Shown here piece by piece: positions 1-64,000 of a stretch of DNA of 64,000 nt. Within the stretch, counting starts at the first letter, position 1, and the number at the start of each line of letters is the position of its first letter. Made by a program: the position numbers and the translations under genes. Where the stretch lies: positions 27,738 to 91,737 of IMG/VR virus record IMGVR_UViG_3300035396_000367; one strand, written 5' to 3'. Origin of the DNA: a virus. The notes under the pieces were generated by a model. It worked only from the letters and a program-made list of their open reading frames with translations. It ran no database searches and was not told the origin of the DNA.

Positions 1-978
1 CGGAGGAAGTGCTGTTGGAGATAGCGGTACCTCCTTCAATTCATTAAAAACACCTACCTCTTGCACAACATGAACAACCTGATACGCAACAAATATAAAG
101 TAAGCAACATACACATTCGTTTCAGAAAATGTAACGTAACTTCCACCTTGGAATTTATGATTGTTATTTAAAACAGTTCCTGAAACAGTACCTGTCCAGT
201 TACCCGGCACACCGTACCACAGCTTAAACGTAGACGGCACTGCGCCACCGCCATAATTAACTTGAATATCTCCTATTCTTACAACACCTGAATTAACAGC
301 AAATGTTCTCCCACCCTCGTCTGTCGTAGACAATCCACTGACGTAAGAAACTTGTGCAGCCCTCATATCGTTTATCTCAGGTCTAATTAGTTTCTCATCC
401 TTACCGTAGCGTAGGTCGAATACTGAGTACCCATCCCCGTAGTATGAAACTAAGTATAAGAGTACGTTCATACCTATATCCTTAGTTTGTGAACCAGTAA
501 GTGGAAATGCAATTGAAACTTCTACAGCTCGCAGCACGTAACTTCCACCACCATTAGATTCTAAGTAGAATAAATAGTTCCCGTTCGCTGGTAGTGCCGC
601 TAATGTAGTTGTCTCGTATCTTATTGCTACAAGCTGCTCATCCAACTCATCTTCATAAGTCCCGACTATAGCAGTTCCAGTAGCAACGGTAAAAACAGAA
701 CCGTTGAAAGTCAAATCAAAACCACTAAAAACACCAGGACCTATGTACTTCTCTAAATACTTTCCAAGTGTTATACGTTGTGTCTGCTCTGTAACAGGGT
801 ATGTATTAGGTATACCCAGTTCTTCCATATTCGGAATGTAAACAGCACCAGTAGGGTGTGCGTTCGTGTCTCGATCCAGAAGTGCATTATGGCTGGTAAC
901 TCCACCAGAACCTGCTTGAGAAAATCTATCAAAAAACTTTCTTGTTACTTTGTTATCTCTAAATGTAGTAGACCTCAT
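1..978 (-). CDS. Putative tail fibre/tail-associated structural protein (3' end runs off the window)
   Basis: Not in the ORF track. ATG at 978 follows AAGGGG RBS; open frame MRSTTFRDNKVTRKFFDRFSQAGSGGVTSHNALLDRD...PGVFSGFDLTFNGSVFTVATGTAIV... continues to base 1. Beta-rich; follows the fibre gene. Confidence 0.7.
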   Translation of the reverse strand, partial: MRSTTFRDNKVTRKFFDRFSQAGSGGVTSHNALLDRDTNAHPTGAVYIPNMEELGIPNTYPVTEQTQRITLGKYLEKYIGPGVFSGFDLTFNGSVFTVATGTAIVGTYEDELDEQLVAIRYETTTLAALPANGNYLFYLESNGGGSYVLRAVEVSIAFPLTGSQTKDIGMNVLLYLVSYYGDGYSVFDLRYGKDEKLIRPEINDMRAAQVSYVSGLSTTDEGGRTFAVNSGVVRIGDIQVNYGGGAVPSTFKLWYGVPGNWTGTVSGTVLNNNHKFQGGSYVTFSETNVYVAYFIFVAYQVVHVVQEVGVFNELKEVPLSPTALPP

Positions 979-988
979 TCAAAACCCC

Positions 989-3900
989 TTAATAATGTGC
1001 TGAACAACTGACAATGCAGTTAAATGAGCCCCAAGCACGTGTAAGAATTACCTCACCGCACTTTATTGAAGAACCGCTTACGTATCTAAACAGTACATGC
1101 AACTTTGAAGGAGTAACTCTCAAAGCATACACGTTTACAGTTTTACCAGGCGCATTACACAGTACATCCCAATCCCCTGCAGTCCCTTCTTCCTTTTGTG
1201 GACTACCTGCAACCATGTAGTCACCTGCTACACTAAAATCACCCTCAAGAAATACCGCATTAAAAAATGAACCACCTATCTGTTGTGTTCGCGTTGAAAA
1301 TAGTTGACAAGCAGCGATGAACCCGTTAATATCAATACCACCACCTTGATCATAATACCTACATACATTTCTAATACCCCTGTAGTGCCCCCACCATGGG
1401 TTTTCGAAACCAGCTAGATCAGGGTTGTGAGCTTCCCATAAATTTAGTAGTGAAGTATATATGTCGGTACCTAATGTCTCAACTTCAAGACCTCTAGCAA
1501 CAGCTGCCGCAAATCTAGGGTTCGAGTTAGGTGGGCCAAAATGATCATTAGAAGGTATCATCACCGAACCGGATGATAGGTTTGATACCCCCAGCACTTC
1601 TAGCGCATTAGTTTTTACCAACCCTTCAAATTTAAAGGATGTGTTATTTCTCAGTTTAAAAATGTCTGCCGTTACAACCGGCGTAGTTATCCCTAGAGGA
1701 AAGTCAACGTATGAATTGAATGAAAGAATTCTTTTTACGTATAATGTTTCAAACTTAGCGTACCTACCTGTCATATCCCCTGATGTTTCTATCGAACCAT
1801 ACAGTTTCAAGTTACCATCTTGTTCAAACTCACCCTTGTCGTAAGTGTGCGCTATCACGTGTGTGGAGTTACTCACAAGTACACCTGTCGCAGGTACACG
1901 CCTTGCTTCAACAAAAACATCTTTTGCAAGATTTACAACGTGACCTTCCCCAAACAATGCCGCTGTAAACGATGACAAAACAGTCACACCGTACCCACCA
2001 TAAACAACACCACCCCTTAAAGCAAAACAAGCTTCAGCATCAGATATGTTTATGTTCAGTGCCTTTTCAGCATAAACCATACCTCCGTACATTGCAGAAC
2101 AATTTAGTACTTTTGATGTTATTTTTAAATCAGCACCTTCTATTACTTCTACCAACCCGCCACGATCAATCTCAGGAACTACAGCACCCGAGCTAACCTC
2201 TAAGTTGTCACATACAGCTATAGTACCAGCAGGTGTAATACGTATATCTGGTTTATCAGGATACCATACCTTATACCCAAGTACCAAGTATGGGTTAGAA
2301 ACAGGGCTAGTGTCAGCGTGCACTACTGTACTTAACGTAGAAAAGTCTGATAGATTAAGCTCATGCGAAGTTATCTTTGCTGCGTGCAGATTAACTGCAG
2401 TCTTCATGTATGAATACATAAGAAAAAATATACGATCATCTTGTGACTTTACAGCAGATAGTACGTATGAAAAACTTGCGTTTATTGATGAAGCCCAATT
2501 ACTGCTATATGGTGTATAGTTACCAGGTTTAATTTTAAATAAGTTAGTAGAAACTTTTGTGTTTAGAATACCTATAGTCGGAGGAGAATCAATTTCATAA
2601 ATAGCTTCCCAGTTTGCGTCGTTCACATAAGGCTTATTTTGAACGGAGGATAAGTTATCTTGCTTGCATCTCCAGACTGCTAATAATTCTGTCGCACCTA
2701 TCGTGTGTATGACTAAGTCTGATTGTTTATAATCAACACCTTGAACCCAATACTGTATGTCTGTAGCTGGATTATGAATGTACTCGAGCTCTGCTATAGC
2801 TAAATCAGGGTCTACTTCACCTTTTCGATACGTTATAAATATTCTACCTGCTGAGTCTACAACAACAGGTAGATTAAAACTGTCTTTATTCATCCAGTCA
2901 AACTTATCAAACTTATAGTAATTAAAAGCACCGGAACGTATCGAAGCAAAAAAACCTGGAAGTGCTAAATCTTCTTCACCTATATCCGCGAGTACTCTTA
3001 ATATCCAGTACCCTAATATCGGGTCTGGTGTTCCTGCATCGTCACCTGTATTTGTTAGAACAGGATTGTACATTTCTACAACAACTACACGGTATTGGCC
3101 GCCACTACTATTTATAACGCACCTGGTTGTTAAAACGAATTTCCCACCACCGAGTGATGCTACATCTGCAAGTAAATGAGTACTCGCTTGAAAAAGAATA
3201 TTTACCAACTTGTCAGGGTAGCTGTAATTACTTGTAACCCTAAGCGATGAACGGTCAGAAGAAAATGTAAAAGCAATTAGTTTAACTGTAATGTCAGACC
3301 CACTCCAATACAACGGAACATTCTCCGAATTAAGATCTGAATAAAACATACTGAACATCTTACACGTTTCATCATAAAAAATCCTGCTGCTATTTAAGCA
3401 ACCTTGCGCAAATTCAGATACCTGTGTATAGTCACCTGACATAGCGTAGTCTTGTAGGATACCTCTGTGCTGAAGAATAACTGATGTTGCACTTACCTTA
3501 TATGTTACCCATTTAAGTTTGTTCCTAGATACAGCCCCCTGATAAAAAATTATAATTTCATCATCAGATATTTTTAACGGATGGTGCCATATTACAGCTT
3601 CTGATTCAGAAAAGGATACTTCAGCATGTAGCTCATTATCCGAATAATCCCACACAGAAAAAAGTCCATAATTACCTGCATCTTCACTTCTTCTTGTCAA
3701 AACTTTTATACCTGGTGACAAGTCAACTACAAAGTATGCAGTTGTATTCATATTGTCAGGACCCCAGTTCTGAGTTGATGTATTTGTATAGTTTATACTT
3801 CTACCAAAATCAGCAGGTATTTTTCCATCGAATAAACTTGAACGAACTTCAGTGAAATGTGGAGCAGGCGGTATACCATAGGATCCAGCAACATCATAGA

Positions 3901-5377
3901 TTCCACCCCTGCCATCTACTGTACCACCCTCTATCACAATATTGTGAGGTACTTTTAATGCTACACCTACACCACCATTCGAGTACCAACCTACGTACCT
4001 GTCGAGTTGAACTTTAACGCCATCAACCTTTAATACAGAGTAAATCTCACCTGAGAACCCAACTGAGTTATCATAGTAAATTATTCTATCACCAGCCTTT
4101 AACGTTATACCTGCTACAGATATCTCAGTATCTTCTTCGGATGCGTGTGATCCTATACCGGTATTCTCCAAACTTTTAACAATAAATTTTGCCTCTTTGC
4201 TCCCTTTGATTAAAACAACACCGTCGCTTAGTCGTATATTGTTCCAAGAGTTTAAATAAATCGGATTATAAAAAACGTACCCGGGTACACCCTGTGTACT
4301 TTCTTCCCACCCCGGAGAAGCATTCTCTGGAGCCGGAGGTTCTAACACTACACGAAGACCTTCCGGCCACTCTATTCTACCAGTTACTGAATTGTAACCA
4401 CCGTAAGTAGCAGCAGCCGGATCATCTTTTTCCCCAAACAATGTAACTAACTCTTTATGTGATTTTACCTCATACCTGTAAGCCACCTTTTTTCCACCTG
4501 CGGATGGTAGTGTTATCTGACCTTGTGACCTCGCGTAATCAAAATAAATCGAAATGTAACCTAGTGATGTGTTACCGCTTGTAACCTTTGCGTACAGCGG
4601 ATCTGACCCATTCCAATTTAGTGATGAAATATTAAGTATTTGAAAACCTGAATCTGTTTCGAAGAAACTACCAGCTACAGCACCTATTCCTCCGGCAGTA
4701 TCCTGACCGTACATTGTAAATCGTAGAGTTTCAACACCCGGTGTCCCAGGTGACTGTGCTTCAGGAAAAAGTTGATTAGTTGATACATAGAAATTTATTC
4801 CGGCGGAGGATAGCACTGACTCTTGTGCTTCAATTGTTATTCCCATGTATTTTGGAGCGTCGGGCACTGATGCCACATCTAGTACCGGCTCACTTACGTC
4901 TATTAAACGTATCGCGGAACCAAATGGAAATGAATCTGAGTTTTCGGTGTAACTTCCCTTGAATACAGCTGAGTCGAAATAATCTGAAAGAATGTTTTCA
5001 TTCTCTACTAGGTAATGTGTGAAGTTTCCCCAGAATCCCTGAGTATAGTACAGAGTTGAGGATATGAGATCAGCGAAGCTTTGGTTGAATGCAAGTCCGT
5101 TAAATCCGTCTTCACTGAATTTAGCGTTAACCACTTTGTCAACGAATGTGTCAATTGCTGCAAGCATATCTCCTAGATTCGGAAGGAACACTGCCGTATC
5201 TACGGATAACGCTTCTTTTACTGCTGTCCGAAGTTCCTCGGATAAAGAAACTTTATTTACAAAGCTACTGTCGGAGGCTACAACAGATACAAGGTTCTCT
5301 ATGTACCTGAAGTTCTCCATTAAGTTTTCAGCAATAATCGTGTTGTTAGTACCGAATATATTTTTTAAACCTGACAT
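989..5377 (-). CDS. Tail fibre / receptor-binding protein (1462 aa)
   Basis: Follows hub gene with 1-nt overlap; beta-rich; beta-helix-like segments (NIVIEGGTVDGRG; CSAMYGGMVY, CFALRGGVVY); one CBM5/12-like repeat (WVQGVDYKQSDLV..WRC). Confidence 0.6.
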   Translation of the reverse strand: MSGLKNIFGTNNTIIAENLMENFRYIENLVSVVASDSSFVNKVSLSEELRTAVKEALSVDTAVFLPNLGDMLAAIDTFVDKVVNAKFSEDGFNGLAFNQSFADLISSTLYYTQGFWGNFTHYLVENENILSDYFDSAVFKGSYTENSDSFPFGSAIRLIDVSEPVLDVASVPDAPKYMGITIEAQESVLSSAGINFYVSTNQLFPEAQSPGTPGVETLRFTMYGQDTAGGIGAVAGSFFETDSGFQILNISSLNWNGSDPLYAKVTSGNTSLGYISIYFDYARSQGQITLPSAGGKKVAYRYEVKSHKELVTLFGEKDDPAAATYGGYNSVTGRIEWPEGLRVVLEPPAPENASPGWEESTQGVPGYVFYNPIYLNSWNNIRLSDGVVLIKGSKEAKFIVKSLENTGIGSHASEEDTEISVAGITLKAGDRIIYYDNSVGFSGEIYSVLKVDGVKVQLDRYVGWYSNGGVGVALKVPHNIVIEGGTVDGRGGIYDVAGSYGIPPAPHFTEVRSSLFDGKIPADFGRSINYTNTSTQNWGPDNMNTTAYFVVDLSPGIKVLTRRSEDAGNYGLFSVWDYSDNELHAEVSFSESEAVIWHHPLKISDDEIIIFYQGAVSRNKLKWVTYKVSATSVILQHRGILQDYAMSGDYTQVSEFAQGCLNSSRIFYDETCKMFSMFYSDLNSENVPLYWSGSDITVKLIAFTFSSDRSSLRVTSNYSYPDKLVNILFQASTHLLADVASLGGGKFVLTTRCVINSSGGQYRVVVVEMYNPVLTNTGDDAGTPDPILGYWILRVLADIGEEDLALPGFFASIRSGAFNYYKFDKFDWMNKDSFNLPVVVDSAGRIFITYRKGEVDPDLAIAELEYIHNPATDIQYWVQGVDYKQSDLVIHTIGATELLAVWRCKQDNLSSVQNKPYVNDANWEAIYEIDSPPTIGILNTKVSTNLFKIKPGNYTPYSSNWASSINASFSYVLSAVKSQDDRIFFLMYSYMKTAVNLHAAKITSHELNLSDFSTLSTVVHADTSPVSNPYLVLGYKVWYPDKPDIRITPAGTIAVCDNLEVSSGAVVPEIDRGGLVEVIEGADLKITSKVLNCSAMYGGMVYAEKALNINISDAEACFALRGGVVYGGYGVTVLSSFTAALFGEGHVVNLAKDVFVEARRVPATGVLVSNSTHVIAHTYDKGEFEQDGNLKLYGSIETSGDMTGRYAKFETLYVKRILSFNSYVDFPLGITTPVVTADIFKLRNNTSFKFEGLVKTNALEVLGVSNLSSGSVMIPSNDHFGPPNSNPRFAAAVARGLEVETLGTDIYTSLLNLWEAHNPDLAGFENPWWGHYRGIRNVCRYYDQGGGIDINGFIAACQLFSTRTQQIGGSFFNAVFLEGDFSVAGDYMVAGSPQKEEGTAGDWDVLCNAPGKTVNVYALRVTPSKLHVLFRYVSGSSIKCGEVILTRAWGSFNCIVSCSAHY

Positions 5378-8300
5378 TATAGGCCACCTATAAACAATTT
5401 CTGTTGTTCTTTACTAACAACCCTTACCCCGTCCCCTTTAACAGTGTACTTATCTCGTATCTCCGTTAAAGTCATGCTCATAGTGTAACCTGAAGACTGA
5501 TTCATACTTTCTTCGCAGCTTATGAGTTCAAATAATTCGTAATTTAGGAATGTATAAATATCATTCACGCCTATTATATCACCTAATTGTATTATAGGCA
5601 ACCCTACACAAGATACATCCATTTTTATTAAAGGAAATGCTTTTCTTGGAAGCATGTAATTTGCTATCTTTTTCGCTGTCGCTACATCAGTTACGTAAGG
5701 ATTGCTGAATTTATACTCTATTTCCTGGTACCTTTTTATCGATTTCTGGTCCCTAACTATAGTCAGTTCTTTAGCAGCAGACACCATAGGCCTACCTCTT
5801 AACTCAACTCTCGATACCCATACACTCATCCCGGAAGGGTCCTCTGTTTCAACGTACAAGGCATCTGCCGGGTTATCTGTAGGGTTTTCCACTCTAAGGT
5901 ATACCGCGTCTGAATACACGTCTGATACGTCAAATAGCATGTTTAAATGGAATCCTGACAACCCTTTAACGTTTGTATTCTGTGCAGGGTAATAATACAG
6001 GCCTGCCGGAGTATAGGATCTGAGTCTTCTAATCTTACCGTCCCCTCTTTGCAAGCTTTTCGCACTTCCGCTTCCTGACATATACGTTTTGTCAACGTCT
6101 AGGCGATCAACACCTACTCTAGTCGGGTAATGCAGAACTAACTTCTTCCCCTCGCACGATGCACGCATACTGTCAGAAAGCACAAGTACCCATACCTCTT
6201 CCCCGTTATGAATCTCTGGCCTAAATGAGTAAGCCCCTTGGTAGTATGTAAATGCTGCTTTTTCACCACCAGCATAAACTATTGTGTTCAGTTTCTCGTA
6301 TTCCCCAATTGTGGTGTCAGTTGATGCCGTTCTCCTTATTCGGTTAGAACCAAAGAACAATCTGCAACCGCTGCTTCCTGTCGACATAGACAACTCAACA
6401 GACGATGCTGAACCTGCAACTTGGCTCTTAACTCTAACGTAAACAGTACCTCCGTTGAAAACTGTTCTCTCTACACTCGCAGTACCAGGGAAAGTATCAT
6501 TTATAGCATTTACAATATCCTCAGCATACACTGTGTAATCACCGTACTGGTTAAGCTCTGAGTACCTTTCAACATCAATCTCTACGTCTGGAGAACCATC
6601 TAATGATAGTCTAAATTTTGTAGACCCAACAGGTACCCGTATACCCCCTGTCAAGTCCAATGCATAGGCCGCACCTATACCGTCAGTAAAATCACCGTCG
6701 TCTCCACCCGGTATCGACAGTCTTGACCACTTGTCTGAAAACCCTGGAACATCCGTCGCAAGCGTTGCTGTCTCGGATAGATAATACGCAGCACCATTTT
6801 TAACTAGTTTATCCTGAGAATATGCCACTGCCGACCATACGTCAACCCCGATGTTAAAGTATGGTTCCCATACCTCCCGGTATAAGTCAGGCTCTAAACC
6901 TAACGATGTTGAAACTGGAGGATTCGAAACTATTATGCACTTGTATAAAACCTCGTTGTAAACAACTAAATCACCCAACCCGTATTCAATCGTGTCACTC
7001 CATACAATCAATGAATTTGTAACAGTCCAAACTAATGGAGAAGAACCCGGAACATCCGAACTGCTCGCTGATAATAACGAGGTATAGTACAACCCGGAGT
7101 ATTCTACGTAGGACCCTTCCGAGTATGATTGTGGAACCCACGTAGATACAAAGCTAGGAGTCTTGCTTATCCACCCTACGGATAGAGAAGGATCGTTACC
7201 CTTATTTACCAGTATTGACTTGTATACTTTTCCGAAATCTTTCACAACAGAATTTATAGGATACTTAATTGCACCGTCCCAATCTACCAATATTGAGCTA
7301 CCTAGTTTAACCCAGTCTGTACTGGATAGAGAAGGCTCGTCTGTAGTAGCATCGCCTGCATACCAATACTCTCCGGTGTGTAAAACAACACTGTGGGAAT
7401 ATGTGCCAGCAGACCACGCACCTATCGCATAGTTTTGAAGCTCCCAACTTGTAGTCGAGTCAACAGGACTTTCCGCAGTTTCAACAACACACTTATACAA
7501 GCAGCCAGAGTATATCACAACATCGTTTACGGAGTATCTTCTGTTCTGAACATAATCGTAACCAGCCATTGTCTTAACCCACGGAGCCGATGTGTCGTAT
7601 ACCACAACTCCACTCTTTTCAATTATGAATGGAACTATCCCTATGTTCTTTTTCGAACTAGAATAAACCGTACCTAAGTAGAATACAATATCACCAAACT
7701 TATAAGATTTTGAAGCATCCCAATCATCAATTGAGAAACTACTTGACACAACTTCCCACCTGTCACTTAAAGTACTTGGAGGAGTCAAACGTCTATTTGT
7801 AAGTATGGCTCTATATAGAACACCACCGTGAATAACCATTGAGTCTTTCAAATATGTTACACCAGGTTCCCATTTTGTTATACTTGAGTCAATAACCCAA
7901 TAAGCTGGAGTATTTAGTGAAGGAGTTTTCCCCTTATTAACAGCACCTGATACCATAGGCACCTTAGCTGCATCTGAAGCATTTATACCAAGTATGGTGT
8001 CACCATCAGAGTATTCTTTCAAGTTATCCCAAAACTCAATGTAAGAAGATTCAACCGGCTCCGTAACTAGGTCAACACCTTGCGTCCCAGGTGTAACTAC
8101 TTTACGAACACGACCGTGATTTGTATCTAAAATGTAAGAACCAGCAGGAGCTGTTACGGACACCGGTCCTGATAAATCGTAGCTTCTTAAATTACCAAGT
8201 GTGTCTATGCACACCCAACTGTTTTTGAATTTTGTAATAAATGCAGGATCCTGGAAGTCTATTATGTCAAGACCACTCCATGAGGATGTGCATCTAAAAA

Positions 8301-11300
8301 TCCTACCATCTGATTCAACTAAGTCACCTACCGCATAAGCTACGTATGGAGCTAATGTAAAAGTATTTGCTGATACTTCATCCCAGTATGTAGGTTCAGT
8401 ACCAGGAGTTTTTGCTACGTTTAAACTTTCTGCCTCGAACACCCTGTCAATACCTGAAACAAGATGCGATACATATTCGCCAACCTGATAGTCTCTCCCG
8501 GCAGCCCAGGATTGCAATCTTGAGTCATACACTTTTAACCAGTGTGTATCAGTGCTTGGTAAAACACCTTGACTAGCCTGTAAAGCTCTGTACATGCACC
8601 CGTTCCATTTAACAATTGAACCTTCGGCATAGCTTAGAGTAACATCCCACGCATTTAAGTCTGTAAGCATGGAACTCCAGAATCCTAGAGCTGTTGATGG
8701 ATCCTGATTAAGATTGTCGACGATACAACAGTACAAAAACCCATGTCTAAATACAGAGTCTCCACGGTAATACTGCCAGGTTGAACTCCACGACATAGTA
8801 TCCCTATTGTACTTTGAAGGGTATTCTGCCGGTACATCCACTAATGATTTATCCCAAGGAGCAAAAGCACGGTACACTTTTTCTAACTGATTTACTACCC
8901 TGTCGGAACCATAACCTGCGTGTACGATAAATTTACTAGGACTCAGCACATGATTATTAAAATCTGATTCAGATCCGGTAAAGAATCCTGTCGCATCTAA
9001 GTACCCTATGTCCTCTACAAAGTTCATGTTGAATCTGATAGGAGATTGAATGTCACCAACGTACGCCGGGTTACTAAATGTAACATCGTAATCTGTGTTG
9101 TTACCCTTGTATAAAAATATAGGAGTTAAGTTATCCCACAGCCGGTGCAACTTTGCCCATACCAGGTCTGAATAACTCCAACCAATTGATGACAACTCTT
9201 TTGTAAGTACGCTTGATCCAACAAATAAACCTGTCTCAACGTCTATGTCTCTAAAGGGTACTGGGTCCAGTTTATCTGTAGAAACAACAATCTTATTTTT
9301 AACGTCAGAGTCGTTTACGTCGTACCCTACCTCTATTAAATTTTTGTCGTAGGCAAGTGAGAAGTAAGGCACTATCAATTCTTCTTCAGACCTAACATAT
9401 ACGTCGCCAATATTTCCGCTACCAAGGTATACGGATGACATGCTGCTATCAGAAAAAAGATGTGTGAAAGTATCAAGAGACTTTAACGAATCCAATAGCG
9501 TAACACCTTCAATAATTGAAATAGTTATTCCAACTTTGTCGGTGTAACCAGAAACTGTTCCATCACCGCCAAACTGCTCGATTAAAGTGTTTGGTGTTGT
9601 GTAAATCTCTATGTCCACACCAGGTATTATATCCGAGTAAACAGACGAGAATTGAACAGCACTCTTGTCATCTACCCACAACCCGGCAGCGTCTATACCT
9701 GCCACTCTAAATCTTCTGAATTCCTTCGTTGTCTCCACATACTTCATTCCGTTACTGTCCATTAGCAACGATGTGGCAAAGTTAAGCGTTTCACTTATCT
9801 CTGCATTGTTAATGTCGTAGCCGCGTATAATGACAGAACCGTTTTGATTGCAAAAACTGTTTTCTGTAACTCTGCACCCTATAACTCCGTACTCTGGAGA
9901 TTCAATTGTTAGAGATCCCCAACCAGTACTTAGAGTAGTACCAACTGTTGATTCAAATGTTCTAAACACACCTGAGTATCTTTTTATTTTTTTACCGTTA
10001 CCTACTTTTATAACCGCACCGTTCTTAGGTGTAAAAAATAATTTAATACCTCCGGCACCGTCTGCCACAAAATTATCACCGACATCTGAACCATCCACGT
10101 ATACATATTGTATGTCAAATAATGGATCTAAATATGCAGAAGGAAGTGTAAAGTATGTTGTCGCACCGTCACCTGTAGCAGGTAATTGAACAAAATCCTG
10201 ATAGACTGCGCACCTTATTTTCTGAGAGGATTCTACCATGTCATCTGACCATGCGTATATATCACTTGTAGTTGCAGCAAACCCTCCAAACTTTTGAAAG
10301 TACCAGTATCTATCTCCGGCACCAGAAACTTTAGTCATATCTCTAACCACTACTCGCTTAACCGGCTTACCTGCCAAGTTTTCAAAAGTAGCCGTTACCG
10401 CTTTCTCAGTAACTGAATAGGAAACACCTTTACTATTTCTACCGTCGTTGTAACCGCCGTACATTACCGGTATTTTTTTAGAATAGTCATACGTAAAACC
10501 ATTCAATGTATCTCTACCGTCCACGACAAGAGGTATCAGATTTGAATTTGTGTGAGGGTTCTCTATGTCAATTATATGTACGTAGTAACTTCCACTATTA
10601 TGTTTAACAACAGCGTATACCTTTCCATCTTCCGGAAACGGAGAAACACCAATTACAGAGCTAATCTCTTCGCTCTCTTCTAACTTGTAGTACCCTGCAC
10701 CGTGTTCTGGAAGTGTATTGTTGGATGCGAACTCTGAATATGTACAATCCAAAACTAAACCACCAGACAACAACTTTATGTAAAAAATGTTTCCGTTGTA
10801 TATTGAGTTTCTGTCGTAATAAATACAAAATAAATTTGTGTAACTACTCACCCATTTTTTAACACGAGAATCTGTTAATGAAAAACCTAACGTGTCTATA
10901 ACTGTGAATGTAGCCGCTGGATTATAAACAACAAAGTACCTGTAGTCACTACCTATATTCACGTATGCACTTGTCTCGCTCAACACTATCTCACTAAGTG
11001 AGTCACCGAACCTCCACGTGTTCGGACCATACCCAGAGTTTGAACCCTCAATGTAGTATGGATTAACGAATGACGGAGAACCAGCATTAAATACACTAAC
11101 TGAAAAAATATCATTAAACTGTAGTAGTTCTGTTCCTACAACCTGCTCTTTTATTCCAGCAGCAGAACCTTCTACTACTTTTGATATTGACATACCTGAC
11201 GTATAGAATGTGGAACCATCAAACCTACCTGATATTAGTTCCGTACCAGGAACACCAACAGTGTTACTCTCTATGTACAAAGCACCGTTTGAATATGTTG

Positions 11301-13773
11301 TTGTAAACTTTAAGAAGTGGACTGTATCCATTTTACTTTTAACTGCAACGATTATATCGTACCGAGACATAGTATCTGTAATGTTAACGTAAGTTATGTC
11401 ACCTGTATAATTTGGAATAACCGGCATTGTAAGTCCATCCTTCCAGAACTGTATCGCGGATATACTGTTGTCACCTGTGAACAAAATAAAGTATGAACCG
11501 TGTACCTTACTCGTATCCGGCTCTGTATTGAACAAGTCATACTTGTAAACTGCTTTTGTACCAACTGACAATACACTACTAAGTGTCTGTCGGTACACCT
11601 GAACATCTGAAGAATTTACAACTGGAAATTTTAAGTTGAACCTACAGTTTGAGAATCTTGCCAGGAAAGAGTCTCCTAATTCATTTTGAAGAGTAGCAGT
11701 ATAATTAGTTAAGTCTACACCGTACACTGCTTTCTTCTCTATCGTTGAAGAGCCCTCATACAAACGCAACAGCTGTAACTGATCATTATACTCAACCTGT
11801 GAAATAATTGCTTTTTCAAGATACTTATTGTTGTGTACAACATTCGCGTTATCAAATTCTGACACATTTGTAAAATTAAAAATTGACTTTGTATCAAATA
11901 GGAGTTCTTGCCCACTCAGCGAGCCTTCCTCAAAAATAACTTTGTACAGTTTAGTTTTATCGTTAAAACATATATATGAACCATTGAACTTATTAAGTAT
12001 CGAACCAATCGCACCGGCTTGAATTACGAATGATGACCCTTCGTAATGTATGTAGGCCTCTGTACTTCCATTAGAAAACAAATATATTACTACAGTCTCC
12101 TTTGTGTACGGATTGAATGTAACAGACAAACACTTGGCACCGTTAATGAACAGTGCTGGAGGTGAAATCCTACGAGATATTGCTACAGCATCTTTAATAA
12201 CAATTCTACCACTCTCATCGTTGAAAACAACCGATAGCATCCCGGAGGCTATCTCTTGTAGAATAGCCCAACCGGACTGATCTTTAAATGAGGCATACGC
12301 TACTATAGGATCGTGAACGACACCAGTTAGGTCTAAAGTCGATACATCAACGCCTGCATCTATTAACAGTGCCTTTACTAGAAAAGAAAACTTTCTCCCA
12401 CTCCAGTCTCTAAAGAGAATATCACCACGAACAACTTTTTTTCGTATCAGTGCCCGGATACCGTCTTTACATCTGAAGTCTACTTCCATCGCCTTACTCT
12501 TAACCGAGTACGAGTTTACACTCCCTTTAAACCTTGTGAAAGACTGTCCGTTGTATATTACTGAAATCACAACACCTATGTCCGTATCCATGTACAAACT
12601 GTAGGGAGAGTCCTCATTGAACTTTGATAGAAATGAATCATGATTACTCAACGTGAAACTAGCGTCTGCAGCACTGTACCCTTGAAGGTCCTCCGCTTTG
12701 GATCTTGAAATTCTGAAAGTCTTAGCTCGATTAAACCCTTCTATGTAATCTTTCTGCTCCGGGTCAGCAGTGTGCGAAGCAACGTCGTACTCCACAGACA
12801 AGTCATACAGCTTCGAAACACCGTAGTTTGCATGGAAGAAGAATTTGAACTGCAAATATCTTCCGTACACAACGTCTGTCAGTAATTCCCCTGACTCACA
12901 CTCAACCCACGGAGACCATGAACCAAAATCTTTCTCAGATACAGACCTAACAAATACACTTACGTTTGACCCACCCCAAGTAACTCGTCCCCAGTTTATA
13001 AAATCTGGACCACCCTCAACAACAGGTGAAACTGAACTATCTGAACCACTGCATAAAGTTACGTCTTCTGTAACACCACTCTTTAAAGATAACGCCGGGT
13101 ATATTTTAAGTACATCCCCTTCTTCGAAGTCAACACTTCCACTTGTTAGATTAAAAGATACATACCGATTAGAGTATTTTATCCCAACATACGCATCCTC
13201 TGTTACACCTACAGAAGAACCTTTTACAACGAATCTTGCAGACGGACCACCATCCACACACAGCAAATACCAAGTCTCAGAGAATAAATTCTTTAAATAT
13301 TTTACGTCAGTTATGGAACCATCACCTATGTTTAGTTGCTCACCTACTACACCATACGAATCAACACCACCTATCACAACACTATTCCCGGGAGAGCCTA
13401 CACCATAAAAGTTGATGCAGGAAATGCTCGAACCAGCTGAAGGAAGTTTTAGAAAGTTTGAACTTAACTCTATTGTGTTTGTAGCTTCATTTATTGATTT
13501 AACTCTGTGAGGTGTATCACTTCCTGAAAGTGTTATGTAGTTCCCCAAGGCACTGAACAGTACAGGCCCAGGTGCTATAGTTACACTATTAACTGTAGAC
13601 GAAACTACTGTCGCATCAAAATACTTTCTCGTCTCTTGAAACTGTGCAAATTGGTCATAAGTGTATATCTTAGATATAAAATCATCTTTCAGCCAATCAA
13701 ACTTTATTGAATAAGCATACTCATTTTTTAACTCTTTTGTTTTTCTCTCTGAAGCAAGTGTTAACTTAAACAA
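5377..13773 (-). CDS. Tail-tip/baseplate hub (Tal-like) protein with large insertions including CBM5/12-like repeats (2798 aa)
   Basis: Two genes after TMP. Hub-like segments ASFTLSNHD..FKGSV..FRCKD, GWAILQEIA..VFNDESGRIV, DVKNKIVV, and C-terminal DQKSIKRY..NPYV..GLPIIQLGDII. TTG start. Confidence 0.7.
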   Translation of the reverse strand: MFKLTLASERKTKELKNEYAYSIKFDWLKDDFISKIYTYDQFAQFQETRKYFDATVVSSTVNSVTIAPGPVLFSALGNYITLSGSDTPHRVKSINEATNTIELSSNFLKLPSAGSSISCINFYGVGSPGNSVVIGGVDSYGVVGEQLNIGDGSITDVKYLKNLFSETWYLLCVDGGPSARFVVKGSSVGVTEDAYVGIKYSNRYVSFNLTSGSVDFEEGDVLKIYPALSLKSGVTEDVTLCSGSDSSVSPVVEGGPDFINWGRVTWGGSNVSVFVRSVSEKDFGSWSPWVECESGELLTDVVYGRYLQFKFFFHANYGVSKLYDLSVEYDVASHTADPEQKDYIEGFNRAKTFRISRSKAEDLQGYSAADASFTLSNHDSFLSKFNEDSPYSLYMDTDIGVVISVIYNGQSFTRFKGSVNSYSVKSKAMEVDFRCKDGIRALIRKKVVRGDILFRDWSGRKFSFLVKALLIDAGVDVSTLDLTGVVHDPIVAYASFKDQSGWAILQEIASGMLSVVFNDESGRIVIKDAVAISRRISPPALFINGAKCLSVTFNPYTKETVVIYLFSNGSTEAYIHYEGSSFVIQAGAIGSILNKFNGSYICFNDKTKLYKVIFEEGSLSGQELLFDTKSIFNFTNVSEFDNANVVHNNKYLEKAIISQVEYNDQLQLLRLYEGSSTIEKKAVYGVDLTNYTATLQNELGDSFLARFSNCRFNLKFPVVNSSDVQVYRQTLSSVLSVGTKAVYKYDLFNTEPDTSKVHGSYFILFTGDNSISAIQFWKDGLTMPVIPNYTGDITYVNITDTMSRYDIIVAVKSKMDTVHFLKFTTTYSNGALYIESNTVGVPGTELISGRFDGSTFYTSGMSISKVVEGSAAGIKEQVVGTELLQFNDIFSVSVFNAGSPSFVNPYYIEGSNSGYGPNTWRFGDSLSEIVLSETSAYVNIGSDYRYFVVYNPAATFTVIDTLGFSLTDSRVKKWVSSYTNLFCIYYDRNSIYNGNIFYIKLLSGGLVLDCTYSEFASNNTLPEHGAGYYKLEESEEISSVIGVSPFPEDGKVYAVVKHNSGSYYVHIIDIENPHTNSNLIPLVVDGRDTLNGFTYDYSKKIPVMYGGYNDGRNSKGVSYSVTEKAVTATFENLAGKPVKRVVVRDMTKVSGAGDRYWYFQKFGGFAATTSDIYAWSDDMVESSQKIRCAVYQDFVQLPATGDGATTYFTLPSAYLDPLFDIQYVYVDGSDVGDNFVADGAGGIKLFFTPKNGAVIKVGNGKKIKRYSGVFRTFESTVGTTLSTGWGSLTIESPEYGVIGCRVTENSFCNQNGSVIIRGYDINNAEISETLNFATSLLMDSNGMKYVETTKEFRRFRVAGIDAAGLWVDDKSAVQFSSVYSDIIPGVDIEIYTTPNTLIEQFGGDGTVSGYTDKVGITISIIEGVTLLDSLKSLDTFTHLFSDSSMSSVYLGSGNIGDVYVRSEEELIVPYFSLAYDKNLIEVGYDVNDSDVKNKIVVSTDKLDPVPFRDIDVETGLFVGSSVLTKELSSIGWSYSDLVWAKLHRLWDNLTPIFLYKGNNTDYDVTFSNPAYVGDIQSPIRFNMNFVEDIGYLDATGFFTGSESDFNNHVLSPSKFIVHAGYGSDRVVNQLEKVYRAFAPWDKSLVDVPAEYPSKYNRDTMSWSSTWQYYRGDSVFRHGFLYCCIVDNLNQDPSTALGFWSSMLTDLNAWDVTLSYAEGSIVKWNGCMYRALQASQGVLPSTDTHWLKVYDSRLQSWAAGRDYQVGEYVSHLVSGIDRVFEAESLNVAKTPGTEPTYWDEVSANTFTLAPYVAYAVGDLVESDGRIFRCTSSWSGLDIIDFQDPAFITKFKNSWVCIDTLGNLRSYDLSGPVSVTAPAGSYILDTNHGRVRKVVTPGTQGVDLVTEPVESSYIEFWDNLKEYSDGDTILGINASDAAKVPMVSGAVNKGKTPSLNTPAYWVIDSSITKWEPGVTYLKDSMVIHGGVLYRAILTNRRLTPPSTLSDRWEVVSSSFSIDDWDASKSYKFGDIVFYLGTVYSSSKKNIGIVPFIIEKSGVVVYDTSAPWVKTMAGYDYVQNRRYSVNDVVIYSGCLYKCVVETAESPVDSTTSWELQNYAIGAWSAGTYSHSVVLHTGEYWYAGDATTDEPSLSSTDWVKLGSSILVDWDGAIKYPINSVVKDFGKVYKSILVNKGNDPSLSVGWISKTPSFVSTWVPQSYSEGSYVEYSGLYYTSLLSASSSDVPGSSPLVWTVTNSLIVWSDTIEYGLGDLVVYNEVLYKCIIVSNPPVSTSLGLEPDLYREVWEPYFNIGVDVWSAVAYSQDKLVKNGAAYYLSETATLATDVPGFSDKWSRLSIPGGDDGDFTDGIGAAYALDLTGGIRVPVGSTKFRLSLDGSPDVEIDVERYSELNQYGDYTVYAEDIVNAINDTFPGTASVERTVFNGGTVYVRVKSQVAGSASSVELSMSTGSSGCRLFFGSNRIRRTASTDTTIGEYEKLNTIVYAGGEKAAFTYYQGAYSFRPEIHNGEEVWVLVLSDSMRASCEGKKLVLHYPTRVGVDRLDVDKTYMSGSGSAKSLQRGDGKIRRLRSYTPAGLYYYPAQNTNVKGLSGFHLNMLFDVSDVYSDAVYLRVENPTDNPADALYVETEDPSGMSVWVSRVELRGRPMVSAAKELTIVRDQKSIKRYQEIEYKFSNPYVTDVATAKKIANYMLPRKAFPLIKMDVSCVGLPIIQLGDIIGVNDIYTFLNYELFELISCEESMNQSSGYTMSMTLTEIRDKYTVKGDGVRVVSKEQQKLFIGGL
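6720..8795 (-). repeat. Tandem array of ~13-14 CBM5/12 (ChtBD3)-like protein repeats in the hub protein
   Basis: Recurring W-x4-5-Y-x2-G-[DS]-x-V-x3-G-x2-Y...P...W units, e.g. WDVTLSYAEGSIVKWNGCMYRAL, WEPGVTYLKDSMVIHGGVLYRAI, WSDTIEYGLGDLVVYNEVLYKCI. Confidence 0.8.
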
Positions 13774-13774
13774 A

Positions 13775-15811
13775 TTAGATCTCCTGAATCTCCATCCTGT
13801 ACTGGTATGTAGATGTGGCCGCTTCCTGTTCCGATTTAGAGGTTTTCCGTCTATCTACTGATAAACTACCCGGAACTATTGTGCATCGATAAAAGTCCAA
13901 CGTATCTGTTATCAAACCAAGTATACCTGTCCTTTCGGAAAGTTCTTTAAGCTGTAGATACATACCGTGTGAAATCTTATCTCCTCCAACTGACATTTTA
14001 TCATAATTTTTAGAACCTATGGTCTGTTTAGCGTACCCACCACCTAGTAGCTTTACAAGAACAGTATTTGACTCATTGCTGAGACCTGCTGTACTCGGGT
14101 TTGCTTCAAACTTAGTAACTGCACTCTCGTCATTTATAAACAAATTACTAAAGTTTGAACTGGTATATATTTTTATACCTGAAAATTCAACGTACCTATC
14201 TTCTGCAATTGCTGATCTAAGTACGTAGGGTGTAACCTGTAAACTATCTGATTTAAAATTATATTTCAAAAACAAATCAGTACCTGGACTGTAGTTATTG
14301 AATGTCAATCTTCCAGTTGAAAGTTGCAGCCTTGCTAACTCTGTTGATCCGTCCATAAACTGTATCTTGTCAGAGTCTATATCAACCACAGTTGTATGCA
14401 CGTTTATTGTACCATCAGGAGTACGGACATACAAAACTAAATCTGCATCCTTCTTCACTCCTTTAAATTTAGTATAAAATATGTTAGAACTCTGAGATAC
14501 ATTCTCTGTTAGAAAGTCCTTTGTTAAAGGTACCTGTACGGTAGAAATTGAACTGCCTGAAAACCCATAAGTAGTAATTGTAGACGAAGCATCTACCCTT
14601 CCACCAGGTACTGTGAAAGGATTTGGAATACCTGTGTACGTTTCAACACCGTTAACATTCACTTTGAAGTAAGCCAGTACGTAATTTTGATACTCAGCCT
14701 CTCCGAACTTATTAGTGTACGGAAGATATACTGCACAAAACTTACCATTACTGTCGCTCGCAACCTGTGTCGCACCTCTCACTACTTCTTCGTCAGGGCT
14801 ATTTGATGTATTGTCATAATAATAGGGCACTACAGTTATCTCATACCAATCCCCCGGCGTAGCTGTGTCTTGCATTGCACTGTTGGATATTACAACCCTT
14901 ACAAAGTCACCCATGTAAGAACCTGAAAATATGTATTTCAAATACTTTAATGTAACATCGGTGTATTTCATTACTTTGTACTCACCACCTTTTACAGATG
15001 GAAATACACCAGAGTCAATATGCTTTATTCCCACACCACCATGGACTGTAGGTATTCCAGCCTGGAATGTAAACGACTCTGGTATTGTTTGAAAGTTTCT
15101 CCTACTTCCAACAAACTCAATATTGTTTAAGTGGTACATTAAACCACCACCTAACGGCTGAAAGTCGAATGTAAGGCTGTGACTACTTTCAGTCCCTTTC
15201 ATTCTAAATACAGAGTAATCTTTCCCGTCACGTAAGCAGTCACTATGGTGGAAAAAACTATAGGATATTAAAAGGACATCACCGTCCTCAATAGTTTTAA
15301 CAGAGTCCAAACCTGTCACCCTAACTAGGTTAGAATGAAGCACCGGTGTACTTGCCGTGTTTAAACGATCCAGCTCTTCCGCGTAGGGTTCTAACAGTGA
15401 AATATTTAGTGATGGAACAGGGTATACAACACCAAACTTATTTTGGATGAATGCGTCAACTGAGTGCGTACCGGCAGAAAAAACTATCGGACCATACTCT
15501 GTTGTTACGTCTACAGATATGTTACCAGGCGATAAACATTTCACAACCTCTTTAACGGATCTTGTTATAAAGTCGGAAGCTGTGCTTAGAAGGTAAGGTC
15601 CTTTTTCTTCGTACGTTTGTTCAACGTCAGAGAATACATCAACAGAACCGTACATAGGATGTCTGTCCAGCTCTTGCTTTGCACTCAGCATGTTTGTATC
15701 GAGATAGTTTCCATCTTCATCTATCTCAACACCTCTACCGAAAGATTCGTAAGGACCAATCTTCCACCGTATAACACCTATCTCATTTCTAAAAAAATTA
15801 TTATCTGGCAT
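13775..15811 (-). CDS. Distal tail (Dit-like) protein with insertions
   Basis: Directly after TMP; C-terminal Dit-like ending (..YQYRMEIQEI). ATG 15811 has GAGGGT RBS (track start GTG 15829). Confidence 0.5.
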   Translation of the reverse strand: MPDNNFFRNEIGVIRWKIGPYESFGRGVEIDEDGNYLDTNMLSAKQELDRHPMYGSVDVFSDVEQTYEEKGPYLLSTASDFITRSVKEVVKCLSPGNISVDVTTEYGPIVFSAGTHSVDAFIQNKFGVVYPVPSLNISLLEPYAEELDRLNTASTPVLHSNLVRVTGLDSVKTIEDGDVLLISYSFFHHSDCLRDGKDYSVFRMKGTESSHSLTFDFQPLGGGLMYHLNNIEFVGSRRNFQTIPESFTFQAGIPTVHGGVGIKHIDSGVFPSVKGGEYKVMKYTDVTLKYLKYIFSGSYMGDFVRVVISNSAMQDTATPGDWYEITVVPYYYDNTSNSPDEEVVRGATQVASDSNGKFCAVYLPYTNKFGEAEYQNYVLAYFKVNVNGVETYTGIPNPFTVPGGRVDASSTITTYGFSGSSISTVQVPLTKDFLTENVSQSSNIFYTKFKGVKKDADLVLYVRTPDGTINVHTTVVDIDSDKIQFMDGSTELARLQLSTGRLTFNNYSPGTDLFLKYNFKSDSLQVTPYVLRSAIAEDRYVEFSGIKIYTSSNFSNLFINDESAVTKFEANPSTAGLSNESNTVLVKLLGGGYAKQTIGSKNYDKMSVGGDKISHGMYLQLKELSERTGILGLITDTLDFYRCTIVPGSLSVDRRKTSKSEQEAATSTYQYRMEIQEI

Positions 15812-15821
15812 GTGTTTACCC

Positions 15822-18800
15822 TCACTCACTGTATCTTAAATTTTCGTCTTCTAGTGCCCCACGTATAACCATAGCGAGAGACCTTTGTCTGTCCGCATCA
15901 AGCTGAGAAGGATCAATAAAGTCTGCATCAATTTGTATCGTAAAGTTATTTGTAACAGGACGTACTTGAGACCATGTAGATATATCCTTTGGCCCTGATA
16001 CAACTTTTTGACCATACATTTCAGAAAACTCTTGAAGTGTCTTTGCTATCTCAAACTGACCATTACCTACCGATCTTAAATAAAGATCCTCAGCTTCTGA
16101 TATTCTATCAACCTCACCTTTGTCTGTTGTGTAAACACCCCCGGTATCACGGTTAAAACTTTGCTGTAAGTTTCGTAACGCATCAAGGTTAGCCTGAATG
16201 AAACTTTTCTCATCAGTAGCTTTACCATGCTCAGACTTGTAAAGTTCGTACTGTTTTCGAAGTAAGTCGTTTGCTTCTTTCGTAAGTGATACAACCTCTG
16301 CTTGCTGATCTGCTGCACGACTATTTATTGACATAACGTCATTGTTTACGCTGATCAATTCTGCAGTAAGTGCAAGACCTTCAGTTGAGTTACCAAGTTG
16401 GTCTGTTATAACTCCTATCAATCCGTCAAGCTCGTTTGGACTTAGCGATACACCTGCAGTAATTGCAGCGTTAAGTGGTGTCAATGCTGTTGTTATCTGT
16501 GTAGCTGTCATTGACGTACCGGAAAGCCCTGTGGATATCCTACCTACTACACCTACCCTACTAACAGACTGTGCCGCTGAAGCAATAGATAGTGCATCAG
16601 CCTGTGCTGCTGCAAGCTGAATCTGTTCACCGTAGAATGTTTTTATTTCATCCGTCAGTTCTAGATTACCGCGAGCTGTCTCAGAGAATATCTGTGTCAT
16701 CTGCTTCGGCATAGCGTTGTAAGCATCAAGGACATTACCTGCCCCCATACCGCTTACTGAACCAGCAAATGCTGAACCATCTATATTCTCTGCAAAAGAT
16801 CTGAACTCATCAAACGCTTTATTTATACCTTCAATTTTTAATTTGTTCTTACTTGTCCACTCATTGAACATATTCTCGATTGAAGAAAACTTAACCTCTG
16901 CTGTGTAAACAAAGTTATCCATCCCGGTAGCTATTACGCTAACGAAGCTGTCTGTCTGGAACTTGTACACATCAGATGTTTCATTCGCAGAAGAAACACG
17001 GTAGTTAGCTAAAGCACGTGTCAGCTCTATAACACCCATGTTTCCAACTTGGTCAGCTACACCTTTATCCAGTGAAGCAATTTGCTGTAGTTGTGATTGA
17101 GACAGTGCAGTATTAGAACCTGTTACTGAAGACTTAGCTATATTATTGCTTAGTAAGTAATTTGTAAGGTCTGTCTGGTTCATGAAGTTACCACTCTGTA
17201 TATCTGATACAAACGAACTCGAACCAGATGACATATCCTTAAACTTCTTATTACCAGATGTTGAGAAATCAAACCCACCGGATGTATTCTTTCTAAGTTT
17301 ACTTACCCAGTCACCAACCATACCTAAACCAGAAGCAGCACCTTTTAATGATTCATAAAACCCTGCATTCTTTGCTTTCGCAGAATCTAGAGCAGATCCT
17401 ATCAAGTCCCACGCACGTTTTGTGTCAGTAGCACCGTCCATCATCTTGTTTACTGCACCGGTTATCTTCTGCATATCGTCTACAAACTTCTGAACATCAC
17501 CTACATTCGCAGTAGATAATGCTGCTATCTGGTCGTCAATCGCTTTTAACGCTTCTGCTTTTTCTTTAATCTTAGTAGCATATTCACTTTGCTGCTGAGT
17601 CTGTAAAAGAATAGCTGTCTGGTATCTCTCTTCATCTGCAGTAGTCCATAATAAACCTTTCTTCGCCTCTTCTTTAAGCTCATCGTTTGTCTTATATGCC
17701 GCGCTTGCTTCATTCTCTAGTGCAGTTTTTTCAGATGCTATTCTAGACTTATCAGTGTTTAGCTGATCTACTTGCATAGTTCTTGAACCAGTTTTTAGGA
17801 ACATTCGATCCATAGCACCCTGGAAATCAAACTCTCTACCTCCGTCTTGCGTAGCCCTAAAGACCTGTATAAACTCCATAGTAGCAAGTGCCGCTTTCGA
17901 AAGCCCCTTACCGAACTCTTTTACATCACCACCAGCAGCTGTCCATATCTCTGCTATCTTATCTATTTTACCTTGTACTCTCTCAGAAAGAGTATCGAAA
18001 GATTCTGATACCTGCTCTACTGAGTATCTTGCTTCTTGCATAGACGCATACAGCATAGCCTCTGCTTCACTTAGATTTTCGTCTAGACCAAGCTTAGCAG
18101 ATATATCCTTTGAGTTACCAATTGCCGTACCTTTTCTCTTCTCTGCTTCTTCATCCCACCAAGCACCCTCTTTCATACCTTCATCAAACGTTGCGAATGA
18201 TGACCAATCCTCGCTTGAGTAAAGAGAACTTTGTTTAGCTTTGAAATCGTTAAAACCCATGTTACTTTTAATAGTCGCAGTATCTGCCACTAACTGACCA
18301 CCTGATACACTAAGTCCGTTGTCTGTTTCGAACATGTCTCTCATCTGGACCCAAGCTGTGTTATTTGCAAATGCACCTAAGTCAGATGCAACAGCAGACA
18401 TAATGTCCGACATCCCACCTAATAGATCGTCAACACTCTTGTACAGTAAACTAGCCGCACTTTCTATCATTCGTGCAGACTCTAACTGTAGTGTAAGTGC
18501 CTTAGTTTGGTTTTGAGCTTCTCTAAATTTTCTTTCTTGTTTTGTTTCCTTGTTGAACGCTCGTGTGAGTATGCTACTAACCTGTACACCAATAGCCTGA
18601 CCCATCTGTGTCCCGATTGCTTTACCAAGTGGACCCCAGATAGAACCTATAGCACCACCAACTGTCTCACCTGTTTCTCTACCAAGCTTACGGTTTTTAG
18701 CCATCTCTTCCTGTAAGTCCTCTCTATCACCCTCACCCTTTGCAACGTACTTATCGAGACCTTTCTCTTTCATCTCTGCGTAGTTACTTCTGGTCCCGAG

Positions 18801-21800
18801 TATACCGTCCCAAATTTTCTCACGAATTTGTTCCTCGAACTTATCTGTAGCAGCACCTAGCATACTAAATATGTCAGCTGCTGCTGCACCTTTATCTCCA
18901 CTCATCGCACCTTTTGAGGAGGATGCGGATGTAGCCGCCGTAGATTTTGATGAGCTACTACCAGACTGAACTGCACCGGCTAAGGCCTTAATATCTACCT
19001 TAGCACCTTCCTTTTCTTTTTGCTCCTCTAAAGATTTGCTTTCAACTTTTTCAAAACTTTCTTTTTTATTATCATCGGAGGCTTTACCTCTAGCGTATTC
19101 GTAAAGTTCTGAGTTCCCGGACATACCAGATAGGAATGCGAGACCCATATTACCACCCTGCTCTTTTACAGCAGTTCCTGCAATTTTACGCTTCTCGTCC
19201 ATTTCTTTAAAGAAAAGATTCTTACGTACTTCACTTTGTTCAGCTCGGTACATTTTCTTATCTTCTTTGCTTGCACCTTGCGCTCCCATAGCTTTAGACT
19301 TTTTTAGTCTCTCCGACCAGCTGTCGCGCATTGCCTCAACAGCTTCTTTGTCCATACCTTTTAGAACTGAACGAACATCCTGACGGAAACGAGATGTATC
19401 ACTTCGCATTGACTGAAGTTTAAACTTTGTCTCTTTCCCAAAAGCAACAGCTGATTCAGCAAGGTTCTTGTTTATTTCTTTAGACTTAGAAAAGAATGTA
19501 TCGAAATCACCTGTTTTAAAAGCTTTACTTCTACCCTCTTGAAGCTTCTCTCTTTCCGGACGTAAGTTTAATGCTCGTTTCTCATAAAACTTTTTAGATT
19601 GTTCTAATTCCTGCGATGATTCATACTTCTTCATCCCTCTAATAAGAGAATAACTAGTACCAAAACCACCTTTATTTACGTACGACTTTACATCAAAGTT
19701 TTTAAGATTTTGTTCCTCTGCAATCTTATTAGACTTTTTAGTTGCAGCTGTAACCTCTCTCTTTGCTTTATACTCTGAAATGTTTGCTTTTACATTCTTA
19801 GAAACATACTTACCAAAACCAGATGCTATTATTTTCATCTCAGCAAGTTTAGACGATAGTACATTACCCGCTTTGTAAACTGCTGTAGTTATGTTACCAG
19901 TTTTTACCATGTCAAGTGCTGACTCTTTTCTTACTTCCCGTTTTTCTGGCAGCATAAACTCGTTAGACTGTTTTGTTTCCGGTATATAACTTAAGTTTAG
20001 TGATTTAGTACTTACAGGTACTGATACAGGCCCTGGAGTAACTTCTACTACTGGATCTGAACTTCCCATAACTTTAACACTATCCATAATCTCTGTAAAC
20101 TTAAAAAACGATTTATCTTGATCTTTTCTTAATCTAGACAACTCTTTACTAAACTTTTCTAAACCTATACTAAGTTCTTTTGATACTTCTATTTCTTTCT
20201 TAGTCGTTTCATCAAGTTTTGCCATCTCCCCGGAATTAACTTCAACCTCAATACTTTCAACCATTGATTTCATGTAGGAAGCTGACCCACCTGCTGCGGA
20301 TATAACACTCCCTGAAGCAGCCGATACTCTTCTACCATCTGAACCGTACTTAGGCAACCTTGAAGCAATCTGTTGTACACCAGGTGACCCTGCGTATCTT
20401 GCAGGAATAACAACTTCACCCGGATGTAGAACTGCGGGTATCTCACCTGCGACGTAGGCCTCGTGGTTACGCATATCGGAACCGTAGTAACCATTTACTA
20501 CACCACCACCGGTTGCCATGTACACTGCACCTTGTGCATGTTTCTTACCTTTCAGCTGTACCCCAAATTCGTTGGCTAACCCTTGTATTAAATCTGTAAA
20601 TCCAATTTTTAGGTCTTGAAAGAATGTATCCTCACCTAATGACCCACCAGCACCACCTGGACCACTTACATTAGGCAATATCTTCTCCCACTGTTCTAGC
20701 GTACTTTTCATCTGGTCTTTAGATATACTATCAGGTGTTGCCGCTATCTTTTCAATCAAAGCACTTTTCTGCTTGTCTACTATGTCCTTTAGAGATACTC
20801 CAGAAACTGCAGATATTTCTTTTAACGCTGGTAAAAGATTCGTTAAGTCTACTGATAGAAGATCTACGCTATTCAATAACTCTTTTATACTCGCATCCGC
20901 AGAAACCCTTATTTCGTCTATCGGTACTTTTTTAGAGAAAGCTTTCTTTAAATTCTCTCCGACATCATTCATAAGATTGCTTCTTGCATCAGAGTTTATT
21001 GATGCAAACATATCCGTGATACCTGTTATAACAGACTCCGCATCTGTAAGATCCGAGTTTATAAAGTCGTTGAATCTGTTTACAGTTGAATCAACGGTAC
21101 TGTACATTCTCTCGTTTGCTTTCTGCACATCTAGCATTAGTGAATAGTATTGCTGAACACCACCTATTGCTGATTTAGCACTATCGTCTACTTTATCCCA
21201 TGATAACTTACCACCTTGTGTAAATACATCTATTAGAGAAACTATTGTATCTTTGTAAATGTCAGCAGCATCACCAGCCGTATTCATTGAGTCGCCGAAT
21301 ACTTGTACTTCAGCAAAAGTCTTATTCAAAGATTTCTGAAGTTCTTTAAAAGCAGAAACCTCTCCTACCGTTGTCTGAACCTTTGTCCATATAGTTTCAA
21401 ACTTACCTAACATATCTCCGGCTTCCTTTGCTTTTTCAGAAATCTCTACAAGTTTTTTAGAAACATCTCCTGACTTATCTGTTTCAGCTACTTTCTCAAA
21501 CATTTCTTTTTGCTTAGTAAGCTTGTAGTAGCTATCTCGAAGTGTGTCAACAGCTGTCGAAACTTCCGATACAACAGACTCCTCCATATCCAGAGATGTG
21601 TTTGATAAACCTTTAGCTGAATATAGTTTTCGAATAGCTGAGTATTTTTTTAACTGGTCGATTGTCTGATTTATACTCTTACCTATTCGCATACTGTTAG
21701 CTTCTATGCTTACATCAAACATTTGAGATAAGAACTCACGCCCTTCTTTGCTCTTAATATCTACAGTTGATAAAACACTCTTCAATACATTTTCGAAACT

Positions 21801-24800
21801 TACTAAAGCATCCTCTGCCGCATAGTATGAGTCAACAATACCTGATGCCCCCATACCTGATAAAGCTGCTGACAGTTCAGTTATAGCTTTTATATCCGCA
21901 TCGTATTTTTTACCAGCCGACAAAGCATCGCTTATTGCTTTTACTTTCTCTAACCCACTTATGTAAGTTGTTAGCATAGCAGACGATTCTTCCCAGTTAC
22001 TACCCTGTAAGTTAGGATCTTCAAGTATTGATTGAACACGAGATAACTCAGTAGCAAACTCTGAGGACATCTTTTCATAGTTATTAAATAACTTAGAGTT
22101 CCCAATCTTTCTACCAACTTCTTCTAGCGTAGTTAATTTATCAGTCAACTGGTCTATACCTAACGACGAAGAGTCTTTAGCATACTGGGCTGTCATATCC
22201 GAAACTAATTTTGGATTAACATACTCGCTACCTGCCATACTTTGTTTTTTTGCAGTTGATATTACAGTCTTCCACTTATCCAAAGCGTCTGACCTTTGAT
22301 CTATGGAACCGCCAGCAAACGAAGGACCAGATGAGAATTTCTTTGCATCTGTACCAACGTAGCTTATTCGTTGAGAAATCCTATCATGGTCTGCACTATC
22401 TATTTTACGATATGACTCGTACACAGCATCTAGAGCACCTTGCATTTCTCTTACGTTTTTAAGTTCAAACAGTTGACGAGCTTCTAATTTCAACTCAAAT
22501 TTCAACTCAGGATTTTCACTAAACTTACCAATCTCGTCGTTTAAGTCTTTCACCCTGGAAGTAATGGCTGAAATCTTAGCACCAGTCTCATCAAACGCAC
22601 CACCCATACCTTCGTATACTTTTCCAAGTGCACTTGCTTCGGATAATGACCTACCTAATGTTAATTTAGAACTTCTCTGTCTCATCTTTTCTAACTCAAA
22701 GTTTGACTTACCTAGTTCTTCACCTAATATTTGTGCGCTTTCTTCCATCCTTTTTATTTCTGAGGAGATATCTTCCTTCTTTTTAGGATCTGTCTCTCTT
22801 TGTAAATTACCTTGTTGAACAGACTTCATCTTCTCTAATAAAAGAATCCTTTCTTTTATTGTACTTACATACTTCTCGGCAGCATCTATACGACCCTTAT
22901 CGTCATTGTAGTTTTGTATTCCACCACCTTTTATTGCGGAAGTAACAGTATTTATATTCGAAAATGCAGCACCTACATCCATAACTGACTGCTTCAAACT
23001 GTTTGCAACATCACCAACGATGTACATATTTTTCAGCATACTCGTTGTCATTGATTCAAACTTAACACTATTTTTGTCTATGGACATACCTAGCGATTCG
23101 AACTGCCCAATAATGAAATCTAAGTTTTTCTGAACTTTTTCTTTGTACTCTTTCATCTGTTCAGCATTACCGGCACTCTTTGATGCTTCATCAAATATCT
23201 TTGAGAACGTAGTAACTTCACTGTACTGCACGCCCAATTCAGCAAGTGTTTGTCCCAGCTGACGAATCTGGGTTAGTGCCTCTTTACCTGATGTAAAAGT
23301 GTTATCAAAAATATCTACTGCCAATGCTTTTTGAATAGAGTCTACTGATTTTTTAACAACTGATAAATCAATACTACCGAAAGCCTTAACGTACATACTT
23401 GTAAGCTCTTCCTGTAAATATTTACCGTAGTTCACTAGTTCAGGATCACCTGACTTTTTCATTACATCAATTGTCTCTTTTATGTTACCACCTGAACGAC
23501 CAACAGCCGCAGAAAGTTTTGTAAAGTTCTCACCTACACCCTCCGCAGAAACTTTACCCATCCCCTGAAATGCAGTAGCCATCTCACGTACAGCTGTTTT
23601 AAACTCTTCTTTTTTCTTAGAAATTAGGTCAGTTATTTTAAGGTACTGCTCCATCGCCTTAGCTTGTTCTTCAATACTTTTTTGCTGAGCGTCAGACCCT
23701 GCTGCACCTAAAGCACCATCCGCATCGTCCCCCATTTCCTTCATACTTTTCGACATAGTTGCCATGGTCTCTGACATAACCTGTAAGTTTCTTGGATCAA
23801 CACCTACAGCTTTAAATATCTCGAGGAATCCTTCAGCCTCTTTCGTACCACCCATTCCAGCCTTTTTCAGTCCTTCTTTTATAGCCTTTTGCATCCCTTC
23901 AGAGGATCTACCTCCAGACTTTTTAAACTCTTGCTCGATACTCGCTAATACTGTACCGAATGATTTTTTAGCTTTATCTCCACCTTGCTCCGATATCATC
24001 CCTTTATAAATAGCTTTCGCTGCGTCAACACCTATACCTCTGGCATTGTTGATGGCGATAACAGCACCCATGCTCTGTTGTGTCAATCCTAGCATTTCAC
24101 CAAGAGAGTTCTGACGTGATATCATCGCTAAGTCTGCACCACTATTCATGATGGCATTAGCTTCTGTATTTATATTTTTTATCGATACTAATAATTTTGC
24201 AAAAGTTTTTTCATTGCTTGTAGCACGTACAACTGATGTATCTGTAGAGAACGAACCTACTGTTTCATTTGCGGATATTGATGTTAGTGCTTTCTTAAAT
24301 ACTCCCTTAGCTGAGGATGCATCTTTCTCCATCCCCTCAGCTAAAGACTTGATCTTCGCGACCTCTTCCTTAGCTTTCATTACATGAGTGTACCTTTCAT
24401 GAATTTCTTTTGCTAGAGCTTCTCCACCCTTTTTATCGGATATCCCGTACTCAAATTTAACCTCTGCTTTTACAGATTCTATGTCTGTACCCTTACCCTC
24501 ATCTACCATTTTACCAAAGTACTTACCCGCCTGTTTACCAGCGTTTTGTGTATTGTTTGCCTTTTTCAAACCGGCAGTTGCATCCTCTATATCTTTTCTG
24601 GATTGATTAACTAATGATTCATAATCAGCTGTAACTTTTGCAAGGTACTCTTTCATTCCTTCAACGCTAAATGCGTCTTCAATTGTCTTGTCAACAACTG
24701 ATGAAACTTTAGAAGAACTAACACTTCCTGGCTTAATTGTTTCATTTATTTTTTTAAGAAGTTTACCAGGTAGGTCTGTGTTATTCTGAATGAAATCAGT

Positions 24801-27800
24801 AGCATACTCCATTAAATCAATACCATCTATCTCACCAGATATTTTTGATCCAACATCTTCTAATGACGCGCGTACTGAGTCTACGTAACCTTTTCCATAA
24901 ACACCTAAGTCTTCAGTTGTCTTCCCTGTTGAAGCAACTGATGCAGTTTTAAACAACTTCTTCCCTGGCTCATCCAGTAACCCTTTCTCGCTACTATATG
25001 ATAACTGGTCGACAACACTTTTCTTTCGAACAATAGCTACCTGCCCAGACTGCTCTTTAACAACACTGGACATCGCTGCATCTATCTTCACTGCAGCACC
25101 AAACAAGTCTCCATAATTTGCAACAATAGATCCTATATGTTTCGACATGTCCTCAAGATACCTATTGTAATCCGATAATTCAACATCACCAAAATTAAGA
25201 AACTCTTTTGATACGGAAGACATTTTTGAAAGTTTATTAACAGACTTGTCTATTGCTTTGTCTAATACTTCAAAAGTTTCTGTGAAAGCTTTTACTGATT
25301 TTTGAGCTATACCTAAAGTATCAGTGTACGACACACTAGGTCCTGCACCTATACTCTGAACTTGTTTAAGTTCACCTCCATCTCCCTTTGCAGCCGTATA
25401 CGCTTCATTAACGCTTGAATACTGTTTAACCATTTCTTCACTAGCATATTTGTCAACCTTTTTCTGATCAAGCTTTCCGTCTGTGAGAAGACTCTCTTTT
25501 GGACTCAAGTCTATTACGCTTATTTTATTATCTGTGTTTAACAAGTAACTTTGAACTTCTTTATATTCACCGTTAGCCTGCTTCACACGCTTCGTAAATA
25601 CAGCAAGTGTATTCTCTGTTATTTTTGCAGCCTTATCCGCATCCAACTTTACATTCTCTGCGATGCCAGCATACATTCCATTTAAGTCTGTCGATACGGA
25701 TACTGAACCACTTGCAAGAGACTCTGCCAGTTGGTTAGCTCTTTCCCTTAGAGCTTTGTCTGCACCTGGTGCCTTGATTACACTCTCGGCCAGTCTACTA
25801 GATAGTGCTGTCATCTCGCTTACCGGTTGAGAAACATCAGCATTTCTAATGTAGTTAGCAAGGTCTCCGCCAACCATTTTAGAAATCATTACTTTCAAAC
25901 CTTTCTCGTAATCTGTTCCAAATGCCTCGAGCTGTCTTGTCATATTTATTGTAAACGCTCCGGCAGTATCAGACTTCTCAAGAATAGTACTAAGTAAGTT
26001 TACGACTTGGCCAGAACCCCTCTCACCTGCTTTTGTAAACAAACTATCCATTTGCTCAATCGCATCGTTTATATACGCCTGTGAGCTTACGTATTCTTCC
26101 GTAGCTTTCTTTACTTCTTTTGATTTTTTACTAATTAACTTTTCATTACCTGATTCTTTAGCAACTGATAAAGCAGCTTCTGCTTGTGATTTATTAGTAG
26201 TTGCTTTTTGTAAATCCTCAATTCGAGATGTACCTAAACTCGCACCAAACAATGACGAGATACCCTCGTACCACTTACCAGAACCTTTTCTATTCATAGC
26301 AGTGAAAACATCGTCGATAGCATTCGCAAGAGATATAATATAATCAACCTCACGTGCTTCTTCAATATCACGTAATGTTTTTGCAAAAACATCTAAACTA
26401 CTCGCAGATTTTAAAACTGCGACACCATATGTTGTATACCCGGCAACTACACCTGGCATTATACCAGCTAGATCCTTTCTTAGTTTTAGTTCACGGTCCA
26501 ATGCCTTTTCGTTCAGATTTGAAGCGTTAGAAACTTTCGAAGCAGCAGAGACATAAGCTTCTAGTGCACCCTGATTTTCTGAAAGACTGTATCTATCCTT
26601 TTCAATGTCTTTTCGTCTACCGGCCATAGCCTTCGAACCTTTCACGTCGGTGTTTGCTTTAATCGCACCGGCTCCAACACCAATACCAGCAATAGCGGCT
26701 GCCACGGCTGCTGCAATAGCTACAGGAGGTATAGCCAGTGTACCTGCAGCTGCTGCACCTCCACCACCCGCTGCACCACCCGCGAATAAACCTCGTAGCC
26801 CTGCGAATAAACCACCCTTTACTGCAATGTCTCTACCTGTATCTTTCACTACATCCTTAGTCTTTTTAGATAAAGTTTCTTTTGTAGCTTTTGCTGCGGC
26901 CTCCCTGGCAAGTACATCTGTAGCCGCGTCACCAAGCTGTGAGGTTTTCTTAGATATTTTACCTTTACCAGTTGACATACTCTCTCTTATTTTCATAAGA
27001 GCTATTTCTTGTTGTAACAAAGAATTAACCGCTGCTCTCTCACCTACTTCGCTTTTAACAGAAAGATTTAAACCTTCTTGTAAAACTTTAGTTTGACCAA
27101 GGGCTACAGCCTCTTTGTCTATACCTGCAACACTTACATTTTTCAATGCAGCAAACTCTGCAGCAAGCTTTTTCGAATCTATAGTGTTCTTCTTCAGTAG
27201 GCCACCGATCAAGGAGAAAGCATCCAACTGTCCACCTGTTAAAAGCTTTAATGCTGTTGCAGCAACAGCTGTTGTTGTAACTACTGTACCAAGCCCAACA
27301 ACTACAGTCCGTACTCCACCAGGTAATTCATTTACTGTACTTAGGATACCTCGAATAGCTTTAGCACCACCATCTAACACCGGAAGAGTGAGTTGACCGC
27401 TAACCTGAACAACTTCACCCCATGTATTCTTCAGCGACTCTAATGTTCGTTTTGTACTTTCCATCGCAATCTGATTTTCAGCCATTGCGGAACCGTTTGA
27501 GTATAATGAATCTGTTGTTGCCTTTGTAACAATATCCCAGTTTTCGAACATCGCTGTTACAAATGAACCGTATCGTACTTGACCTAACGATAAAGCTATC
27601 TGCTGTTTCTGAGCGTCTGTTATATTATTCCAGCTACCTGCCAAATCGTTAAAAACATCCTGTGCATCTCTGTACTCTTGTGCTGTCTTACGTATGGATA
27701 TACCTACTGAGTTCAATGACTCCTCTGCTTTATCCGTACGCATATTTGTAAGCATCTGTTTCATTACACGACCAATTGTAGAACCACCCTTACGTGTAAC

Positions 27801-30800
27801 TTCTTGCATAGCAGCAACCATACCATTCAACCGATTAAACTCTAAACCGGATATCTTTGCTAAAGCACCAACTTGCTTAACTGCTTCACCTAAATCTTTT
27901 GCAGTAACCGCGTTCTTATTAGCAACATTATTCCAAGAATCAAGAATTGCCATAGACTCTTTTAAACTAAAACTGTACTGTCGTGTTGCCGCAGTAAGGT
28001 TATCCATCGCCTCTACTTGTGTCATGTCAGTTACGTTTGCAGCAACAGCTGTTGTCTTTGTTAGCGATGTCACCTCTGCTTGACCAAGACCCTGCCTAGA
28101 AAACTCTATTGCAGTGCCCATAACATCATCTATCGGACGAGCCATTTCCTGAGCAATACCGTATAGATCATTTTTAATTTTACCAAAGTCAGTGGATGCT
28201 TCGCTCATTACCTGTCGTAGTGTATTTACCTGCTCTTCAACAGAAAGCATTGCACCTACTGCCTGACGAGCCTGCGCTTGAATACCATAGAATAAGTATG
28301 AACCAGCACCAAATTTAGCAATCCTACCCATAACAGTTTCGAGCTGTTTAGCTAAACCACCACGGAGTGCATTAGTACTCTCCTCAATAGATGTAGTGAC
28401 CCTACCTTGAGAATCAATAACCATTTTTAATAATCCAATCTCTCTACCACGTATGTCTAGAATTTTTTCTGTCTGGATTATTTCCTTACTTAGAACATCA
28501 AACCCCTGACCTTTAAGATCAATAGCAACAGCAGCAGTTGTCTTTGCTCTTTTGTTAAAGTCTTGCATTTGCTCTTTTACACGACTTGTTTCTATTTCAC
28601 GTATTCGTGTCGGATCACCCGAGTTTATAGCAGAGTCATACTCAAATGCATTTTTAGAACTAGCTATACTAGCTTTAAGTCCATCATACTTTGCAAAAGC
28701 ATTAAATGCCTGGGACTGTTGCTCTGGTGTCTTAGCAACCTTACCCATTGCTGTAAGTGATGTAACATATTCTTTTTGAACCATTGCAAGTTCTTTAAGT
28801 GACTGAAGTCTCTCCTCTAAAGGAACATTCGCGTCACGAGTTGTCTTAGCTATTTGAGATACGGAGGATGCATGTTTACCTACCTCAGCAAAAAGCTGTT
28901 CGAATGTACGTAGCCCTTTAGGAGTTGCATCCATTCCGGATATTTTAATAAGCATCTTTTCGAGTTTCTCTAACTCAAGCTCTGCACTTTTTATTGCTGC
29001 CACACCAAATGTTTTGTCTGCACCCTGTATGTTTCTTAGTTTATCTAACTCTTCCCTGTACTCGGAGATACCGCGTTTAACTGATGAGATAGCCTCTTTT
29101 TTTGATTTATCTGTTGTAGCACTTTCAACAGCTATTCCAATAATCTTTTTGTTAGTAGCGGCCAGGTACGATAACTCTCTAGCGTATAGTCTTACTTCGG
29201 ATGCTTGATCTTTCCACAAAGAGTTTTTCTTTGTTGTAGCCATATTCTGTAATGACTCTTTTGCTTTATCGCTTGATTCTATTAGTTCCTTTAGAGAACG
29301 TTCAATGTCTTTTATTTTTAACTCTGTACCCATGTCAAGCGCACCGTCACCGGCTATCTTTTGCTTTAAGGCTTGTATCGTTTCTAGCCTACCCTTCAGT
29401 GTTGTACCTGCTTCAGCACCTTCTTTCGGTTCTAAATAATTTGATAAAGCACTACTACTGGATGACCTTTCTATAATATTTTTAGAAGAATCATTTGCAC
29501 GTCTCGCTTCTCTTTTTAAATATTTTGAAAGTTTATCTGCGTCACCTATTTCTGACAGTAAAGACTCATAGCTCTCACCTGTAACTTTCTTCCCAGGTGT
29601 TTTAACACCTGATGCTGTCTCAGCAGCTGCCGCATTTAATGTTGGAACACCGGAACTTGCTTTTGATAGTCTTGTTTTTATATCACAAACATCCTGGTCT
29701 ATTTGCTCAAGTGTGCGTTTAAGCATAGAACCACTTTCTGTTATTGCTTTAACAAGCTTATCACAGCACTCCCCAAAGCCTTTAGCTTCTTCTGAACCAG
29801 TTGCATACTTTTTATCTTCAGTTGCCTGGTTAATAACTTTAGCTTTTTCTGACTCCATTGCTGCACTTTTCTCAAGTAACTCGTCATCAGATATACTTCT
29901 ACCTTTAAATGAAGACATCTTAGAATATGCTGTTTTAGCGTCAAACGTATCCCCGAACTCCAAGCCTTTGGAAGCCAAAAACTCATCCAAGAATTTACCT
30001 TTTACAGATGAGTCACCGTTTTTAGATGAAGCTACTTCAGCTTCAAATCTACTTTTCACTTCGGGTTTATTCATATGTTCTTGGAAACCAAGGTCCTTTA
30101 CAATCGACATTGAAGTTCCTGCAAGCTGAACCTCTCTTTCTGCTTCAGCTATAGGCTTATCTACTTTAACAATTGTAGCTACACGATTTACTAACTCCCT
30201 TAAACTTGTTAAAAACGTATTGTCTGCAGCACTCATCGTACCTTTTGAGGAAGCTTCTCTAATCGCTGTCATACGTGATTCTAACTGTGCAGATAATTCT
30301 AGTTCTGTCCCTTTATTATTCTCACCAAGAAGACCTTCCGTATTTAAGCCCTTTACAAACTCCTTACGAGGTATGTGTACAATATCTGTATCTATACCTG
30401 TTATCTTCCCTAAAGATTTACCCCAGTCTGACTCGGGTATGCTTCTCTGGTATAATGCCTGTTGTGTAGCAGACTTCTCCGCAACTTCTGTTGGTGAAAG
30501 TGTTGATGTTTTGTAATCTCTTACCTTTACTCTGTAGCCATCTCCGTCCTTAACAGCTCGTGCCTCATCCACAGTACCTAGAGAAGCACCATCACTACTT
30601 CTATCCAGTTTTTGCTCTACCGCAACGTACCCAGCTTCTATCTCTTTAGCAAAGTCTATATGAGAAAGATTTTCCAACGATTTGTGCACATTCTTACCTA
30701 TCGCAGCAGACTCTGATTCCTTACCTGAAAAGTCACGTCCCATCACAGCACCAAACAATGATGATTTTCCGAACATACCCCGCGTAGCTATACTCTGCAC

Positions 30801-33800
30801 ACCAGAAGGAGTGAGACCGCTATCCTTAGTTCCGTACCCTTGAGTTGCTACCATATTTCTGATGCCTTCTGCATAAGCATCTTCCATATTAGCACCGGAT
30901 ACTGTTCCCTGAGATACAACGTCTGTATCATAAATTTTCGTTGCGAGTTTTGAGTCTACAAGATTTCTACCTGTTTCTGGATCACCGTACACAATTGACT
31001 TCTGCGCAAGTTCGCTCCCATTTACGTAGTTACCAACTTCTTTTGCTGTGTTTTTAAACCTGTACTTCAGAGCTGCCGCTACACTAAATTTATCTGGATC
31101 TATTTTTGTCCCAGGAGCAGTTTTACCGGATTCAATATTACTTTGAAGCATCTGCTCTTCTTGCTTCTTTAAAACTTCACGTGTCCATTGAATCTCACGG
31201 TGTATACTCGCTTCAATTGCTTCTCGTGTTTTTACGTCTACAGTTTCACCAAAAGATTCTATACTTGAAACAAGTTTATCCCTTAATCTTTTTACCAAAG
31301 CATCGACACGCTCTTGGCCACCACTTGTGTTTGTATCTAAATCAGAAGGTTTGATATCACCAAACACCAATTTAGAAGAAAATGCTTCCAGGTTTCTATC
31401 TAAACCTTGCTCTTTACTTGCAGTGATACCAGCCATTATTTTCTGAATTTCTTCAGGCCTGTTATCCCCGATTAGCATACTACCAGATACTCTAGCCAAA
31501 ACACTCTTATCGCTGGATAAATGAGACCTATCACCTTTCTCAGTTTTAGCTGTTATTTCAGACTCTGTGATATCCTGAATTTTACTATTTACTTGAGATA
31601 AACCAGACTTAGCCTGGTTACGTGTTCTCTCATCAAAACCAGTTGATACAACCCTACCTTGACTTGTTTTAGTATAAAGTTTTGCTGTATCAAGATTACC
31701 GCCACGGAACACATCTTTCGCTTTGGTTAAGTCTGTCAGCAATAATAACTGTGACTCATCCGCCTTATCTATCGCAAGAGACAGTGCACTTCTCGCATCG
31801 AGGAAGGACATACCTTTTTCATTTATTTCCGTGAGAACACTTACCGCATTGCCTTTTAATGTGTCCAATGCACTTTTGTTTTTCTTTGGCTTACTGTTCT
31901 GACCGATCTGTGATGCTGTTTCTATTTTAGACATTGCTGAGTAGGCACGCTTAGAATAAGCAGCCGACTCGTCATAATTTGCAGCTGCCTGGTCTATCCC
32001 TATAACTATCCCCTCCAGGTCTTTTGAGACACGTGCAGATAATTTATCAATCATAGAAACTAAATCGAATCTCTCTGCAGCTGGTGCACTTTTTAATTGA
32101 CCAATTGCAACTTTTAATTTTGCAAGGTTGTCTACTGCTTTAGTTCGCTTTGATAAAATAGTGGAAGCTGTTCCTGGACGTACACCAGATTCTACTTTTG
32201 CTAAGTTTGCTACGTTATCCAATACTGCAACATTACTATCAATGTCTGAAATTATTGCTGCCAGTTCTTTATCAGGACCTTCTTTACTTGAGAATGCCGA
32301 CACAACCCTGTCGCCTATATTCTTAAGAATAGACTCGTCTATTGCTGCTACCTTGTCTGCAACCTCTGTAAAGTCCCGAGTGGAAGCGGAGTTCCCTTTT
32401 AGTTGAGCATCTGATTGTACCCTTACCATTAGTGTTCTAATAAACTCTTGATACTTCGGACTATTCTGTCTACTAGCACCTTTTACTTTTTTCAGTCTTT
32501 CATCCACAGAACCTTTCTCTGGACTAGACAAACCCTTGTAGTCTTTACCATACATTATTTTTGATAAATCTTCCGGAAGTCTTTCTAATTCTGCTACTGT
32601 AAAACCTTCGTACGCTGCTTTATTCTCCGGTGACTCTAGGCTAGTACGCTCTTTCTCTGTAAGATCGTTATAATCCTTTCCCAAAATCTGTTTAGCTTTG
32701 AACTTTTTAAGCTCATCAAAGAACTCTTGCGTAGGCGAGTATATACCTCTCTCACTTCCAAGAAATTCAGAGTCCTTATACTCCATCTTCCCGGACGTAC
32801 CCTTAACCTCAACTTTTTTCTGGAAGTATACTGCCATCTGGTCTGACAGTCTTCTAATAGCATCTGCTTCGCTTTTAGATACCTCTAGCTTCCTTCCATT
32901 TTTAACTAAGTCTCCTGACTCATCAAACTCACCTATTGATGTCCCCATACTCTTAAACGCTTTTACAGTTTCTTCGATTGAGGTTGGCTGAACTGTAAGA
33001 GGCTCTGAACGTAAGTTTCCTTCCTTATCCATCCTATGTTTGTACTTCAGTTTGTCAATTGACACACCTTTGAATACATCCAGCATGTTATTTATAGTTC
33101 TCTCGTAGTCGTTGTCCTTCGCAGATCTGTCACGCGACCCCTCACTCGCATGGAAACCACCTATAGATTTTAGTTCATCTAACTGTGGGTCAGATGACTT
33201 CATGCTACCAGGCTCTCCTGTCTCATTTCGTATCTCATCACTACTCATACCCGATTTTGTGATGTAAGTTGTTTTATCAGGGTCTTCTTTTGTTCGTTGC
33301 ACTAACTCTAAGTCTTTTGTTACACTTATAATGTACTTCTTTATACGAGCTAAAGCTTCTTGCTCTCTCTTCTTTAAATCAAAGGCCGGCATTTTACCAC
33401 CTTCAACTTTGGATACATCAGAGTACGCTTTTGCAGGCATAGTTACGTACTCGTTCCATATTGCATCTATCGATTGCTGTACATCCGCTGAGGATAGCTG
33501 CCCTTGATCTATAGCCGCGTTTAATCTTTGCTCAGGTGTGAGCTTCTCGGCAATACCTCTCAGTCTATCCTCGCTGAAAGCATTTATTAAAGCACCATCT
33601 ACACTCTGCTTAGTTTCATCCCACTTACGAGATACTGATGTAGAAGAATCCTTCCCACGTGAACCTGAAACTCCAACTACTTTTTTTACAAATTCCCCTA
33701 TATTTTTCTCAACTACTGAAACAGCTTCTTTCGCGGAGCTTATCTCTTTAACAGGCGCATTAGAACTCTTTAGTTGATCTAACTTCACAGTTGCTGCGTC

Positions 33801-36617
33801 TAAAGATTCTTTTAAGGATTTGGCCTCGGATATCCTTTCAGTCAGTAGAGATTCTTCCTTACCCGTTGTACCTGACGTGCTACTTCCTTTTAAGTTATCC
33901 AGTCTTCTACTGAAAGCTATGTAAAGATTAGAAAACCTTTCATACACGTCTTTCGAACCTTGATATGGAGATTGTTCCCGTACTTGAACCTGGTCTTGCT
34001 GGTCAGGTAACTCCCGCGTATGTGTACCGTATAACCCTGTATTTGTTAGTAAACTCTCAATCTGACTTAAGGAGCCTTCCTTAACTGGCTCATATGAACC
34101 CACTGTACCTCTAGACCTATTCCTAAGATATGCGTCTAGTACGTCAGAAAACTCTGATAAACGAACTAGCAGACTACTAACCGACTTAAAGTTTTTATCT
34201 TTTAAATCTCCTGTCGATACATCTATCTTTTTATCTGATAAATGCTGTTTCATACCCTCTATCTCTGCTGTAACATCCTGTATAAATTCTTGCGTGTCTG
34301 CAAAATACTCAGGATTTTCAGTGCCCTTATCACTTATCTCTTTAGACATCCCTTTCAGCTTAGCTAGTATCTTTAACGCAGCGTTATCAACACCCCCTTT
34401 TCTCTTAAAGTCTACTACACCATTTTTTGAACCTTTAGCTTCCTTCGCATAATCCTGGTACAACTCTTTGTACGGGTTTCCTTGCTGCATTTTTAGCAAA
34501 GATTCTGTCTCACCTTTATGTGCAGACTCCTCTGTTTGATACCTATTGAACAAGTCAAGCGTAGGGTCTACTCTAACATCCTTAGATGACTCCACTAATA
34601 CTTTTGCATAATTTGATTCTGTCTCAGGAGTTTTATTTGACGATATCATTCCACGTGCTATCTTATCCGAAAATACTTTTGATAGAGTTTCTCCGAATAT
34701 AGCATTCTTATTTTTTCGTGGATCCATTTGTACTGTACTTAAACCCTCTTTTACAGTTGACTGTATGTGGCTCACAGACTCTGTAAATATTTTACCAATT
34801 TCTGCAGTTTTATCTATTACAAATTTTGTAGCTGTGTCCACACCTTTAAACATAGTCTTCTCTACATTACCAACTGCCGAAGAAATATCTGCTTTATTAA
34901 AAGTGATATGAGTAGTAACTGTACCCAAAGCATCAACCATCTCAGCTATATGTACTTGTACTTTTTCACTTAACCCTTTAGATATTTCAGAAAGTTTACC
35001 CTCTATTACTGCTTTGTTTGAAGAAACGGAACCCTGCATAGCAAATGGTATACCCTCAGATGCAACAGATGCTTTCGACTCTATGTCTTTTCTTTTCTCT
35101 GTCGCCTTAGCTACAACCTTCTCCTGTGCATTTATCTTTGCAGACAGCTGAGGCATCTTCTCTGGTGTTAGTGGATTTGAAGGATTTACTTGAGCAGACT
35201 TTTCGATACGACTCTGCATTTCTTTTTTTAGCTTTTCTAAGTTATCTTTTGCAGACTTTTCATATTCCTGGTACGATGAAGTGTCACGTTGTTTATCACT
35301 TACAATATTCTCAATGTATGCGGGTGTTGCTTTAGTGAAATTATTAAAAGACTTTGATAACGATAAATCAGGGGACTTGTACATAGCAGAAGTATCCAAC
35401 GCTTTTTTTACGTCTAACTCTAGCTCTGATATTGCTTTATTTATTTTGTCAATTCGAGTAAAGTACACTTTTCGAACTTTGTCAGTAAGATTATCCGATT
35501 TTAGAAGTTCTTGTTTTTCAAACTTCTCTTTTGTTAATTCTGTTTTTTTAGAATAGGCTTCCTCTATTGTTTTCTGTGTCATTGAATGACCAGCACCTTG
35601 ATTCTGCATTTCACGGTAATTATTTAGCTGAGCATCTCTTAACGAGAATGTCTGTTTTACAGCTTCTCTTCCTCTGGATGTGTCCCCTGCGTATCTGTCG
35701 AAATCAGCAGGTTTTCTATTTGATTGTTTTTCTTTTTTTAAAGATTCTAAACCCGCGACACCAGCGTCGGTGTTTAGCGCACCTTTAGATTTTAAAAAAT
35801 CTGCGTACTTGCCTAACGCTTCATCCACCTGACTACCAAGCTTGCTATACTCGGGTGCACCGATGCTTGAAAGTTTTGTAAAAGATTCTGCTATAACTCT
35901 TTGCAGTCTTTCTCCGTTTACACCAGTTACAGCAATCAACTGAACAAGTAGAGATTGTAATTGATTTAAGTCTGACATCGGTTTAGCAACCGTATCTTTA
36001 TGAATTTCTTCAGTTCCGGAAGCTACGGACTGACCTTGACGATAAAACCCTGCTGATTTTAATTCTTCCCTTACAACCTCTCCAACATGCTTATCGCTGC
36101 TTCCAGCTTTAGAAAGTATTGTACCTATTTTTTCAATCGGCTTTAATCTGTCTTCAAGTGACTTAACTACTTTTTCGAACTGTTGAATTGAACGAGCTGT
36201 AATTTTCCCATCTTCTGAAGTTTTAACGGCTGATTGAGTTTGCTCTACTAATTTAATTAGAGCGTCCACTTTTTTGGAATCTTCACTGCCAGGTTTAACT
36301 TCCATGTTGGAAGCCATTGACTTTATTTTTTCAAATACGGATGAATCCGGTGAAAGTTTTCCACCACCGTCTTGAAGCTGATTCTCCAGCTTAGCTAGAA
36401 GGTGCTCCATCTTTGCTGAATTTTGATACTTCCCTTTCTTAGAAACATCTCCAAGAAATTTACGCATTTCCTCGAAAACTTTCCGATTCTCTGCTGTGAA
36501 CTTCTCAAGAGAATCTCCGTCGCGATCTTTATCTTTACTTGCTAGTTTATCAAGAACTTCTTTTGTTCCAACTAACACTTCTTCGAGCAACACTAAAGGG
36601 CCAAAATTCATATCCAT
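15822..36617 (-). CDS. Giant tail tape measure protein (~6,930 aa) with embedded PD-(D/E)XK nuclease domain
   Basis: After tube and chaperones; helical K/E/S/A-rich; TP901-type TMP core at ~27400-28350 (EFSRQG..AANVTDM..LDSWNNVANKNAVTAKDLGEAV..VTRKGGSTIG); hydrophobic segments ~26660-27320; GG..PAVLHPGEVVIP motif ~20400-20520. ATG 36617 has AAGGTG RBS (track start GTG 36626). Confidence 0.9.
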   Translation of the reverse strand: MDMNFGPLVLLEEVLVGTKEVLDKLASKDKDRDGDSLEKFTAENRKVFEEMRKFLGDVSKKGKYQNSAKMEHLLAKLENQLQDGGGKLSPDSSVFEKIKSMASNMEVKPGSEDSKKVDALIKLVEQTQSAVKTSEDGKITARSIQQFEKVVKSLEDRLKPIEKIGTILSKAGSSDKHVGEVVREELKSAGFYRQGQSVASGTEEIHKDTVAKPMSDLNQLQSLLVQLIAVTGVNGERLQRVIAESFTKLSSIGAPEYSKLGSQVDEALGKYADFLKSKGALNTDAGVAGLESLKKEKQSNRKPADFDRYAGDTSRGREAVKQTFSLRDAQLNNYREMQNQGAGHSMTQKTIEEAYSKKTELTKEKFEKQELLKSDNLTDKVRKVYFTRIDKINKAISELELDVKKALDTSAMYKSPDLSLSKSFNNFTKATPAYIENIVSDKQRDTSSYQEYEKSAKDNLEKLKKEMQSRIEKSAQVNPSNPLTPEKMPQLSAKINAQEKVVAKATEKRKDIESKASVASEGIPFAMQGSVSSNKAVIEGKLSEISKGLSEKVQVHIAEMVDALGTVTTHITFNKADISSAVGNVEKTMFKGVDTATKFVIDKTAEIGKIFTESVSHIQSTVKEGLSTVQMDPRKNKNAIFGETLSKVFSDKIARGMISSNKTPETESNYAKVLVESSKDVRVDPTLDLFNRYQTEESAHKGETESLLKMQQGNPYKELYQDYAKEAKGSKNGVVDFKRKGGVDNAALKILAKLKGMSKEISDKGTENPEYFADTQEFIQDVTAEIEGMKQHLSDKKIDVSTGDLKDKNFKSVSSLLVRLSEFSDVLDAYLRNRSRGTVGSYEPVKEGSLSQIESLLTNTGLYGTHTRELPDQQDQVQVREQSPYQGSKDVYERFSNLYIAFSRRLDNLKGSSTSGTTGKEESLLTERISEAKSLKESLDAATVKLDQLKSSNAPVKEISSAKEAVSVVEKNIGEFVKKVVGVSGSRGKDSSTSVSRKWDETKQSVDGALINAFSEDRLRGIAEKLTPEQRLNAAIDQGQLSSADVQQSIDAIWNEYVTMPAKAYSDVSKVEGGKMPAFDLKKREQEALARIKKYIISVTKDLELVQRTKEDPDKTTYITKSGMSSDEIRNETGEPGSMKSSDPQLDELKSIGGFHASEGSRDRSAKDNDYERTINNMLDVFKGVSIDKLKYKHRMDKEGNLRSEPLTVQPTSIEETVKAFKSMGTSIGEFDESGDLVKNGRKLEVSKSEADAIRRLSDQMAVYFQKKVEVKGTSGKMEYKDSEFLGSERGIYSPTQEFFDELKKFKAKQILGKDYNDLTEKERTSLESPENKAAYEGFTVAELERLPEDLSKIMYGKDYKGLSSPEKGSVDERLKKVKGASRQNSPKYQEFIRTLMVRVQSDAQLKGNSASTRDFTEVADKVAAIDESILKNIGDRVVSAFSSKEGPDKELAAIISDIDSNVAVLDNVANLAKVESGVRPGTASTILSKRTKAVDNLAKLKVAIGQLKSAPAAERFDLVSMIDKLSARVSKDLEGIVIGIDQAAANYDESAAYSKRAYSAMSKIETASQIGQNSKPKKNKSALDTLKGNAVSVLTEINEKGMSFLDARSALSLAIDKADESQLLLLTDLTKAKDVFRGGNLDTAKLYTKTSQGRVVSTGFDERTRNQAKSGLSQVNSKIQDITESEITAKTEKGDRSHLSSDKSVLARVSGSMLIGDNRPEEIQKIMAGITASKEQGLDRNLEAFSSKLVFGDIKPSDLDTNTSGGQERVDALVKRLRDKLVSSIESFGETVDVKTREAIEASIHREIQWTREVLKKQEEQMLQSNIESGKTAPGTKIDPDKFSVAAALKYRFKNTAKEVGNYVNGSELAQKSIVYGDPETGRNLVDSKLATKIYDTDVVSQGTVSGANMEDAYAEGIRNMVATQGYGTKDSGLTPSGVQSIATRGMFGKSSLFGAVMGRDFSGKESESAAIGKNVHKSLENLSHIDFAKEIEAGYVAVEQKLDRSSDGASLGTVDEARAVKDGDGYRVKVRDYKTSTLSPTEVAEKSATQQALYQRSIPESDWGKSLGKITGIDTDIVHIPRKEFVKGLNTEGLLGENNKGTELELSAQLESRMTAIREASSKGTMSAADNTFLTSLRELVNRVATIVKVDKPIAEAEREVQLAGTSMSIVKDLGFQEHMNKPEVKSRFEAEVASSKNGDSSVKGKFLDEFLASKGLEFGDTFDAKTAYSKMSSFKGRSISDDELLEKSAAMESEKAKVINQATEDKKYATGSEEAKGFGECCDKLVKAITESGSMLKRTLEQIDQDVCDIKTRLSKASSGVPTLNAAAAETASGVKTPGKKVTGESYESLLSEIGDADKLSKYLKREARRANDSSKNIIERSSSSSALSNYLEPKEGAEAGTTLKGRLETIQALKQKIAGDGALDMGTELKIKDIERSLKELIESSDKAKESLQNMATTKKNSLWKDQASEVRLYARELSYLAATNKKIIGIAVESATTDKSKKEAISSVKRGISEYREELDKLRNIQGADKTFGVAAIKSAELELEKLEKMLIKISGMDATPKGLRTFEQLFAEVGKHASSVSQIAKTTRDANVPLEERLQSLKELAMVQKEYVTSLTAMGKVAKTPEQQSQAFNAFAKYDGLKASIASSKNAFEYDSAINSGDPTRIREIETSRVKEQMQDFNKRAKTTAAVAIDLKGQGFDVLSKEIIQTEKILDIRGREIGLLKMVIDSQGRVTTSIEESTNALRGGLAKQLETVMGRIAKFGAGSYLFYGIQAQARQAVGAMLSVEEQVNTLRQVMSEASTDFGKIKNDLYGIAQEMARPIDDVMGTAIEFSRQGLGQAEVTSLTKTTAVAANVTDMTQVEAMDNLTAATRQYSFSLKESMAILDSWNNVANKNAVTAKDLGEAVKQVGALAKISGLEFNRLNGMVAAMQEVTRKGGSTIGRVMKQMLTNMRTDKAEESLNSVGISIRKTAQEYRDAQDVFNDLAGSWNNITDAQKQQIALSLGQVRYGSFVTAMFENWDIVTKATTDSLYSNGSAMAENQIAMESTKRTLESLKNTWGEVVQVSGQLTLPVLDGGAKAIRGILSTVNELPGGVRTVVVGLGTVVTTTAVAATALKLLTGGQLDAFSLIGGLLKKNTIDSKKLAAEFAALKNVSVAGIDKEAVALGQTKVLQEGLNLSVKSEVGERAAVNSLLQQEIALMKIRESMSTGKGKISKKTSQLGDAATDVLAREAAAKATKETLSKKTKDVVKDTGRDIAVKGGLFAGLRGLFAGGAAGGGGAAAAGTLAIPPVAIAAAVAAAIAGIGVGAGAIKANTDVKGSKAMAGRRKDIEKDRYSLSENQGALEAYVSAASKVSNASNLNEKALDRELKLRKDLAGIMPGVVAGYTTYGVAVLKSASSLDVFAKTLRDIEEAREVDYIISLANAIDDVFTAMNRKGSGKWYEGISSLFGASLGTSRIEDLQKATTNKSQAEAALSVAKESGNEKLISKKSKEVKKATEEYVSSQAYINDAIEQMDSLFTKAGERGSGQVVNLLSTILEKSDTAGAFTINMTRQLEAFGTDYEKGLKVMISKMVGGDLANYIRNADVSQPVSEMTALSSRLAESVIKAPGADKALRERANQLAESLASGSVSVSTDLNGMYAGIAENVKLDADKAAKITENTLAVFTKRVKQANGEYKEVQSYLLNTDNKISVIDLSPKESLLTDGKLDQKKVDKYASEEMVKQYSSVNEAYTAAKGDGGELKQVQSIGAGPSVSYTDTLGIAQKSVKAFTETFEVLDKAIDKSVNKLSKMSSVSKEFLNFGDVELSDYNRYLEDMSKHIGSIVANYGDLFGAAVKIDAAMSSVVKEQSGQVAIVRKKSVVDQLSYSSEKGLLDEPGKKLFKTASVASTGKTTEDLGVYGKGYVDSVRASLEDVGSKISGEIDGIDLMEYATDFIQNNTDLPGKLLKKINETIKPGSVSSSKVSSVVDKTIEDAFSVEGMKEYLAKVTADYESLVNQSRKDIEDATAGLKKANNTQNAGKQAGKYFGKMVDEGKGTDIESVKAEVKFEYGISDKKGGEALAKEIHERYTHVMKAKEEVAKIKSLAEGMEKDASSAKGVFKKALTSISANETVGSFSTDTSVVRATSNEKTFAKLLVSIKNINTEANAIMNSGADLAMISRQNSLGEMLGLTQQSMGAVIAINNARGIGVDAAKAIYKGMISEQGGDKAKKSFGTVLASIEQEFKKSGGRSSEGMQKAIKEGLKKAGMGGTKEAEGFLEIFKAVGVDPRNLQVMSETMATMSKSMKEMGDDADGALGAAGSDAQQKSIEEQAKAMEQYLKITDLISKKKEEFKTAVREMATAFQGMGKVSAEGVGENFTKLSAAVGRSGGNIKETIDVMKKSGDPELVNYGKYLQEELTSMYVKAFGSIDLSVVKKSVDSIQKALAVDIFDNTFTSGKEALTQIRQLGQTLAELGVQYSEVTTFSKIFDEASKSAGNAEQMKEYKEKVQKNLDFIIGQFESLGMSIDKNSVKFESMTTSMLKNMYIVGDVANSLKQSVMDVGAAFSNINTVTSAIKGGGIQNYNDDKGRIDAAEKYVSTIKERILLLEKMKSVQQGNLQRETDPKKKEDISSEIKRMEESAQILGEELGKSNFELEKMRQRSSKLTLGRSLSEASALGKVYEGMGGAFDETGAKISAITSRVKDLNDEIGKFSENPELKFELKLEARQLFELKNVREMQGALDAVYESYRKIDSADHDRISQRISYVGTDAKKFSSGPSFAGGSIDQRSDALDKWKTVISTAKKQSMAGSEYVNPKLVSDMTAQYAKDSSSLGIDQLTDKLTTLEEVGRKIGNSKLFNNYEKMSSEFATELSRVQSILEDPNLQGSNWEESSAMLTTYISGLEKVKAISDALSAGKKYDADIKAITELSAALSGMGASGIVDSYYAAEDALVSFENVLKSVLSTVDIKSKEGREFLSQMFDVSIEANSMRIGKSINQTIDQLKKYSAIRKLYSAKGLSNTSLDMEESVVSEVSTAVDTLRDSYYKLTKQKEMFEKVAETDKSGDVSKKLVEISEKAKEAGDMLGKFETIWTKVQTTVGEVSAFKELQKSLNKTFAEVQVFGDSMNTAGDAADIYKDTIVSLIDVFTQGGKLSWDKVDDSAKSAIGGVQQYYSLMLDVQKANERMYSTVDSTVNRFNDFINSDLTDAESVITGITDMFASINSDARSNLMNDVGENLKKAFSKKVPIDEIRVSADASIKELLNSVDLLSVDLTNLLPALKEISAVSGVSLKDIVDKQKSALIEKIAATPDSISKDQMKSTLEQWEKILPNVSGPGGAGGSLGEDTFFQDLKIGFTDLIQGLANEFGVQLKGKKHAQGAVYMATGGGVVNGYYGSDMRNHEAYVAGEIPAVLHPGEVVIPARYAGSPGVQQIASRLPKYGSDGRRVSAASGSVISAAGGSASYMKSMVESIEVEVNSGEMAKLDETTKKEIEVSKELSIGLEKFSKELSRLRKDQDKSFFKFTEIMDSVKVMGSSDPVVEVTPGPVSVPVSTKSLNLSYIPETKQSNEFMLPEKREVRKESALDMVKTGNITTAVYKAGNVLSSKLAEMKIIASGFGKYVSKNVKANISEYKAKREVTAATKKSNKIAEEQNLKNFDVKSYVNKGGFGTSYSLIRGMKKYESSQELEQSKKFYEKRALNLRPEREKLQEGRSKAFKTGDFDTFFSKSKEINKNLAESAVAFGKETKFKLQSMRSDTSRFRQDVRSVLKGMDKEAVEAMRDSWSERLKKSKAMGAQGASKEDKKMYRAEQSEVRKNLFFKEMDEKRKIAGTAVKEQGGNMGLAFLSGMSGNSELYEYARGKASDDNKKESFEKVESKSLEEQKEKEGAKVDIKALAGAVQSGSSSSKSTAATSASSSKGAMSGDKGAAAADIFSMLGAATDKFEEQIREKIWDGILGTRSNYAEMKEKGLDKYVAKGEGDREDLQEEMAKNRKLGRETGETVGGAIGSIWGPLGKAIGTQMGQAIGVQVSSILTRAFNKETKQERKFREAQNQTKALTLQLESARMIESAASLLYKSVDDLLGGMSDIMSAVASDLGAFANNTAWVQMRDMFETDNGLSVSGGQLVADTATIKSNMGFNDFKAKQSSLYSSEDWSSFATFDEGMKEGAWWDEEAEKRKGTAIGNSKDISAKLGLDENLSEAEAMLYASMQEARYSVEQVSESFDTLSERVQGKIDKIAEIWTAAGGDVKEFGKGLSKAALATMEFIQVFRATQDGGREFDFQGAMDRMFLKTGSRTMQVDQLNTDKSRIASEKTALENEASAAYKTNDELKEEAKKGLLWTTADEERYQTAILLQTQQQSEYATKIKEKAEALKAIDDQIAALSTANVGDVQKFVDDMQKITGAVNKMMDGATDTKRAWDLIGSALDSAKAKNAGFYESLKGAASGLGMVGDWVSKLRKNTSGGFDFSTSGNKKFKDMSSGSSSFVSDIQSGNFMNQTDLTNYLLSNNIAKSSVTGSNTALSQSQLQQIASLDKGVADQVGNMGVIELTRALANYRVSSANETSDVYKFQTDSFVSVIATGMDNFVYTAEVKFSSIENMFNEWTSKNKLKIEGINKAFDEFRSFAENIDGSAFAGSVSGMGAGNVLDAYNAMPKQMTQIFSETARGNLELTDEIKTFYGEQIQLAAAQADALSIASAAQSVSRVGVVGRISTGLSGTSMTATQITTALTPLNAAITAGVSLSPNELDGLIGVITDQLGNSTEGLALTAELISVNNDVMSINSRAADQQAEVVSLTKEANDLLRKQYELYKSEHGKATDEKSFIQANLDALRNLQQSFNRDTGGVYTTDKGEVDRISEAEDLYLRSVGNGQFEIAKTLQEFSEMYGQKVVSGPKDISTWSQVRPVTNNFTIQIDADFIDPSQLDADRQRSLAMVIRGALEDENLRYSE
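30330..30830 (-). other. RecB-family PD-(D/E)XK nuclease domain within the TMP
   Basis: Ordered motifs TPS; IGKNVHKSLE; VAVEQKL; GTVD; VRDYKTS; TQQALYQ. Confidence 0.75.
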
Positions 36618-36632
36618 GGTGTACACCTTTCT

Positions 36633-37697
36633 CTATCTTTTTCTCGGTCCAATTCCCCTATCGCCTGCTTCACTCATTGGATTACCAGATGAACGTTCTG
36701 CTTTAGCAACAGCTTCCTTATGCTTTGCGAGGTAAGGCGAACCCTCCGAGAAGAGTATCTCTTTTTCCTCACCGAAAACAAACAGGTCCTGCATTCCAGA
36801 ACCCTTATTACCGGCAGCATTCTTATTCCTTTCCATTTCCTTTTCTTTGGACTTTTTCTCTACCCATTCGTCCAATTTAGTGTCATCGTTAAGAAGCCAG
36901 TCAGGAGCCTGATACGCTTCTGTAACATCGTCATAATACATTAACCAAGAAACAAGATGTGTCTGAGGCCTTGTCCAACCGGCTGTTGGCCCTGTGAACA
37001 TCTGGCTACCACCACTCATCGGAATACCGAAAAATGGTGCACCTGTTTTCTTTGATGCTCTCCATTTTATCCTGACTTCCGACTCTCTTGCAATAGCACG
37101 AAGGGTACCTTGATCAAAACTACGAATGAATGAAATAAGATGGCTGATCACCAGTCCACGGAGCATATCGTCTCTTTCGTTGACGTATTCCTCTGGTGTT
37201 TTCCATATGCATGGAACGCAGAACTTTGCGTAAAAAGATACTTCGGCCTGTTCAGCTAAATACTCCGCAGTGAGCTGGTAGAATGAATCCCTCTTGTAAG
37301 ATATCTCGTAGTACCGGGTATCAAAGTCTCTTAGCTCTTCTTTTTTCTTCTCAATTATCGAAGAATGTGCGAAGCTTAGCTTTTTAAGCTGTGCTCTGAT
37401 GACTGTCCGTTGTGCATCAATTTCCTTGAGCTCAGCCTTTTCACGTTCGCTGAAGACCTCTAATCTAGCAATAACATCTGCCTCGAGCTCTTCTCGCGTA
37501 CGTACTTTGTCTTCCTTTGCCTCTCTCATAGTTTCAAAGTAAATACGCCTACCCTCCATCTGCATATTCTGCGAAGGGTAATTCATATAACCTTGAAACT
37601 CTCTACCGGAACCGTTCCTAACCTTTAGGTATCTTCTACCACTCGCTATCTCAAAGAAGTAAAGCTGAGCTTCCTCCGATGTTAAGCGAGTAGACAT
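36633..37697 (-). CDS. Putative tail assembly chaperone, long form (gpGT-like; 354 aa)
   Basis: Immediately upstream of TMP; helical; N-terminal part resembles the adjacent 223-aa protein. Confidence 0.55.
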   Translation of the reverse strand: MSTRLTSEEAQLYFFEIASGRRYLKVRNGSGREFQGYMNYPSQNMQMEGRRIYFETMREAKEDKVRTREELEADVIARLEVFSEREKAELKEIDAQRTVIRAQLKKLSFAHSSIIEKKKEELRDFDTRYYEISYKRDSFYQLTAEYLAEQAEVSFYAKFCVPCIWKTPEEYVNERDDMLRGLVISHLISFIRSFDQGTLRAIARESEVRIKWRASKKTGAPFFGIPMSGGSQMFTGPTAGWTRPQTHLVSWLMYYDDVTEAYQAPDWLLNDDTKLDEWVEKKSKEKEMERNKNAAGNKGSGMQDLFVFGEEKEILFSEGSPYLAKHKEAVAKAERSSGNPMSEAGDRGIGPRKR

Positions 37698-38368
37698 TAT
37701 TCCTTAGACTCTTCAGCCTTGTCTTCCTTTTGAGTTTCCCAGGATTCTTTCTGTCTCTCCGGTAATTTTTCAAGGAAGTCCGGGTCAAGCCCGTACTGAA
37801 GTGTGACGAAATGGAACTCTGCGGCTCTTCGCAAGCTGGAGTATTCATCTTTTCGGTACTTGTCGTACCTTTCTTTCATTGCTTTTTTCAGGTCGGTGTG
37901 TGTGGAATCAATCAAGGCCTTACCGTCTTCCATTATAATGTTCGCTGTTAGGTAAGAATCCCTTGCGTCCTCGGCAATGGTATCAGCGCAGTTCGCAAGA
38001 TAGTCACGAATAACTGTTCGCTTTGCAGTAACCTCTGCACGAATAATTGACATTTTTGACTTCAACTCATGTACGAGCGATTTGTCTTCTTTCTTTCGAG
38101 CTTCTTCAAGCTCATCAATTAAATCGTTAATTTCTATAAACTTCTCTGAAGCAACACGCTCCATCTCAGTTAAGTTTACACCGCTTTCTTCAAGTCGATT
38201 TTTAAGAGCTGTTTTTGGCATAATGTTTTCTGACAAAGCTTCATTGTACACCTTTGTGTACTCATACTTTGCCCGGTCCATTTCCTCTGCCGTAGGTTTA
38301 CGAATGTAAAGTTTTCTTTCCTTACCCGCGTCATCTGTCCAATCAAATTCTCTGATTTTTGTTTCCAT
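37697..38368 (-). CDS. Putative tail assembly chaperone (gpG-like; 223 aa)
   Basis: Between tube and TMP; LYIRKPT motif and coiled coil; AAGGA RBS. Confidence 0.55.
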   Translation of the reverse strand: METKIREFDWTDDAGKERKLYIRKPTAEEMDRAKYEYTKVYNEALSENIMPKTALKNRLEESGVNLTEMERVASEKFIEINDLIDELEEARKKEDKSLVHELKSKMSIIRAEVTAKRTVIRDYLANCADTIAEDARDSYLTANIIMEDGKALIDSTHTDLKKAMKERYDKYRKDEYSSLRRAAEFHFVTLQYGLDPDFLEKLPERQKESWETQKEDKAEESKE

Positions 38369-38389
38369 GTCCTTATTCCTTTTTCCTGT

Positions 38390-38689
38390 TTAGTTTGAGC
38401 CTATAGGCTTTGTTATTATATCATTAACCACAACTTTTGGGGTTATTACGTACCGGTTAAATTCGTCTCTCATTGAACGAAGTTTATCGTTATTTTCTCT
38501 GAGATAGGATTTCCTGAATCTCTGAAAAACAGATTGATACGTGTTTGGGATTACGATAGCTAGAGTGTCTTCAACCTGTGTTAGTGTTTTAGACCAGCCA
38601 TCCTTTAGGGATTTTTCAACATCTGACCATAACAGTGTTGCGCCATCAGGCTTACTGTTCAGTTCTTTATTATTATTTTGAGGAGCCAT
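38390..38689 (-). CDS. Hypothetical protein (99 aa)
   Basis: AAGG RBS, ATG start, fits operon. Confidence 0.6.
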   Translation of the reverse strand: MAPQNNNKELNSKPDGATLLWSDVEKSLKDGWSKTLTQVEDTLAIVIPNTYQSVFQRFRKSYLRENNDKLRSMRDEFNRYVITPKVVVNDIITKPIGSN

Positions 38690-38707
38690 ACCTTTTCCTT
38701 TCGTGTA

Positions 38708-38735
38708 GGAGCAGCCACACGTATGTGGCCACTCC
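38708..38735 (-). terminator. Stem-loop after tail tube gene (mRNA stabiliser or attenuator; no U-tract)
   Basis: Minus-strand RNA GGAGUGGCCACA-UACG-UGUGGCUGCUCC; the G.U pairs form only on this strand. Confidence 0.5.
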
Positions 38736-38743
38736 CCATTTTT

Positions 38744-40531
38744 TTAGATGTCAGTTACATCAGTAGAGAGAACTCCACCGAATTTGAATGCTTGCCATCC
38801 GTGAGTTCCCGCAGGGACCTCTTCAGGATCAGCAACTGAACCCGCATTTATTTTATTGGTACCAAGGCAAAGTGTATTACCACCACCAATACCAACAGTA
38901 ACGTTGTCTGTTCGGAAATCAAAAGTTTGAGTTCCGTTAGAACCAACTGCGAGCGACTGGTTTTCACCGGTCGGGATAAGCTTTTTAGCAACAACAACCT
39001 TCATAGGAGCAAGGTCATGTGAGTAAAAAGTTTTACCATCAACTGTAACAGAATAATCTGTCTGTGCACCGTTGTATGCTTTAAGACCTGAGTTCTCTTC
39101 GTCATACGAAGTATCAGCTTCGTTGAATCCAAGAATAGCGTTAGGCCCATGAGCACTCTTCAATGCTGAAGCGATCTTTTTACGATCAACGTCGGTGTAT
39201 CTGAACAACTTAATAATAAGGTTCTGATCTTTGACGAGGTCATCAATAGATACTTCTGAAATTGATGCATAGTTAGAAACATCTTTACCGCAAAGCTGAG
39301 CAAACATTCTAAGGTCCGCATCTGTACTTTCGCAAGAAACAGTTACAGGAATTGGGAATGTAAGAGGCCGAGCATATGGTCTGAAATGTCCAAGTTCTTG
39401 AAGTTGTTCACGTGACAAAGTCACAGAAACATTCGCGGACTGAAGTCTCCAGAAAATTGCATCGGTTGCAATGTTAACTTTACTTGTACCAGCAATGGTT
39501 TTTGACATGTACACTTGAATCTGACCAAGTCTCATTCCTGAAACTTCGTTATGATTAGGTGTAAAATAAGCACCACCTTGTTTCGCTGCGTAGCGAATCG
39601 CCAGTGTCTTACCTGTGAATGCCGCAGAGTCAGCTGCTGAAATCCGAAGGAATTCTGCTCGACCTTTTGTAGGCGATTCTGTGTAAGCAGCTACGTTTTT
39701 AACAATCAGGTATGTACCTGCTGCTGCGGCTGTTACTGATGCTGCTGCTACTGCTCCACCGAAAGTGAGTTCTTTTAGTACAGTGAAACCATCTGCATCA
39801 AGAATCTTAACAACTCGTTGTTGGTTGTCATTTTCCTCGAGCGCGTAGTCACCGCTATTAAGCTCAACAGGTTGAGTATTCGCGTTAAGTGCTCTTCCTG
39901 AAGAAAGGATAAAGTAACCCTTGTCATCAGTATTGAACTCATCACCAGGTGTTGCTACTGTGTCAAGCTCAAACGAAAAATCTGTCAAGTTTGCAGGCGT
40001 ACTGTTTTGACCGATCATTGCTTTAGCTGAAACAATTGAAGCACCTACAGAAGAGAACCATGCTTTGTTATCCGACTCAAGAGCGTACTCTTCCGTTGCG
40101 ATTGCACCGGTGTTGTAGTTCATATTCATCGAGTTTACAAACGCATTGTTGATGTATACTGTTCTGAAGATATCGAGATCTCCCTGAACTACATCAGCAT
40201 TGGTTTTACCGTAGTCTTCACCTTTGATGATTGGGGCATAAATATCAACGGACGCATTTTCAAAGTCAGCCGCACGAACAAATCTTGTTGTTTTGGGATT
40301 TTTCCCAGCAAGAAGTGCAGGTATGGTGAGTGAACCATGGTCATTGACGTTAAGCGTAATTGCCACAGACGGGACATTATCCACGACTTCGACAACCTCG
40401 AGGTTACCAAGTTCGTTTACGTCTTCGCTATTGAGTGTGGCTTGAGCTCCGAAAGTTTGTACCCGAAGAAGCTGTGTGTCATTTAAAAACACCGCCTCGC
40501 CAGGATATATGTTTCTGATTTCTGTGCTCAT
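38744..40531 (-). CDS. Major tail tube protein (595 aa)
   Basis: Tube-like motifs RVQTFG..EDVNELGN..PSVAITL, repeated as RLQSANVSVTLSREQLQELGH..FPIPVTVS; GGAGGA RBS; position. Confidence 0.7.
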   Translation of the reverse strand: MSTEIRNIYPGEAVFLNDTQLLRVQTFGAQATLNSEDVNELGNLEVVEVVDNVPSVAITLNVNDHGSLTIPALLAGKNPKTTRFVRAADFENASVDIYAPIIKGEDYGKTNADVVQGDLDIFRTVYINNAFVNSMNMNYNTGAIATEEYALESDNKAWFSSVGASIVSAKAMIGQNSTPANLTDFSFELDTVATPGDEFNTDDKGYFILSSGRALNANTQPVELNSGDYALEENDNQQRVVKILDADGFTVLKELTFGGAVAAASVTAAAAGTYLIVKNVAAYTESPTKGRAEFLRISAADSAAFTGKTLAIRYAAKQGGAYFTPNHNEVSGMRLGQIQVYMSKTIAGTSKVNIATDAIFWRLQSANVSVTLSREQLQELGHFRPYARPLTFPIPVTVSCESTDADLRMFAQLCGKDVSNYASISEVSIDDLVKDQNLIIKLFRYTDVDRKKIASALKSAHGPNAILGFNEADTSYDEENSGLKAYNGAQTDYSVTVDGKTFYSHDLAPMKVVVAKKLIPTGENQSLAVGSNGTQTFDFRTDNVTVGIGGGNTLCLGTNKINAGSVADPEEVPAGTHGWQAFKFGGVLSTDVTDI

Positions 40532-40553
40532 ATTATCCTCCGATTGGATTTAT

Positions 40554-40763
40554 TTAGTTTTTGCTTGCTTTAATGTTCATCCTGCTCGAAGAACCATTTA
40601 CCTTTTTCCCACCGAATAACGAATCAACAGAAATCGCTTCCGTTGATTGGGTTTTCTTTGATTCAAGTAGTCTACCGCCGCACTTTGTACAAAAGGGGAA
40701 TCCTATAGAACCCCGGCTGGCATTATTGCCGCATTTTGTGCACTCATAAACTGCATTACTCAA
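40554..40763 (-). CDS. Small zinc-ribbon protein (69 aa)
   Basis: YECTKCG...FCTKCGG; AAGGAG RBS. Confidence 0.7.
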   Translation of the reverse strand: MSNAVYECTKCGNNASRGSIGFPFCTKCGGRLLESKKTQSTEAISVDSLFGGKKVNGSSSRMNIKASKN

Positions 40764-41521
40764 ATTAAACTCCTTACGTTACACAAAACAGTACTATAGT
40801 TCCTCTGCTCATGCGTTGGATTTTCAACCCTCTTCTTCCTTGAACGAATGTCGTCAAACCACAAGTGACCATCACCTATAGCCTGTGCGACAAACACAGG
40901 GTTTACATCTCCATTGCCTAACATCGGTAGACTGTTTCTGTAGTCAACTATCGGTTTAGAATACTCGAGACGCTGCTCAAGCATCCCCGAGATATTATCT
41001 CTCTGTGTGCTGTTAATCGCTTGGATATGCAACACTACTGACCGAATCCTCTCCCTTCCACCACCTAATTCTAGTGGGGTCGAAAGACTGTCTGCGAATT
41101 CAACCGCTACTCTTGGGAGAGATTCTTGTTCTTCTACGCTACTATCTAACCTTGACGGATAACCTTCTTCGACAGCTACTGTCGAATACTTAAACGATGC
41201 CGTCACATCGTCAATCTCATCTACCTCATACGTTTCATCAAAAAGTACTATACCCCTTCTGAAATCAACCGTATAATTATCGCGGGAAACTATAGCCCCG
41301 TTATGCTTTACAATAGGCTCAAAACCGATACCCCAGAAAATCCAATTACGAATCCCGGACACGTACGCGTACCTATTGTGAAACTCTACTCTCTTTTTTG
41401 AGAGCATTAAATCTGTTACACTTGCACGATAGTGTACCCCGTCTGGATACTCACCGCAAAGCATATTTTGTAAAACATGATAATAAACATTGTACTCAAT
41501 TAGCTGCTGATTCGATATCAT
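40760..41521 (-). CDS. Putative tail terminator/completion protein
   Basis: Upstream of tube; LPRVAV..ELGG..HIQA..QRD pattern; likely start MISNQQ at 41521 (track start 41548). Confidence 0.55.
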   Translation of the reverse strand: MISNQQLIEYNVYYHVLQNMLCGEYPDGVHYRASVTDLMLSKKRVEFHNRYAYVSGIRNWIFWGIGFEPIVKHNGAIVSRDNYTVDFRRGIVLFDETYEVDEIDDVTASFKYSTVAVEEGYPSRLDSSVEEQESLPRVAVEFADSLSTPLELGGGRERIRSVVLHIQAINSTQRDNISGMLEQRLEYSKPIVDYRNSLPMLGNGDVNPVFVAQAIGDGHLWFDDIRSRKKRVENPTHEQRNYSTVLCNVRSLI

Positions 41522-41843
41522 TTGTAAGGTATTCCTCCAGCAACTCACGAGTAATAACGTGGGGCCTCATGCTTATTCTCTCGCGCAGTGAATTATAAAC
41601 TAATTTTAGAATTCTATCAAGCACCTGTTTATTAAATTCAAGATTCCCACGGTATTCCACTTTCAGTATATGCCCCGCACAGTATGCGTCTATTGCGTTT
41701 ATACACTCACTTACAACGTACTCTGTAACCTTGGAATCCCCAACAGTTACAGTATTATTTCCGATTGCATCCCTGCACTCATCCAGTATGTTAGCCTTAT
41801 GCCGAATAGCCGACATCTGTATACCTCTCATCACAGCTGACAT
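41496..41843 (-). CDS. Hypothetical neck-region protein (115 aa)
   Basis: Coupled to neighbours in the head-tail joining cluster. Confidence 0.55.
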   Translation of the reverse strand: MSAVMRGIQMSAIRHKANILDECRDAIGNNTVTVGDSKVTEYVVSECINAIDAYCAGHILKVEYRGNLEFNKQVLDRILKLVYNSLRERISMRPHVITRELLEEYLTNDIESAAN

Positions 41844-42352
41844 TATCTCGCCCTCGCGTAGGCAGTGAACTTTATCAAGTCTTTTAAACCTTCCTTTTTC
41901 GGACGGCCAATTAACTCAACTTCAACATCATCCACAAATATTTTCTTTGCAAGAGTCATTCTTTCATAATTTTTAATGTCAACATTGCTTAGCATATAGT
42001 CAGCCTCAAACGACTGACCAGCTACTGTTACTTGTCTGTCCTTTCCTTTTAACCAGATGGGTACAGCTTTTATTTTCTTTATTACTTCTTGAATCGTGTA
42101 TTTCCCAACACCCTTACACACCGGGCAAATCCCTGTGAACTCAAACGGGCCAGGTATATTCGAAGGATATGGTGACTTTGGAAAGTATATCCCTGCTGAA
42201 CACATACTCACGCTATCCCAAACACAGTTCGGGCATATCTCTTCACCACCTGGCAAATACAGTACTATCTTTCTGCCAAGTGATTCTCTTAGTGAGGTCA
42301 TACCCGACTTGTACAGCTGCAGTGTGCTTTTATCTATAAGCTTTTGAGCCAT
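41843..42352 (-). CDS. Putative head-closure protein with Zn finger (169 aa)
   Basis: CPNC...CPVCKGVG; position after the adaptor. Confidence 0.55.
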   Translation of the reverse strand: MAQKLIDKSTLQLYKSGMTSLRESLGRKIVLYLPGGEEICPNCVWDSVSMCSAGIYFPKSPYPSNIPGPFEFTGICPVCKGVGKYTIQEVIKKIKAVPIWLKGKDRQVTVAGQSFEADYMLSNVDIKNYERMTLAKKIFVDDVEVELIGRPKKEGLKDLIKFTAYARAR

Positions 42353-43063
42353 TTATGTTGATGCCCCATCCACTGACCGCACTGAGTCCTGGCTGTAGCT
42401 ATACTCACCGGTAATTATAAAATTTCTAAGTTGGATATTAAGTTCTATCTCATCCTTCTCGAGAGAAGCCAACTGTTGATTTAAGTTCTTTGTTGTATCT
42501 ATTTTTGAGGAAACGTCGGAGATCATTACTGCGTTCCTAAGTGACTTTTTAACCTCACCCCGGAATATACCAAGAGCTGCAAACCCACAAATTATGTTTA
42601 AACGAGCGTCAGATATTTCTTCCTCGTACCTTGCGTAATCTTTGTTAAACGTGTAAGGCCATTTAGCTATCGGCATTAGTTTTAACGCAATTGCGTTGTG
42701 AAATTCTTCAAGCAGATAATCGTAGTTGTACCTTGGAGATTCTAAGTCAGCATCTCCAACCTGCATCCTTAACGCATTTAGGTATTTGTAATACAGTGGG
42801 TCGTAGGCATAGTTCTTGACTAGTATTCTATCCCCCTCCTCTATCTCAAACAAGTACTCAACGAACCCTTTCTTTGGAACTACCAAATAATCAGTTTCAG
42901 AAACCAGAGTGTAAGATTCACCAGCTCGAATACGAACTATCTCTAGTGAAGTATTTGTATCCCGTAATGGGTACTTTTCGAAATAGGAACGTGTCTCATC
43001 CCCCTCAGCTTTTCTTAAAAGAAACTCTGTTGGTACAAGCTCATACTCTGGTGCAAACATCAC
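42353..43063 (-). CDS. Putative head-tail adaptor (236 aa)
   Basis: LRMQVGD..PRYNYDYL adaptor-like helix motif; two genes after MCP. Confidence 0.55.
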   Translation of the reverse strand: MMFAPEYELVPTEFLLRKAEGDETRSYFEKYPLRDTNTSLEIVRIRAGESYTLVSETDYLVVPKKGFVEYLFEIEEGDRILVKNYAYDPLYYKYLNALRMQVGDADLESPRYNYDYLLEEFHNAIALKLMPIAKWPYTFNKDYARYEEEISDARLNIICGFAALGIFRGEVKKSLRNAVMISDVSSKIDTTKNLNQQLASLEKDEIELNIQLRNFIITGEYSYSQDSVRSVDGAST

Positions 43064-43539
43064 ATCACCTCGCGTGATCTCTTTTTAAGTCTTACAAACT
43101 TAAATATGTCCCTGGACATCGATTCTACCGTTGACTCCATTGGAAATAATAAACCAAATGACTGGCCTATATTTCTAAGTGAACCAGCGTCCCGCTTCAG
43201 CAACTCTTCCTCTGTGTATACGTCAGCCGTATTCAGTTCTTTAATAAAAGTCGCTAAAGCTTTCTTTACATCTTTTGAAAAATAAGTTGACAAGTCTGAC
43301 ACTTTATTTAGGAAAACAGAATCTTTAGAATCGAATGCTCTTTTCAACCTTGCGATAACGTCTTTATCTTGAAGCGTAATCAATTCTTTTGCCTCGTTAC
43401 CGTTTTCAGTAAGTCGGGCCAGCACTGCTTTGTTTTGCCATAAAGGGACTTTTTCTTTTACTGGTGGGTCCTTTTGAACCTTTTTAGATTCACCACCTGC
43501 CAACTTTGTCAGTTTATCTTTTTTATTTGTTGTTTTCAT
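43060..43539 (-). CDS. Hypothetical protein, possible C-terminal Rho-N/HeH-like domain (159 aa)
   Basis: AAGGT RBS; YTEEELLKRDAGSLRNIGQSFGL. Confidence 0.55.
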   Translation of the reverse strand: MKTTNKKDKLTKLAGGESKKVQKDPPVKEKVPLWQNKAVLARLTENGNEAKELITLQDKDVIARLKRAFDSKDSVFLNKVSDLSTYFSKDVKKALATFIKELNTADVYTEEELLKRDAGSLRNIGQSFGLLFPMESTVESMSRDIFKFVRLKKRSREVM

Positions 43540-43574
43540 ACCTTACCTTTCCTTTTTATAAAAGCCATTTAGTT

Positions 43575-43596
43575 AGCCCGGGAGTTACCCCGGGCT
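43575..43596 (-). terminator. GC-rich stem-loop after major capsid gene
   Basis: AGCCCGGG-6nt-CCCGGGCT, 5 nt after MCP stop; weak U-tract. Confidence 0.55.
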
Positions 43597-43601
43597 GTAA
43601 A

Positions 43602-44564
43602 TTACGCTTTAAAGTCGTAACGTACCATTGACGGTAAGTCAACAATACCGAAACCACATTTTTTGCGTCCGACCCATCCATCTTCCCAAGTCATTGCTGC
43701 TTGAGTGTCTTGGACAGTTTCCCATCGTTTTTCAACAGGCATGTACCCGAAACGATTTCGGTCAAAACCGTACATCGCGTCATCGTCCACAAATTCAGGC
43801 TTGCTGACTTTATGAATTGCAATATTGAAACCGCTGAGAAGTTGGCTGAGACCTGCGTCACCCTTGCTGAAAATTTCCTGACGTGTTCCGTCTGGAAGTT
43901 GTTGAGTGTCGAGTTTTGCCCAGTCAATGAGTTGGTAATAGCGGCTTGGTGACAGATAAATATCTGTAACACGTCGGCTGTCATCAACTTGTTCGTCCAT
44001 TCTGGTAAGAATAGTTTTAAGAACTTTCAAAGTAAACCCGTCTTCTGTTGCAAGCTTAGCTATTCGCATAGCATCACCGTGAATAGAAGCAGCTTGAATC
44101 AAGCTCCATCCGGCCGCGTTTTCTTTGTAAACAACGTCTTCAATCGCGTCGTTTTCAAGGTCTTCAACTATGTCGTAAGAACCTGAACGGTAGTAATCAA
44201 CTGGCCATCGGCAACCGGCTTTTATATCAAAAGTCGGAAAGCTGACTTCATCGATTTCAGCTGTTCTTTGAGGAGCAGTACCTGCGCCGGAAGTGAACCA
44301 GGCAGATCTTACTCGTTTCGAACGAATAGGAAATTTCAGAGCTTGACCATCATCGGATGTTCTTTCTCTGAAAATATTGCGAATCAGCGATTGCTGAGCA
44401 ATAAGAGGTGCGACTACGTCTGCACGTGATGCAGCGTAATCCCGGCGAAGTTCCATAGCGAGTGTGTCATTACCACCCATCGCTTTGAAAAGTTCACGCT
44501 TTTCTTCGGGAGTAATTGCTTCGCCTTTGTCAAGCTTTGCAAGAATCTGTTCTAAAGTGTTCAT
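43602..44564 (-). CDS. Major capsid protein (HK97 fold, 320 aa)
   Basis: Size and position; EVSFPTFDI, KENAAGWSLI, DIYLSP, GFGIVD motifs; GGAGGA RBS. Confidence 0.8.
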   Translation of the reverse strand: MNTLEQILAKLDKGEAITPEEKRELFKAMGGNDTLAMELRRDYAASRADVVAPLIAQQSLIRNIFRERTSDDGQALKFPIRSKRVRSAWFTSGAGTAPQRTAEIDEVSFPTFDIKAGCRWPVDYYRSGSYDIVEDLENDAIEDVVYKENAAGWSLIQAASIHGDAMRIAKLATEDGFTLKVLKTILTRMDEQVDDSRRVTDIYLSPSRYYQLIDWAKLDTQQLPDGTRQEIFSKGDAGLSQLLSGFNIAIHKVSKPEFVDDDAMYGFDRNRFGYMPVEKRWETVQDTQAAMTWEDGWVGRKKCGFGIVDLPSMVRYDFKA

Positions 44565-44591
44565 AATTGTATCCTCCAGTAAAATTTAATG

Positions 44592-45233
44592 TTAAATACC
44601 ATTGAGGAAGAGTTTTACAACAACTTCATCTGGTGCTAACGTGGTACCATCAAACTTTTTCTGACCGGAAGTATTGGCAACAACAAACCCTACTGCTTTA
44701 CCAGCTGGAGATGCTGCAACACCGTTAACACCGGGCACAGAAGGGATACCTTTCAGACCTGCATAGATACCAACTTTAGGCGCGTACGTTGCCGCAGAAG
44801 CCATGTTGAAACCAGTTGCAAGAATTTTCGACATAAAGATTCCGAGAAAGTCTCCTGTTACTACAGTAACATTCTGACCACGGAAAGCGGTGAGTTGGCC
44901 CGGTTTTTTGTAGTACGGGTCTTGACCTACTGCTGGGATCACTTTTTCCATTGTGATACCATAAACTTCAGTGTCATCGGCACTGCAAATTTCGAGGTCT
45001 CCGACAGCGTAAGTAACGCTTACGGAATTTTTTGTGCGTGTACCTGGTGTAGCAATTTTAACTAAAAGTCCCTCTGGAACTTCGTCTGCATCGCCATAAC
45101 CGGCTGCTTTGTATTCGGTTGCGGGAATTCTCCACATAGATTCTTGTACAATATTACCTTGAATCGCTTCAAAGTTTTTCGAGTAACGCTGAATCTTACC
45201 GTTAAAATTAACGAAAGGTGAACCAATATTCAT
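44592..45233 (-). CDS. Putative capsid decoration/cement protein (213 aa)
   Basis: Between scaffold and MCP; G/A/V-rich beta protein ending AVGFVV..VVVKL; AGGAGG RBS. Confidence 0.55.
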   Translation of the reverse strand: MNIGSPFVNFNGKIQRYSKNFEAIQGNIVQESMWRIPATEYKAAGYGDADEVPEGLLVKIATPGTRTKNSVSVTYAVGDLEICSADDTEVYGITMEKVIPAVGQDPYYKKPGQLTAFRGQNVTVVTGDFLGIFMSKILATGFNMASAATYAPKVGIYAGLKGIPSVPGVNGVAASPAGKAVGFVVANTSGQKKFDGTTLAPDEVVVKLFLNGI

Positions 45234-45259
45234 TTTTTTCCTCCTGGTCTTACTTTAAT

Positions 45260-46813
45260 TTACTTAGAAAAGGCTTTCGTGAAAGCCCCTTTTCGATTTA
45301 CATCAGTTGTACTTCCGCTGTTTTGCTGAGGCAACTGAGTGTTTGGTGCAGAAGGACGGTTCAGTACGCTTGCGGCATCCTTTGCAGGTGCGGCAGGTGT
45401 AACGTTCATGCAAGCTGCGTCAGCAAAAACGCCGAATTGATCGTTAGAGAATCCGGAGATTTTTGTAACAAGCTCGTCACGCTTCGCCTTATCTTCGGGA
45501 AGTTTAAAACCTTTCGTTTCGAGTGTAGAAATGCGTGATGCAACTTCTTTCTCTTTTCGGAAAGTTTCTAGTTCAGCTTTGTCAGCATCAGACATAGAAG
45601 ATTTTTTAGATTCTTCAACGGCTGCTTCTGCGGCTTCACACTTCTCTTTCATTTTGGTGTTTTCTGCGTTTTTTGTTTCGATTTGTTTTTTCGCTTCGTC
45701 CAAGGCGGTGGCGGAAGTTGCAACATCGGTCTTGAGTTTTTCTACCTCTGCTTGAGCAGAAGCAAGGTCTGTTTTAACTTTTACAAGTTCAGAACCGGCT
45801 ACATCAAGGTCTGTCTTTACTTTCGCGTAATCATTTTTCATCTGATCAAGTTTAACCTGGTCGAGGACTTCGGCTGCGATTGCCTTTGCACTGTCTTTAA
45901 CAGGATCCATAATATCCTCCAATGTGATATGTTGAGTTTCCTTTCCTTGTCCCGGAGTATTTGAGTAGGAATCCATTCCAGCTTTATTTTCTCCGATTTC
46001 GATGGTATCTTTTTCTGTTCTACGAACATTTATTTTTGAGCAAGCCACATCCCGGTTCGCAACGTCGCTCAATACTGAACGAACGTTTGCCGGGTCTTCA
46101 ACTATCGCACAACCACCAAACGTACCAGGCCCGGTATACATGCGATATACTTTCTTACCGTGATATGTCTTTCCAACATAGTCGATAAGGAAACGATTCT
46201 CTGGAGTTACGTCGATTGCTGTCGACTCATTCTCATCGAATAAAAACTTATAGGTATTGTAAAAAACTTCCATGGATACGAAGTAGTCATCCATAAATTG
46301 ACTACCAGAAACACCATTCACTATTGACTCAACCAGCGATGGGTAAATGTATTTGAATAAAACGAACTTAACCCATACGTCTATTGGACCATCGTAACCT
46401 TTTATTGATGGACCTGTCTTTTCATCATAAATAACTGCATCCGAGGAGATCAAAGAAAACTTAGGCTCCTCCTCTTTGTTGTTCTGCTTACTAAGAGCAA
46501 CATCATAAATCACACCGATAACGAATGAATCCATATGATAAAGATTCATTGGTTTTAGCATTGCAGTTTTGTAATTATTTAGCAAAAACTCACGAGTAAA
46601 ATAATACCCGTTATGCATGAACCCACCTTGTTGGCAGAACAGAGCTTCACCATATGCAAGGTCAGCATTTCTATCCATACCGATGATAGATGCCAGAGCA
46701 CTATTTTCTTTTTCAAAAAATGGAACACTCTTTACGGAAGCAGCAATGTCCAGGTACTTTAGCTGTACCATTGATGATTCAGGTTTAGTAAATTTATTCA
46801 GTAATGCTGCCAT
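45260..46813 (-). CDS. Prohead protease-scaffold fusion (517 aa)
   Basis: KPMNLYH..IGVI, VSMEV, FGGCAIVEDPAN protease-like motifs followed by a long coiled coil. Confidence 0.7.
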   Translation of the reverse strand: MAALLNKFTKPESSMVQLKYLDIAASVKSVPFFEKENSALASIIGMDRNADLAYGEALFCQQGGFMHNGYYFTREFLLNNYKTAMLKPMNLYHMDSFVIGVIYDVALSKQNNKEEEPKFSLISSDAVIYDEKTGPSIKGYDGPIDVWVKFVLFKYIYPSLVESIVNGVSGSQFMDDYFVSMEVFYNTYKFLFDENESTAIDVTPENRFLIDYVGKTYHGKKVYRMYTGPGTFGGCAIVEDPANVRSVLSDVANRDVACSKINVRRTEKDTIEIGENKAGMDSYSNTPGQGKETQHITLEDIMDPVKDSAKAIAAEVLDQVKLDQMKNDYAKVKTDLDVAGSELVKVKTDLASAQAEVEKLKTDVATSATALDEAKKQIETKNAENTKMKEKCEAAEAAVEESKKSSMSDADKAELETFRKEKEVASRISTLETKGFKLPEDKAKRDELVTKISGFSNDQFGVFADAACMNVTPAAPAKDAASVLNRPSAPNTQLPQQNSGSTTDVNRKGAFTKAFSK

Positions 46814-46833
46814 AGTAATTCCTCGAATTATGT

Positions 46834-46862
46834 ATTATACTTCTTATTTCAAAAAAGATCAA
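46834..46862 (-). promoter_or_regulatory. sigma70-type promoter for protease/capsid genes
   Basis: TTGATC-17nt-TATAAT(AC) on minus strand. Confidence 0.5.
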
Positions 46863-48634
46863 TCAAATGTCACGTTAAGCATTTCAGCCACATCTTGAGC
46901 CATCAGATCCATCCAAGCGGAAGCTGCTTGTTTCCGTTGTTGCTTCCTATCACCTATGGGTGTCCCGGAGCCTACAGGCCTTCCACTCATCCCATTCAAT
47001 TCTTTTTTGTTTGTTTTAGTTTTGCCGCCCTCTTCGTCGTCGTCAACCTCTTCTTCTTCTTCCGTTTCACCTTTCTTAGATGAACCGCTTGTTTCGGCAG
47101 CTTTGTGATACGGGCTACCCAGCATAGGAAGCATACCTCTTTTTCTAAGGCTGTACTCTTTCTGAATTTGCTGCTGAATTGCTGACCAGTCTTCACCGAT
47201 TTCTGAACACACCGACTCAGCCGATAGTATTCCTCTGTCAACCATCCCCTGGTAAATTTTATACAACGATACTTTGTCGTCAAGATTGATTGTTTTAAGA
47301 TAAGGTGTTGGGCAAGAGTCGAAACCCATTATCTCTGCAACGAGTTCCATTTCACCTTTTAACCAGTTGGAAAAAGCGTCCTGACCATCTTTCATGTTCT
47401 CAATCAAACCACGTAAAGACATCCAGGAGTTACCGGCCATATCCTTAGTGTTACCCAGTATAATCTTTGTTATACCAAACCCCTCCAGGATATCTGCGTT
47501 AACAGAATCGTACTTCGAATCATTTAGGAAATCAGTTTTTACATCAATCCACTGGATGTCAATCGCATGGTTCCATACCAACTCTAGCAAGTCACCTTTG
47601 CTTTTCATAATCGACGCGATCATATTGATGTCTTCTGTTCTAGCCGGGAACTTGTCATTCCCCACCTTGATTAAAAGTATTTTTGAAATCACGGATTCAA
47701 TAACTCTCTCATCCGCTTTTCGCATATTATCTTTTCTAACAAGGTGAGGTAGTATTGGCTGCAACAATACTTCTGGATCACAGTCGTAGTCTTGTTTCAT
47801 TCGATAAACTACGCTGTAAAAGTCGCTCGTTAATTCTACTTCATTTTGATTCGATTTCAGTTGAGAATATAAAATCTCCGGCAATGGGAAAGCTCTATTT
47901 AATAAGTTGCTTCCCAGAGATTCAAGCTTGTGAAAAATTGTTTTTAGTTCTGTCGGAGGAACCCACTCTACTACTTCCATTCCGAAGTAAGGTGTTCCTT
48001 TTTTTTGAATCTGTAGCGGGTCTAGAGTAGTGTACCCTGATGGAAGCATCTTTTTTGTCCAACGTAACTTCTTTGCCGCTTCATCTTTAGTGTACCCCTC
48101 CCCAACGTATGCGGCTGTAGCTCTTATCCTTGCGTCAATATCTTCACGCACATTACTTGTTAGTATTGCTTCACCCAATATTTTCGTACTGCCAAATCCA
48201 CTGGGGTTTTTAAAAAGTCTTTGACCTATCGTACCTTTAAAAGGAAGGCTTGACCTAACTGAGTGAACTACTGAGGAAAGATAGTAGTCCTTGAAAAACT
48301 TCTTTTGAAAATCATTTATACCGGAAAGTGAAATCCAATCTTTATAAAATTCAACATTCTTTTGCTCACCCATGAATGATACAGGTGTTGCAGAAAATTG
48401 AATCATAGTTTCAAATATTCTTCTAGCTAGAGAATCGCGGATGAAGAAGTCTCGTGACATTACAACAGATTTTTTATAATTACGATTTTTAAACCCGAAG
48501 GAATACTGTGCACCAGGGAGTGCACTCCTCGAGTAGGTAGTGGAGGCCTTGTCCCTATCTGGAACACCAAGTATAACTTCAAGTGTTCCGTTTGGTAAAA
48601 TTTTTACTTCATTTTCTTCAGTATCGTTTTTCAA
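46859..48634 (-). CDS. Portal protein (591 aa)
   Basis: After TerL; YRMKQDY, ILLIKVGNDKFP, KYDSVNADILEGFGI; TTG start with GGAAGGA RBS. Confidence 0.8.
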   Translation of the reverse strand: MKNDTEENEVKILPNGTLEVILGVPDRDKASTTYSRSALPGAQYSFGFKNRNYKKSVVMSRDFFIRDSLARRIFETMIQFSATPVSFMGEQKNVEFYKDWISLSGINDFQKKFFKDYYLSSVVHSVRSSLPFKGTIGQRLFKNPSGFGSTKILGEAILTSNVREDIDARIRATAAYVGEGYTKDEAAKKLRWTKKMLPSGYTTLDPLQIQKKGTPYFGMEVVEWVPPTELKTIFHKLESLGSNLLNRAFPLPEILYSQLKSNQNEVELTSDFYSVVYRMKQDYDCDPEVLLQPILPHLVRKDNMRKADERVIESVISKILLIKVGNDKFPARTEDINMIASIMKSKGDLLELVWNHAIDIQWIDVKTDFLNDSKYDSVNADILEGFGITKIILGNTKDMAGNSWMSLRGLIENMKDGQDAFSNWLKGEMELVAEIMGFDSCPTPYLKTINLDDKVSLYKIYQGMVDRGILSAESVCSEIGEDWSAIQQQIQKEYSLRKRGMLPMLGSPYHKAAETSGSSKKGETEEEEEVDDDEEGGKTKTNKKELNGMSGRPVGSGTPIGDRKQQRKQAASAWMDLMAQDVAEMLNVTFD

Positions 48635-48652
48635 AGGATTCGTCCTTCCTGT

Positions 48653-48682
48653 ATTTTATCACATTTTCCATAAGTAAGTCAA
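48653..48682 (-). promoter_or_regulatory. sigma70-type promoter upstream of portal
   Basis: TTGACT-18nt-TAAAAT(AC) with extended -10 TG. Confidence 0.5.
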
Positions 48683-48685
48683 TGA

Positions 48686-50539
48686 TCACCTCAGAGCCGC
48701 TGTACCGGATATTCCGCGCTGTGAAAACCAGTTATTTAGTCTAGCGGCACCCTCCAACTCTTTCGCTGGCATAGGTCTTGAAAGAGCTGCAACATTCGCT
48801 GACTCACCACCTATTGCACTTGTCCAACCACCAGATGCCAGCCCTATCTCAAAATCTCCGTTAGCCGCATTCTCACAGCCTTGCATGTACGACTTAAATA
48901 TTTGAAGTCCACCCATAAACGCTGAGTACCTATCCTTTCTCTGACGCGCACGCGGGGTATCCCAGTGTGGATTACCAGTTGAAGTTTTAGTCATTACGAT
49001 TGTTGTTATTTCTGTCTTCAGCTCATTCACTTGAATTTCTATCTCCTCAAGCTCTGCAACTTCATCCGCAGTTTTCCCAACCAAATCATTTACATCCAAT
49101 GGCGTAGGGAATACAACTTCTTTCGTCTCCATCGATGCTAACATTCCGTGATTAGCGATACTTAACCACGTCGTGTGAAAAGGAACTAGCTGTAACAAGT
49201 GTAGTCCCGGTTTCTTAAATTCTTTTTTGTCATCTAGGTAGGAGTCGTCATCCTCTATGTTCCAAATTGGATGTTCCCCTATAGGCACTTTATCTGGGTC
49301 ACATAGAATATCCGCGATAGCATGTCCACCACCCCCGGAGTCCATACCTATGTGCATAAAATTAAAACGACGATGTAACATCCTAAGCCTATCCGCAGCT
49401 TCCTGAAATTTTCTTCCGTTCACTACTGATACATTCACTGGAGCATACCTCGTGTTTGTATTTGTGTTTACTTTTTTCAAAACAACAAACGAGCAGTTAT
49501 CCGACGTACGCGCGGGGTCAACGAATAGAACATAGCTCCCGTTTTCAACACCTGAAACTTCATAGTGAATTTTTAATGATTTATCCCAACAGTTCATAAC
49601 GATACTCGCAGGGAAAAAACCACCTGAGTCAGACGGGAATAATGTTTCGTACTCCATCTTGAACTGCATACTGCTCATTTTTTCTTTTGCCATTAAAACG
49701 GATTCTATCGACATGAAACCCTCTGGAAGCATATTGTACGCGAGCTTGTATACAGCGTAACTCTTCCACAGCTCCATATTCTTTTCAACTAATTTTTTCT
49801 CAGTGATTATTTTCACATACTTTTTAAGCATGTCGTATAGGTGATTGAATTGATAAAACGCAGTCGAGGCTGCTACAACATAGTTACGTGTCAACTCTTC
49901 CGTTGAACCGAATATTGCATCTATCTCACCTTCCCTACCCTCTTCCCTAAGTCTCTGTTTTACAGCTTCTCTTCTCGCTGACTTTATAGGATCTTTTTTA
50001 GTCGCGGTCATACCTAGAATTACAACATCCAAAATCTCAAGAGGAATTTGCGCAATCTCATCCAGTAGTAAAAAGTAAAATCGAGCTCCACGAATCTTTT
50101 CACCATCCCCGAGAGGTAACGCTTGAATAATTGAACTATTTTTAAACCCCAACTCACACATGTCTGTACTTCTAACCGGTGGCTTCACACACATATCTCT
50201 AAAAACTTTCGAAGCCCTGTACATACGCTCAATCTCTGCAAAAACCATTTTAGATTGCCTGTATGACGCAGCAATTATACCAACTTTTTGACCAGAGTAT
50301 AGGGCTGCCCTCAGCGTTGCAAGCACTGCTAACTGGAACGTTTTACCTGCACCGCGCGTAAGTATTAAAAGTGTGAAGGGGAAGTACCAGGATACGATCA
50401 GCATCAGTCTCTGAAACGGTAGTAAGTCGATACCAAGAATCATCTCGGCTGCACGATCTGGCCTACACCTAAAGTAGCGGAGCATACGCTTCTCCGCCGT
50501 TGATAAATACCTGAGACCCGTCTCTTTGTCAAAAATCAT
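48686..50539 (-). CDS. terL: Terminase large subunit (617 aa)
   Basis: LLPFQ adenine motif, Walker A TRGAGKT, KIRGAR, Walker B LLLDE, ASTA, nuclease FVDPAR and KDRYSA. Confidence 0.93.
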   Translation of the reverse strand: MIFDKETGLRYLSTAEKRMLRYFRCRPDRAAEMILGIDLLPFQRLMLIVSWYFPFTLLILTRGAGKTFQLAVLATLRAALYSGQKVGIIAASYRQSKMVFAEIERMYRASKVFRDMCVKPPVRSTDMCELGFKNSSIIQALPLGDGEKIRGARFYFLLLDEIAQIPLEILDVVILGMTATKKDPIKSARREAVKQRLREEGREGEIDAIFGSTEELTRNYVVAASTAFYQFNHLYDMLKKYVKIITEKKLVEKNMELWKSYAVYKLAYNMLPEGFMSIESVLMAKEKMSSMQFKMEYETLFPSDSGGFFPASIVMNCWDKSLKIHYEVSGVENGSYVLFVDPARTSDNCSFVVLKKVNTNTNTRYAPVNVSVVNGRKFQEAADRLRMLHRRFNFMHIGMDSGGGGHAIADILCDPDKVPIGEHPIWNIEDDDSYLDDKKEFKKPGLHLLQLVPFHTTWLSIANHGMLASMETKEVVFPTPLDVNDLVGKTADEVAELEEIEIQVNELKTEITTIVMTKTSTGNPHWDTPRARQRKDRYSAFMGGLQIFKSYMQGCENAANGDFEIGLASGGWTSAIGGESANVAALSRPMPAKELEGAARLNNWFSQRGISGTAALR

Positions 50540-51649
50540 CTAGTAAACTTCCCCACGCTCGATTTCCGAGTCATCTGCTTTCAGAATGTTATAGGAACGA
50601 TCCAGGATACCTCTTATACTTTCCTCATCTGGCCCGTACATAAGACCAGACTCTTGCCCGTCAACCTCTCCGTTCATACCACCCTCTGCTGCCATTCGAC
50701 GTTTTATTTTATCAACAAAACCAAGAAGTTCAACGTTATCTTCTTTGTCAGCATGTTCGATAATTTTTCTTTGGCTCTCTTTGTCGAACAGTGCAACAAT
50801 ATCAGATAGAGATTGTTCGTCGTATGAATTTTCTTGCTTACGGTTTTTTCTCGAGAACCTTAAATTGTTCTGGAACCCCTGCATCCGTTTATACGACTCG
50901 GTGTATTGCTTTTGATAATCTTGGAATACTTTTGAGTTCCTGGATTTCTGCTGCATCTTAAACATTTGGTTCTGCATAATAATTTCGCGAACCAATCCGC
51001 ACATATCATCAAAATCTTCTGCAAGATTAAAATCGTTGCTGTGAGCTTTAGCGTAATGCTTCCACGTGTTTACAAATATCGACCATTCGTCCTCGCTGAA
51101 CCCCGGGCGGATCATAACGAATCGTGACGTGAAGTCCTCGAGTAACATCTCATCTTTCTGCCCGGCCGGTATCATCTCCAGAACATCTTCTTTTATCTCA
51201 TAACGATATTTCTCAAGCTCCTCAACAAATGTGAGAGCTGTCTTCACTTCGATCTGTGTATGTTCTCCACTGTACGGATTCTCAGAAACCGGCATACCTT
51301 TTTTAACAAGGTTATTCTTTGCACGATAAAACTCAATTGATTTTTTTGGAATTCCTAAAACAGATGCCATCTCCGCGTCGGACATGTTCATATAATTTGT
51401 GGCAATATACTGTTTCATCTCTGCGTCGAGATGTGTGGAAAACGGTTTTCCTCGTGGAGATTTTTTTTCTGACTCCATTTCTTCTACACCTATGTCTTCA
51501 AATGGCCCAGGCCCGATAGGCGATGGTTCTGAAATGTCGATAGGTTTTGATTGTTTTTCGATCTCTGTTATTAGTTCATCGATGGGTACCGACTTCATAA
51601 ACGAAGGTACTGTAGGAGGTTTTAAAAAATCAGGTATTTTTTCGTCCAT
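50540..51649 (-). CDS. Putative terminase small subunit / HTH protein (369 aa)
   Basis: Directly upstream of terL; HTH MSDAEMASVLGIPKKSIEFYR; helical C-terminal region. Confidence 0.5.
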   Translation of the reverse strand: MDEKIPDFLKPPTVPSFMKSVPIDELITEIEKQSKPIDISEPSPIGPGPFEDIGVEEMESEKKSPRGKPFSTHLDAEMKQYIATNYMNMSDAEMASVLGIPKKSIEFYRAKNNLVKKGMPVSENPYSGEHTQIEVKTALTFVEELEKYRYEIKEDVLEMIPAGQKDEMLLEDFTSRFVMIRPGFSEDEWSIFVNTWKHYAKAHSNDFNLAEDFDDMCGLVREIIMQNQMFKMQQKSRNSKVFQDYQKQYTESYKRMQGFQNNLRFSRKNRKQENSYDEQSLSDIVALFDKESQRKIIEHADKEDNVELLGFVDKIKRRMAAEGGMNGEVDGQESGLMYGPDEESIRGILDRSYNILKADDSEIERGEVY

Positions 51650-51830
51650 AGACTTGCACCACTCTTAACATTCTTGGGTATTTACATACAACACTTTCTG
51701 TCTCTGCATCGTACTTTACAAAATGCTCACACTCTGATTTACAATAATCTTTTGTCACCAGAGAATTTACAGTGCTTGCTAGAATCGGGCACTGCACAAC
51801 TGCGTCGCCCGGTTTCTTTACAGCATCCAA
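51630..51830 (-). CDS. Small Cys-rich (putative Zn-binding) protein (66 aa)
   Basis: VQCP..YCKSECEHF..VVCKYP; TTG start adjacent to the actin stop. Confidence 0.6.
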   Translation of the reverse strand: MDAVKKPGDAVVQCPILASTVNSLVTKDYCKSECEHFVKYDAETESVVCKYPRMLRVVQVYGRKNT

Positions 51831-51831
51831 G

Positions 51832-52839
51832 TTACAGCAGACCTTTTATTAAGCAACCTTTTGCTACAGCTTTAAAAGGATCACTCACTTGGAATACATC
51901 ACCAAAAACAACTTTGTCACCAGTGGCAGTTACAACATTTGTTTTTGCAAGAATCGTTTTGAAAATATCAACGAAACCTTTCGGTGCCGAAGTACCCCCG
52001 GATATCGCGATAGGAAGTGCCCGAGGGAATTTACGACTCATCGCTCCGAATTGTTTTTGAATCGTGTGAATCGAATATGAAATAAGTTCGGTGTAATAAA
52101 CAGAAAGTGCTTGAAGCGTTCCAGCCTCATACTTTTTGTTTAAAGAAAACTTTGTGCTGTCCTCTTTGAGTGAACGAACAACTGGAATAGGTGAATCTAT
52201 TGCGAGAGATGTTGATTGGTCAATCCAGTCACCACCACGTGTGATTGCGAACTGGCAGACTGGCATACTCATCCACATGACTGCGAAGTTTGTCATACCT
52301 GATCCAAAGCTGATAGCAATACCGGTGTACCCGTGTTCTTGTAACCCGGCGTACCCGACTGCAATTGCTTCGTTCAATGGCTCTGCTTCGTACCCGAGAG
52401 ATTCAATAATCTTTTTCAAACTCTCTCTGTGATAAACCAGTGCGTTGGCTTTAGCTACGTCATCGCACGCGTCCGCAGGTATTGAGTAAACAACTTTGTC
52501 TCCCGACTTAGCTGGCTCATCCCCGAGTACACCTTCGATTATAGATCTGATTACGATCAACGCTTCAGGCTCTCTGTTTGAGATATACCCTTTTGCTAAC
52601 GGCCGTCGAACCTCTTGTCCAAAAACTTCTCCGAACTCGAGTGACTTGTCCCCGACGATAAAAAGTTTGTCTCCGTGGATAACATAGTTTACGTCAGAGC
52701 CATTGATCATTTGCTGACGTGTAAATTCATTGTTAGGTGCTTCGAAAAAAGCATCACGCTGTGTGTATGAAACAAGCTCTTTCCCTTTGTTGAACATTCC
52801 GACGATAAACGCCGTTCCGATATCTAGACCTTTAACCAT
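51832..52839 (-). CDS. Actin-like ATPase (actin/MreB/MamK superfamily; 335 aa)
   Basis: Phosphate-1 GLDIGT, RRPLAKG, YSIPA, connect-1 LNEAIAV, phosphate-2 ISFGSGMTN, RGGDWID, adenosine ISGGTS, connect-2 AVAKGCL. Confidence 0.88.
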   Translation of the reverse strand: MVKGLDIGTAFIVGMFNKGKELVSYTQRDAFFEAPNNEFTRQQMINGSDVNYVIHGDKLFIVGDKSLEFGEVFGQEVRRPLAKGYISNREPEALIVIRSIIEGVLGDEPAKSGDKVVYSIPADACDDVAKANALVYHRESLKKIIESLGYEAEPLNEAIAVGYAGLQEHGYTGIAISFGSGMTNFAVMWMSMPVCQFAITRGGDWIDQSTSLAIDSPIPVVRSLKEDSTKFSLNKKYEAGTLQALSVYYTELISYSIHTIQKQFGAMSRKFPRALPIAISGGTSAPKGFVDIFKTILAKTNVVTATGDKVVFGDVFQVSDPFKAVAKGCLIKGLL

Positions 52840-53209
52840 TTGTTTTTCCTTTCCTTAAATTTTTTAAAGCTGCAATTGAATCTGCCGTGTCATCCACTTT
52901 GGTTGTCGCCTCAGATCTGACACTTGACTGAACCCCGGAGAAGTCCATGTTTATTTCCGGTAAAATTTCTTCTGACTTAAAACTACATTGTTGATGTAAC
53001 GGAAAACTTTCATGCCTATCCTGTACTGGATAGCTCACACTCGTTCTCTCAATTACAACCGGTGCCGTCTGATTCAGCCCAGTGACTTCTACTACAAATT
53101 TTATAGCACCTGACTTCAGGTACTTTACTACAGCAATAACGCAGACCACCATAGCAACGATGGCGATGCACATCAAAGATATTGCTATCGTCATCAGTGT
53201 TCGAGTCAT
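52832..53209 (-). CDS. Single-pass membrane protein (125 aa)
   Basis: N-terminal hydrophobic helix, polar linker, C-terminal amphipathic SIAALKNLRKG; overlaps the actin start. Confidence 0.7.
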   Translation of the reverse strand: MTRTLMTIAISLMCIAIVAMVVCVIAVVKYLKSGAIKFVVEVTGLNQTAPVVIERTSVSYPVQDRHESFPLHQQCSFKSEEILPEINMDFSGVQSSVRSEATTKVDDTADSIAALKNLRKGKTNG

Positions 53210-53499
53210 TTCGTTTCCTCTGGTTTTGTTCTTACAACTCCGGCTGAGTTTTCCATGGCTACACGAATCTGTCCTACCGCTGTCATAACTGCGGGACCAC
53301 CGTTTAGTCCGACAATTATTCCAGGAACATTCAGTGCTTGAATCACAGCAATCATTGACGGATACTTAAGTGCCAGGATTGGAAGTACGAACACGACCCA
53401 AATTAAAACTACGGCGGATATCGCCCCGGAAATAATCAGGGAGATGAGAGCAACCTTGGTACCGGTTCTAGAGATGTTGGCTAGGGTGTTATTAAACAT
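53206..53499 (-). CDS. Small two-TM membrane protein, holin-like (97 aa)
   Basis: ATG 53499 with GAGGA RBS; two hydrophobic stretches, charged C-terminus. Confidence 0.5.
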   Translation of the reverse strand: MFNNTLANISRTGTKVALISLIISGAISAVVLIWVVFVLPILALKYPSMIAVIQALNVPGIIVGLNGGPAVMTAVGQIRVAMENSAGVVRTKPEETK

Positions 53500-53529
53500 T
53501 TTTTGTTCCTCACTGTTTTCCAAAGTTGT

Positions 53530-53558
53530 ATTTTAAGATGAACCTCTTTGTCTGTCAA
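53530..53558 (-). promoter_or_regulatory. sigma70-type promoter of the morphogenesis operon
   Basis: TTGACA-17nt-TAAAAT(AC), ~30 nt upstream of the first ATG. Confidence 0.7.
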
Positions 53559-53568
53559 TCCCTTATAG

Positions 53569-53739
53569 CCCGAAGGGGTCGAAGACCCCGTCAGAACCTC
53601 CACGAAGTGGGGTTCCTTTATTGCGACGTTAGTCGCATAGATCACGGAGCGAAGCGACGTGATCATTGTCCAAAAAAATGTACCAAATAAAAGTCCAAGT
53701 AAGTATAATACGGGGACACGAAGTGGACACGTATTATAC
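53569..53739 (+). other. Cluster of five DNA hairpins with GAA/GTTA loops and tandem G.A pairs
   Basis: 53575-89, 53594-615, 53622-37, 53640-64, 53703-39 (sequences in findings). Confidence 0.75.
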
Positions 53740-53888
53740 GTGACCATCCGTGAAAAAAACAGGCCTGTTTTACGTGCAAAAACGTGTACGGTAAGTATAC
53801 ACTTTTTCAATATAGTATCCGTATTTTGCTTATTTGAGTTAGGTGCGCTCCGACTGGCATCGAAAAGTATACAAATTTTTTTATAATA

Positions 53889-54045
53889 TTGCACTAAATA
53901 TTCGAATAACTTTTGCGTATTTTCAGCATAACTAACTAATGTTCGTGAAAATACGTAAAAGTTATAAAAAAAAATTGACAGGAGTGTACCTTTTTTCGTG
54001 ACCAACATATTCTCTACTTACAGTTATAAATCAATTTTAGTGCAA
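53889..54045. repeat. Nested AT-rich inverted repeats
   Basis: 20-bp arms 53906-25/53946-65 (1 mismatch) inside 10-bp arms 53889-98/54036-45. Confidence 0.65.
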
Positions 54046-54164
54046 AACTACGTTATTATTTTTATGGTAACCGTGATCGCGCGACGAATCTATCACTTTT
54101 GTTACAACTTTAGCACTTCTGCAATATCTATTTTACCGATGAAAAACAGCTATAAAAAATGTGC

Positions 54165-54193
54165 TTGACAAAAACCAATTGTTCGATTATAAT
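54165..54193 (+). promoter_or_regulatory. Consensus sigma70 early promoter
   Basis: TTGACA-17nt-TATAAT exactly. Confidence 0.85.
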
Positions 54194-54291
54194 ATCTATA
54201 CTTCTTTCCGACCTAGATCGGACAGAGTAAAAACGTCAAATTAAAGATCACCGGGTATGCCTCAGCAGGTATACACTAGAAGGAAAGGAAC

Positions 54292-55401
54292 ATGCGCAAA
54301 AAAACACATTTTATAAAATTATCTTCATATTGCAAAATTCACAACATAACATACCCAACTGCCCATCGTAGATTTACTACCGGTAAATTAAAAGGCTTCA
54401 GAAAGGAAACTGGAACCATTTGGCTGGAGCCAGAGTTACCAAGAGACCTTGTAAAGGAGAAAACAGCTTTAATATTCTGCAGCTGTTTCTCAGAAAATCC
54501 TGACAACATTTCGTTGCAGGAGCAACTTTGTAAGGAGTATTGCGAAAAAAACAACATAGCTATTTACGAAATTATATTTGATAAGCACAGAGATCAACGT
54601 TCCTCTAAACTTTTTTTAAAAGCGTTGCCGTACCGAACGTGGAATACGTTAGTAGTCTACTCTGAGTTTTCTGCACCTGCGGTACCAATGGTACTGGAGA
54701 GTTTTTTAAAAATGCAAGGTAGAACCTTAGAAATAGTTAACGAGGATGCTACAGCTGACTCAGCTGAAATTTTGTTACGTACCGAATCTATTATTCGAAA
54801 ATCGTATTCTAGTTTAGTAAACTACACACACTCGACACGTCTCGCTAGGATGTTTATGCATCTAACGGATGTATGCTTCCCAGGTTCCAGAGTTAGTAAA
54901 AAGAGGACTTTGCAGGACGTAGCGAAAGACGATTATGGAATAGTGATTGGAAAAGATTTGACATCGATTCAACAAAAGTATATCGAAGAAACGATCCGTT
55001 TTACTGCCGGAAAGTCTCAGTTCAAAAGTATCGAAGAGTTGCAGTCTAATTTTTTTGTTACCCCTGTTCGTAGAAAACGTCAACCTAACCACGGTACCAT
55101 TGGTACCGATAAACAAGAGTCCTGTACCAATGGTACCGAGAATAATCCAACACCCTCTACTGACGGTACCAATGGTACCGTAAAAAAGAGAGGCCGAATC
55201 GAGAACCTGAAGTATGTTCAGCGAAAAAGAAATGAGGAAGAAATGAAACAGTACACTTACCGTGAACGTATAGACATGTTCGATACTAACAAGAAAGAGG
55301 TTATGACTTTGAAAGATCTGTATATGATGGCTGTAATTACTGGACAATTCAAAAACGCTACTACGGAAGAGCAACAACTTATAGATAAATATTTAGATTA
55401 A
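54292..55401 (+). CDS. IS607 TnpA-like protein (MerR-type HTH + degenerate serine-recombinase domain + C-terminal extension; 369 aa)
   Basis: KLSSYCKIHNITYPTAHRRFTTGKL HTH; ALIFCSCFS..NISLQEQLCKEYC in place of YARVSS..L..Q; TLVVY; FLKMQGRTLEIVN. Confidence 0.65.
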   Translation: MRKKTHFIKLSSYCKIHNITYPTAHRRFTTGKLKGFRKETGTIWLEPELPRDLVKEKTALIFCSCFSENPDNISLQEQLCKEYCEKNNIAIYEIIFDKHRDQRSSKLFLKALPYRTWNTLVVYSEFSAPAVPMVLESFLKMQGRTLEIVNEDATADSAEILLRTESIIRKSYSSLVNYTHSTRLARMFMHLTDVCFPGSRVSKKRTLQDVAKDDYGIVIGKDLTSIQQKYIEETIRFTAGKSQFKSIEELQSNFFVTPVRRKRQPNHGTIGTDKQESCTNGTENNPTPSTDGTNGTVKKRGRIENLKYVQRKRNEEEMKQYTYRERIDMFDTNKKEVMTLKDLYMMAVITGQFKNATTEEQQLIDKYLD

Positions 55402-55468
55402 ATTTTATTAGGATCGGGATTATTCTCGATTCTGGTACTACATACTTATAACGGTACCAATGGTACCG
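54680..55468. repeat. Five copies of the 17-bp palindrome CGGTACCAWTGGTACCG
   Basis: 54680-96 (1 mismatch), 55092-108, 55122-38 (1 mismatch), 55164-80, 55452-68. Confidence 0.85.
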
Positions 55469-55512
55469 AGAATAAACTTTATGTAAAATTTTCATGTAAA
55501 AGGAATGTAAAA

Positions 55513-56502
55513 ATGTATACAAATGCAGCTATGGTAAATACTAACGAAATTCTTCCTCACCCACGCAACGGTGAATTTTTCAGAGATATTGCCGACACGC
55601 ATCCTGAATTATGGACAACATTTGTCCTTGACGTGCGTCAGAATGGCATTAGAGAGCCTCTCGAAGTAAATCAGGAGACTGGACTACTCCTATCAGGACA
55701 TCAGCGGTTACGGGCCGCTATAGAGTGCGGTATAGAACAAGTACCTGTCACATTTGTTCGCATCCCCGCCGAAAAGGAGATCCAACACCTTACTTCGGTC
55801 AATATGCTTCGCCGGGAAGACGATCCGATTCACAAATACAAGTGGGTTCAGTATCTCCGGTCAGCTATCGAAAACAACCAGATAGACAACGGGCAGCTTT
55901 CCCCTCGTGATTTTATCGCGAAGACTTTACAGGTTTCCGCACGCACGGTTCAAGCCGCTGACATTTTCAATGCACTCCCTCAAGAGAAGCAAGTGGAAAT
56001 GATTAAGTGGATTCACGACCAAGCAAACATCCCTACTGCTTCTGAGATAGAACTCATCACTAAAAAGATGCGTGATTCAGACATCTCTCTTCAAGCAGCG
56101 TTAGCTGATGTCGAAAGACTTAAACTTGAAACAGCAAATTCCAGCGATGAAAAAATGAAGCTTCAACAGAAGTTAGATGTCAATCAGGCACTCTCGTTAA
56201 AAGACCAGATTGAGTTCTGCAACACTTCTTTCGAATCTGCTATCGTCACTTTGCGAACAATTGGTGACCTTTTAATGGAGCATCCGGACACTGCTAGAAT
56301 TAAGCAGCTTACTCGAGTTATACGGGAAAATGCAGAGTGTATGTCCGACATTTACGCAAAATTCGACCACATTGCTGCGGCAAAAGCTGCAAGTAAAAAT
56401 CCTGAAAAACCAATCGACATCTCCGGCACCCCGGCAGAAGAAACGCCAAGTATTGACCTTGCGAATGATGACTTTTTTAAGCCCACAGGTGCAGCTAAAT
56501 GA
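55513..56502 (+). CDS. ParB/Srx-domain protein (329 aa)
   Basis: ILPHPRN, NGIREPL, LLSGHQRLRAA, N..RR, HTH FIAKTLQVSARTVQ, coiled-coil C-terminus. Confidence 0.85.
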   Translation: MYTNAAMVNTNEILPHPRNGEFFRDIADTHPELWTTFVLDVRQNGIREPLEVNQETGLLLSGHQRLRAAIECGIEQVPVTFVRIPAEKEIQHLTSVNMLRREDDPIHKYKWVQYLRSAIENNQIDNGQLSPRDFIAKTLQVSARTVQAADIFNALPQEKQVEMIKWIHDQANIPTASEIELITKKMRDSDISLQAALADVERLKLETANSSDEKMKLQQKLDVNQALSLKDQIEFCNTSFESAIVTLRTIGDLLMEHPDTARIKQLTRVIRENAECMSDIYAKFDHIAAAKAASKNPEKPIDISGTPAEETPSIDLANDDFFKPTGAAK

Positions 56503-57764
56503 CGTATATCCCTGACGATGTTACAGCAGAAAATTTCCTCGAAGACAAGGATTATTTTGTTAAGCGCAAAACTATTGTACCATCTGAGGACCAAGAGAAA
56601 AGTATAAAAGCTTTCGACTCTTGGTACACTGACGGTAAGAAACCTCTGTTTGCTTTAGCTGGATTCGCAGGGTGCGGAAAAACGACCGTAGTTGCAATGC
56701 TCAGGGATTTGATACACGGACCTGTTGCGTACATGGCTTTCACGGGTAAAGCCGTCTCTGTGCTTCGTTCAAAATTAGCTGCTGCCGGTGCTTTATCCGA
56801 TGAAGACTATACAGGTACAATCCATAGTTTAATCTACAAACCTCAGACAGATGCGTATGGTAACCTTGTGTTTGTCTTACGCGGGCGCGATGAGATAGAA
56901 CCCTTTTCTCTATTCGTTTTAGACGAGGGCTCTATGATTGGTACAAATTTACTCGAGGATGTTTTATCCTTTGACGTACCGGTTTTACTCGTAGGTGATA
57001 ACGGCCAGTTAGACCCTGTGTCTGATTCTGCTCATAAGTATTTACTTCACCCTGACACTCAGCTTACACAGATACATCGACAAGCTGAGGATAATCCAAT
57101 CATTCGGCTCTCCCGCGATATTCGAGAGGGTAGACAGTTTTTCTTCGGAAAATATTCCGATAACATCGGTATTTTTAAACGTAAGTCTCCTGAAGCTGAA
57201 TCAGTAATTGCTGATAATATGCAAAGGTATGACATTGCAAATGATATTTTTCTATGCGGGTACAATAGAACTCGCGTTGCTTATAACACCAGGATCCGTA
57301 TGGCTCTTGGCTTTAATTCACCTGATCCGCAAGTCGGGGATAAGGTGATCTGTCTTAAAAACAACCAAAGGATACAGGTATTCAACGGCAATATTTGCAT
57401 AGTACACGAAGCCATTACAGACATTCATAAGTCATTTACCAGGTATGTGTCAGCACCACCGCCATTTAAACCAATTCATCTGAAGGTTGCTTTTGAGGAT
57501 CGGGAGTTTGGTCTCGATTGTATGCTAAACCAATTTAATACTGAAAAAACAATGATGGACGAATCTACTCAGATACAGAAAAGTTGCGGAGTTGGTATCA
57601 ACCTTTTCGATTATGGCTACTGCATAAGTACCCATAAAAGTCAGGGCTCTGAGTACAAACACGTAAATGTCATAGTCGAACAAAATCCAAAATTGTGGTC
57701 AGGAACTAAATGGTTGTATACAGCAATTACCAGAGCGTCAGATTCTTTAAATCTTTTCTTTTAA
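56499..57764 (+). CDS. Dda/RecD-like SF1B helicase (421 aa)
   Basis: GFAGCGKTT, AFTGKA, TIHSLIY, LDEGSM, GDNGQLDPV, IHRQ, HKSQGSEY, LYTAITRA. Confidence 0.92.
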   Translation: MTYIPDDVTAENFLEDKDYFVKRKTIVPSEDQEKSIKAFDSWYTDGKKPLFALAGFAGCGKTTVVAMLRDLIHGPVAYMAFTGKAVSVLRSKLAAAGALSDEDYTGTIHSLIYKPQTDAYGNLVFVLRGRDEIEPFSLFVLDEGSMIGTNLLEDVLSFDVPVLLVGDNGQLDPVSDSAHKYLLHPDTQLTQIHRQAEDNPIIRLSRDIREGRQFFFGKYSDNIGIFKRKSPEAESVIADNMQRYDIANDIFLCGYNRTRVAYNTRIRMALGFNSPDPQVGDKVICLKNNQRIQVFNGNICIVHEAITDIHKSFTRYVSAPPPFKPIHLKVAFEDREFGLDCMLNQFNTEKTMMDESTQIQKSCGVGINLFDYGYCISTHKSQGSEYKHVNVIVEQNPKLWSGTKWLYTAITRASDSLNLFF

Positions 57765-57767
57765 AGA

Positions 57768-58172
57768 ATGGACAAAGTCGACTATGCTGTTGTAACCGGC
57801 ATATATCCAGAGGAGTGGGTGAAGGAACTCCTAACTATTTGCCACGCGATAAAACCTGAACTTATGGGGCCTAAACTCCTTTTGTTCAGAAATTATTTCG
57901 TTTCATTAAAGAGCAACTACTGGGGAACACCTTATAACGAAATTGTAAAATACATAGTTGATTATTACGGTACAGGCTTTATTCCGAAACTCGTGTTCAA
58001 TGCGGGTGGAAATAGGTTCCATCTCAACGACACCTTCGTTAACGTGAATAATGTTATAATATACCGGTCAGATGTGTCGTATCTGAAGCAGCTACTGTGT
58101 GATATCCACAGGGAGTATCAGGCCGACTTTCACGCCTTGGCGTGCAGTATCATAAACTTAAAAAATAATTGA
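57768..58172 (+). CDS. Hypothetical protein (134 aa)
   Basis: Tightly packed ORF in operon. Confidence 0.6.
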   Translation: MDKVDYAVVTGIYPEEWVKELLTICHAIKPELMGPKLLLFRNYFVSLKSNYWGTPYNEIVKYIVDYYGTGFIPKLVFNAGGNRFHLNDTFVNVNNVIIYRSDVSYLKQLLCDIHREYQADFHALACSIINLKNN

Positions 58173-58179
58173 GGAAAAC

Positions 58180-58398
58180 TTGGAAAATTTATCTAGAGCA
58201 CAACAGTACCTTGTTAAAAAAATGAAGGAAGGTTCTGTTTTAATTTTTAAAAATCAAAGCAAGTTTGTATTAGAAACAGGCAAAACTTCGGAAGAAATTA
58301 AACCGAAGCATGTCGACAAACTGGTAAAGGACGGTATACTAAACAGGCAGGTAACAGGAAAGGACATTATATATTCGTTAGTCAAAAATGCCGCATGA
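58180..58398 (+). CDS. Small basic protein, possible winged helix (72 aa)
   Basis: GAGGA RBS, TTG start; HVDKLVKDGIL..IIYSL. Confidence 0.6.
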   Translation: MENLSRAQQYLVKKMKEGSVLIFKNQSKFVLETGKTSEEIKPKHVDKLVKDGILNRQVTGKDIIYSLVKNAA

Positions 58399-58681
58399 GC
58401 GTATGCTGTCTCAATCCGAAATAGACAAGTTTACGAAAGCCAGCCAGCTTATTGACGAAGTCGAAGGTAGAACTATACCCAAACGGAAAACTACTGAAAT
58501 CAAAGCACCGATTAAACAGAGTGTTGTTTCAGTACCAAGACTATCGAGACGACCCGATAGAGATACAAGGTACATATGTGCGTGTTCCTGGAAATTCTGC
58601 GACAAGGTAAGTCTATTAACCCAAACCGGCAAAAAATATTTAGTACATTGTAAGGAGTGTGGCACCTATGCTGCGATATGA
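58388..58681 (+). CDS. Zn-ribbon protein (97 aa)
   Basis: YICACSWKFC...VHCKECG. Confidence 0.6.
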   Translation: MPHERMLSQSEIDKFTKASQLIDEVEGRTIPKRKTTEIKAPIKQSVVSVPRLSRRPDRDTRYICACSWKFCDKVSLLTQTGKKYLVHCKECGTYAAI

Positions 58682-59408
58682 ACCACTTGAAATAACCTGC
58701 TTTAAAGATCTAACATTCGACGAACCTAACCACAGGTACTTCTACGCAGGTTACGAGTTAATTTCCGTCACCACTGTTATAAAAGAATTTCACGAGAAAT
58801 TCGACCCGGAAGTACGGTCTAAAAACTGTTCGCTGCAGCGGAAAGGGTTTCATCCCGACTGGATAATGCAGCTATGGGAATGCAATAAGATATTCAAAGG
58901 CATTCGTGGAACAGAGTTCCACCTTTACGCGGAGGTTTTCCTCAAGTCAGGCCTTAAACTTCCATTCAACACGCCTATTGCGCACCGTGTCGTTCAGTTT
59001 CATAAATTCATTGCTGCCATACCAAACCTTAAACCGGTAGCGATAGAGCTAAGAATTTTCTCTACTCGGTGGAAAGTTGCAGGTACTATCGACAATATTT
59101 TCCAGGATATTAACACTGGGCTCTACTATATCATTGACTGGAAGACTGATGATACAATGGAGTACGTTGGTTTTGATAATAAAATGATGTTTGAGCCTTT
59201 TCAGAACTTACCAGACTCAAACTTCTATCATCACTGCGTACAACAAAATATTTACAAACACATCATAGAAGAATATGTCGGTATTAAAATATCTGACTGT
59301 TTTCTGGCGCATTTCCCTATGGAGGAGAAATTTGACATACTTAAGTGTATTGAAATAGACAGATCAATCTTCGATGATGCCTTTGTTAAACTTGGAAAAA
59401 AACTATGA
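58668..59408 (+). CDS. PD-(D/E)XK (RecB-family) exonuclease
   Basis: FDEPNHRY, SVTTVI, RGTEFH, AIELRI, AGTID, IIDWKT, QQNIY; ATG 58668 follows AAGGAG. Confidence 0.88.
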   Translation: MLRYEPLEITCFKDLTFDEPNHRYFYAGYELISVTTVIKEFHEKFDPEVRSKNCSLQRKGFHPDWIMQLWECNKIFKGIRGTEFHLYAEVFLKSGLKLPFNTPIAHRVVQFHKFIAAIPNLKPVAIELRIFSTRWKVAGTIDNIFQDINTGLYYIIDWKTDDTMEYVGFDNKMMFEPFQNLPDSNFYHHCVQQNIYKHIIEEYVGIKISDCFLAHFPMEEKFDILKCIEIDRSIFDDAFVKLGKKL

Positions 59409-59983
59409 TTAGAAAATTTCTATTGTTAACACTCCTGCTTGTGTTATTTGTCCCTGCTCCTAGCTATGACTTTTCAGGTGTTCAAGAAACAATTGATAAG
59501 CATGTAAAACCTAGATGCTGGTTCTTAGATAGGTTAGCCTATGTAGAATCAGAGAATAGAGACAATGCTGTTAATGCAAAAACAGGTGCAATCGGACGGT
59601 ATCAAATAAAACCAGGACATGACGGTGCTTTAGAGTATTACAATACTTTCAACCCCTCTGTTCGTTCCGGGAAGAGAAAACCTTACACGAAGCAAGACCT
59701 TTTCATACCTGCGGTAAATAAGAGAATAGCAATATTCGACTTAAATACTTCATATCATTACTTCTCTAAAATGTACCCGAGTATACCAAGCCGGCATATC
59801 GACATTTTCGTAGCGAATGCCCATAATGCCGGAAGAACAGGTACTGAAAATGGTGACATTTTAAAAAAGTATCTAACTGGTATTTTCGGTGAAGTTGTAG
59901 TGTTTGAATTTTTAACACACGCTTACTCAACAAATTTGTTAGGAAGTTTAGATGAATTTCGTACTATATACGTAAGGAATTAA
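59405..59983 (+). CDS. Lytic transglycosylase (SLT/lysozyme-like) with signal peptide (192 aa)
   Basis: MIRKFLLLTLLLVLFVPAPS signal; YVES catalytic Glu, GAIGRYQI, AHNAG. Confidence 0.78.
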   Translation: MIRKFLLLTLLLVLFVPAPSYDFSGVQETIDKHVKPRCWFLDRLAYVESENRDNAVNAKTGAIGRYQIKPGHDGALEYYNTFNPSVRSGKRKPYTKQDLFIPAVNKRIAIFDLNTSYHYFSKMYPSIPSRHIDIFVANAHNAGRTGTENGDILKKYLTGIFGEVVVFEFLTHAYSTNLLGSLDEFRTIYVRN

Positions 59984-59986
59984 ACC

Positions 59987-60310
59987 ATGCGACATATAGT
60001 AAAAATGATTATAAGCCTAATCTTTTCAGTCAAACTTTTTAACAGAAAGGTTTCCGATGGAGACACACTATTCCTATTTATGAATAAAGAGGATAGACCT
60101 AAGTTCGCAAGGTTTTTCAATAACTTTTACAAAGGAAAGCATTTAAGTGTTTTCGGTAAAACAATCGGTAACGTAATACTTTTGGAAAAAGGTACTAGCA
60201 TACAGTCAGTAAGCATAGAACATTTAAAGTTAATGCTTGAAAACGCTGAACTAGCAAAAAGCATTTCTGAAAAGCTAAATGAGTTAGAAAAAAACACTGT
60301 CAGAAAATAA
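59987..60310 (+). CDS. Hypothetical protein (107 aa)
   Basis: AAGGA RBS, packed in operon. Confidence 0.6.
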   Translation: MRHIVKMIISLIFSVKLFNRKVSDGDTLFLFMNKEDRPKFARFFNNFYKGKHLSVFGKTIGNVILLEKGTSIQSVSIEHLKLMLENAELAKSISEKLNELEKNTVRK

Positions 60311-60312
60311 TA

Positions 60313-62271
60313 ATGAGCCATACACAAAGCCAATTAAAAGTTATCGAAGCTACCACAGGTGCTCATTTAGTTCTTGCTGCGCCAGGTAGTGGAAAGACGT
60401 ACTCAGTAACTGAACGAATCGTAGCAATGATTGCAAAGGGTATCCGGGCTTCGGATATCCTAGCAGTTACTTTTACTAAGAAAGCAGCCACAGAGATGTA
60501 CGAGCGCGTGTCCGCACGCGTAGGTAAGACTGACGCTACAATAACAACTTTCCATTCACTTGCTTTTTCCATATTCAAAAACTACAGTAACGATATCGGT
60601 TTCTCTAAATGTGACATTGTTTACCCAGACTATGTTGCTGATAAACTGGTAGAGCTGCACCCATTCTTTGAAGGTGGCCATGAAAGTTTAGATAAAGATG
60701 CAGTCAACGCTATATCAAAACTCTCATATAAATTCTCTGACCTTAAAAAGAATTACATGGACCCGGAAGAGTATTTACCTGCTGAAGAGTTTGAGATTTA
60801 CGACCGGTTAGAAAAGTACATGATGAAAACCGGTAAGATTACTTTCGACGATATGATTTATTACGTCTGCAAGTTATTCGACATGCGTCCAGACATACTT
60901 AATACTGTCCGAGAGAAGTACAAGTACATTATTATTGACGAGGCCCAGGACACAAACATTTCCCAGTTCGTTATGGTTTACGGTTTAAACCACACAGGGA
61001 ATATAATGATCGTCGGGGACCCACTTCAGGCAATCTACCGCTTTCAAAGTGCCAATGTCGAAAATATTATGGATTTCGAGAAACGATTACAACCAACTGT
61101 TCATAACTTGGACACTTGCTTCAGGTGTAGTCCTGAAATTTTAAAGTGTGTGAATCACGTAATGTCTTACTCACTTTACGATTCCGATTACAAGATACCA
61201 ATTGCTTCTGCTAATAAAAACTGCAGCAAACCTATCTTTGTAATGTTCCGCGACAGCTTCGAGCAAGCCAGTGCTATTGGTGATACTATAAACTCGTATG
61301 TCCGTTCCGGGAAGTACAAGTTCAAAGATTTCGCTGTACTGTATCGAAACAATTCAAACTCTATGGAGTTTGAGCAAGTGTTCTTACAGAAGGGAATCCC
61401 ATACGATGTTAAGTCAGGAAATTTTATTGATAGGAAAGAGATTCGTTTAATACTATCCTGTCTTAAACTTGGCTCTAACCAGTACCGTGATGAACTCATC
61501 TCAAACTACGTGAACATATGTAAGTTTTTCAACACCGGCATTCAGAACAAAATTCTTTACGCTGTTTTCTCAGAAGCCAACTCCTCCGGCACATCATTTG
61601 AAGAGGTAGTTGAAACTACTGCTAAAAAGATAAATGGAATCGGACCTAAACGTCTCGCTGCACTGAAAGATTTCTGTGATGTTATTGGAAGAATCCGCTC
61701 TACTGCTTCCGGCATAACCCGAGACTTATCTCCGATGATTGCGTGTATAGAACCAATACTCTCACAGTACTCAGCGAGTAAAGAAGAGTGCTTCCAAAGG
61801 CTAGAGAACCTTGAAGTATTCAAATCTATATTTGACAGGTTTTATAAAAATGCACCTAACAATGCAAAGCTAAATGATTTCATAAACCATTTAATGACTA
61901 TTTTCTCTGACGATAAAGAGGAAGACGATGATGATAACAAAGTTGTACTATCCACTATGCACTCGTTTAAAGGTTTGGAAAAGCCTTGCGTATTCGTTGT
62001 AAATGTCAGGGACGGTGTAATGCCACGCATACCTACTGCAGACAGAGATGAAATAACAGATGAACTGAATTTGTTTTATGTTGCACTCTCTCGGGCTAAA
62101 GTAGAACTGTTTGTTTCTGCCCCATACGAAATGATTACACACTTTTGGAAAGAGACATCTTTCTCGCTACTTAGGCTTTTCTTAAACACGGATTGTTTAC
62201 AAGGCGTACAGCAGTACAAGGAAGTTATTGGACGTGTATCCACGCCATTCTCGGAGGCTTTACAATGCTAA
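60313..62271 (+). CDS. uvrD: UvrD/PcrA-like SF1A helicase (652 aa)
   Basis: AAPGSGKT, VTFTKKAA, TFHSL, IDEAQD, GDPLQAIYRF, AVLYRNN, STMHSFKGLE, LFYVALSRA. Confidence 0.93.
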   Translation: MSHTQSQLKVIEATTGAHLVLAAPGSGKTYSVTERIVAMIAKGIRASDILAVTFTKKAATEMYERVSARVGKTDATITTFHSLAFSIFKNYSNDIGFSKCDIVYPDYVADKLVELHPFFEGGHESLDKDAVNAISKLSYKFSDLKKNYMDPEEYLPAEEFEIYDRLEKYMMKTGKITFDDMIYYVCKLFDMRPDILNTVREKYKYIIIDEAQDTNISQFVMVYGLNHTGNIMIVGDPLQAIYRFQSANVENIMDFEKRLQPTVHNLDTCFRCSPEILKCVNHVMSYSLYDSDYKIPIASANKNCSKPIFVMFRDSFEQASAIGDTINSYVRSGKYKFKDFAVLYRNNSNSMEFEQVFLQKGIPYDVKSGNFIDRKEIRLILSCLKLGSNQYRDELISNYVNICKFFNTGIQNKILYAVFSEANSSGTSFEEVVETTAKKINGIGPKRLAALKDFCDVIGRIRSTASGITRDLSPMIACIEPILSQYSASKEECFQRLENLEVFKSIFDRFYKNAPNNAKLNDFINHLMTIFSDDKEEDDDDNKVVLSTMHSFKGLEKPCVFVVNVRDGVMPRIPTADRDEITDELNLFYVALSRAKVELFVSAPYEMITHFWKETSFSLLRLFLNTDCLQGVQQYKEVIGRVSTPFSEALQC

Positions 62272-62378
62272 AAGGTTGGGATTGGGTACATAGAAATGTT
62301 CGTGTTTATAAAACACCAGGCTTTTTTAGAAAACTATTAAATAAAATTTATAAACTAATATTCAGGATATTCGAATGA
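62265..62378 (+). CDS. Small cationic amphipathic peptide (37 aa)
   Basis: GGAGG RBS 7 nt before ATG 62265; bridges uvrD and mazG with ATGA overlap. Confidence 0.55.
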   Translation: MLKGWDWVHRNVRVYKTPGFFRKLLNKIYKLIFRIFE

Positions 62379-62995
62379 ACAAATTAGACATACACCGCGC
62401 TATTGAACACACAAACAAAACTGCTGATTTCCCTTCCGTATACACAAAAAGCGGTATTGAGATAAAGTCTCTTTACCCTATCTTCGGTCTGTGTAACGAG
62501 TTCGAGGAGATGCGTGAAAAGATGTATAAGTCTCCGAACAGTTTCGGTGATGAAATTATGGACGAAGCAGGTGATGTAACTTGGTATTTACTCCAGGTAA
62601 TGGACAAGTTAAAACTCAACACTGCTCGTATCAGTTCTATCTACGAATCCACGTTACATAACGGACTTCCCGTATTCAATTTCAGAGTACACAATTACAT
62701 GTGCATCATTGACGAAATAGGTTTCATGATTGGATCTGTGTACGGCCGGTTAAAGAAAGTTTTACGTGACACTGATTTTGACACGAAAGGATTTACTGCA
62801 GCTGAAGCGTACATATCAGTTATAGAAGAAAACTTAGGTAAGATATTTGCAGCTTTACACGTTTTCTTAGAAACTGTTTACGACAGAGAAGACGAGTACA
62901 CGGCTGTAATCGTAACGTGCCATACCCGAAATTATGCGAAGTTAATGGCAAGGAAAGAACAAGGTAAAATTAAAGGCGAAGGAGATTACAGATGA
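62375..62995 (+). CDS. MazG-like NTP pyrophosphohydrolase (206 aa)
   Basis: GLCNEFEEMREK, DEAGDVTWY, C-terminal KL..RKEQGKIKGEGDYR. Confidence 0.75.
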   Translation: MNKLDIHRAIEHTNKTADFPSVYTKSGIEIKSLYPIFGLCNEFEEMREKMYKSPNSFGDEIMDEAGDVTWYLLQVMDKLKLNTARISSIYESTLHNGLPVFNFRVHNYMCIIDEIGFMIGSVYGRLKKVLRDTDFDTKGFTAAEAYISVIEENLGKIFAALHVFLETVYDREDEYTAVIVTCHTRNYAKLMARKEQGKIKGEGDYR

Positions 62996-64000
62996 ATGTA
63001 AAATTATGGAGAAAAACAGTTGGAGGAAATGACCAGTGGTACCTCCTTTATACCAACGGTGCAGAGTTAATAACCAAGTGGTGTGTCAAAGATGGAGGTG
63101 AGATTCAACGCACTTCCAAAATATGTACCGGCACAAACACGGGTAAAGCCAACGAAAAGACACCGGAACAACAAGCTGAGCTTGAGCTCATTGCTAAAGT
63201 AACAAAGTTAAAAAAGGAAGGTTACGTATCTGAGAAAGAAGAAATGACTGATGTAAAAGGTGTCGTTCTTTTATCTGAACTCCCCGAGTCATTCTGTCCT
63301 TCAAAACCGGTAAGTGACGCACCTGATTCTGTTTTAAAAAACAAAGCGATGTATGCTCAGCGGAAAAGTAATGGGTACTGCGTATTCTTTGTTAAAGACA
63401 TCAACGGTAATGAGAAGTTTCTTTCCCGTGGCATGGAGTCTCTTAAACCTGTTTATGAAGCACTCCCATTTATTCGAAACTACTTCCAGCGAATTAAGCC
63501 TGGCCAGTTCGTTATGACTGAGCTTGTGTGTAAAGACTCTACCGGAGTTGAGCGTCACAAAAACGTTGGCAGCATTATACGTACTTTAAACCCTACTGAA
63601 ATTTTGACAAAGTACCACAAATTTATTGACTCTGGTTGTACATTTTCCATCCAGCCTTTTGACATTATCTTTAACGACGATGTATTCGTTGGTAACACCG
63701 ACTATCTCGACAGGTACTCGATACTGAAAGAGACAGGTCTTGAGCCACCAGAGATTATCAGTTATGAAAAATGGGCAGACGAGTGTTACCGTGAAACGTG
63801 TAAGTCTCTTGGGTGGGAAGGATTTGTTCTTCGAATACCCGGTGAAAAGAGCTGGATTGAGTACACACTAAATGGTAAGCCGACTCGTAAAGGGTCCTGG
63901 AAGGATGTATTCGTCAAGCGTGCATTCGCTTACGTATCTAAAGCAAACATGGGTAAGTCTGGAAAGCACGCCGGTTTCTACGCTCAGTTCGAGACTAACC
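62992..64000 (+). CDS. ATP-dependent DNA ligase (3' end runs off the window)
   Basis: Not in the track. ATG 62992; N-terminal GTNTGKANEKTPEQQA..KKEGY; motif I QRKSNG, FLSRG, III TELV, IIIa FDII, IV WEGFVLR. Confidence 0.82.
   Translation, partial: MNVKLWRKTVGGNDQWYLLYTNGAELITKWCVKDGGEIQRTSKICTGTNTGKANEKTPEQQAELELIAKVTKLKKEGYVSEKEEMTDVKGVVLLSELPESFCPSKPVSDAPDSVLKNKAMYAQRKSNGYCVFFVKDINGNEKFLSRGMESLKPVYEALPFIRNYFQRIKPGQFVMTELVCKDSTGVERHKNVGSIIRTLNPTEILTKYHKFIDSGCTFSIQPFDIIFNDDVFVGNTDYLDRYSILKETGLEPPEIISYEKWADECYRETCKSLGWEGFVLRIPGEKSWIEYTLNGKPTRKGSWKDVFVKRAFAYVSKANMGKSGKHAGFYAQFETN

Follow-up and report, generated by a model that had tools for sequence, protein, structure and literature searches.

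Among the closest described systems is gp96 of the Thermus phage P23-45, a 5,002-residue tape measure protein (TMP) with a functional virion RNA polymerase as its N-terminal part; those who described it propose that it is injected and works at the entry pore (Chaban et al., Nat Commun 2024, PMC10770324). Tme, from the contractile injection system of Streptomyces davawensis, is a TMP-like, tube-loaded protein with an endonuclease domain of demonstrated activity (Nagakubo et al., Nat Commun 2024, PMC11126660), and the Tmp of mycobacteriophage TM4 contains an in-frame enzymatic module for entry (PMC1796659). Polyvalent proteins are pre-made enzymes that enter with the phage DNA and act before gene expression (Iyer et al. 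2017, PMC5512222). The C-terminal end of a TMP lies at the tail tip, and TMPs are believed to leave the virion along with the DNA (bioRxiv 10.1101/2024.12.10.627806).

The virus analysed here, an uncultured phage from a microbial mat, encodes a tail 'ruler' of 6,934 residues that has something in common with each of these systems. As in gp96, a giant TMP bears a predicted DNA-directed enzyme in an N-terminal extension; however, gp96 shows the DFDGD motif of two-barrel polymerases (aa 779) and lacks the RecB motif set, whereas the phage clade described here has a predicted nuclease domain and no conserved DxDxD motif. Tme likewise joins a nuclease to a TMP-like protein, but it belongs to a cell-encoded system and its nuclease is a C-terminal EndA / DRGH-HNN domain (beta-beta-alpha-metal) of unrelated fold (PMC11126660). 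The in-frame placement recalls TM4, yet peptidoglycan-hydrolase motifs of the TM4 type target the cell wall, whereas the modelled fold of the present domain predicts a nucleic-acid substrate, which would imply action in or at the cytoplasm. Finally, the paper on polyvalent proteins (PMC5512222) makes no reference to tape measure proteins, whereas here the carrier is a TMP and has one recognisable catalytic domain only. The P23-45 gp96 paper makes no mention of a nuclease (PMC10770324), and our literature search found no paper on a TMP nuclease. Because a TMP-fused DNA-dependent enzyme injected at infection has already been published (PMC10770324), the predicted TMP nuclease is a new cargo on a known principle and not a new kind of system; a preliminary description of this DNA, which had spoken of an undescribed system and of peptidoglycan hydrolase as the usual enzymatic cargo, was overstated in this respect.

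In the window (the whole stretch of 64,000 nucleotides that was analysed), the TMP gene is the largest ORF, with the terminase, portal and major head genes upstream and large tail ORFs after it. The features of this region are as follows.

15822..36626, minus strand: TMP gene, 6,934 aa in a single unbroken frame (ORF list and translation)
26991..28907, minus strand: aa 2574-3212, the conserved core of the TMP, with PhageMin_Tail at aa 2832-3013 (identity with TMPs of relatives, and Pfam)
26652..27308, minus strand: a pair of hydrophobic segments of membrane type following the core, at aa 3107-3126 and aa 3290-3325, rich in Gly, Ala and Val (hydropathy scan)
36633..37697, minus strand: 354-aa gene adjoining the TMP gene upstream, which served as the syntenic marker for finding the relatives

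The Pfam family PhageMin_Tail (PF10145) scored 92.8 bits at aa 2832-3013, against a cut-off of 33.2, and phrog_4211 ('tail length tape measure protein', E = 5.5e-63) was the best of eight PHROG TMP families. The core shares 39% identity with the TMPs of two relatives, L006 and L009, and 27-31% with TMPs annotated in cultured phages of Bacillus and Lactococcus. Judged from its sequence, the 6,934-aa protein is a true TMP. An independent Logan contig from what is probably the source run, spanning positions 16701-36700 of the window, differs by 2 substitutions and zero indels, and the giant frame is therefore not the artefact of one assembler. Some 2,570 residues at the N-terminus form an extension that holds the nuclease-like domain and that is lacking in the cultured relatives, whose TMPs are of ordinary size (2,792-3,080 aa). 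A Pfam search over the whole TMP returned no domain besides PhageMin_Tail, and no Hint, intein or polymerase domain. A gp96-type polymerase in the extension was rejected, the only candidate motif being DRDGD at aa 32-36, which lies too near the N-terminus and is absent in L006 and L009.

The stretch from aa 1976 to 2059 of the TMP presents, in this order, G-x3-H-x3-E, E, G-x-V-D, D-Y-K-T and Q-x3-Y, distributed as listed here.

30339..30779, minus strand: predicted RecB-family PD-(D/E)XK domain, aa 1950-2096, with a core of ~145 aa (Pfam, PHROG, ESM Atlas, AF2 model)
30672..30701, minus strand: helix motif I-G-K-N-V-H-K-S-L-E, with IGKNVH from aa 1976 (G1977, H1981, E1985; joint alignment)
30612..30626, minus strand: strand 1 motif V-A-V-E-Q, from aa 2001 (E2004; E-Q invariant in the TMP lineages)
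30567..30578, minus strand: motif II, G-T-V-D (G2017 and predicted catalytic D2020; joint alignment)
30507..30521, minus strand: motif III, R-D-Y-K-T, from aa 2036 (predicted catalytic D2037 and K2039; joint alignment, PF12705 positions 131-167)
30450..30464, minus strand: helix motif Q-Q-A-L-Y (Q2055, Y2059; TMP lineages and joint alignment)

Together, H1981, E1985, E2004, D2020, D2037, K2039, Q2055 and Y2059 make up a complete predicted active site. The five peptides that the preliminary description had quoted in sequence (IGKNVH, VAVEQ, GTVD, RDYKT and QQALY) were all recovered within 30330-30830, and its reading of an intact PD-(D/E)XK set embedded in frame in a TMP holds; the range that it had assigned, aa 1935-2100, does contain the domain and is slightly wide, the domain itself covering about aa 1953-2096. 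Among 20,000 shuffles of the whole TMP, the full ordered pattern arose 3 times and the core pattern GxhD ... [DE]xK[TS] ... QxxxY 19 times, both patterns having been composed after inspection of the sequence. When all six frames of the entire 91.7-kb record were scanned with PF12705, it matched solely the TMP domain, plus a weaker collinear match on the GKNVH helix. The domain is in frame, shows no composition break and has no separate start.

PDDEXK_1 (PF12705) was the sole Pfam match of the domain (E = 0.0044, 17.4 bits) and the best match of the equivalent domain of L009 (21.6 bits, E = 2.3e-4), both values falling below the gathering threshold of 22 bits; the L006 domain had no PDDEXK_1 match in Pfam. 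In PHROG, the TMP domain matched the phrog_69 exonuclease (E = 2.6e-4), and one of three aligned TMP domains matched phrog_298 (exonuclease, E = 2.1e-6) and phrog_69 (E = 9.6e-4). In the ESM Atlas, PDDEXK_1 accounted for 25 of the 30 nearest clusters (top score 0.96), and the neighbours that remained when it was set aside were DUF2800, PDDEXK_3, Dna2, DUF3799, Cas4 and YqaJ; all these language-model neighbours belong to the PD-(D/E)XK clan. A search of 1.84 billion representative proteins gave no detectable sequence homologue of the domain, and a profile search of the PDB gave no nuclease among its matches. Cysteine is absent from aa 1950-2096, as it is from the first 2,600 TMP residues of L006 and L009, and the domain would thus hold no Fe-S cluster. 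Cas4 or AddB proper (PF01930) was rejected, the four cysteines that hold the cluster being missing, so that of the RecB/AddB/Cas4 family proposed at the outset a RecB/Cas4-like domain stands and membership of Cas4 or AddB proper does not. We file the domain as 'RecB-family-like fold and active site', a diverged family member at best; aa ~1953-2096 are probably a small, Fe-S-free RecB-family PD-(D/E)XK nuclease domain with predicted activity.

Relatives were reached through the 354-aa protein, which has no match in Pfam or PHROG and whose homologues, 46% identical, are the immediate upstream neighbours of giant TMPs in L004, L005, L006 and L009. This synteny pointed to two further lineages within the phage clade, L006 and L009, whose giant TMPs have an equivalent domain 380-590 residues upstream of the conserved core; its homology to the domain studied here rests on position and motifs, with no significant pairwise score. 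Identity of the domain across the three TMP lineages is ~25%, and 10 of the 14 invariant columns are hallmark residues of the RecB family. Motif III reads VRDYKTS in our phage, VDIKT in L006 and IDIKT in L009; the QxxxY motif reads QQALY, QISAY and QLARY, respectively. The E-Q of strand 1 is invariant in all three (alignment A5). The check that the preliminary description had proposed, conservation of D, D and K in homologous TMPs, was positive in both of the other lineages found. The identity of the domain, its embedding in frame, and its conserved position and catalytic residues hold in three lineages. In the relative L005, an in-frame TAG lies at the start of the domain region, with an ATG 13 nt later.

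The same phage also encodes a free enzyme of this kind.

58659..59408, plus strand: stand-alone exonuclease, 249 aa, in the early/replication region (phrog_298 exonuclease, E = 7.1e-19)

Its peptides RGTEFH, AIE, AGTID, DWKT and QQNIY are present as quoted in the preliminary description, and its orthologues were found in relative phages (L018, L019). BLASTP detected no similarity between the TMP domain and the stand-alone exonuclease. Nevertheless, the TMP domain has the same order of GxxxHxxxE, E, GxhD, D-x-K-T and QxxxY as phage RecB/Cas4-like exonucleases (PF12705, phrog_298, phrog_69) and, in its model, shares their predicted alpha-beta-beta-beta-alpha-beta core. In a joint alignment of 51 sequences comprising the TMP domains and the exonuclease family (A7), all 51 share G, H, G, D, D and K (G68, D71, D88 and K90 among the columns), in agreement with the motif order first proposed. 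The helix-motif E (E1985) is nearly invariant, and Q106 and Y110 of QxxxY do not vary among the three TMP lineages, their conservation over the whole alignment being at least 90%. The E of strand 1 matches the conserved E of the exonuclease family, MAFFT having placed it one column off. The exonuclease-family HMM aligns the GxxxH helix in all three TMP lineages, and a comparison of the three TMP domains with the family by hhalign gave no better than P = 0.0058. The four-cysteine Fe-S pattern is absent in both the TMP domain and the phage's own stand-alone exonuclease. The two differ in setting: the stand-alone family consists of free replication-module enzymes of ~250 aa, whereas the TMP domain is a core of ~145 aa in a virion protein of 6,934 aa and lacks an N-terminal region of ~80 residues found in that family (A7).

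An AF2 model of the TMP domain reached a pLDDT of 71.8 overall, rising to about 90 in the core (residues 70-140), whose order, alpha-beta-beta-beta-alpha-beta, is restriction-endonuclease-like; it was built on the joint 51-sequence alignment, and as this includes true phage exonucleases the evidence on fold is partly circular. Prediction from the single sequence gave no confident fold (pLDDT 36). The best VIA-align matches to the model were the R2 restriction-like endonuclease (Z = 7.1) and the Cas4 protein SSO0001 (4ic1; Z = 7.0), a Z of ~7 being in the 'middling' range on the scale of the tool, followed by Cas4-Cas1, MGME1, RecE, RecB, AdnA and Dna2, the latter five with Z of about 5.5-6.4; Cas4, RecB, MGME1 and RecE taken together span Z of 5.8-7.

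Our preferred explanation, to which we give a probability of roughly 0.55, is that a RecB-family nuclease embedded in the TMP is carried in the virion and cuts or resects DNA at entry, before phage gene expression. As the active-site residues are all kept in the two known relatives, the phage probably delivers a preformed nuclease to the cell along with its DNA; nuclease activity, presence in virions, timing and substrate are what we infer. A difficulty is that TMPs are generally described as trimers, and three folded domains of ~150 aa side by side would hardly fit in the lumen of the tail tube. As a section of the TMP, the domain would be carried by the virion in an inactive state, since it could neither fold nor reach DNA in the tube. 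Given the known orientation of TMPs, the N-terminal extension faces the head, and upon infection the domain would be expelled with the TMP, the N-terminal part coming out last, just before the DNA. It would refold at the entry site and there perform metal-dependent cutting or resection of DNA before any phage gene is expressed. The likeliest substrate would be a DNA end, either the leading end of the phage's own genome or resident DNA under attack, and processing of its own end could serve circularisation, recombination-primed replication, or escape from end-dependent host nucleases. A more specific scenario is tentative, and we lean somewhat against it: that a clade of micrometre-tailed phages stores an unfolded end-processing nuclease in the tail lumen and frees it at the pore ahead of the genome, for trimming before expression. 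Were it true, the nuclease would ready the phage genome for circularisation or for replication primed by recombination, or would disable host defences that depend on DNA ends, and delivery of DNA enzymes by tape measure proteins would be a general strategy, with the P23-45 polymerase as no more than its first known case.

A nuclease fold need not cut, and the domain might instead be a DNA-end binder or pilot that shields the leading genome end or anchors the TMP to DNA in the neck. Its head-proximal place in the TMP is near the position of the DNA end in 80alpha-type necks (bioRxiv 10.1101/2024.12.10.627806), viruses have co-opted Cas4-derived proteins for structural binding of nucleic acids, and 80alpha gp44 is cited in the same preprint (bioRxiv 10.1101/2024.12.10.627806) as an ejected DNA-protecting protein. 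We nonetheless regard binding alone as unlikely: D2020, D2037, K2039, E2004, Q2055 and Y2059 are invariant in three lineages at ~25% identity, and invariant metal-binding and catalytic residues are expected from selection for catalysis and needless for binding. Similarly improbable, in our estimation, is a nuclease that works in the producing cell, in late host-DNA breakdown or recombination or as a separate or proteolytically released N-terminal product, and that is absent from or irrelevant in the mature tail. The storage of a folded domain in the tube is indeed hard to picture, the extension is an add-on that cultured relatives do without, and the TAG and following ATG in L005, which split the frame at the start of the domain, make two products conceivable. 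Yet for work inside the cell the phage already has its stand-alone exonuclease, which belongs to the same superfamily; the in-frame fusion has been maintained in three diverged lineages; and the P23-45 vRNAP, the sole N-terminal TMP enzyme to have been studied by experiment, is part of the virion and serves at entry (PMC10770324).

That there is no nuclease at all, and that the motif set arose by chance in a very long, compositionally simple protein, is close to refuted. The scores in curated libraries are all below threshold, and HMM-HMM and PDB sequence searches were weak; however, the pattern is rare among shuffles (3 of 20,000), Pfam, PHROG and ESM features independently point to one superfamily, the independently diverged orthologue of L009 outscores the domain of the phage under study, and cross-lineage conservation falls on the hallmark residues. 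We give still less credence to the idea that the TMP gene has acquired a selfish insertion, for example a PD-(D/E)XK endonuclease of the homing type or an element resembling an intein. Homing endonucleases of this superfamily do exist, and phage nuclease genes are often located at exchange boundaries, but the domain shows neither a composition break nor a separate start, Pfam detected no Hint or intein domain, and in all three lineages the domain occupies an equivalent position and has diverged along with its flanks.

The largest feature of the window is a single open frame, which is followed by a 684-aa gene and two further large ORFs:

15822-36626, minus strand: tape measure protein (TMP) gene, 6,934 residues in a single uninterrupted frame
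5377-13773: large ORF after the TMP and 684-aa genes, 2,798 aa
989-5377: large ORF after the TMP and 684-aa genes, 1,462 aa

The 6,934-residue frame is a tape measure protein. It matches PF10145 (PhageMin_Tail) at aa 2832-3013 with 92.8 bits (cut-off 33.2) and eight PHROG families annotated as 'tail length tape measure protein' at aa ~2600-3800 (best E = 5.5e-63); its two hydrophobic segments both lie after this core, and the genes for terminase, portal, minor head and major head proteins are all located upstream. The source record is 91,737 bp long, with a CheckV completeness of 49%. Because a Logan contig from an independent assembly, probably of the source run, itself a metagenome from a microbial mat, spans 16701-36700 with two substitutions and no indels, the giant frame does not stem from a frameshift introduced by a single assembler. 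The 2,798-aa and 1,462-aa ORFs and the 684-aa gene presumably encode the tip, hub and fibre proteins of the giant tail; a PHROG search gave no match for the 1,462-aa ORF or for the 684-aa gene.

One segment of the TMP (aa ~1953-2096, hereafter the domain) had been taken in the preliminary description for a PD-(D/E)XK nuclease, on the basis of five peptides arranged as in a stand-alone exonuclease of the same phage. All five were found in the order claimed (IGKNVH at 1976, VAVEQ at 2001, GTVD at 2017, RDYKT at 2036 and QQALY at 2055), as were the comparison peptides in the stand-alone gene (58659-59408, plus strand, 249 aa), which PHROGs names an exonuclease (phrog_298, E = 7.1e-19). The domain was the sole site detected by a six-frame PF12705 scan of the entire record. 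It contains no cysteine, and therefore falls outside Cas4 and AddB as strictly defined by their iron-sulfur cluster.

Pfam returned PDDEXK_1 as the sole match to the domain, spanning motifs II and III (17.4 bits, short of the cut-off of 22 bits; E = 0.0044), PHROGs returned phrog_69 'exonuclease' (E = 2.6e-4), and a search of NCBIfam gave no match. PDDEXK_1 was present in 25 of the 30 nearest ESM Atlas clusters (top score 0.96), and the neighbours without it were DUF2800, PDDEXK_3, Dna2, DUF3799, Cas4 and YqaJ, all of one superfamily. Searching the PDB with the single sequence retrieved only a designed helical protein, and with a three-sequence profile a weak, probably spurious match to the RPA OB-fold chain 4gnx_B (E = 0.014). 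BLASTP of the domain against the stand-alone exonuclease stayed below significance, as did hhalign with single sequences or shallow profiles, which nevertheless aligned collinearly; for the three TMP domains against a 48-sequence template of the exonuclease family, hhalign gave only P = 0.0058. An HMM of the exonuclease family produced no useful match to full-length TMPs; against the core domains it scored above at least 99.8% of shuffles, but with 3-4.5 bits only.

At the sequence level, the domain of this uncultured phage is an orphan. Its own protein was all that was retrieved by phmmer against 1.84 billion representative proteins and by a word-indexed search of TMP region 1850-2250 against long proteins. 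The domain alone had no match at E <= 10 among proteins of 110-352 aa, no detectable homologue in a 5.8-billion-protein index and none in pattern scans of IMG/VR and JGI metagenome contigs, while a tblastn search of 50,697 phage records was negative both for it and for the corresponding domain of the relative contig L009. A megablast of 5 kb gave no match. A stand-alone exonuclease 95% identical to that of this phage (protein P0003) is carried by a 17.5-kb JGI contig from another data set, so a very close relative exists elsewhere; no TMP fragment from this relative turned up.

The TMP is immediately preceded by a 354-aa gene, homologues of which, with 46% identity, occur on four contigs. These represent two further lineages, L005/L006 (near-identical contigs of 180,316 and 97,539 bp) and L004/L009, and in each lineage a giant TMP begins right after this homologue. 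The TMP cores of the relatives are 39% identical to that of this phage, and the 180-kb relative (96% complete) has a TMP of 6,433 codons. Scans of IMG/VR, JGI metagenomes and GTDB genomes with the TMP core and the upstream gene recovered no lineage beyond the same two. Both carry the motif set 380-590 residues upstream of the TMP core, a distance comparable to that observed here:

L006: GTKIH..LE, VTEQ, GRID, VDIKT, QISAY
L009: GTDIH..VE, MVEQ, GIAD, IDIKT, QLARY

The preliminary description had named conservation of D/D/K in homologous TMPs as a check of the nuclease reading, and the outcome is positive, the catalytic set being kept in both relative lineages. The domains of the relatives share ~25% identity with this one; BLAST did not detect them from it, nor was it recovered by a two-sequence HMM built from the domains of L006 and L009. 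Ten of the 14 columns invariant in the three TMP lineages are columns at least 85% conserved among 48 phage exonucleases (hypergeometric p = 4e-8, to be read with caution since the alignment was built jointly). G1977, H1981, G2017, D2020, D2037 and K2039 are invariant throughout this 51-sequence alignment, and E1985, Q2055 and Y2059 nearly so. Such retention of exactly the catalytic residues, where nearly everything else has diverged, is what selection for catalysis predicts. The L009 domain scored higher against PDDEXK_1 (E = 2.3e-4, 21.6 bits) than that of this phage, and among the three aligned TMP domains, one other than the present domain matched phrog_298 at E = 2.1e-6; the L006 domain was not recognised by Pfam, and a PF12705 scan of two relative records (L009's not among them) gave no match. 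Identification as a RecB-type nuclease domain is thus supported by Pfam, PHROGs, the ESM Atlas and the motifs kept in the relatives, and we regard the fold and family call (RecB-type PD-(D/E)XK) as very likely right.

AlphaFold gave a pLDDT of 36 from the single sequence and of 71.8 with the 51-sequence alignment (about 90 at residues 70-140), the latter model having the order alpha-beta-beta-beta-alpha-beta. Among 48,161 chains compared by VIA-align, the best matches were the R2 restriction-like endonuclease (Z = 7.1) and Cas4 SSO0001 (Z = 7.0), a Z of ~7 being middling by the method's own calibration. Two Cas4-Cas1 complexes, McrC, MGME1 and ACE1 came next, and further down a phage exonuclease, RecE, RecB, AdnA and Dna2 (Z = 5.5-6.9). 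Foldseek found no match at E <= 0.001 in the PDB and BFVD; its weak rows were almost all PD-(D/E)XK nucleases. Because the alignment held real exonucleases and the Z scores are middling, the model serves as a consistency check and not as independent proof.

TMPs have long been regarded as passive rulers, carrying a cell-wall enzyme at most. The domain sits within a ~2,570-residue N-terminal extension of the TMP, whereas in the closest cultured carriers of the core, siphophages of Bacillus and Lactococcus, the TMPs measure 2,792-3,080 aa, lack the RecB motif set and have no more than ~440 residues ahead of the core. In the published orientation the TMP has its C-terminus at the tail tip, ejection with the DNA being thought likely (10.1101/2024.12.10.627806), so that the N-terminal extension is the head-proximal part. 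The N-terminal part of gp96, the TMP of Thermus phage P23-45, is a virion RNA polymerase whose proposed site of action is the entry pore (PMC10770324). The gp96 sequence has DFDGD at aa 779 and lacks the RecB motif set; unlike gp96, the clade of this phage has no conserved DxDxD motif, and Pfam finds no polymerase domain in this TMP; an RNA polymerase in the present extension was rejected on these grounds. A DRDGD at window 36519-36533 (TMP aa 32-36) resembles the metal-binding DxDGD of two-barrel RNA polymerases, and is probably due to chance, since it lies too near the N-terminus and is missing from both relative lineages. The TMP-related effector of a Streptomyces contractile injection system also carries a nuclease, which is EndA-type and unrelated to this domain (PMC11126660). 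Our literature search found no description of a PD-(D/E)XK (RecB, Cas4) nuclease in a phage TMP. As delivery of TMP-borne enzymes is already published, the nuclease represents a new cargo rather than a new principle.

The predicted nuclease domain is probably catalytically active, and end resection or trimming is typical of RecB-family enzymes. The nuclease would travel inside the tail as a segment of the TMP and be kept inactive there, unable to fold or to meet DNA; the part bearing it would be the last to exit, immediately before the genome, and at the entry site the nuclease would act on DNA ends, with either the leading end of the phage genome itself or resident DNA as its substrate. This functional reading is plausible, and we assign the whole scenario of delivery and action a probability of about 0.55. 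The separate exonuclease, kept for later intracellular work, argues for a distinct, early role of the TMP copy.

Set against this scenario, a domain that binds ends and does not cut them is unlikely, the catalytic set being kept in all three lineages. It is similarly doubtful that the domain works in the producing cell or as a separately made product. At L005:15261-15271 (IMGVR_UViG_3300024265_000030), two small changes that compensate each other bring a TAG into frame where the nuclease domain begins. The TMP is thereby split into 1,409 and 5,023 codons, and an ATG follows 13 nt past the stop. The frame is intact in the near-identical contig L006; the TAG may reflect a sequencing error or a genuine polymorphism, or may hint that the part from the nuclease onward can be made separately. 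A chance origin of the motif set is very improbable: among 20,000 shuffled versions of the TMP, 3 had the ordered pattern and 19 the core pattern, with patterns drawn up only once the sequence had been seen. A selfish insertion is less probable still; homing or intein insertion was rejected, as the domain occupies an equivalent site in all three lineages and Pfam finds no Hint/intein domain.

If active, a nuclease in the head-proximal extension would be a second class of DNA enzyme that arrives in the cell ahead of any phage gene expression. It would bear on the means by which linear phage genomes withstand the end-dependent nucleases of the host and circularise in the first seconds of infection, on the use by phages of pre-made enzymes against resident DNA or defence systems, and on the storage of a foldable enzyme within a 4-nm tube; for annotators, it would be a reason to seek catalytic islands within very long TMPs.

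In the Bacillus phages vB_BcoS-136 (L074:9159-10166) and FADO (L075:9128-10114), the cultured phages with the TMP core closest to this one, a tyrosine recombinase/integrase is annotated directly upstream of the TMP, an odd place for such a gene; the TMP-upstream gene of this phage (36633-37697) has no similarity to it and was rejected as its counterpart. As a ruler, a TMP specifies ~0.15 nm of tail per residue, and at this ratio the tails of the clade would be near 1 micrometre long, unless the N-terminal extension lies outside the ruler. The TMPs of this phage (6,934 aa) and of its 180-kb relative (6,433 codons; G002:C1:101944-121245) both exceed the 5,002 aa of that of P23-45, published as defining an 'extremely long' tail of ~800 nm.

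Follow-up and report, generated by a model that had tools for sequence, protein, structure and literature searches.

The window analysed in this study, a stretch of 64,000 nucleotides from the IMG/VR virus record IMGVR_UViG_3300035396_000367, contains on its minus strand a closely packed run of four genes directly ahead of the genes for a terS-like protein, the large terminase subunit (TerL) and the portal, and this arrangement is as the first-pass annotation had described it. The first gene (53499..53206) encodes a protein of 97 aa when read from its ATG, which has a GAGG 8 nt upstream, and two hydrophobic stretches are present in the translation of this 2-TM protein; an alternative TTG start at 53523, the position of the predicted transcript start, would give 105 aa. 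It is followed by the gene for a single-pass protein of 125 aa (53209..52832), here called the adaptor, with a transmembrane (TM) segment and a tail in its translation, by the gene for a 335-aa actin of the volactin family, Pfam PF25216 (52839..51832), and by a gene with a TTG start for a 66-aa protein with four cysteines (51830..51630). The stop and start of the 2-TM and adaptor genes overlap as ATGA, the adaptor and actin genes overlap by 8 nt, the actin and four-Cys genes are separated by a gap of 1 nt, and the four-Cys gene overlaps the terS-like gene by 20 nt, all of which appear compatible with translational coupling. None of the four genes has a match in a PHROGs search. The terS-like gene (51649..50540, minus strand, 369 aa), a putative small terminase subunit, is named by its position and its product has no Pfam or PHROG match, but a homologue stands directly ahead of TerL in the related locus L003 (36% identity, E 2e-64), and so does one in L200, a locus recovered by a metagenome scan. 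TerL (50539..48686, minus strand) carries the Pfam domains Terminase_6N and Terminase_6C, matches phrog_2 (E 8.2e-25) and shares 59% identity with the TerL of L003, while the portal (48634..46859, minus strand) matches phrog_2739 (E 5.5e-11).

Upstream of the operon, a sigma-70-like promoter on the minus strand (53558..53530), TTGACA-17-TAAAAT, agrees with the consensus at 11 of 12 positions by pattern only, and promoter-like sites across the region are no more numerous than in shuffled sequence. An ORF of 175 aa in this area (53481..54008) has no family match and is probably not a gene, because it overlaps the promoter and hairpin region. The absence of a ParR-like adaptor and of an endolysin next to the actin, which had been claimed earlier, holds for the whole operon. 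No match to DNA-binding families was found in Pfam or PHROGs among the operon proteins adjoining the actin, and the coupled genes include no cell-wall hydrolase, for which the closest candidate, a weak SLT-domain gene (E 0.0018), lies 6 kb off on the other strand.

The 335-aa protein matches the Pfam Volactin profile PF25216 with E 2.8e-63 and 214.8 bits against a cut-off of 35, its residues 1-331 aligning to profile positions 1-319 of 321, and the match was reproduced in a search of the whole record. Over 332 residues it is 36% identical and 61% similar to the Haloferax gibbonsii orthologue (E 5e-79). The full-length match places the protein in the established volactin family, and it is thus not an odd, unclassified actin. 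In an alignment of 20 relatives, little or no variation is seen at D6, G8, T9, N156, E157, G281, G282 and T283, and none at S177, G179, G181, M182 and N184 of the phosphate-2 region, and the DxGT, NE, SFGxGM and GGT motifs are also present in the H. gibbonsii orthologue. The earlier reading of this region as SFGSGM is therefore correct with respect to the motif itself, whereas its description as atypical does not stand, since the motif is invariant in the 20 aligned relatives. Across the family, Ser and Met occupy the positions at which other actins have the phosphate-2 Asp and Thr, and judged from these alignments SFGSGM is a signature of the volactins and not a defect. The actin fold that had been assigned to the protein is borne out by an AF2 model of high confidence (pLDDT 92.7, pTM 0.90), whose top Foldseek matches are MamK (5ljv) and MreB (4czk), with E about 1e-13 and TM scores of 0.65-0.71. 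MamK (5jyg, E 3.6e-9) and MreB (4czf, E 1.4e-4) are also the nearest solved structures by sequence profile, and the Pfam MreB_Mbl profile gives E 0.096 and 11.9 bits (cut-off 27), with no stretch that passes alone. ParM ranks low among the fold matches, and EutJ, an actin-fold protein that is not cytoskeletal, is at rank 17.

In the adaptor, an N-terminal TM segment (roughly residues 5-28) is joined through a linker of ~65 residues to a C-terminal tail that is conserved. Three lysines, K29, K32 and K37, follow the TM segment, and under the positive-inside rule they suggest a cytoplasmic C-terminus. The alignment between the adaptor and the partner proteins of other phage actins covers its last ~45 residues. 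A profile built exclusively from 37 huge-phage partner tails, with the window protein left out, was run against 12,442 ORFs and matched adaptor residues 93-122 (52844..52933, minus strand; core AALKNLRKGK) at E 4.2e-4, a value that improved to 4.7e-6 after one profile iteration; no other ORF of the window was matched. The same profile matches the 4-TM DUF7139 protein that adjoins the haloarchaeal volactin, in which two copies of the motif stand in tandem. Outside the window there are 68 matches with E <= 1e-3, every one of them upstream of an actin gene in the same orientation and 52 directly adjoining it, and the best match in reversed and shuffled decoy databases had an E value of 2.8 or worse. 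The proposal that the single-pass protein, with its C-terminal peptide, is the partner of the actin thus gains considerable weight, given that the tail family is found only upstream of volactin-type actins. The tails in L003 and L200, the two closest relatives, resemble that of the window by eye but fall below significance with the tail profile. In huge phages the tail is carried by a soluble coiled-coil protein, and in bacterial metagenome bins by a partner with an N-terminal HTH-like region, to which the matches are weak (IclR HTH, E 0.003; AbiEi_4, E 0.002; both below their cut-offs). The adaptor family therefore appears to be modular, with one tail placed on a single TM anchor, as in the window and its close relatives, on a 4-TM domain, on a coiled coil or on an HTH-like region.

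We also considered that the tail, which is basic as well as conserved, might arise as a side effect of the purine-rich ribosome-binding site that serves the actin gene. The sequence AGGAAAGGA encodes RKG at the end of the adaptor and is at the same time the ribosome-binding site of the actin gene, which may contribute in this way to the last few residues of the tail. This explanation was rejected, however, because it leaves the AL..L core further upstream unaccounted for. The tail motif of haloarchaea precedes the stop codon by 20-70 residues and the actin gene by about 100 nt, so that an origin from the ribosome-binding site fails there.

The gene order of TM adaptor, actin, four-Cys protein, terS and TerL is kept in L003 and L200, whose actins share 48% and 51% identity, respectively, with that of the window. 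The linkage that had been expected of the whole group is consequently confirmed for adaptor, actin and four-Cys genes ahead of terS and TerL in two relatives, but not for the 2-TM gene, which both loci lack. When the 2-TM protein was compared with 5.8 billion protein clusters, it matched only itself, and it has no relatives in IMG/VR or in any locus examined. Its linkage is accordingly not conserved, and it is an orphan that may be unrelated to the actin system. The four-Cys gene directly follows the actin gene in L003 and L200 as well, and its product, with only 10 relatives among 1.84 billion representatives, would be a clade-specific third component of the actin system. Its cysteines follow the pattern V.CP … C…C … C.YPR, 9 sequences show no variation at C14, C30, C34, C49, P52 or R53, and the protein is possibly metal-binding.

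At least 562 contigs of IMG/VR encode volactin relatives, and many of these contigs measure 100-500 kb. These relatives were found with an alignment-based search; when the actin, the 2-TM protein or the four-Cys protein was used as a single query, IMG/VR gave no matches. GenBank phages include none with near-identical DNA, and at the protein level only two unannotated huge-phage records, with 30-33% identity, were recovered. In L044 the volactin gene is located between the portal and the major head protein genes, and in L004 just ahead of a portal-like gene. In huge phages, the gene that follows the actin at 55 loci encodes a protein resembling phage neck proteins in fold (E 7e-8, with a low TM score), and an assignment of the conserved genes around the huge-phage volactins as portal and capsid was rejected, the post-actin gene being neck-protein-like. 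A gene family two to three genes upstream of the volactin in huge phages is virus-only and unnamed, and TerL in these phages is 40-300 kb from the actin. The recurrence of phage volactins inside virion-assembly genes is a circumstantial hint of their purpose.

Among known systems, the closest parallel is the haloarchaeal pair VolA (HVO_2015) and HVO_2016 (DUF7139). The actin of the window belongs over its full length to the same PF25216 family and has the SFGxGM, NE and GGT motifs in common with VolA, and in both cases a membrane protein encoded directly upstream ends in a tail of the D.A..AL..LR type. In Haloferax volcanii a volactin-msfGFP fusion forms dynamic filaments whose tips touch the membrane, and volactin has a role in the rod-to-disk transition of Haloferax (PMC10869688). 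The gene for HVO_2016, which is CdpA-like, adjoins volactin, and volactin was recovered in CdpA pull-downs (PMC12126565). Unlike the haloarchaeal system, the one described here is carried by a tailed phage of a bacterium, a host that we judge from the sigma-70-type promoters, the Shine-Dalgarno sites and the nearby SLT gene. It also differs in that its anchor is one TM segment rather than the 4-TM DUF7139 protein, in that the tail motif is present in one copy rather than two, and in that the phage adds a four-Cys protein and places the genes next to those of the terminase.

The filament-binding element of ParR is its C-terminal helix. The window resembles ParMRC and the AlpC/AlpA system of prophage CGP3 in that an actin-fold ATPase and a small adaptor are encoded side by side, and AlpC is a precedent of a prophage-encoded actin (PMC4446434). 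In contrast to those systems, the phage adaptor is a membrane protein that lacks a DNA-binding fold, no centromere repeats have been linked with the module, and the actin falls outside the ParM and Alp families. MamK and MreB, the nearest proteins by sequence profile and fold, act at membranes via partners; however, identity to them is only about 17-19%, the phosphate-2 motif is different, and neither end of the phage actin shows an amphipathic helix for binding membranes. PhuZ and TubZ, the spindles of jumbo phages, are likewise phage-encoded, and they are cytomotive filaments for intracellular organisation (reviewed in PMC7950403, PMC8314001). Their fold is nevertheless that of tubulin, whereas the protein of the window has that of actin; the phage has no known phage-nucleus setting, and no tubulin-family gene (PF00091) was matched in the record, which is about 49% complete.

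Taken together, these comparisons favour, with a probability of roughly 60%, a membrane-tethered, volactin-type filament system in a phage, made up of the actin and its membrane adaptor. In the mechanism that we infer, with its polymerisation, tail-actin binding, adaptor topology and link to capsid assembly or DNA packaging, the 335-aa actin would probably form ATP-dependent filaments, as the founding member does in H. volcanii. The N-terminal TM segment would hold the adaptor in the cytoplasmic membrane with the remainder of the protein in the cytoplasm, and the flexible linker would present the short conserved C-terminal helix, which may dock on the actin. In this way, the inner face of the membrane might serve as the site at which filaments are nucleated or tethered. 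Because phage genes are ordered by timing as much as by function, the adjacency to the terminase genes is no proof of the cargo.

The purpose of such filaments could instead be a takeover of host morphology, in which membrane-anchored filaments alter or freeze the shape, size or division of the host and do not organise phage components. This reading shares its mechanism with the membrane-tethered filaments just described and differs from them in purpose alone. What has been learned of the family's function relates solely to cell shape (PMC10869688), CdpA, the anchor of the division ring, is paralogous to the archaeal partner (PMC12126565), and the anchor of the window is a plain TM segment without a recognisable cargo-binding domain. 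Nevertheless, the phage genes recur among those for virion assembly and not among early host-takeover genes, and no host target is identifiable, which leads us to regard this purpose as rather unlikely. A ParM- or AlpC-like role in positioning or segregating the genome, in which filaments would move or hold phage DNA that is replicating or ready for packaging, the adaptor would be the fixed end and a further protein would connect to the DNA, seems less likely still. Volactin dynamics have been likened to those of ParM (PMC10869688), and the weakly matched HTH-like N-terminus of the tail-bearing partners in bacterial bins recalls ParR; the adaptor of the window, however, has no DNA-binding domain, no Pfam family matches a nearby putative ParB-like ORF at E <= 0.01, and the record yielded no ParA-type ATPase.

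Two further explanations give the actin a different role altogether. It might be a non-polymerising ATPase, a chaperone or enzyme in head assembly or packaging, with the tail acting as its client or as a peptide that regulates it, as could be argued from the missing phosphate-2 Asp and from EutJ among the fold matches. We consider this very unlikely, since the SFGxGM motif is common to the H. volcanii volactin, which forms filaments in vivo, and the best sequence and fold matches, MamK and MreB, are filament formers. Class II holins are small proteins, typically in the size range of the 2-TM protein and with both termini inside. The 2-TM protein resembles them in size and in its likely N-in/C-in topology, and the operon might on these grounds be a lysis or membrane-disruption cassette in which this protein is the holin, the single-pass protein is antiholin- or spanin-like and the actin is an accessory. 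That is highly improbable, however: the operon has no endolysin, the 2-TM gene is missing from relatives that keep the other three genes, and the tail of the single-pass protein belongs to the actin-partner family.

Among phage-built cytoskeletons, the tubulin-like PhuZ and TubZ are the main known examples, along with a few actins of the ParM or Alp type. We found no paper describing a phage volactin, 14 of the 17 papers that contain the word volactin being, by title and abstract, not about phages, and a 2026 review of jumbo phages does not mention phage actin. If the membrane-tethered filament reading is correct, a widespread actin-based system, present in the at least 562 contigs mentioned above, would be added to phage cell biology, and the poorly understood archaeal volactin would gain a candidate binding partner and motif. 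The modular adaptors, with a TM anchor, a 4-TM domain, a coiled coil and possibly an HTH, suggest a general plug-in mechanism. More tentatively, and with considerable doubt, we speculate that volactin cytoskeletons are widespread in tailed phages of bacteria and work through interchangeable adaptors with one ancient docking tail common to haloarchaea, and that the system of the window, tied to the membrane and made together with terminase and portal, organises capsid assembly or packaging in space. In a FastTree tree the haloarchaeal volactins form one tight clade that is separate from the phage sequences. No natural fusion of adaptor and actin was found among the relatives, and the only relative longer than the actin of the window is a volactin that bears an intein.

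The actin-like protein of 335 aa in the window (52839..51832, minus strand) belongs to the volactin family. It matches the Pfam Volactin profile (PF25216) over its whole length (E 2.8e-63), MreB_Mbl in Pfam falling far under threshold, and it shares 36% identity and 61% similarity over 332 residues with the volactin orthologue of Haloferax gibbonsii (E 5e-79). Across 20 aligned relatives, residues D6, G8 and T9 of the phosphate-1 motif, NE at 156-157, SFGxGM at 177-182 and GGT at 281-283 are invariant. The first-pass annotation had called the phosphate-2 motif atypical, but SFGxGM is, because of this invariance, a hallmark of the volactin family. The AlphaFold2 model of the protein is confident (pLDDT 92.7, pTM 0.90); its closest solved structures are MamK and MreB, as they are in a sequence-profile search of the PDB, and neither the fold search nor the profile search returned a volactin structure.

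Relatives of this actin are encoded on at least 562 IMG/VR stretches, many of them on contigs of 100-500 kb, and on at least 472 stretches of species-representative genomes, mostly haloarchaea and bins of diverse bacterial phyla, the latter of which may include phage contigs. The same actin protein occurs a second time on a 167-kb contig, the window record itself being 91.7 kb long with an estimated completeness of about 49% (CheckV). A FastTree phylogeny places the window sequence with those of locus L003 and of the relatives P0002 and P0004 (support 99). It unites the haloarchaeal sequences in a single tight clade (support 100) beside a bacterial-bin clade and sets 61 huge-phage sequences apart in a group of their own; since the tree has no root and comes from a rapid method, no direction of transfer is drawn from it. 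The sole longer relative, the 704-aa metagenome protein P0121, carries Hint, intein-splicing and LAGLIDADG domains, which mark its gene as a volactin gene with an intein inserted.

The actin gene lies in a minus-strand operon behind a sigma-70-like promoter at 53558..53530 (TTGACA, 17 nt, TAAAAT; 11 of 12 positions). A 2-TM protein (53499..53206) comes first, followed by a single-pass protein of 125 aa (53209..52832), the actin, a four-cysteine protein of 66 aa (51830..51630), and then a terS-like gene, TerL and portal. The tight coupling described for these genes is correct, as at the four successive junctions the genes overlap by an ATGA, overlap by 8 nt, are separated by 1 nt and overlap by 20 nt. 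Late expression of the operon, judged from the neighbouring genes, is plausible; the plus strand beyond the divergent control region carries replication genes, namely those of RecD-like and UvrD-like helicases.

Conservation of the four-gene linkage holds in part. The order of TM adaptor, actin, Cys protein, terS-like gene and TerL is kept in two diverged relatives, namely L003, on a 180-kb IMG/VR contig (actin 48%, TerL 59% identity), and L200, a metagenome contig (actin 51% identity). The 2-TM gene is absent from both, and its product had no relatives in any of the searches made; thus the conserved unit consists of three genes, not four. The Cys-protein family is very small, with 10 matches among 1.84 billion representatives, and its invariant residues are C14, C30, C34, C49, P52 and R53. 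In L003 one small gene and a 457-aa ORF (7332-8705, plus strand) are inserted between the Cys-protein and terS-like genes, a place where the window and L200 have no such insertion; with its PLMP-like N-terminal, RuvC-like D.G and HNH motifs, this ORF looks like an IscB-type (OMEGA) nuclease.

The C-terminus of the 125-aa protein points to a dedicated actin partner. Of 80 IMG/VR loci encoding relatives, 44 have, upstream of the actin gene and in its orientation, a gene for a protein of about 222 aa (cluster c3), in most cases as its immediate neighbour; the c3 C-termini share the motif D.A..ALK.LRK followed by basic residues. The window protein aligns with them across its last ~45 residues. A profile limited to the tail sequences of 37 distinct c3 proteins, the window protein being left out, was searched against 12,442 ORFs, comprising all six-frame ORFs of at least 35 aa of the window and all loci. 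It matches residues 93-122 of the window protein (E 4.2e-4, or 4.7e-6 after one iteration) and no other window ORF, the best value in reversed and shuffled decoy databases being E 2.8. All 68 significant matches outside the window lie upstream of actin on the same strand, 52 of them directly adjacent. The profile also matches the 4-TM protein immediately upstream of haloarchaeal volactin; in H. gibbonsii this membrane protein is of the CdpA-like DUF7139 type and has two copies of the motif, in agreement with the literature, where HVO_2016 and volactin are described as neighbours (PMC12126565). The part that precedes the tail varies by lineage: the window, L003, L200 and L047 have a single TM segment there, haloarchaea have four, huge phages have a soluble protein that is partly coiled coil, and bacterial metagenome bins have a region that weakly matches HTH domains. 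A constant tail with a variable front is the pattern expected of an adaptor, with a predicted actin-binding end and an end that would set location or cargo. In four loci (L084, L104, L114 and L082) the tail-bearing partner, whose ORF ends just before position 4001, starts with a winged-helix/HTH-like region; the IclR HTH match of such bacterial-bin partners (E 0.003) is under the cut-off, and the region, if real, would make them DNA adaptors for a volactin filament, comparable to ParR.

We propose, with a probability of about 0.6, that the adaptor is inserted in the cytoplasmic membrane and that its tail docks on the actin, which would polymerise into membrane-tethered filaments. From the lysines found after the TM segment in the adaptors of the window, L003 and L047, we infer that the C-terminal part lies inside. 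In vivo, the founding volactin assembles into dynamic filaments (PMC10869688), and the tip-anchored filaments of volactin in Haloferax (PMC10869688) are consistent with the membrane tethering proposed here. An enzymatic role in which the actin does not polymerise is possible but less likely. As to what such filaments would serve, organising capsid assembly or packaging, controlling host shape or division and positioning phage DNA are all possible, and a role in lysis is unlikely. Phage volactin genes often sit among virion genes, being flanked in L044 by a T4-like portal and a major head protein and lying in L004 immediately before a portal-like gene; in 55 huge-phage loci the product of the gene after actin, when modelled, resembles phage neck proteins (E 7e-8, with a low TM score), and TerL is distant from actin in huge phages.

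Judged by title and abstract, none of 14 volactin papers, of 17 that contain the word, concerned phages; searches for phage-encoded actins found no systems other than AlpC, plasmid prophages of the ParM type and tubulins, and a 2026 jumbo-phage review mentions no phage actin homologues. The window adds the single-TM adaptor variant, the conserved placement of the actin set ahead of the terminase genes, the rare four-Cys protein that accompanies it, and a direct statistical test linking the tail of the phage adaptor to the DUF7139 neighbour in archaea.

Several further features were observed. In 50 huge-phage loci (cluster c2; L028:3409-4785, plus strand, and 49 others) a conserved protein (about 455 aa) is encoded 2-3 genes before actin, with C271, C291 and C294 invariant and C273 nearly so; it has no match in Pfam, PHROG or PDB, and its Atlas clusters are virus-only. 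After volactin, H. gibbonsii has a convergent gene for a zinc-ribbon protein with an acidic tail (L089:5135-5815, minus strand; weak Pfam matches to zf-FPG_IleRS and Zn_ribbon_TFIIB) and then a tubulin-like CetZ/FtsZ-type gene (L089:5616-6926, plus strand). Two genes past actin, huge-phage loci encode a zinc-ribbon protein too (cluster c6, Zn_ribbon_8), which may be coincidence. Within the window, a 175-aa ORF without family match (53481-54008, minus strand) overlaps both the promoter and the control region, which is rich in hairpins, and is unlikely to be a gene. Amid the replication genes, 59405-59983 (plus strand) encodes a protein of 192 aa whose N-terminal part has a hydrophobic segment and which weakly matches SLT transglycosylase (E 0.0018). 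Opposite the actin-operon promoter, a perfect sigma-70 consensus promoter (54165-54193, plus strand; TTGACA, 17 nt, TATAAT, 12 of 12) faces the divergent replication-gene operon, which suggests that the host is a bacterium using a standard housekeeping sigma factor.

Follow-up and report, generated by a model that had tools for sequence, protein, structure and literature searches.

A one-strand array of GNA-looped DNA hairpins at the divergence point of early and late genes in a large uncultured phage

The + strand between positions 53569 and 53739 carries five hairpins, or six when an overlapping alternative at the first of them is counted. The evidence supports the view that this array is a DNA-level, strand-specific structural signal, which would fold in vivo. 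Among the functions listed for it in the original prediction, an origin or priming signal fits best. The stretch of DNA analysed (the window) makes up the right-hand 64 kb of an IMG/VR virus contig 91.7 kb in length. The contig is 49% complete by CheckV and the phage is therefore of about 185 kb.

Structure and strand bias of the array

The hairpins, and the spacer that sets the last of them apart, are as follows.

53569–53577, + strand: alternative mini-hairpin CCC-GAA-GGG, which includes CCGAAGG and overlaps H1 (sequence and mini-hairpin scan)
53575–53589, + strand: H1, GGGGTC-GAA-GACCCC, a C-GAA-G triloop on a 6-bp stem
53594–53615, + strand: H2, GAACC(T)CCAC-GAA-GTGGGGTTC, 9 pairs with one T bulged and a C-GAA-G triloop
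53622–53637, + strand: H3, TGCGAC-GTTA-GTCGCA, a C-GTTA-G (GNNA) loop on a 6-bp stem
53640–53664, + strand: H4, GATCACG-GA-GC-GAA-GC-GA-CGTGATC, an exact GCGAAGC core with a tandem G.A internal loop
53665–53702: AT-rich spacer between H4 and H5, 28% GC in the scanned 40-nt window 53663–53702
53703–53739, + strand: H5, a 37-nt hairpin with a 10-bp outer stem (GTATAATACG/CGTATTATAC) that has TATAAT on both strands

Coordinates and sequences agree letter for letter with the original prediction of five hairpins and an overlapping CCC-GAA-GGG. H1 to H4 fill 96 nt with linkers of just 2–6 nt, and H5 lies 38 nt further on. A 10-nt core, CACGAAGTGG, is common to H2 and H5, and the outer arms of H4 bear GATC and CGTGATC. 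The claim that the loops are C-closed GNA or GNNA is borne out in every hairpin, with GAA in five cases (the alternative included) and GTTA in one, such that all six fit C-GNA-G or C-GNNA-G. The tandem GA/GA predicted in two stems is found in the internal loops of H4 and H5. Inward of its outer stem, H5 has a G.A mismatch, a G-C pair and the tandem GA/GA, followed by CAC-GAA-GTG. Every mismatch on the + strand is a G.A, made up of the tandem pairs in H4 and H5 and the one extra in H5. Purines account for 24 of the 27 unpaired + strand bases (chance probability about 2.5e-5), the sole unpaired pyrimidines being a bulged T and the two Ts of GTTA. At the same positions the minus strand has UUC/TTC loops and pyrimidine-pyrimidine mismatches.

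Folded as single-stranded DNA, the + strand from 53560 to 53750 forms precisely the listed hairpins at -37.1 kcal/mol (z = -5.67), an energy equalled by none of 200 shuffles. The minus strand as DNA has a z of -5.11, and RNA folding of the region gives z = -5.26 for the + strand and z = -3.75 for the minus strand. The nearest-neighbour model used gives GNA loops and sheared G.A pairs no extra stability. Even so, it prefers the + strand for H3 (-6.2 kcal/mol, minus strand -5.8), H4 (-6.2, minus strand -5.7) and H5 (-8.5, minus strand -6.1).

The density of these motifs is not random. Six C-GNA/GNNA-G mini-hairpins per 171 nt were found in only 1 of 200 Markov-simulated genomes, and five CGAAG per 171 nt in none of 200, the strand having a total of 69 CGAAG copies in 91.7 kb. 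No second cluster of this kind is present elsewhere in the 91.7-kb contig, nor is a comparable one present in 125 related loci and the whole genomes of three relatives (about 2 Mb). GCGAAGC by itself occurs at chance frequency genome-wide, therefore only the cluster counts.

Several other identities were considered for the hairpins and rejected. An intrinsic terminator would have a T-run, where there is only a weak T-rich tail at H2 (+ strand), and no + strand gene lies upstream. The outer stem of H5 has the TATAAT of an Frpo-type ssDNA promoter, but no -35 at 17 bp within the stem. The array does not belong to a mobile palindromic repeat family, as its stems are all five different and lack copies elsewhere.

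Promoters, genes and repeats around the array

The array was predicted to lie between divergent promoters, and a promoter scan confirms this (53558–53530 on the minus strand and 54165–54193 on the plus strand). The features of the gap are as follows.

53530–53558, minus strand: late (packaging-operon) sigma70-like promoter, TTGACA-17-TAAAAT, reading leftward (promoter scan)
54165–54193, + strand: early sigma70-like promoter, TTGACA-17-TATAAT, 12/12 consensus, reading rightward
53740–54164: AT-rich tract to the right of the array, with a 12%-GC stretch at 53863–53902
53481–54008, minus strand: 175-codon open frame, which covers the gap, all of the hairpins and the late promoter

Both promoters have the array upstream of them; its distance to the late -35 is 11 nt, and that to the early -35 approximately 430 nt. 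The first late gene has a GAGGA ribosome-binding site and an ATG at 53502. On the minus strand, weak promoter-like sites at 54336–54308 (9/12) are the sole candidates to read through the array.

A supercoil-gated cruciform switch or insulator, coupling late expression to early transcription, is the main rival of the priming reading. Divergent transcription would put negative supercoils in the gap and short GNA-capped palindromes would extrude, as in phage N4, so that the UP-element region upstream of the late promoter would be altered or torsion absorbed. The hairpins of N4, of 5–7 bp and with C-G-closed loops having a 5' G and a 3' A, are described as extruding at physiological superhelicity and as having a stable template-strand arm (PMC4496689). 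The + strand here is the template strand of the late operon, and the conserved array begins 11 nt from the late -35, flanked by divergent promoters that are both near consensus. However, a pure cruciform does not need a strict purine bias on one strand, no regulator has been identified, and the late promoter is already near consensus. A cruciform switch on the late promoter is seen as unlikely, though it and the priming reading do not exclude each other.

Leftward of the array, every gene is on the minus strand. In order, these are two small membrane-type genes, an actin-like gene, a 369-aa gene, and the large terminase, portal and tail genes. Third in the operon leading to the terminase and portal is the gene of the actin-like ATPase (51832–52839; Pfam Volactin, 2.8e-63). 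Only 27–28% identity links the large terminase to its counterparts in Bacillus phages Slash and Basilisk and in Microcystis phage MaeS. The 369-aa gene directly upstream of the large terminase gene is without a family match and is a candidate small terminase. In the tail region, a single open frame of 6934 codons runs from 15822 to 36626 and is flanked by frames of 2798 codons, with weak tail-fibre matches, and 1462 codons.

The presence of the array upstream of an operon with the large terminase and a candidate small terminase would suit a packaging signal (pac/cos) or a genome terminus recognised by terminase, as had also been proposed. This proposal found no support, since contigs from two independent runs cross the region unbroken, although this is weak evidence. 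Terminase sites are also not known to require GNA loops on one strand. A packaging role is regarded as very improbable.

To the right, on the + strand, the early promoter drives the gene of a 369-aa recombinase-like HTH protein, a ParB-like gene and genes for Dda-like and UvrD-like helicases; a ligase-like gene is also found on this side. The first early gene (54292–55401, 369 aa) resembles the IS607-type MerR-HTH serine recombinases. The resemblance is seen in language-model features (atlas, 0.90), in predicted structure (TM 0.53–0.56) and in a PHROG transposase match (3e-5), but Pfam did not confirm a recombinase domain. The product may be degenerate, judging by the stretch that usually holds the catalytic serine, which reads FCSCFSEN. 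Between 54679 and 55475 there are five copies of a 17-bp palindrome, CGGTACCAATGGTACCG, four of them inside the recombinase-like gene and the fifth 44 nt ahead of the ParB-like gene. These candidates are more likely to be parS sites or operators.

Tn3-type res sites sit between divergent genes. The array could on this basis be a set of res-like sites or operators, recognised in double-stranded form by the IS607-like recombinase/HTH neighbour, with its resemblance to MerR-HTH serine recombinases, or by another dimeric regulator. The palindromes, however, have no common half-site, the arms of H1 to H5 sharing only the central CGAAG. Odd-length asymmetric centres and purine-only mismatches are likewise unexpected for dimer sites, and the neighbour lacks Pfam confirmation of a recombinase domain. 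Such a role is considered very improbable.

The gap is rich in repeats. CGTGA occurs seven times across the whole of it, against 0.8 expected, with six copies in the same orientation and two in the arms of H4. CGTGATC occurs three times in the region (0.01 expected), and AAATACG and GTATAC three times each in the AT-rich tract. A 20-bp inverted repeat at 53906–53965, 95% complementary and with a 20-nt spacer, bears the motif AAAATACG; this motif is present three times in the gap against 0.02 expected. The AT-rich tract with its repeats looks like an origin or operator region.

The 175-codon frame and the potential for transcription provide a different explanation, in which the array is part of a leftward transcript, as a structured leader or non-coding RNA, or is the 3' half of the 175-codon gene. 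Conservation of the hairpins would then stem from RNA or protein constraint. The stop-free run of 171 codons in the gap is longer than any in 3000 simulations, and the counterpart in a close relative is open for 153 codons. The weak minus-strand sites at 54336–54308 could provide read-through, and as RNA the region folds with the z values given above (-3.75 for the minus strand and -5.26 for the + strand). Against this, the minus strand would have UUC loops and pyrimidine-pyrimidine mismatches, and the choice of sequence favours the + strand. No Rfam family, tRNA or tmRNA was found in the array region. The frame contains the late promoter, is without a convincing ribosome-binding site or promoter of its own, and is cut 22 codons short by a stop in the close relative. 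Compared with neighbouring genes, the first half of the frame changes some four times as fast (12 of 64 codons, against 3–4%). The frame has no family and its structure model is poor (pTM 0.24). It is rather doubtful that the frame is a real gene; if it is, the purine-only loops and mismatches of the opposite strand still need a separate explanation. An RNA or coding origin for the array as a whole is quite unlikely. An Arg-rich frame of 50 codons on the + strand over H1 to H4, with neither ribosome-binding site nor promoter, was also rejected. No RNA dataset carrying this stretch is listed.

Conservation in close and distant relatives

The close relative is a 17.5-kb JGI contig with 97% identity in the large terminase (TerL) and 96% in the ParB-like protein. 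Conservation was read via the translated counterpart of the 175-codon minus-strand frame, which was used as a view of the underlying DNA. About a quarter of the possible changes are synonymous and invisible in such a comparison, the resolution of which is therefore below that of a DNA alignment. There are 12 changed codons in the flanking AT-rich DNA (53763–53954), one visible change in the AT spacer between H4 and H5 (F112L) and one changed codon at 53563. Within the 171 nt of the five hairpins there is one visible change, + strand 53582 A>G. This turns the H1 loop from GAA to GGA, at the free middle position of the GNA loop. If the changes were evenly spread, no more than one of 13 visible changes within the hairpins would have a binomial probability of approximately 0.003. 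The codons that hold the late -35 hexamer are the same in the translation of the close relative.

As read from this translation, conservation of the array far exceeds that of the DNA next to it. A strand-specific folded-DNA element is supported by the + strand loops and mismatches, by conservation better than that of the neighbouring DNA, and by the location of the single change at the free N of a loop. A further contig, X2, from a lake-water run and of 93% identity, spans 52800–54400 and differs there by 113 substitutions but by no indels. Viral contigs were also scanned, by exact match and with protein anchors, and gave nothing near.

Of the three more distant relatives examined, G001 (180 kb, 59% identity in TerL) shares the major divergence point, at which ParB and helicase genes are opposed to a long late cluster. 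The region is not alignable with the window sequence, yet it contains three adjoining hairpins centred on CGAAG/CTTCG, with a fold z of -5.16.

G001 hairpin 1: TAC-GAA-GTA
G001 hairpin 2: ACACGGTAAAAATCG-AAG-CGATTTTACCGTGT, which includes CGAAG
G001 hairpin 3: GAAACGC-TTC-GCGTTTC, a 7-bp stem with an exact GCGAAGC on the other strand

The CGAAG cores of G001 are thus on both strands. What the window and G001 have in common is the type of element and its location, but not the one-strand rule. Seven TGAACT repeats in the same orientation, which are iteron-like, and two copies of GTTCAACTA flank these hairpins. Two near-identical palindromes of 26–30 bp, ACTGGACA-N4-TGTCCAGT, surround the hairpins together with the TGAACT repeats (L086:13150–13240 and 13380–13650). 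A cluster of GCGNAGC at 178 kb in G001 is a Pro/Ala-rich coding repeat, and a 174-aa gene of G001 is unrelated to the 175-codon frame of the window.

The arrangement in G001 bears on several of the alternatives. Its hairpins are 180 nt upstream of a perfect-consensus promoter in the late direction, which argues against a cruciform acting on such a promoter. Other genes stand between the packaging operon and the divergence point in both G001 and L094, and the G001 hairpins remain at the divergence point, which speaks against a packaging signal. A centromere for the actin-like gene was rejected on similar grounds: the G001 operon is about 8 kb off, behind other genes and with no gap in front, the L094 operon also has other genes upstream, and the G001 hairpins are at the divergence point.

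An array comparable to that of the window was not seen in G002. G003 (181 kb, 37% TerL identity) has at least nine perfect triloop hairpins at another divergence point, with mixed loops that do not follow the GNA rule. These hairpins (L146:12535–13155) have differing stems of 6–8 bp and lie in a 206-codon frame of about 60% GC, with a ribosome-binding site before it and a UUCG terminator after. The location of the G003 hairpins within such a frame favours the RNA or coding explanation.

Among further TerL relatives, L101–L103, L124, L052 and L123 have four to six different hairpins 3–4 kb upstream of TerL. Except in L123, these hairpins are located where genes diverge and in part overlap small frames. 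In L101 (3480–3960) and L124 (2100–2520) they are approximately 3.9 kb upstream of TerL, and these two share TTAGGC-GCA-GCCTAA directly before the ATG of a small frame. The hairpin clusters of G003 and of the L relatives hint at a recurrent theme rather than homology.

DnaG-type primase genes are present in G001, G002 and G003. A primase gene is not on the half-genome contig of the phage studied here, and a search for Prim-Pol (PF09250), a family different from the RepB'-type primase, gave no match. The GC-skew analysis that had been proposed was run in all four genomes, where skew mirrors gene orientation and is silent on the origin. The terminal repeats of G002 and G003 (114 and 127 bp) look like assembly overlaps and say nothing on the termini.

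A possible priming signal and its relation to known hairpins

The rule for exceptionally stable mini-hairpins, d(GCGNAGC) and d(GCGNNAGC), and their natural occurrences come from Hirao and colleagues (review PMC13037366). At priming sites, the motifs are GCGAAAGC in G4, GCGTTAGC in St-1/alpha3 and CCGAAGG in RSF1010 ssiA; the motif of the G4-type origins is reported to bind SSB poorly (PMC13037366). All of the array loops fit the rule. H4 is GCGAAGC itself, the alternative at H1 has CCGAAGG, and the C-GTTA-G loop of H3 is the same as that of the St-1/alpha3 motif. The d(GCGNAGC) type is a structural motif and not a functional family, however, and the array differs from it in packing five or six copies into 171 nt, with outer stems and tandem G.A pairs.

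The array may be an element of a replication/control region, most like a primase-type single-strand initiation signal. This reading is put forward tentatively, as a possibility and not as the probable answer. It is suggested by the oriented repeats, the AT-rich tract, the adjacent replication genes and the DnaG-type primase of the three distant relatives. It is also suggested by the + strand loop rule, the density above simulation, the conservation, and the hairpins of G001 at the homologous divergence region. The packing of H1 to H4 with short linkers resembles that of compact ssDNA signals, and the same motifs are found at the known priming sites of G4, St-1/alpha3 and RSF1010.

In the mechanism proposed, the adjacent AT-rich tract would be unwound, either by the pair of strong divergent promoters or by an initiator that binds the repeats nearby. 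In the GC-rich island, the + strand would then fold into four adjoining mini-hairpins plus the fifth. The GNA/GNNA loops and sheared G.A pairs would make these unusually stable and a poor substrate for SSB, and the complementary strand, being pyrimidine-mismatched, would remain open. The folded + strand could keep the bubble open and serve as the landmark for a primase, either of the DnaG type found in the distant relatives or that of the host. Synthesis would proceed leftward into the late genes, because the + strand would be the template. The only CTG, the DnaG start trinucleotide, 3' of the array is at 53764–53766, 25 nt past H5, although this motif is too short to carry weight.

Some of the evidence stands against priming. 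Signals of the G4 type work on DNA already in single-stranded form, and the array is in a double-stranded tailed phage of about 185 kb. G001 has its cores on both strands, G002 is without an array and G003 is off the GNA rule. The repeats could be operators and not iterons, and coding constraint from the overlapping 175-codon frame could explain the conservation. GC skew is uninformative and the primase gene is absent from the half-genome contig.

Comparison with known systems shows likenesses and differences on each side. The G4, St-1 and alpha3 origins and the plasmid G4-type ssi have, as they are described, adjoining one-strand hairpins within approximately 100–140 nt, and a DnaG-type primase is present in G001–G003. 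In RSF1010 oriV, with ssiA/ssiB and the RepB' primase, the mini-hairpin CCGAAGG is within the origin of a double-stranded replicon. The RSF1010 origin has iterons and an AT-rich region, and the oriented CGTGA repeats and AT-rich tract near the array are similar to these. There is one ssi signal per strand in RSF1010, whereas the array motifs are all on the + strand and paired signals on the opposite strand are absent; G001 has both orientations.

Promoters of the N4 type are the other natural setting of these hairpins. In N4 they have GCGGAGC or GAA loops (PMC13037366), and the conserved promoter bases are -8G, -9C and -10G (the GCGRAGC core), with flanks up to +1C (PMC4496689). The + strand could in the same way be the template on which a single-subunit phage RNA polymerase makes leftward transcripts. 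The C-G-closed GAA/GGA triloop hairpins are the N4 promoter core, with the exact GCGAAGC in H4, and the 3-nt loop with a central purine is shared with the P1–P3 promoters of N4, as are the 6-bp stem and GAA of H1. The P1–P3 stems are of 5–7 bp, and the inner stems of the array hairpins other than H1 are of 2–4 bp. Most of the defining features fail, as the required -8 G is in H4 only (T in H1, A in H2 and H5) and the five hairpins have no shared flank (A-tract, +1 C). The GC-rich heptamer with its flanks is likewise restricted to H4. The hairpins are stacked rather than heading transcription units, five promoters crowded into 170 nt ahead of a sigma70 promoter would be hard to account for, and both operons already carry host-type promoters. 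The array is not at a genome end. No N4-like polymerase (PF00940) was found in G000–G003, in a weak search in which the control genomes were also blank and the contig is half a genome. A role as N4-type promoters is therefore held to be highly unlikely.

The mini-hairpin motif and its use at priming sites and in N4 promoters are already known. For an array of five or six hairpins, biased to one strand, between the sigma70-type early and late promoters of a large dsDNA tailed phage, the literature examined has no counterpart. To our knowledge, proven roles of DNA mini-hairpins are limited to small single-stranded phages, one plasmid and phage N4, and almost nothing is known of the origins and timing switches of large uncultured phages.

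In this siphovirus-like phage of approximately 185 kb, the array is located precisely in the interval that separates the early promoter from the late one. Should its role be to prime replication or to sense supercoiling, the reach of folded-DNA signals would go well past the textbook cases. The hairpin clusters at divergence points in G001, G003, L101–L103, L124 and L052 raise the further idea, which is speculative and improbable as it stands, that one-strand GNA/G.A arrays at the early/late divergence are a general and so far undescribed control device of large uncultured tailed phages. Such a device would be a torsion-sensing platform of multiple hairpins, opened by divergent transcription and licensing the start of replication, late transcription or both. 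The array is short and can therefore be tested directly in plasmids and M13 vectors without culture of the host. If the reading is true, it would provide a sequence signature with which to find origins or control hubs in metagenomic phage genomes.
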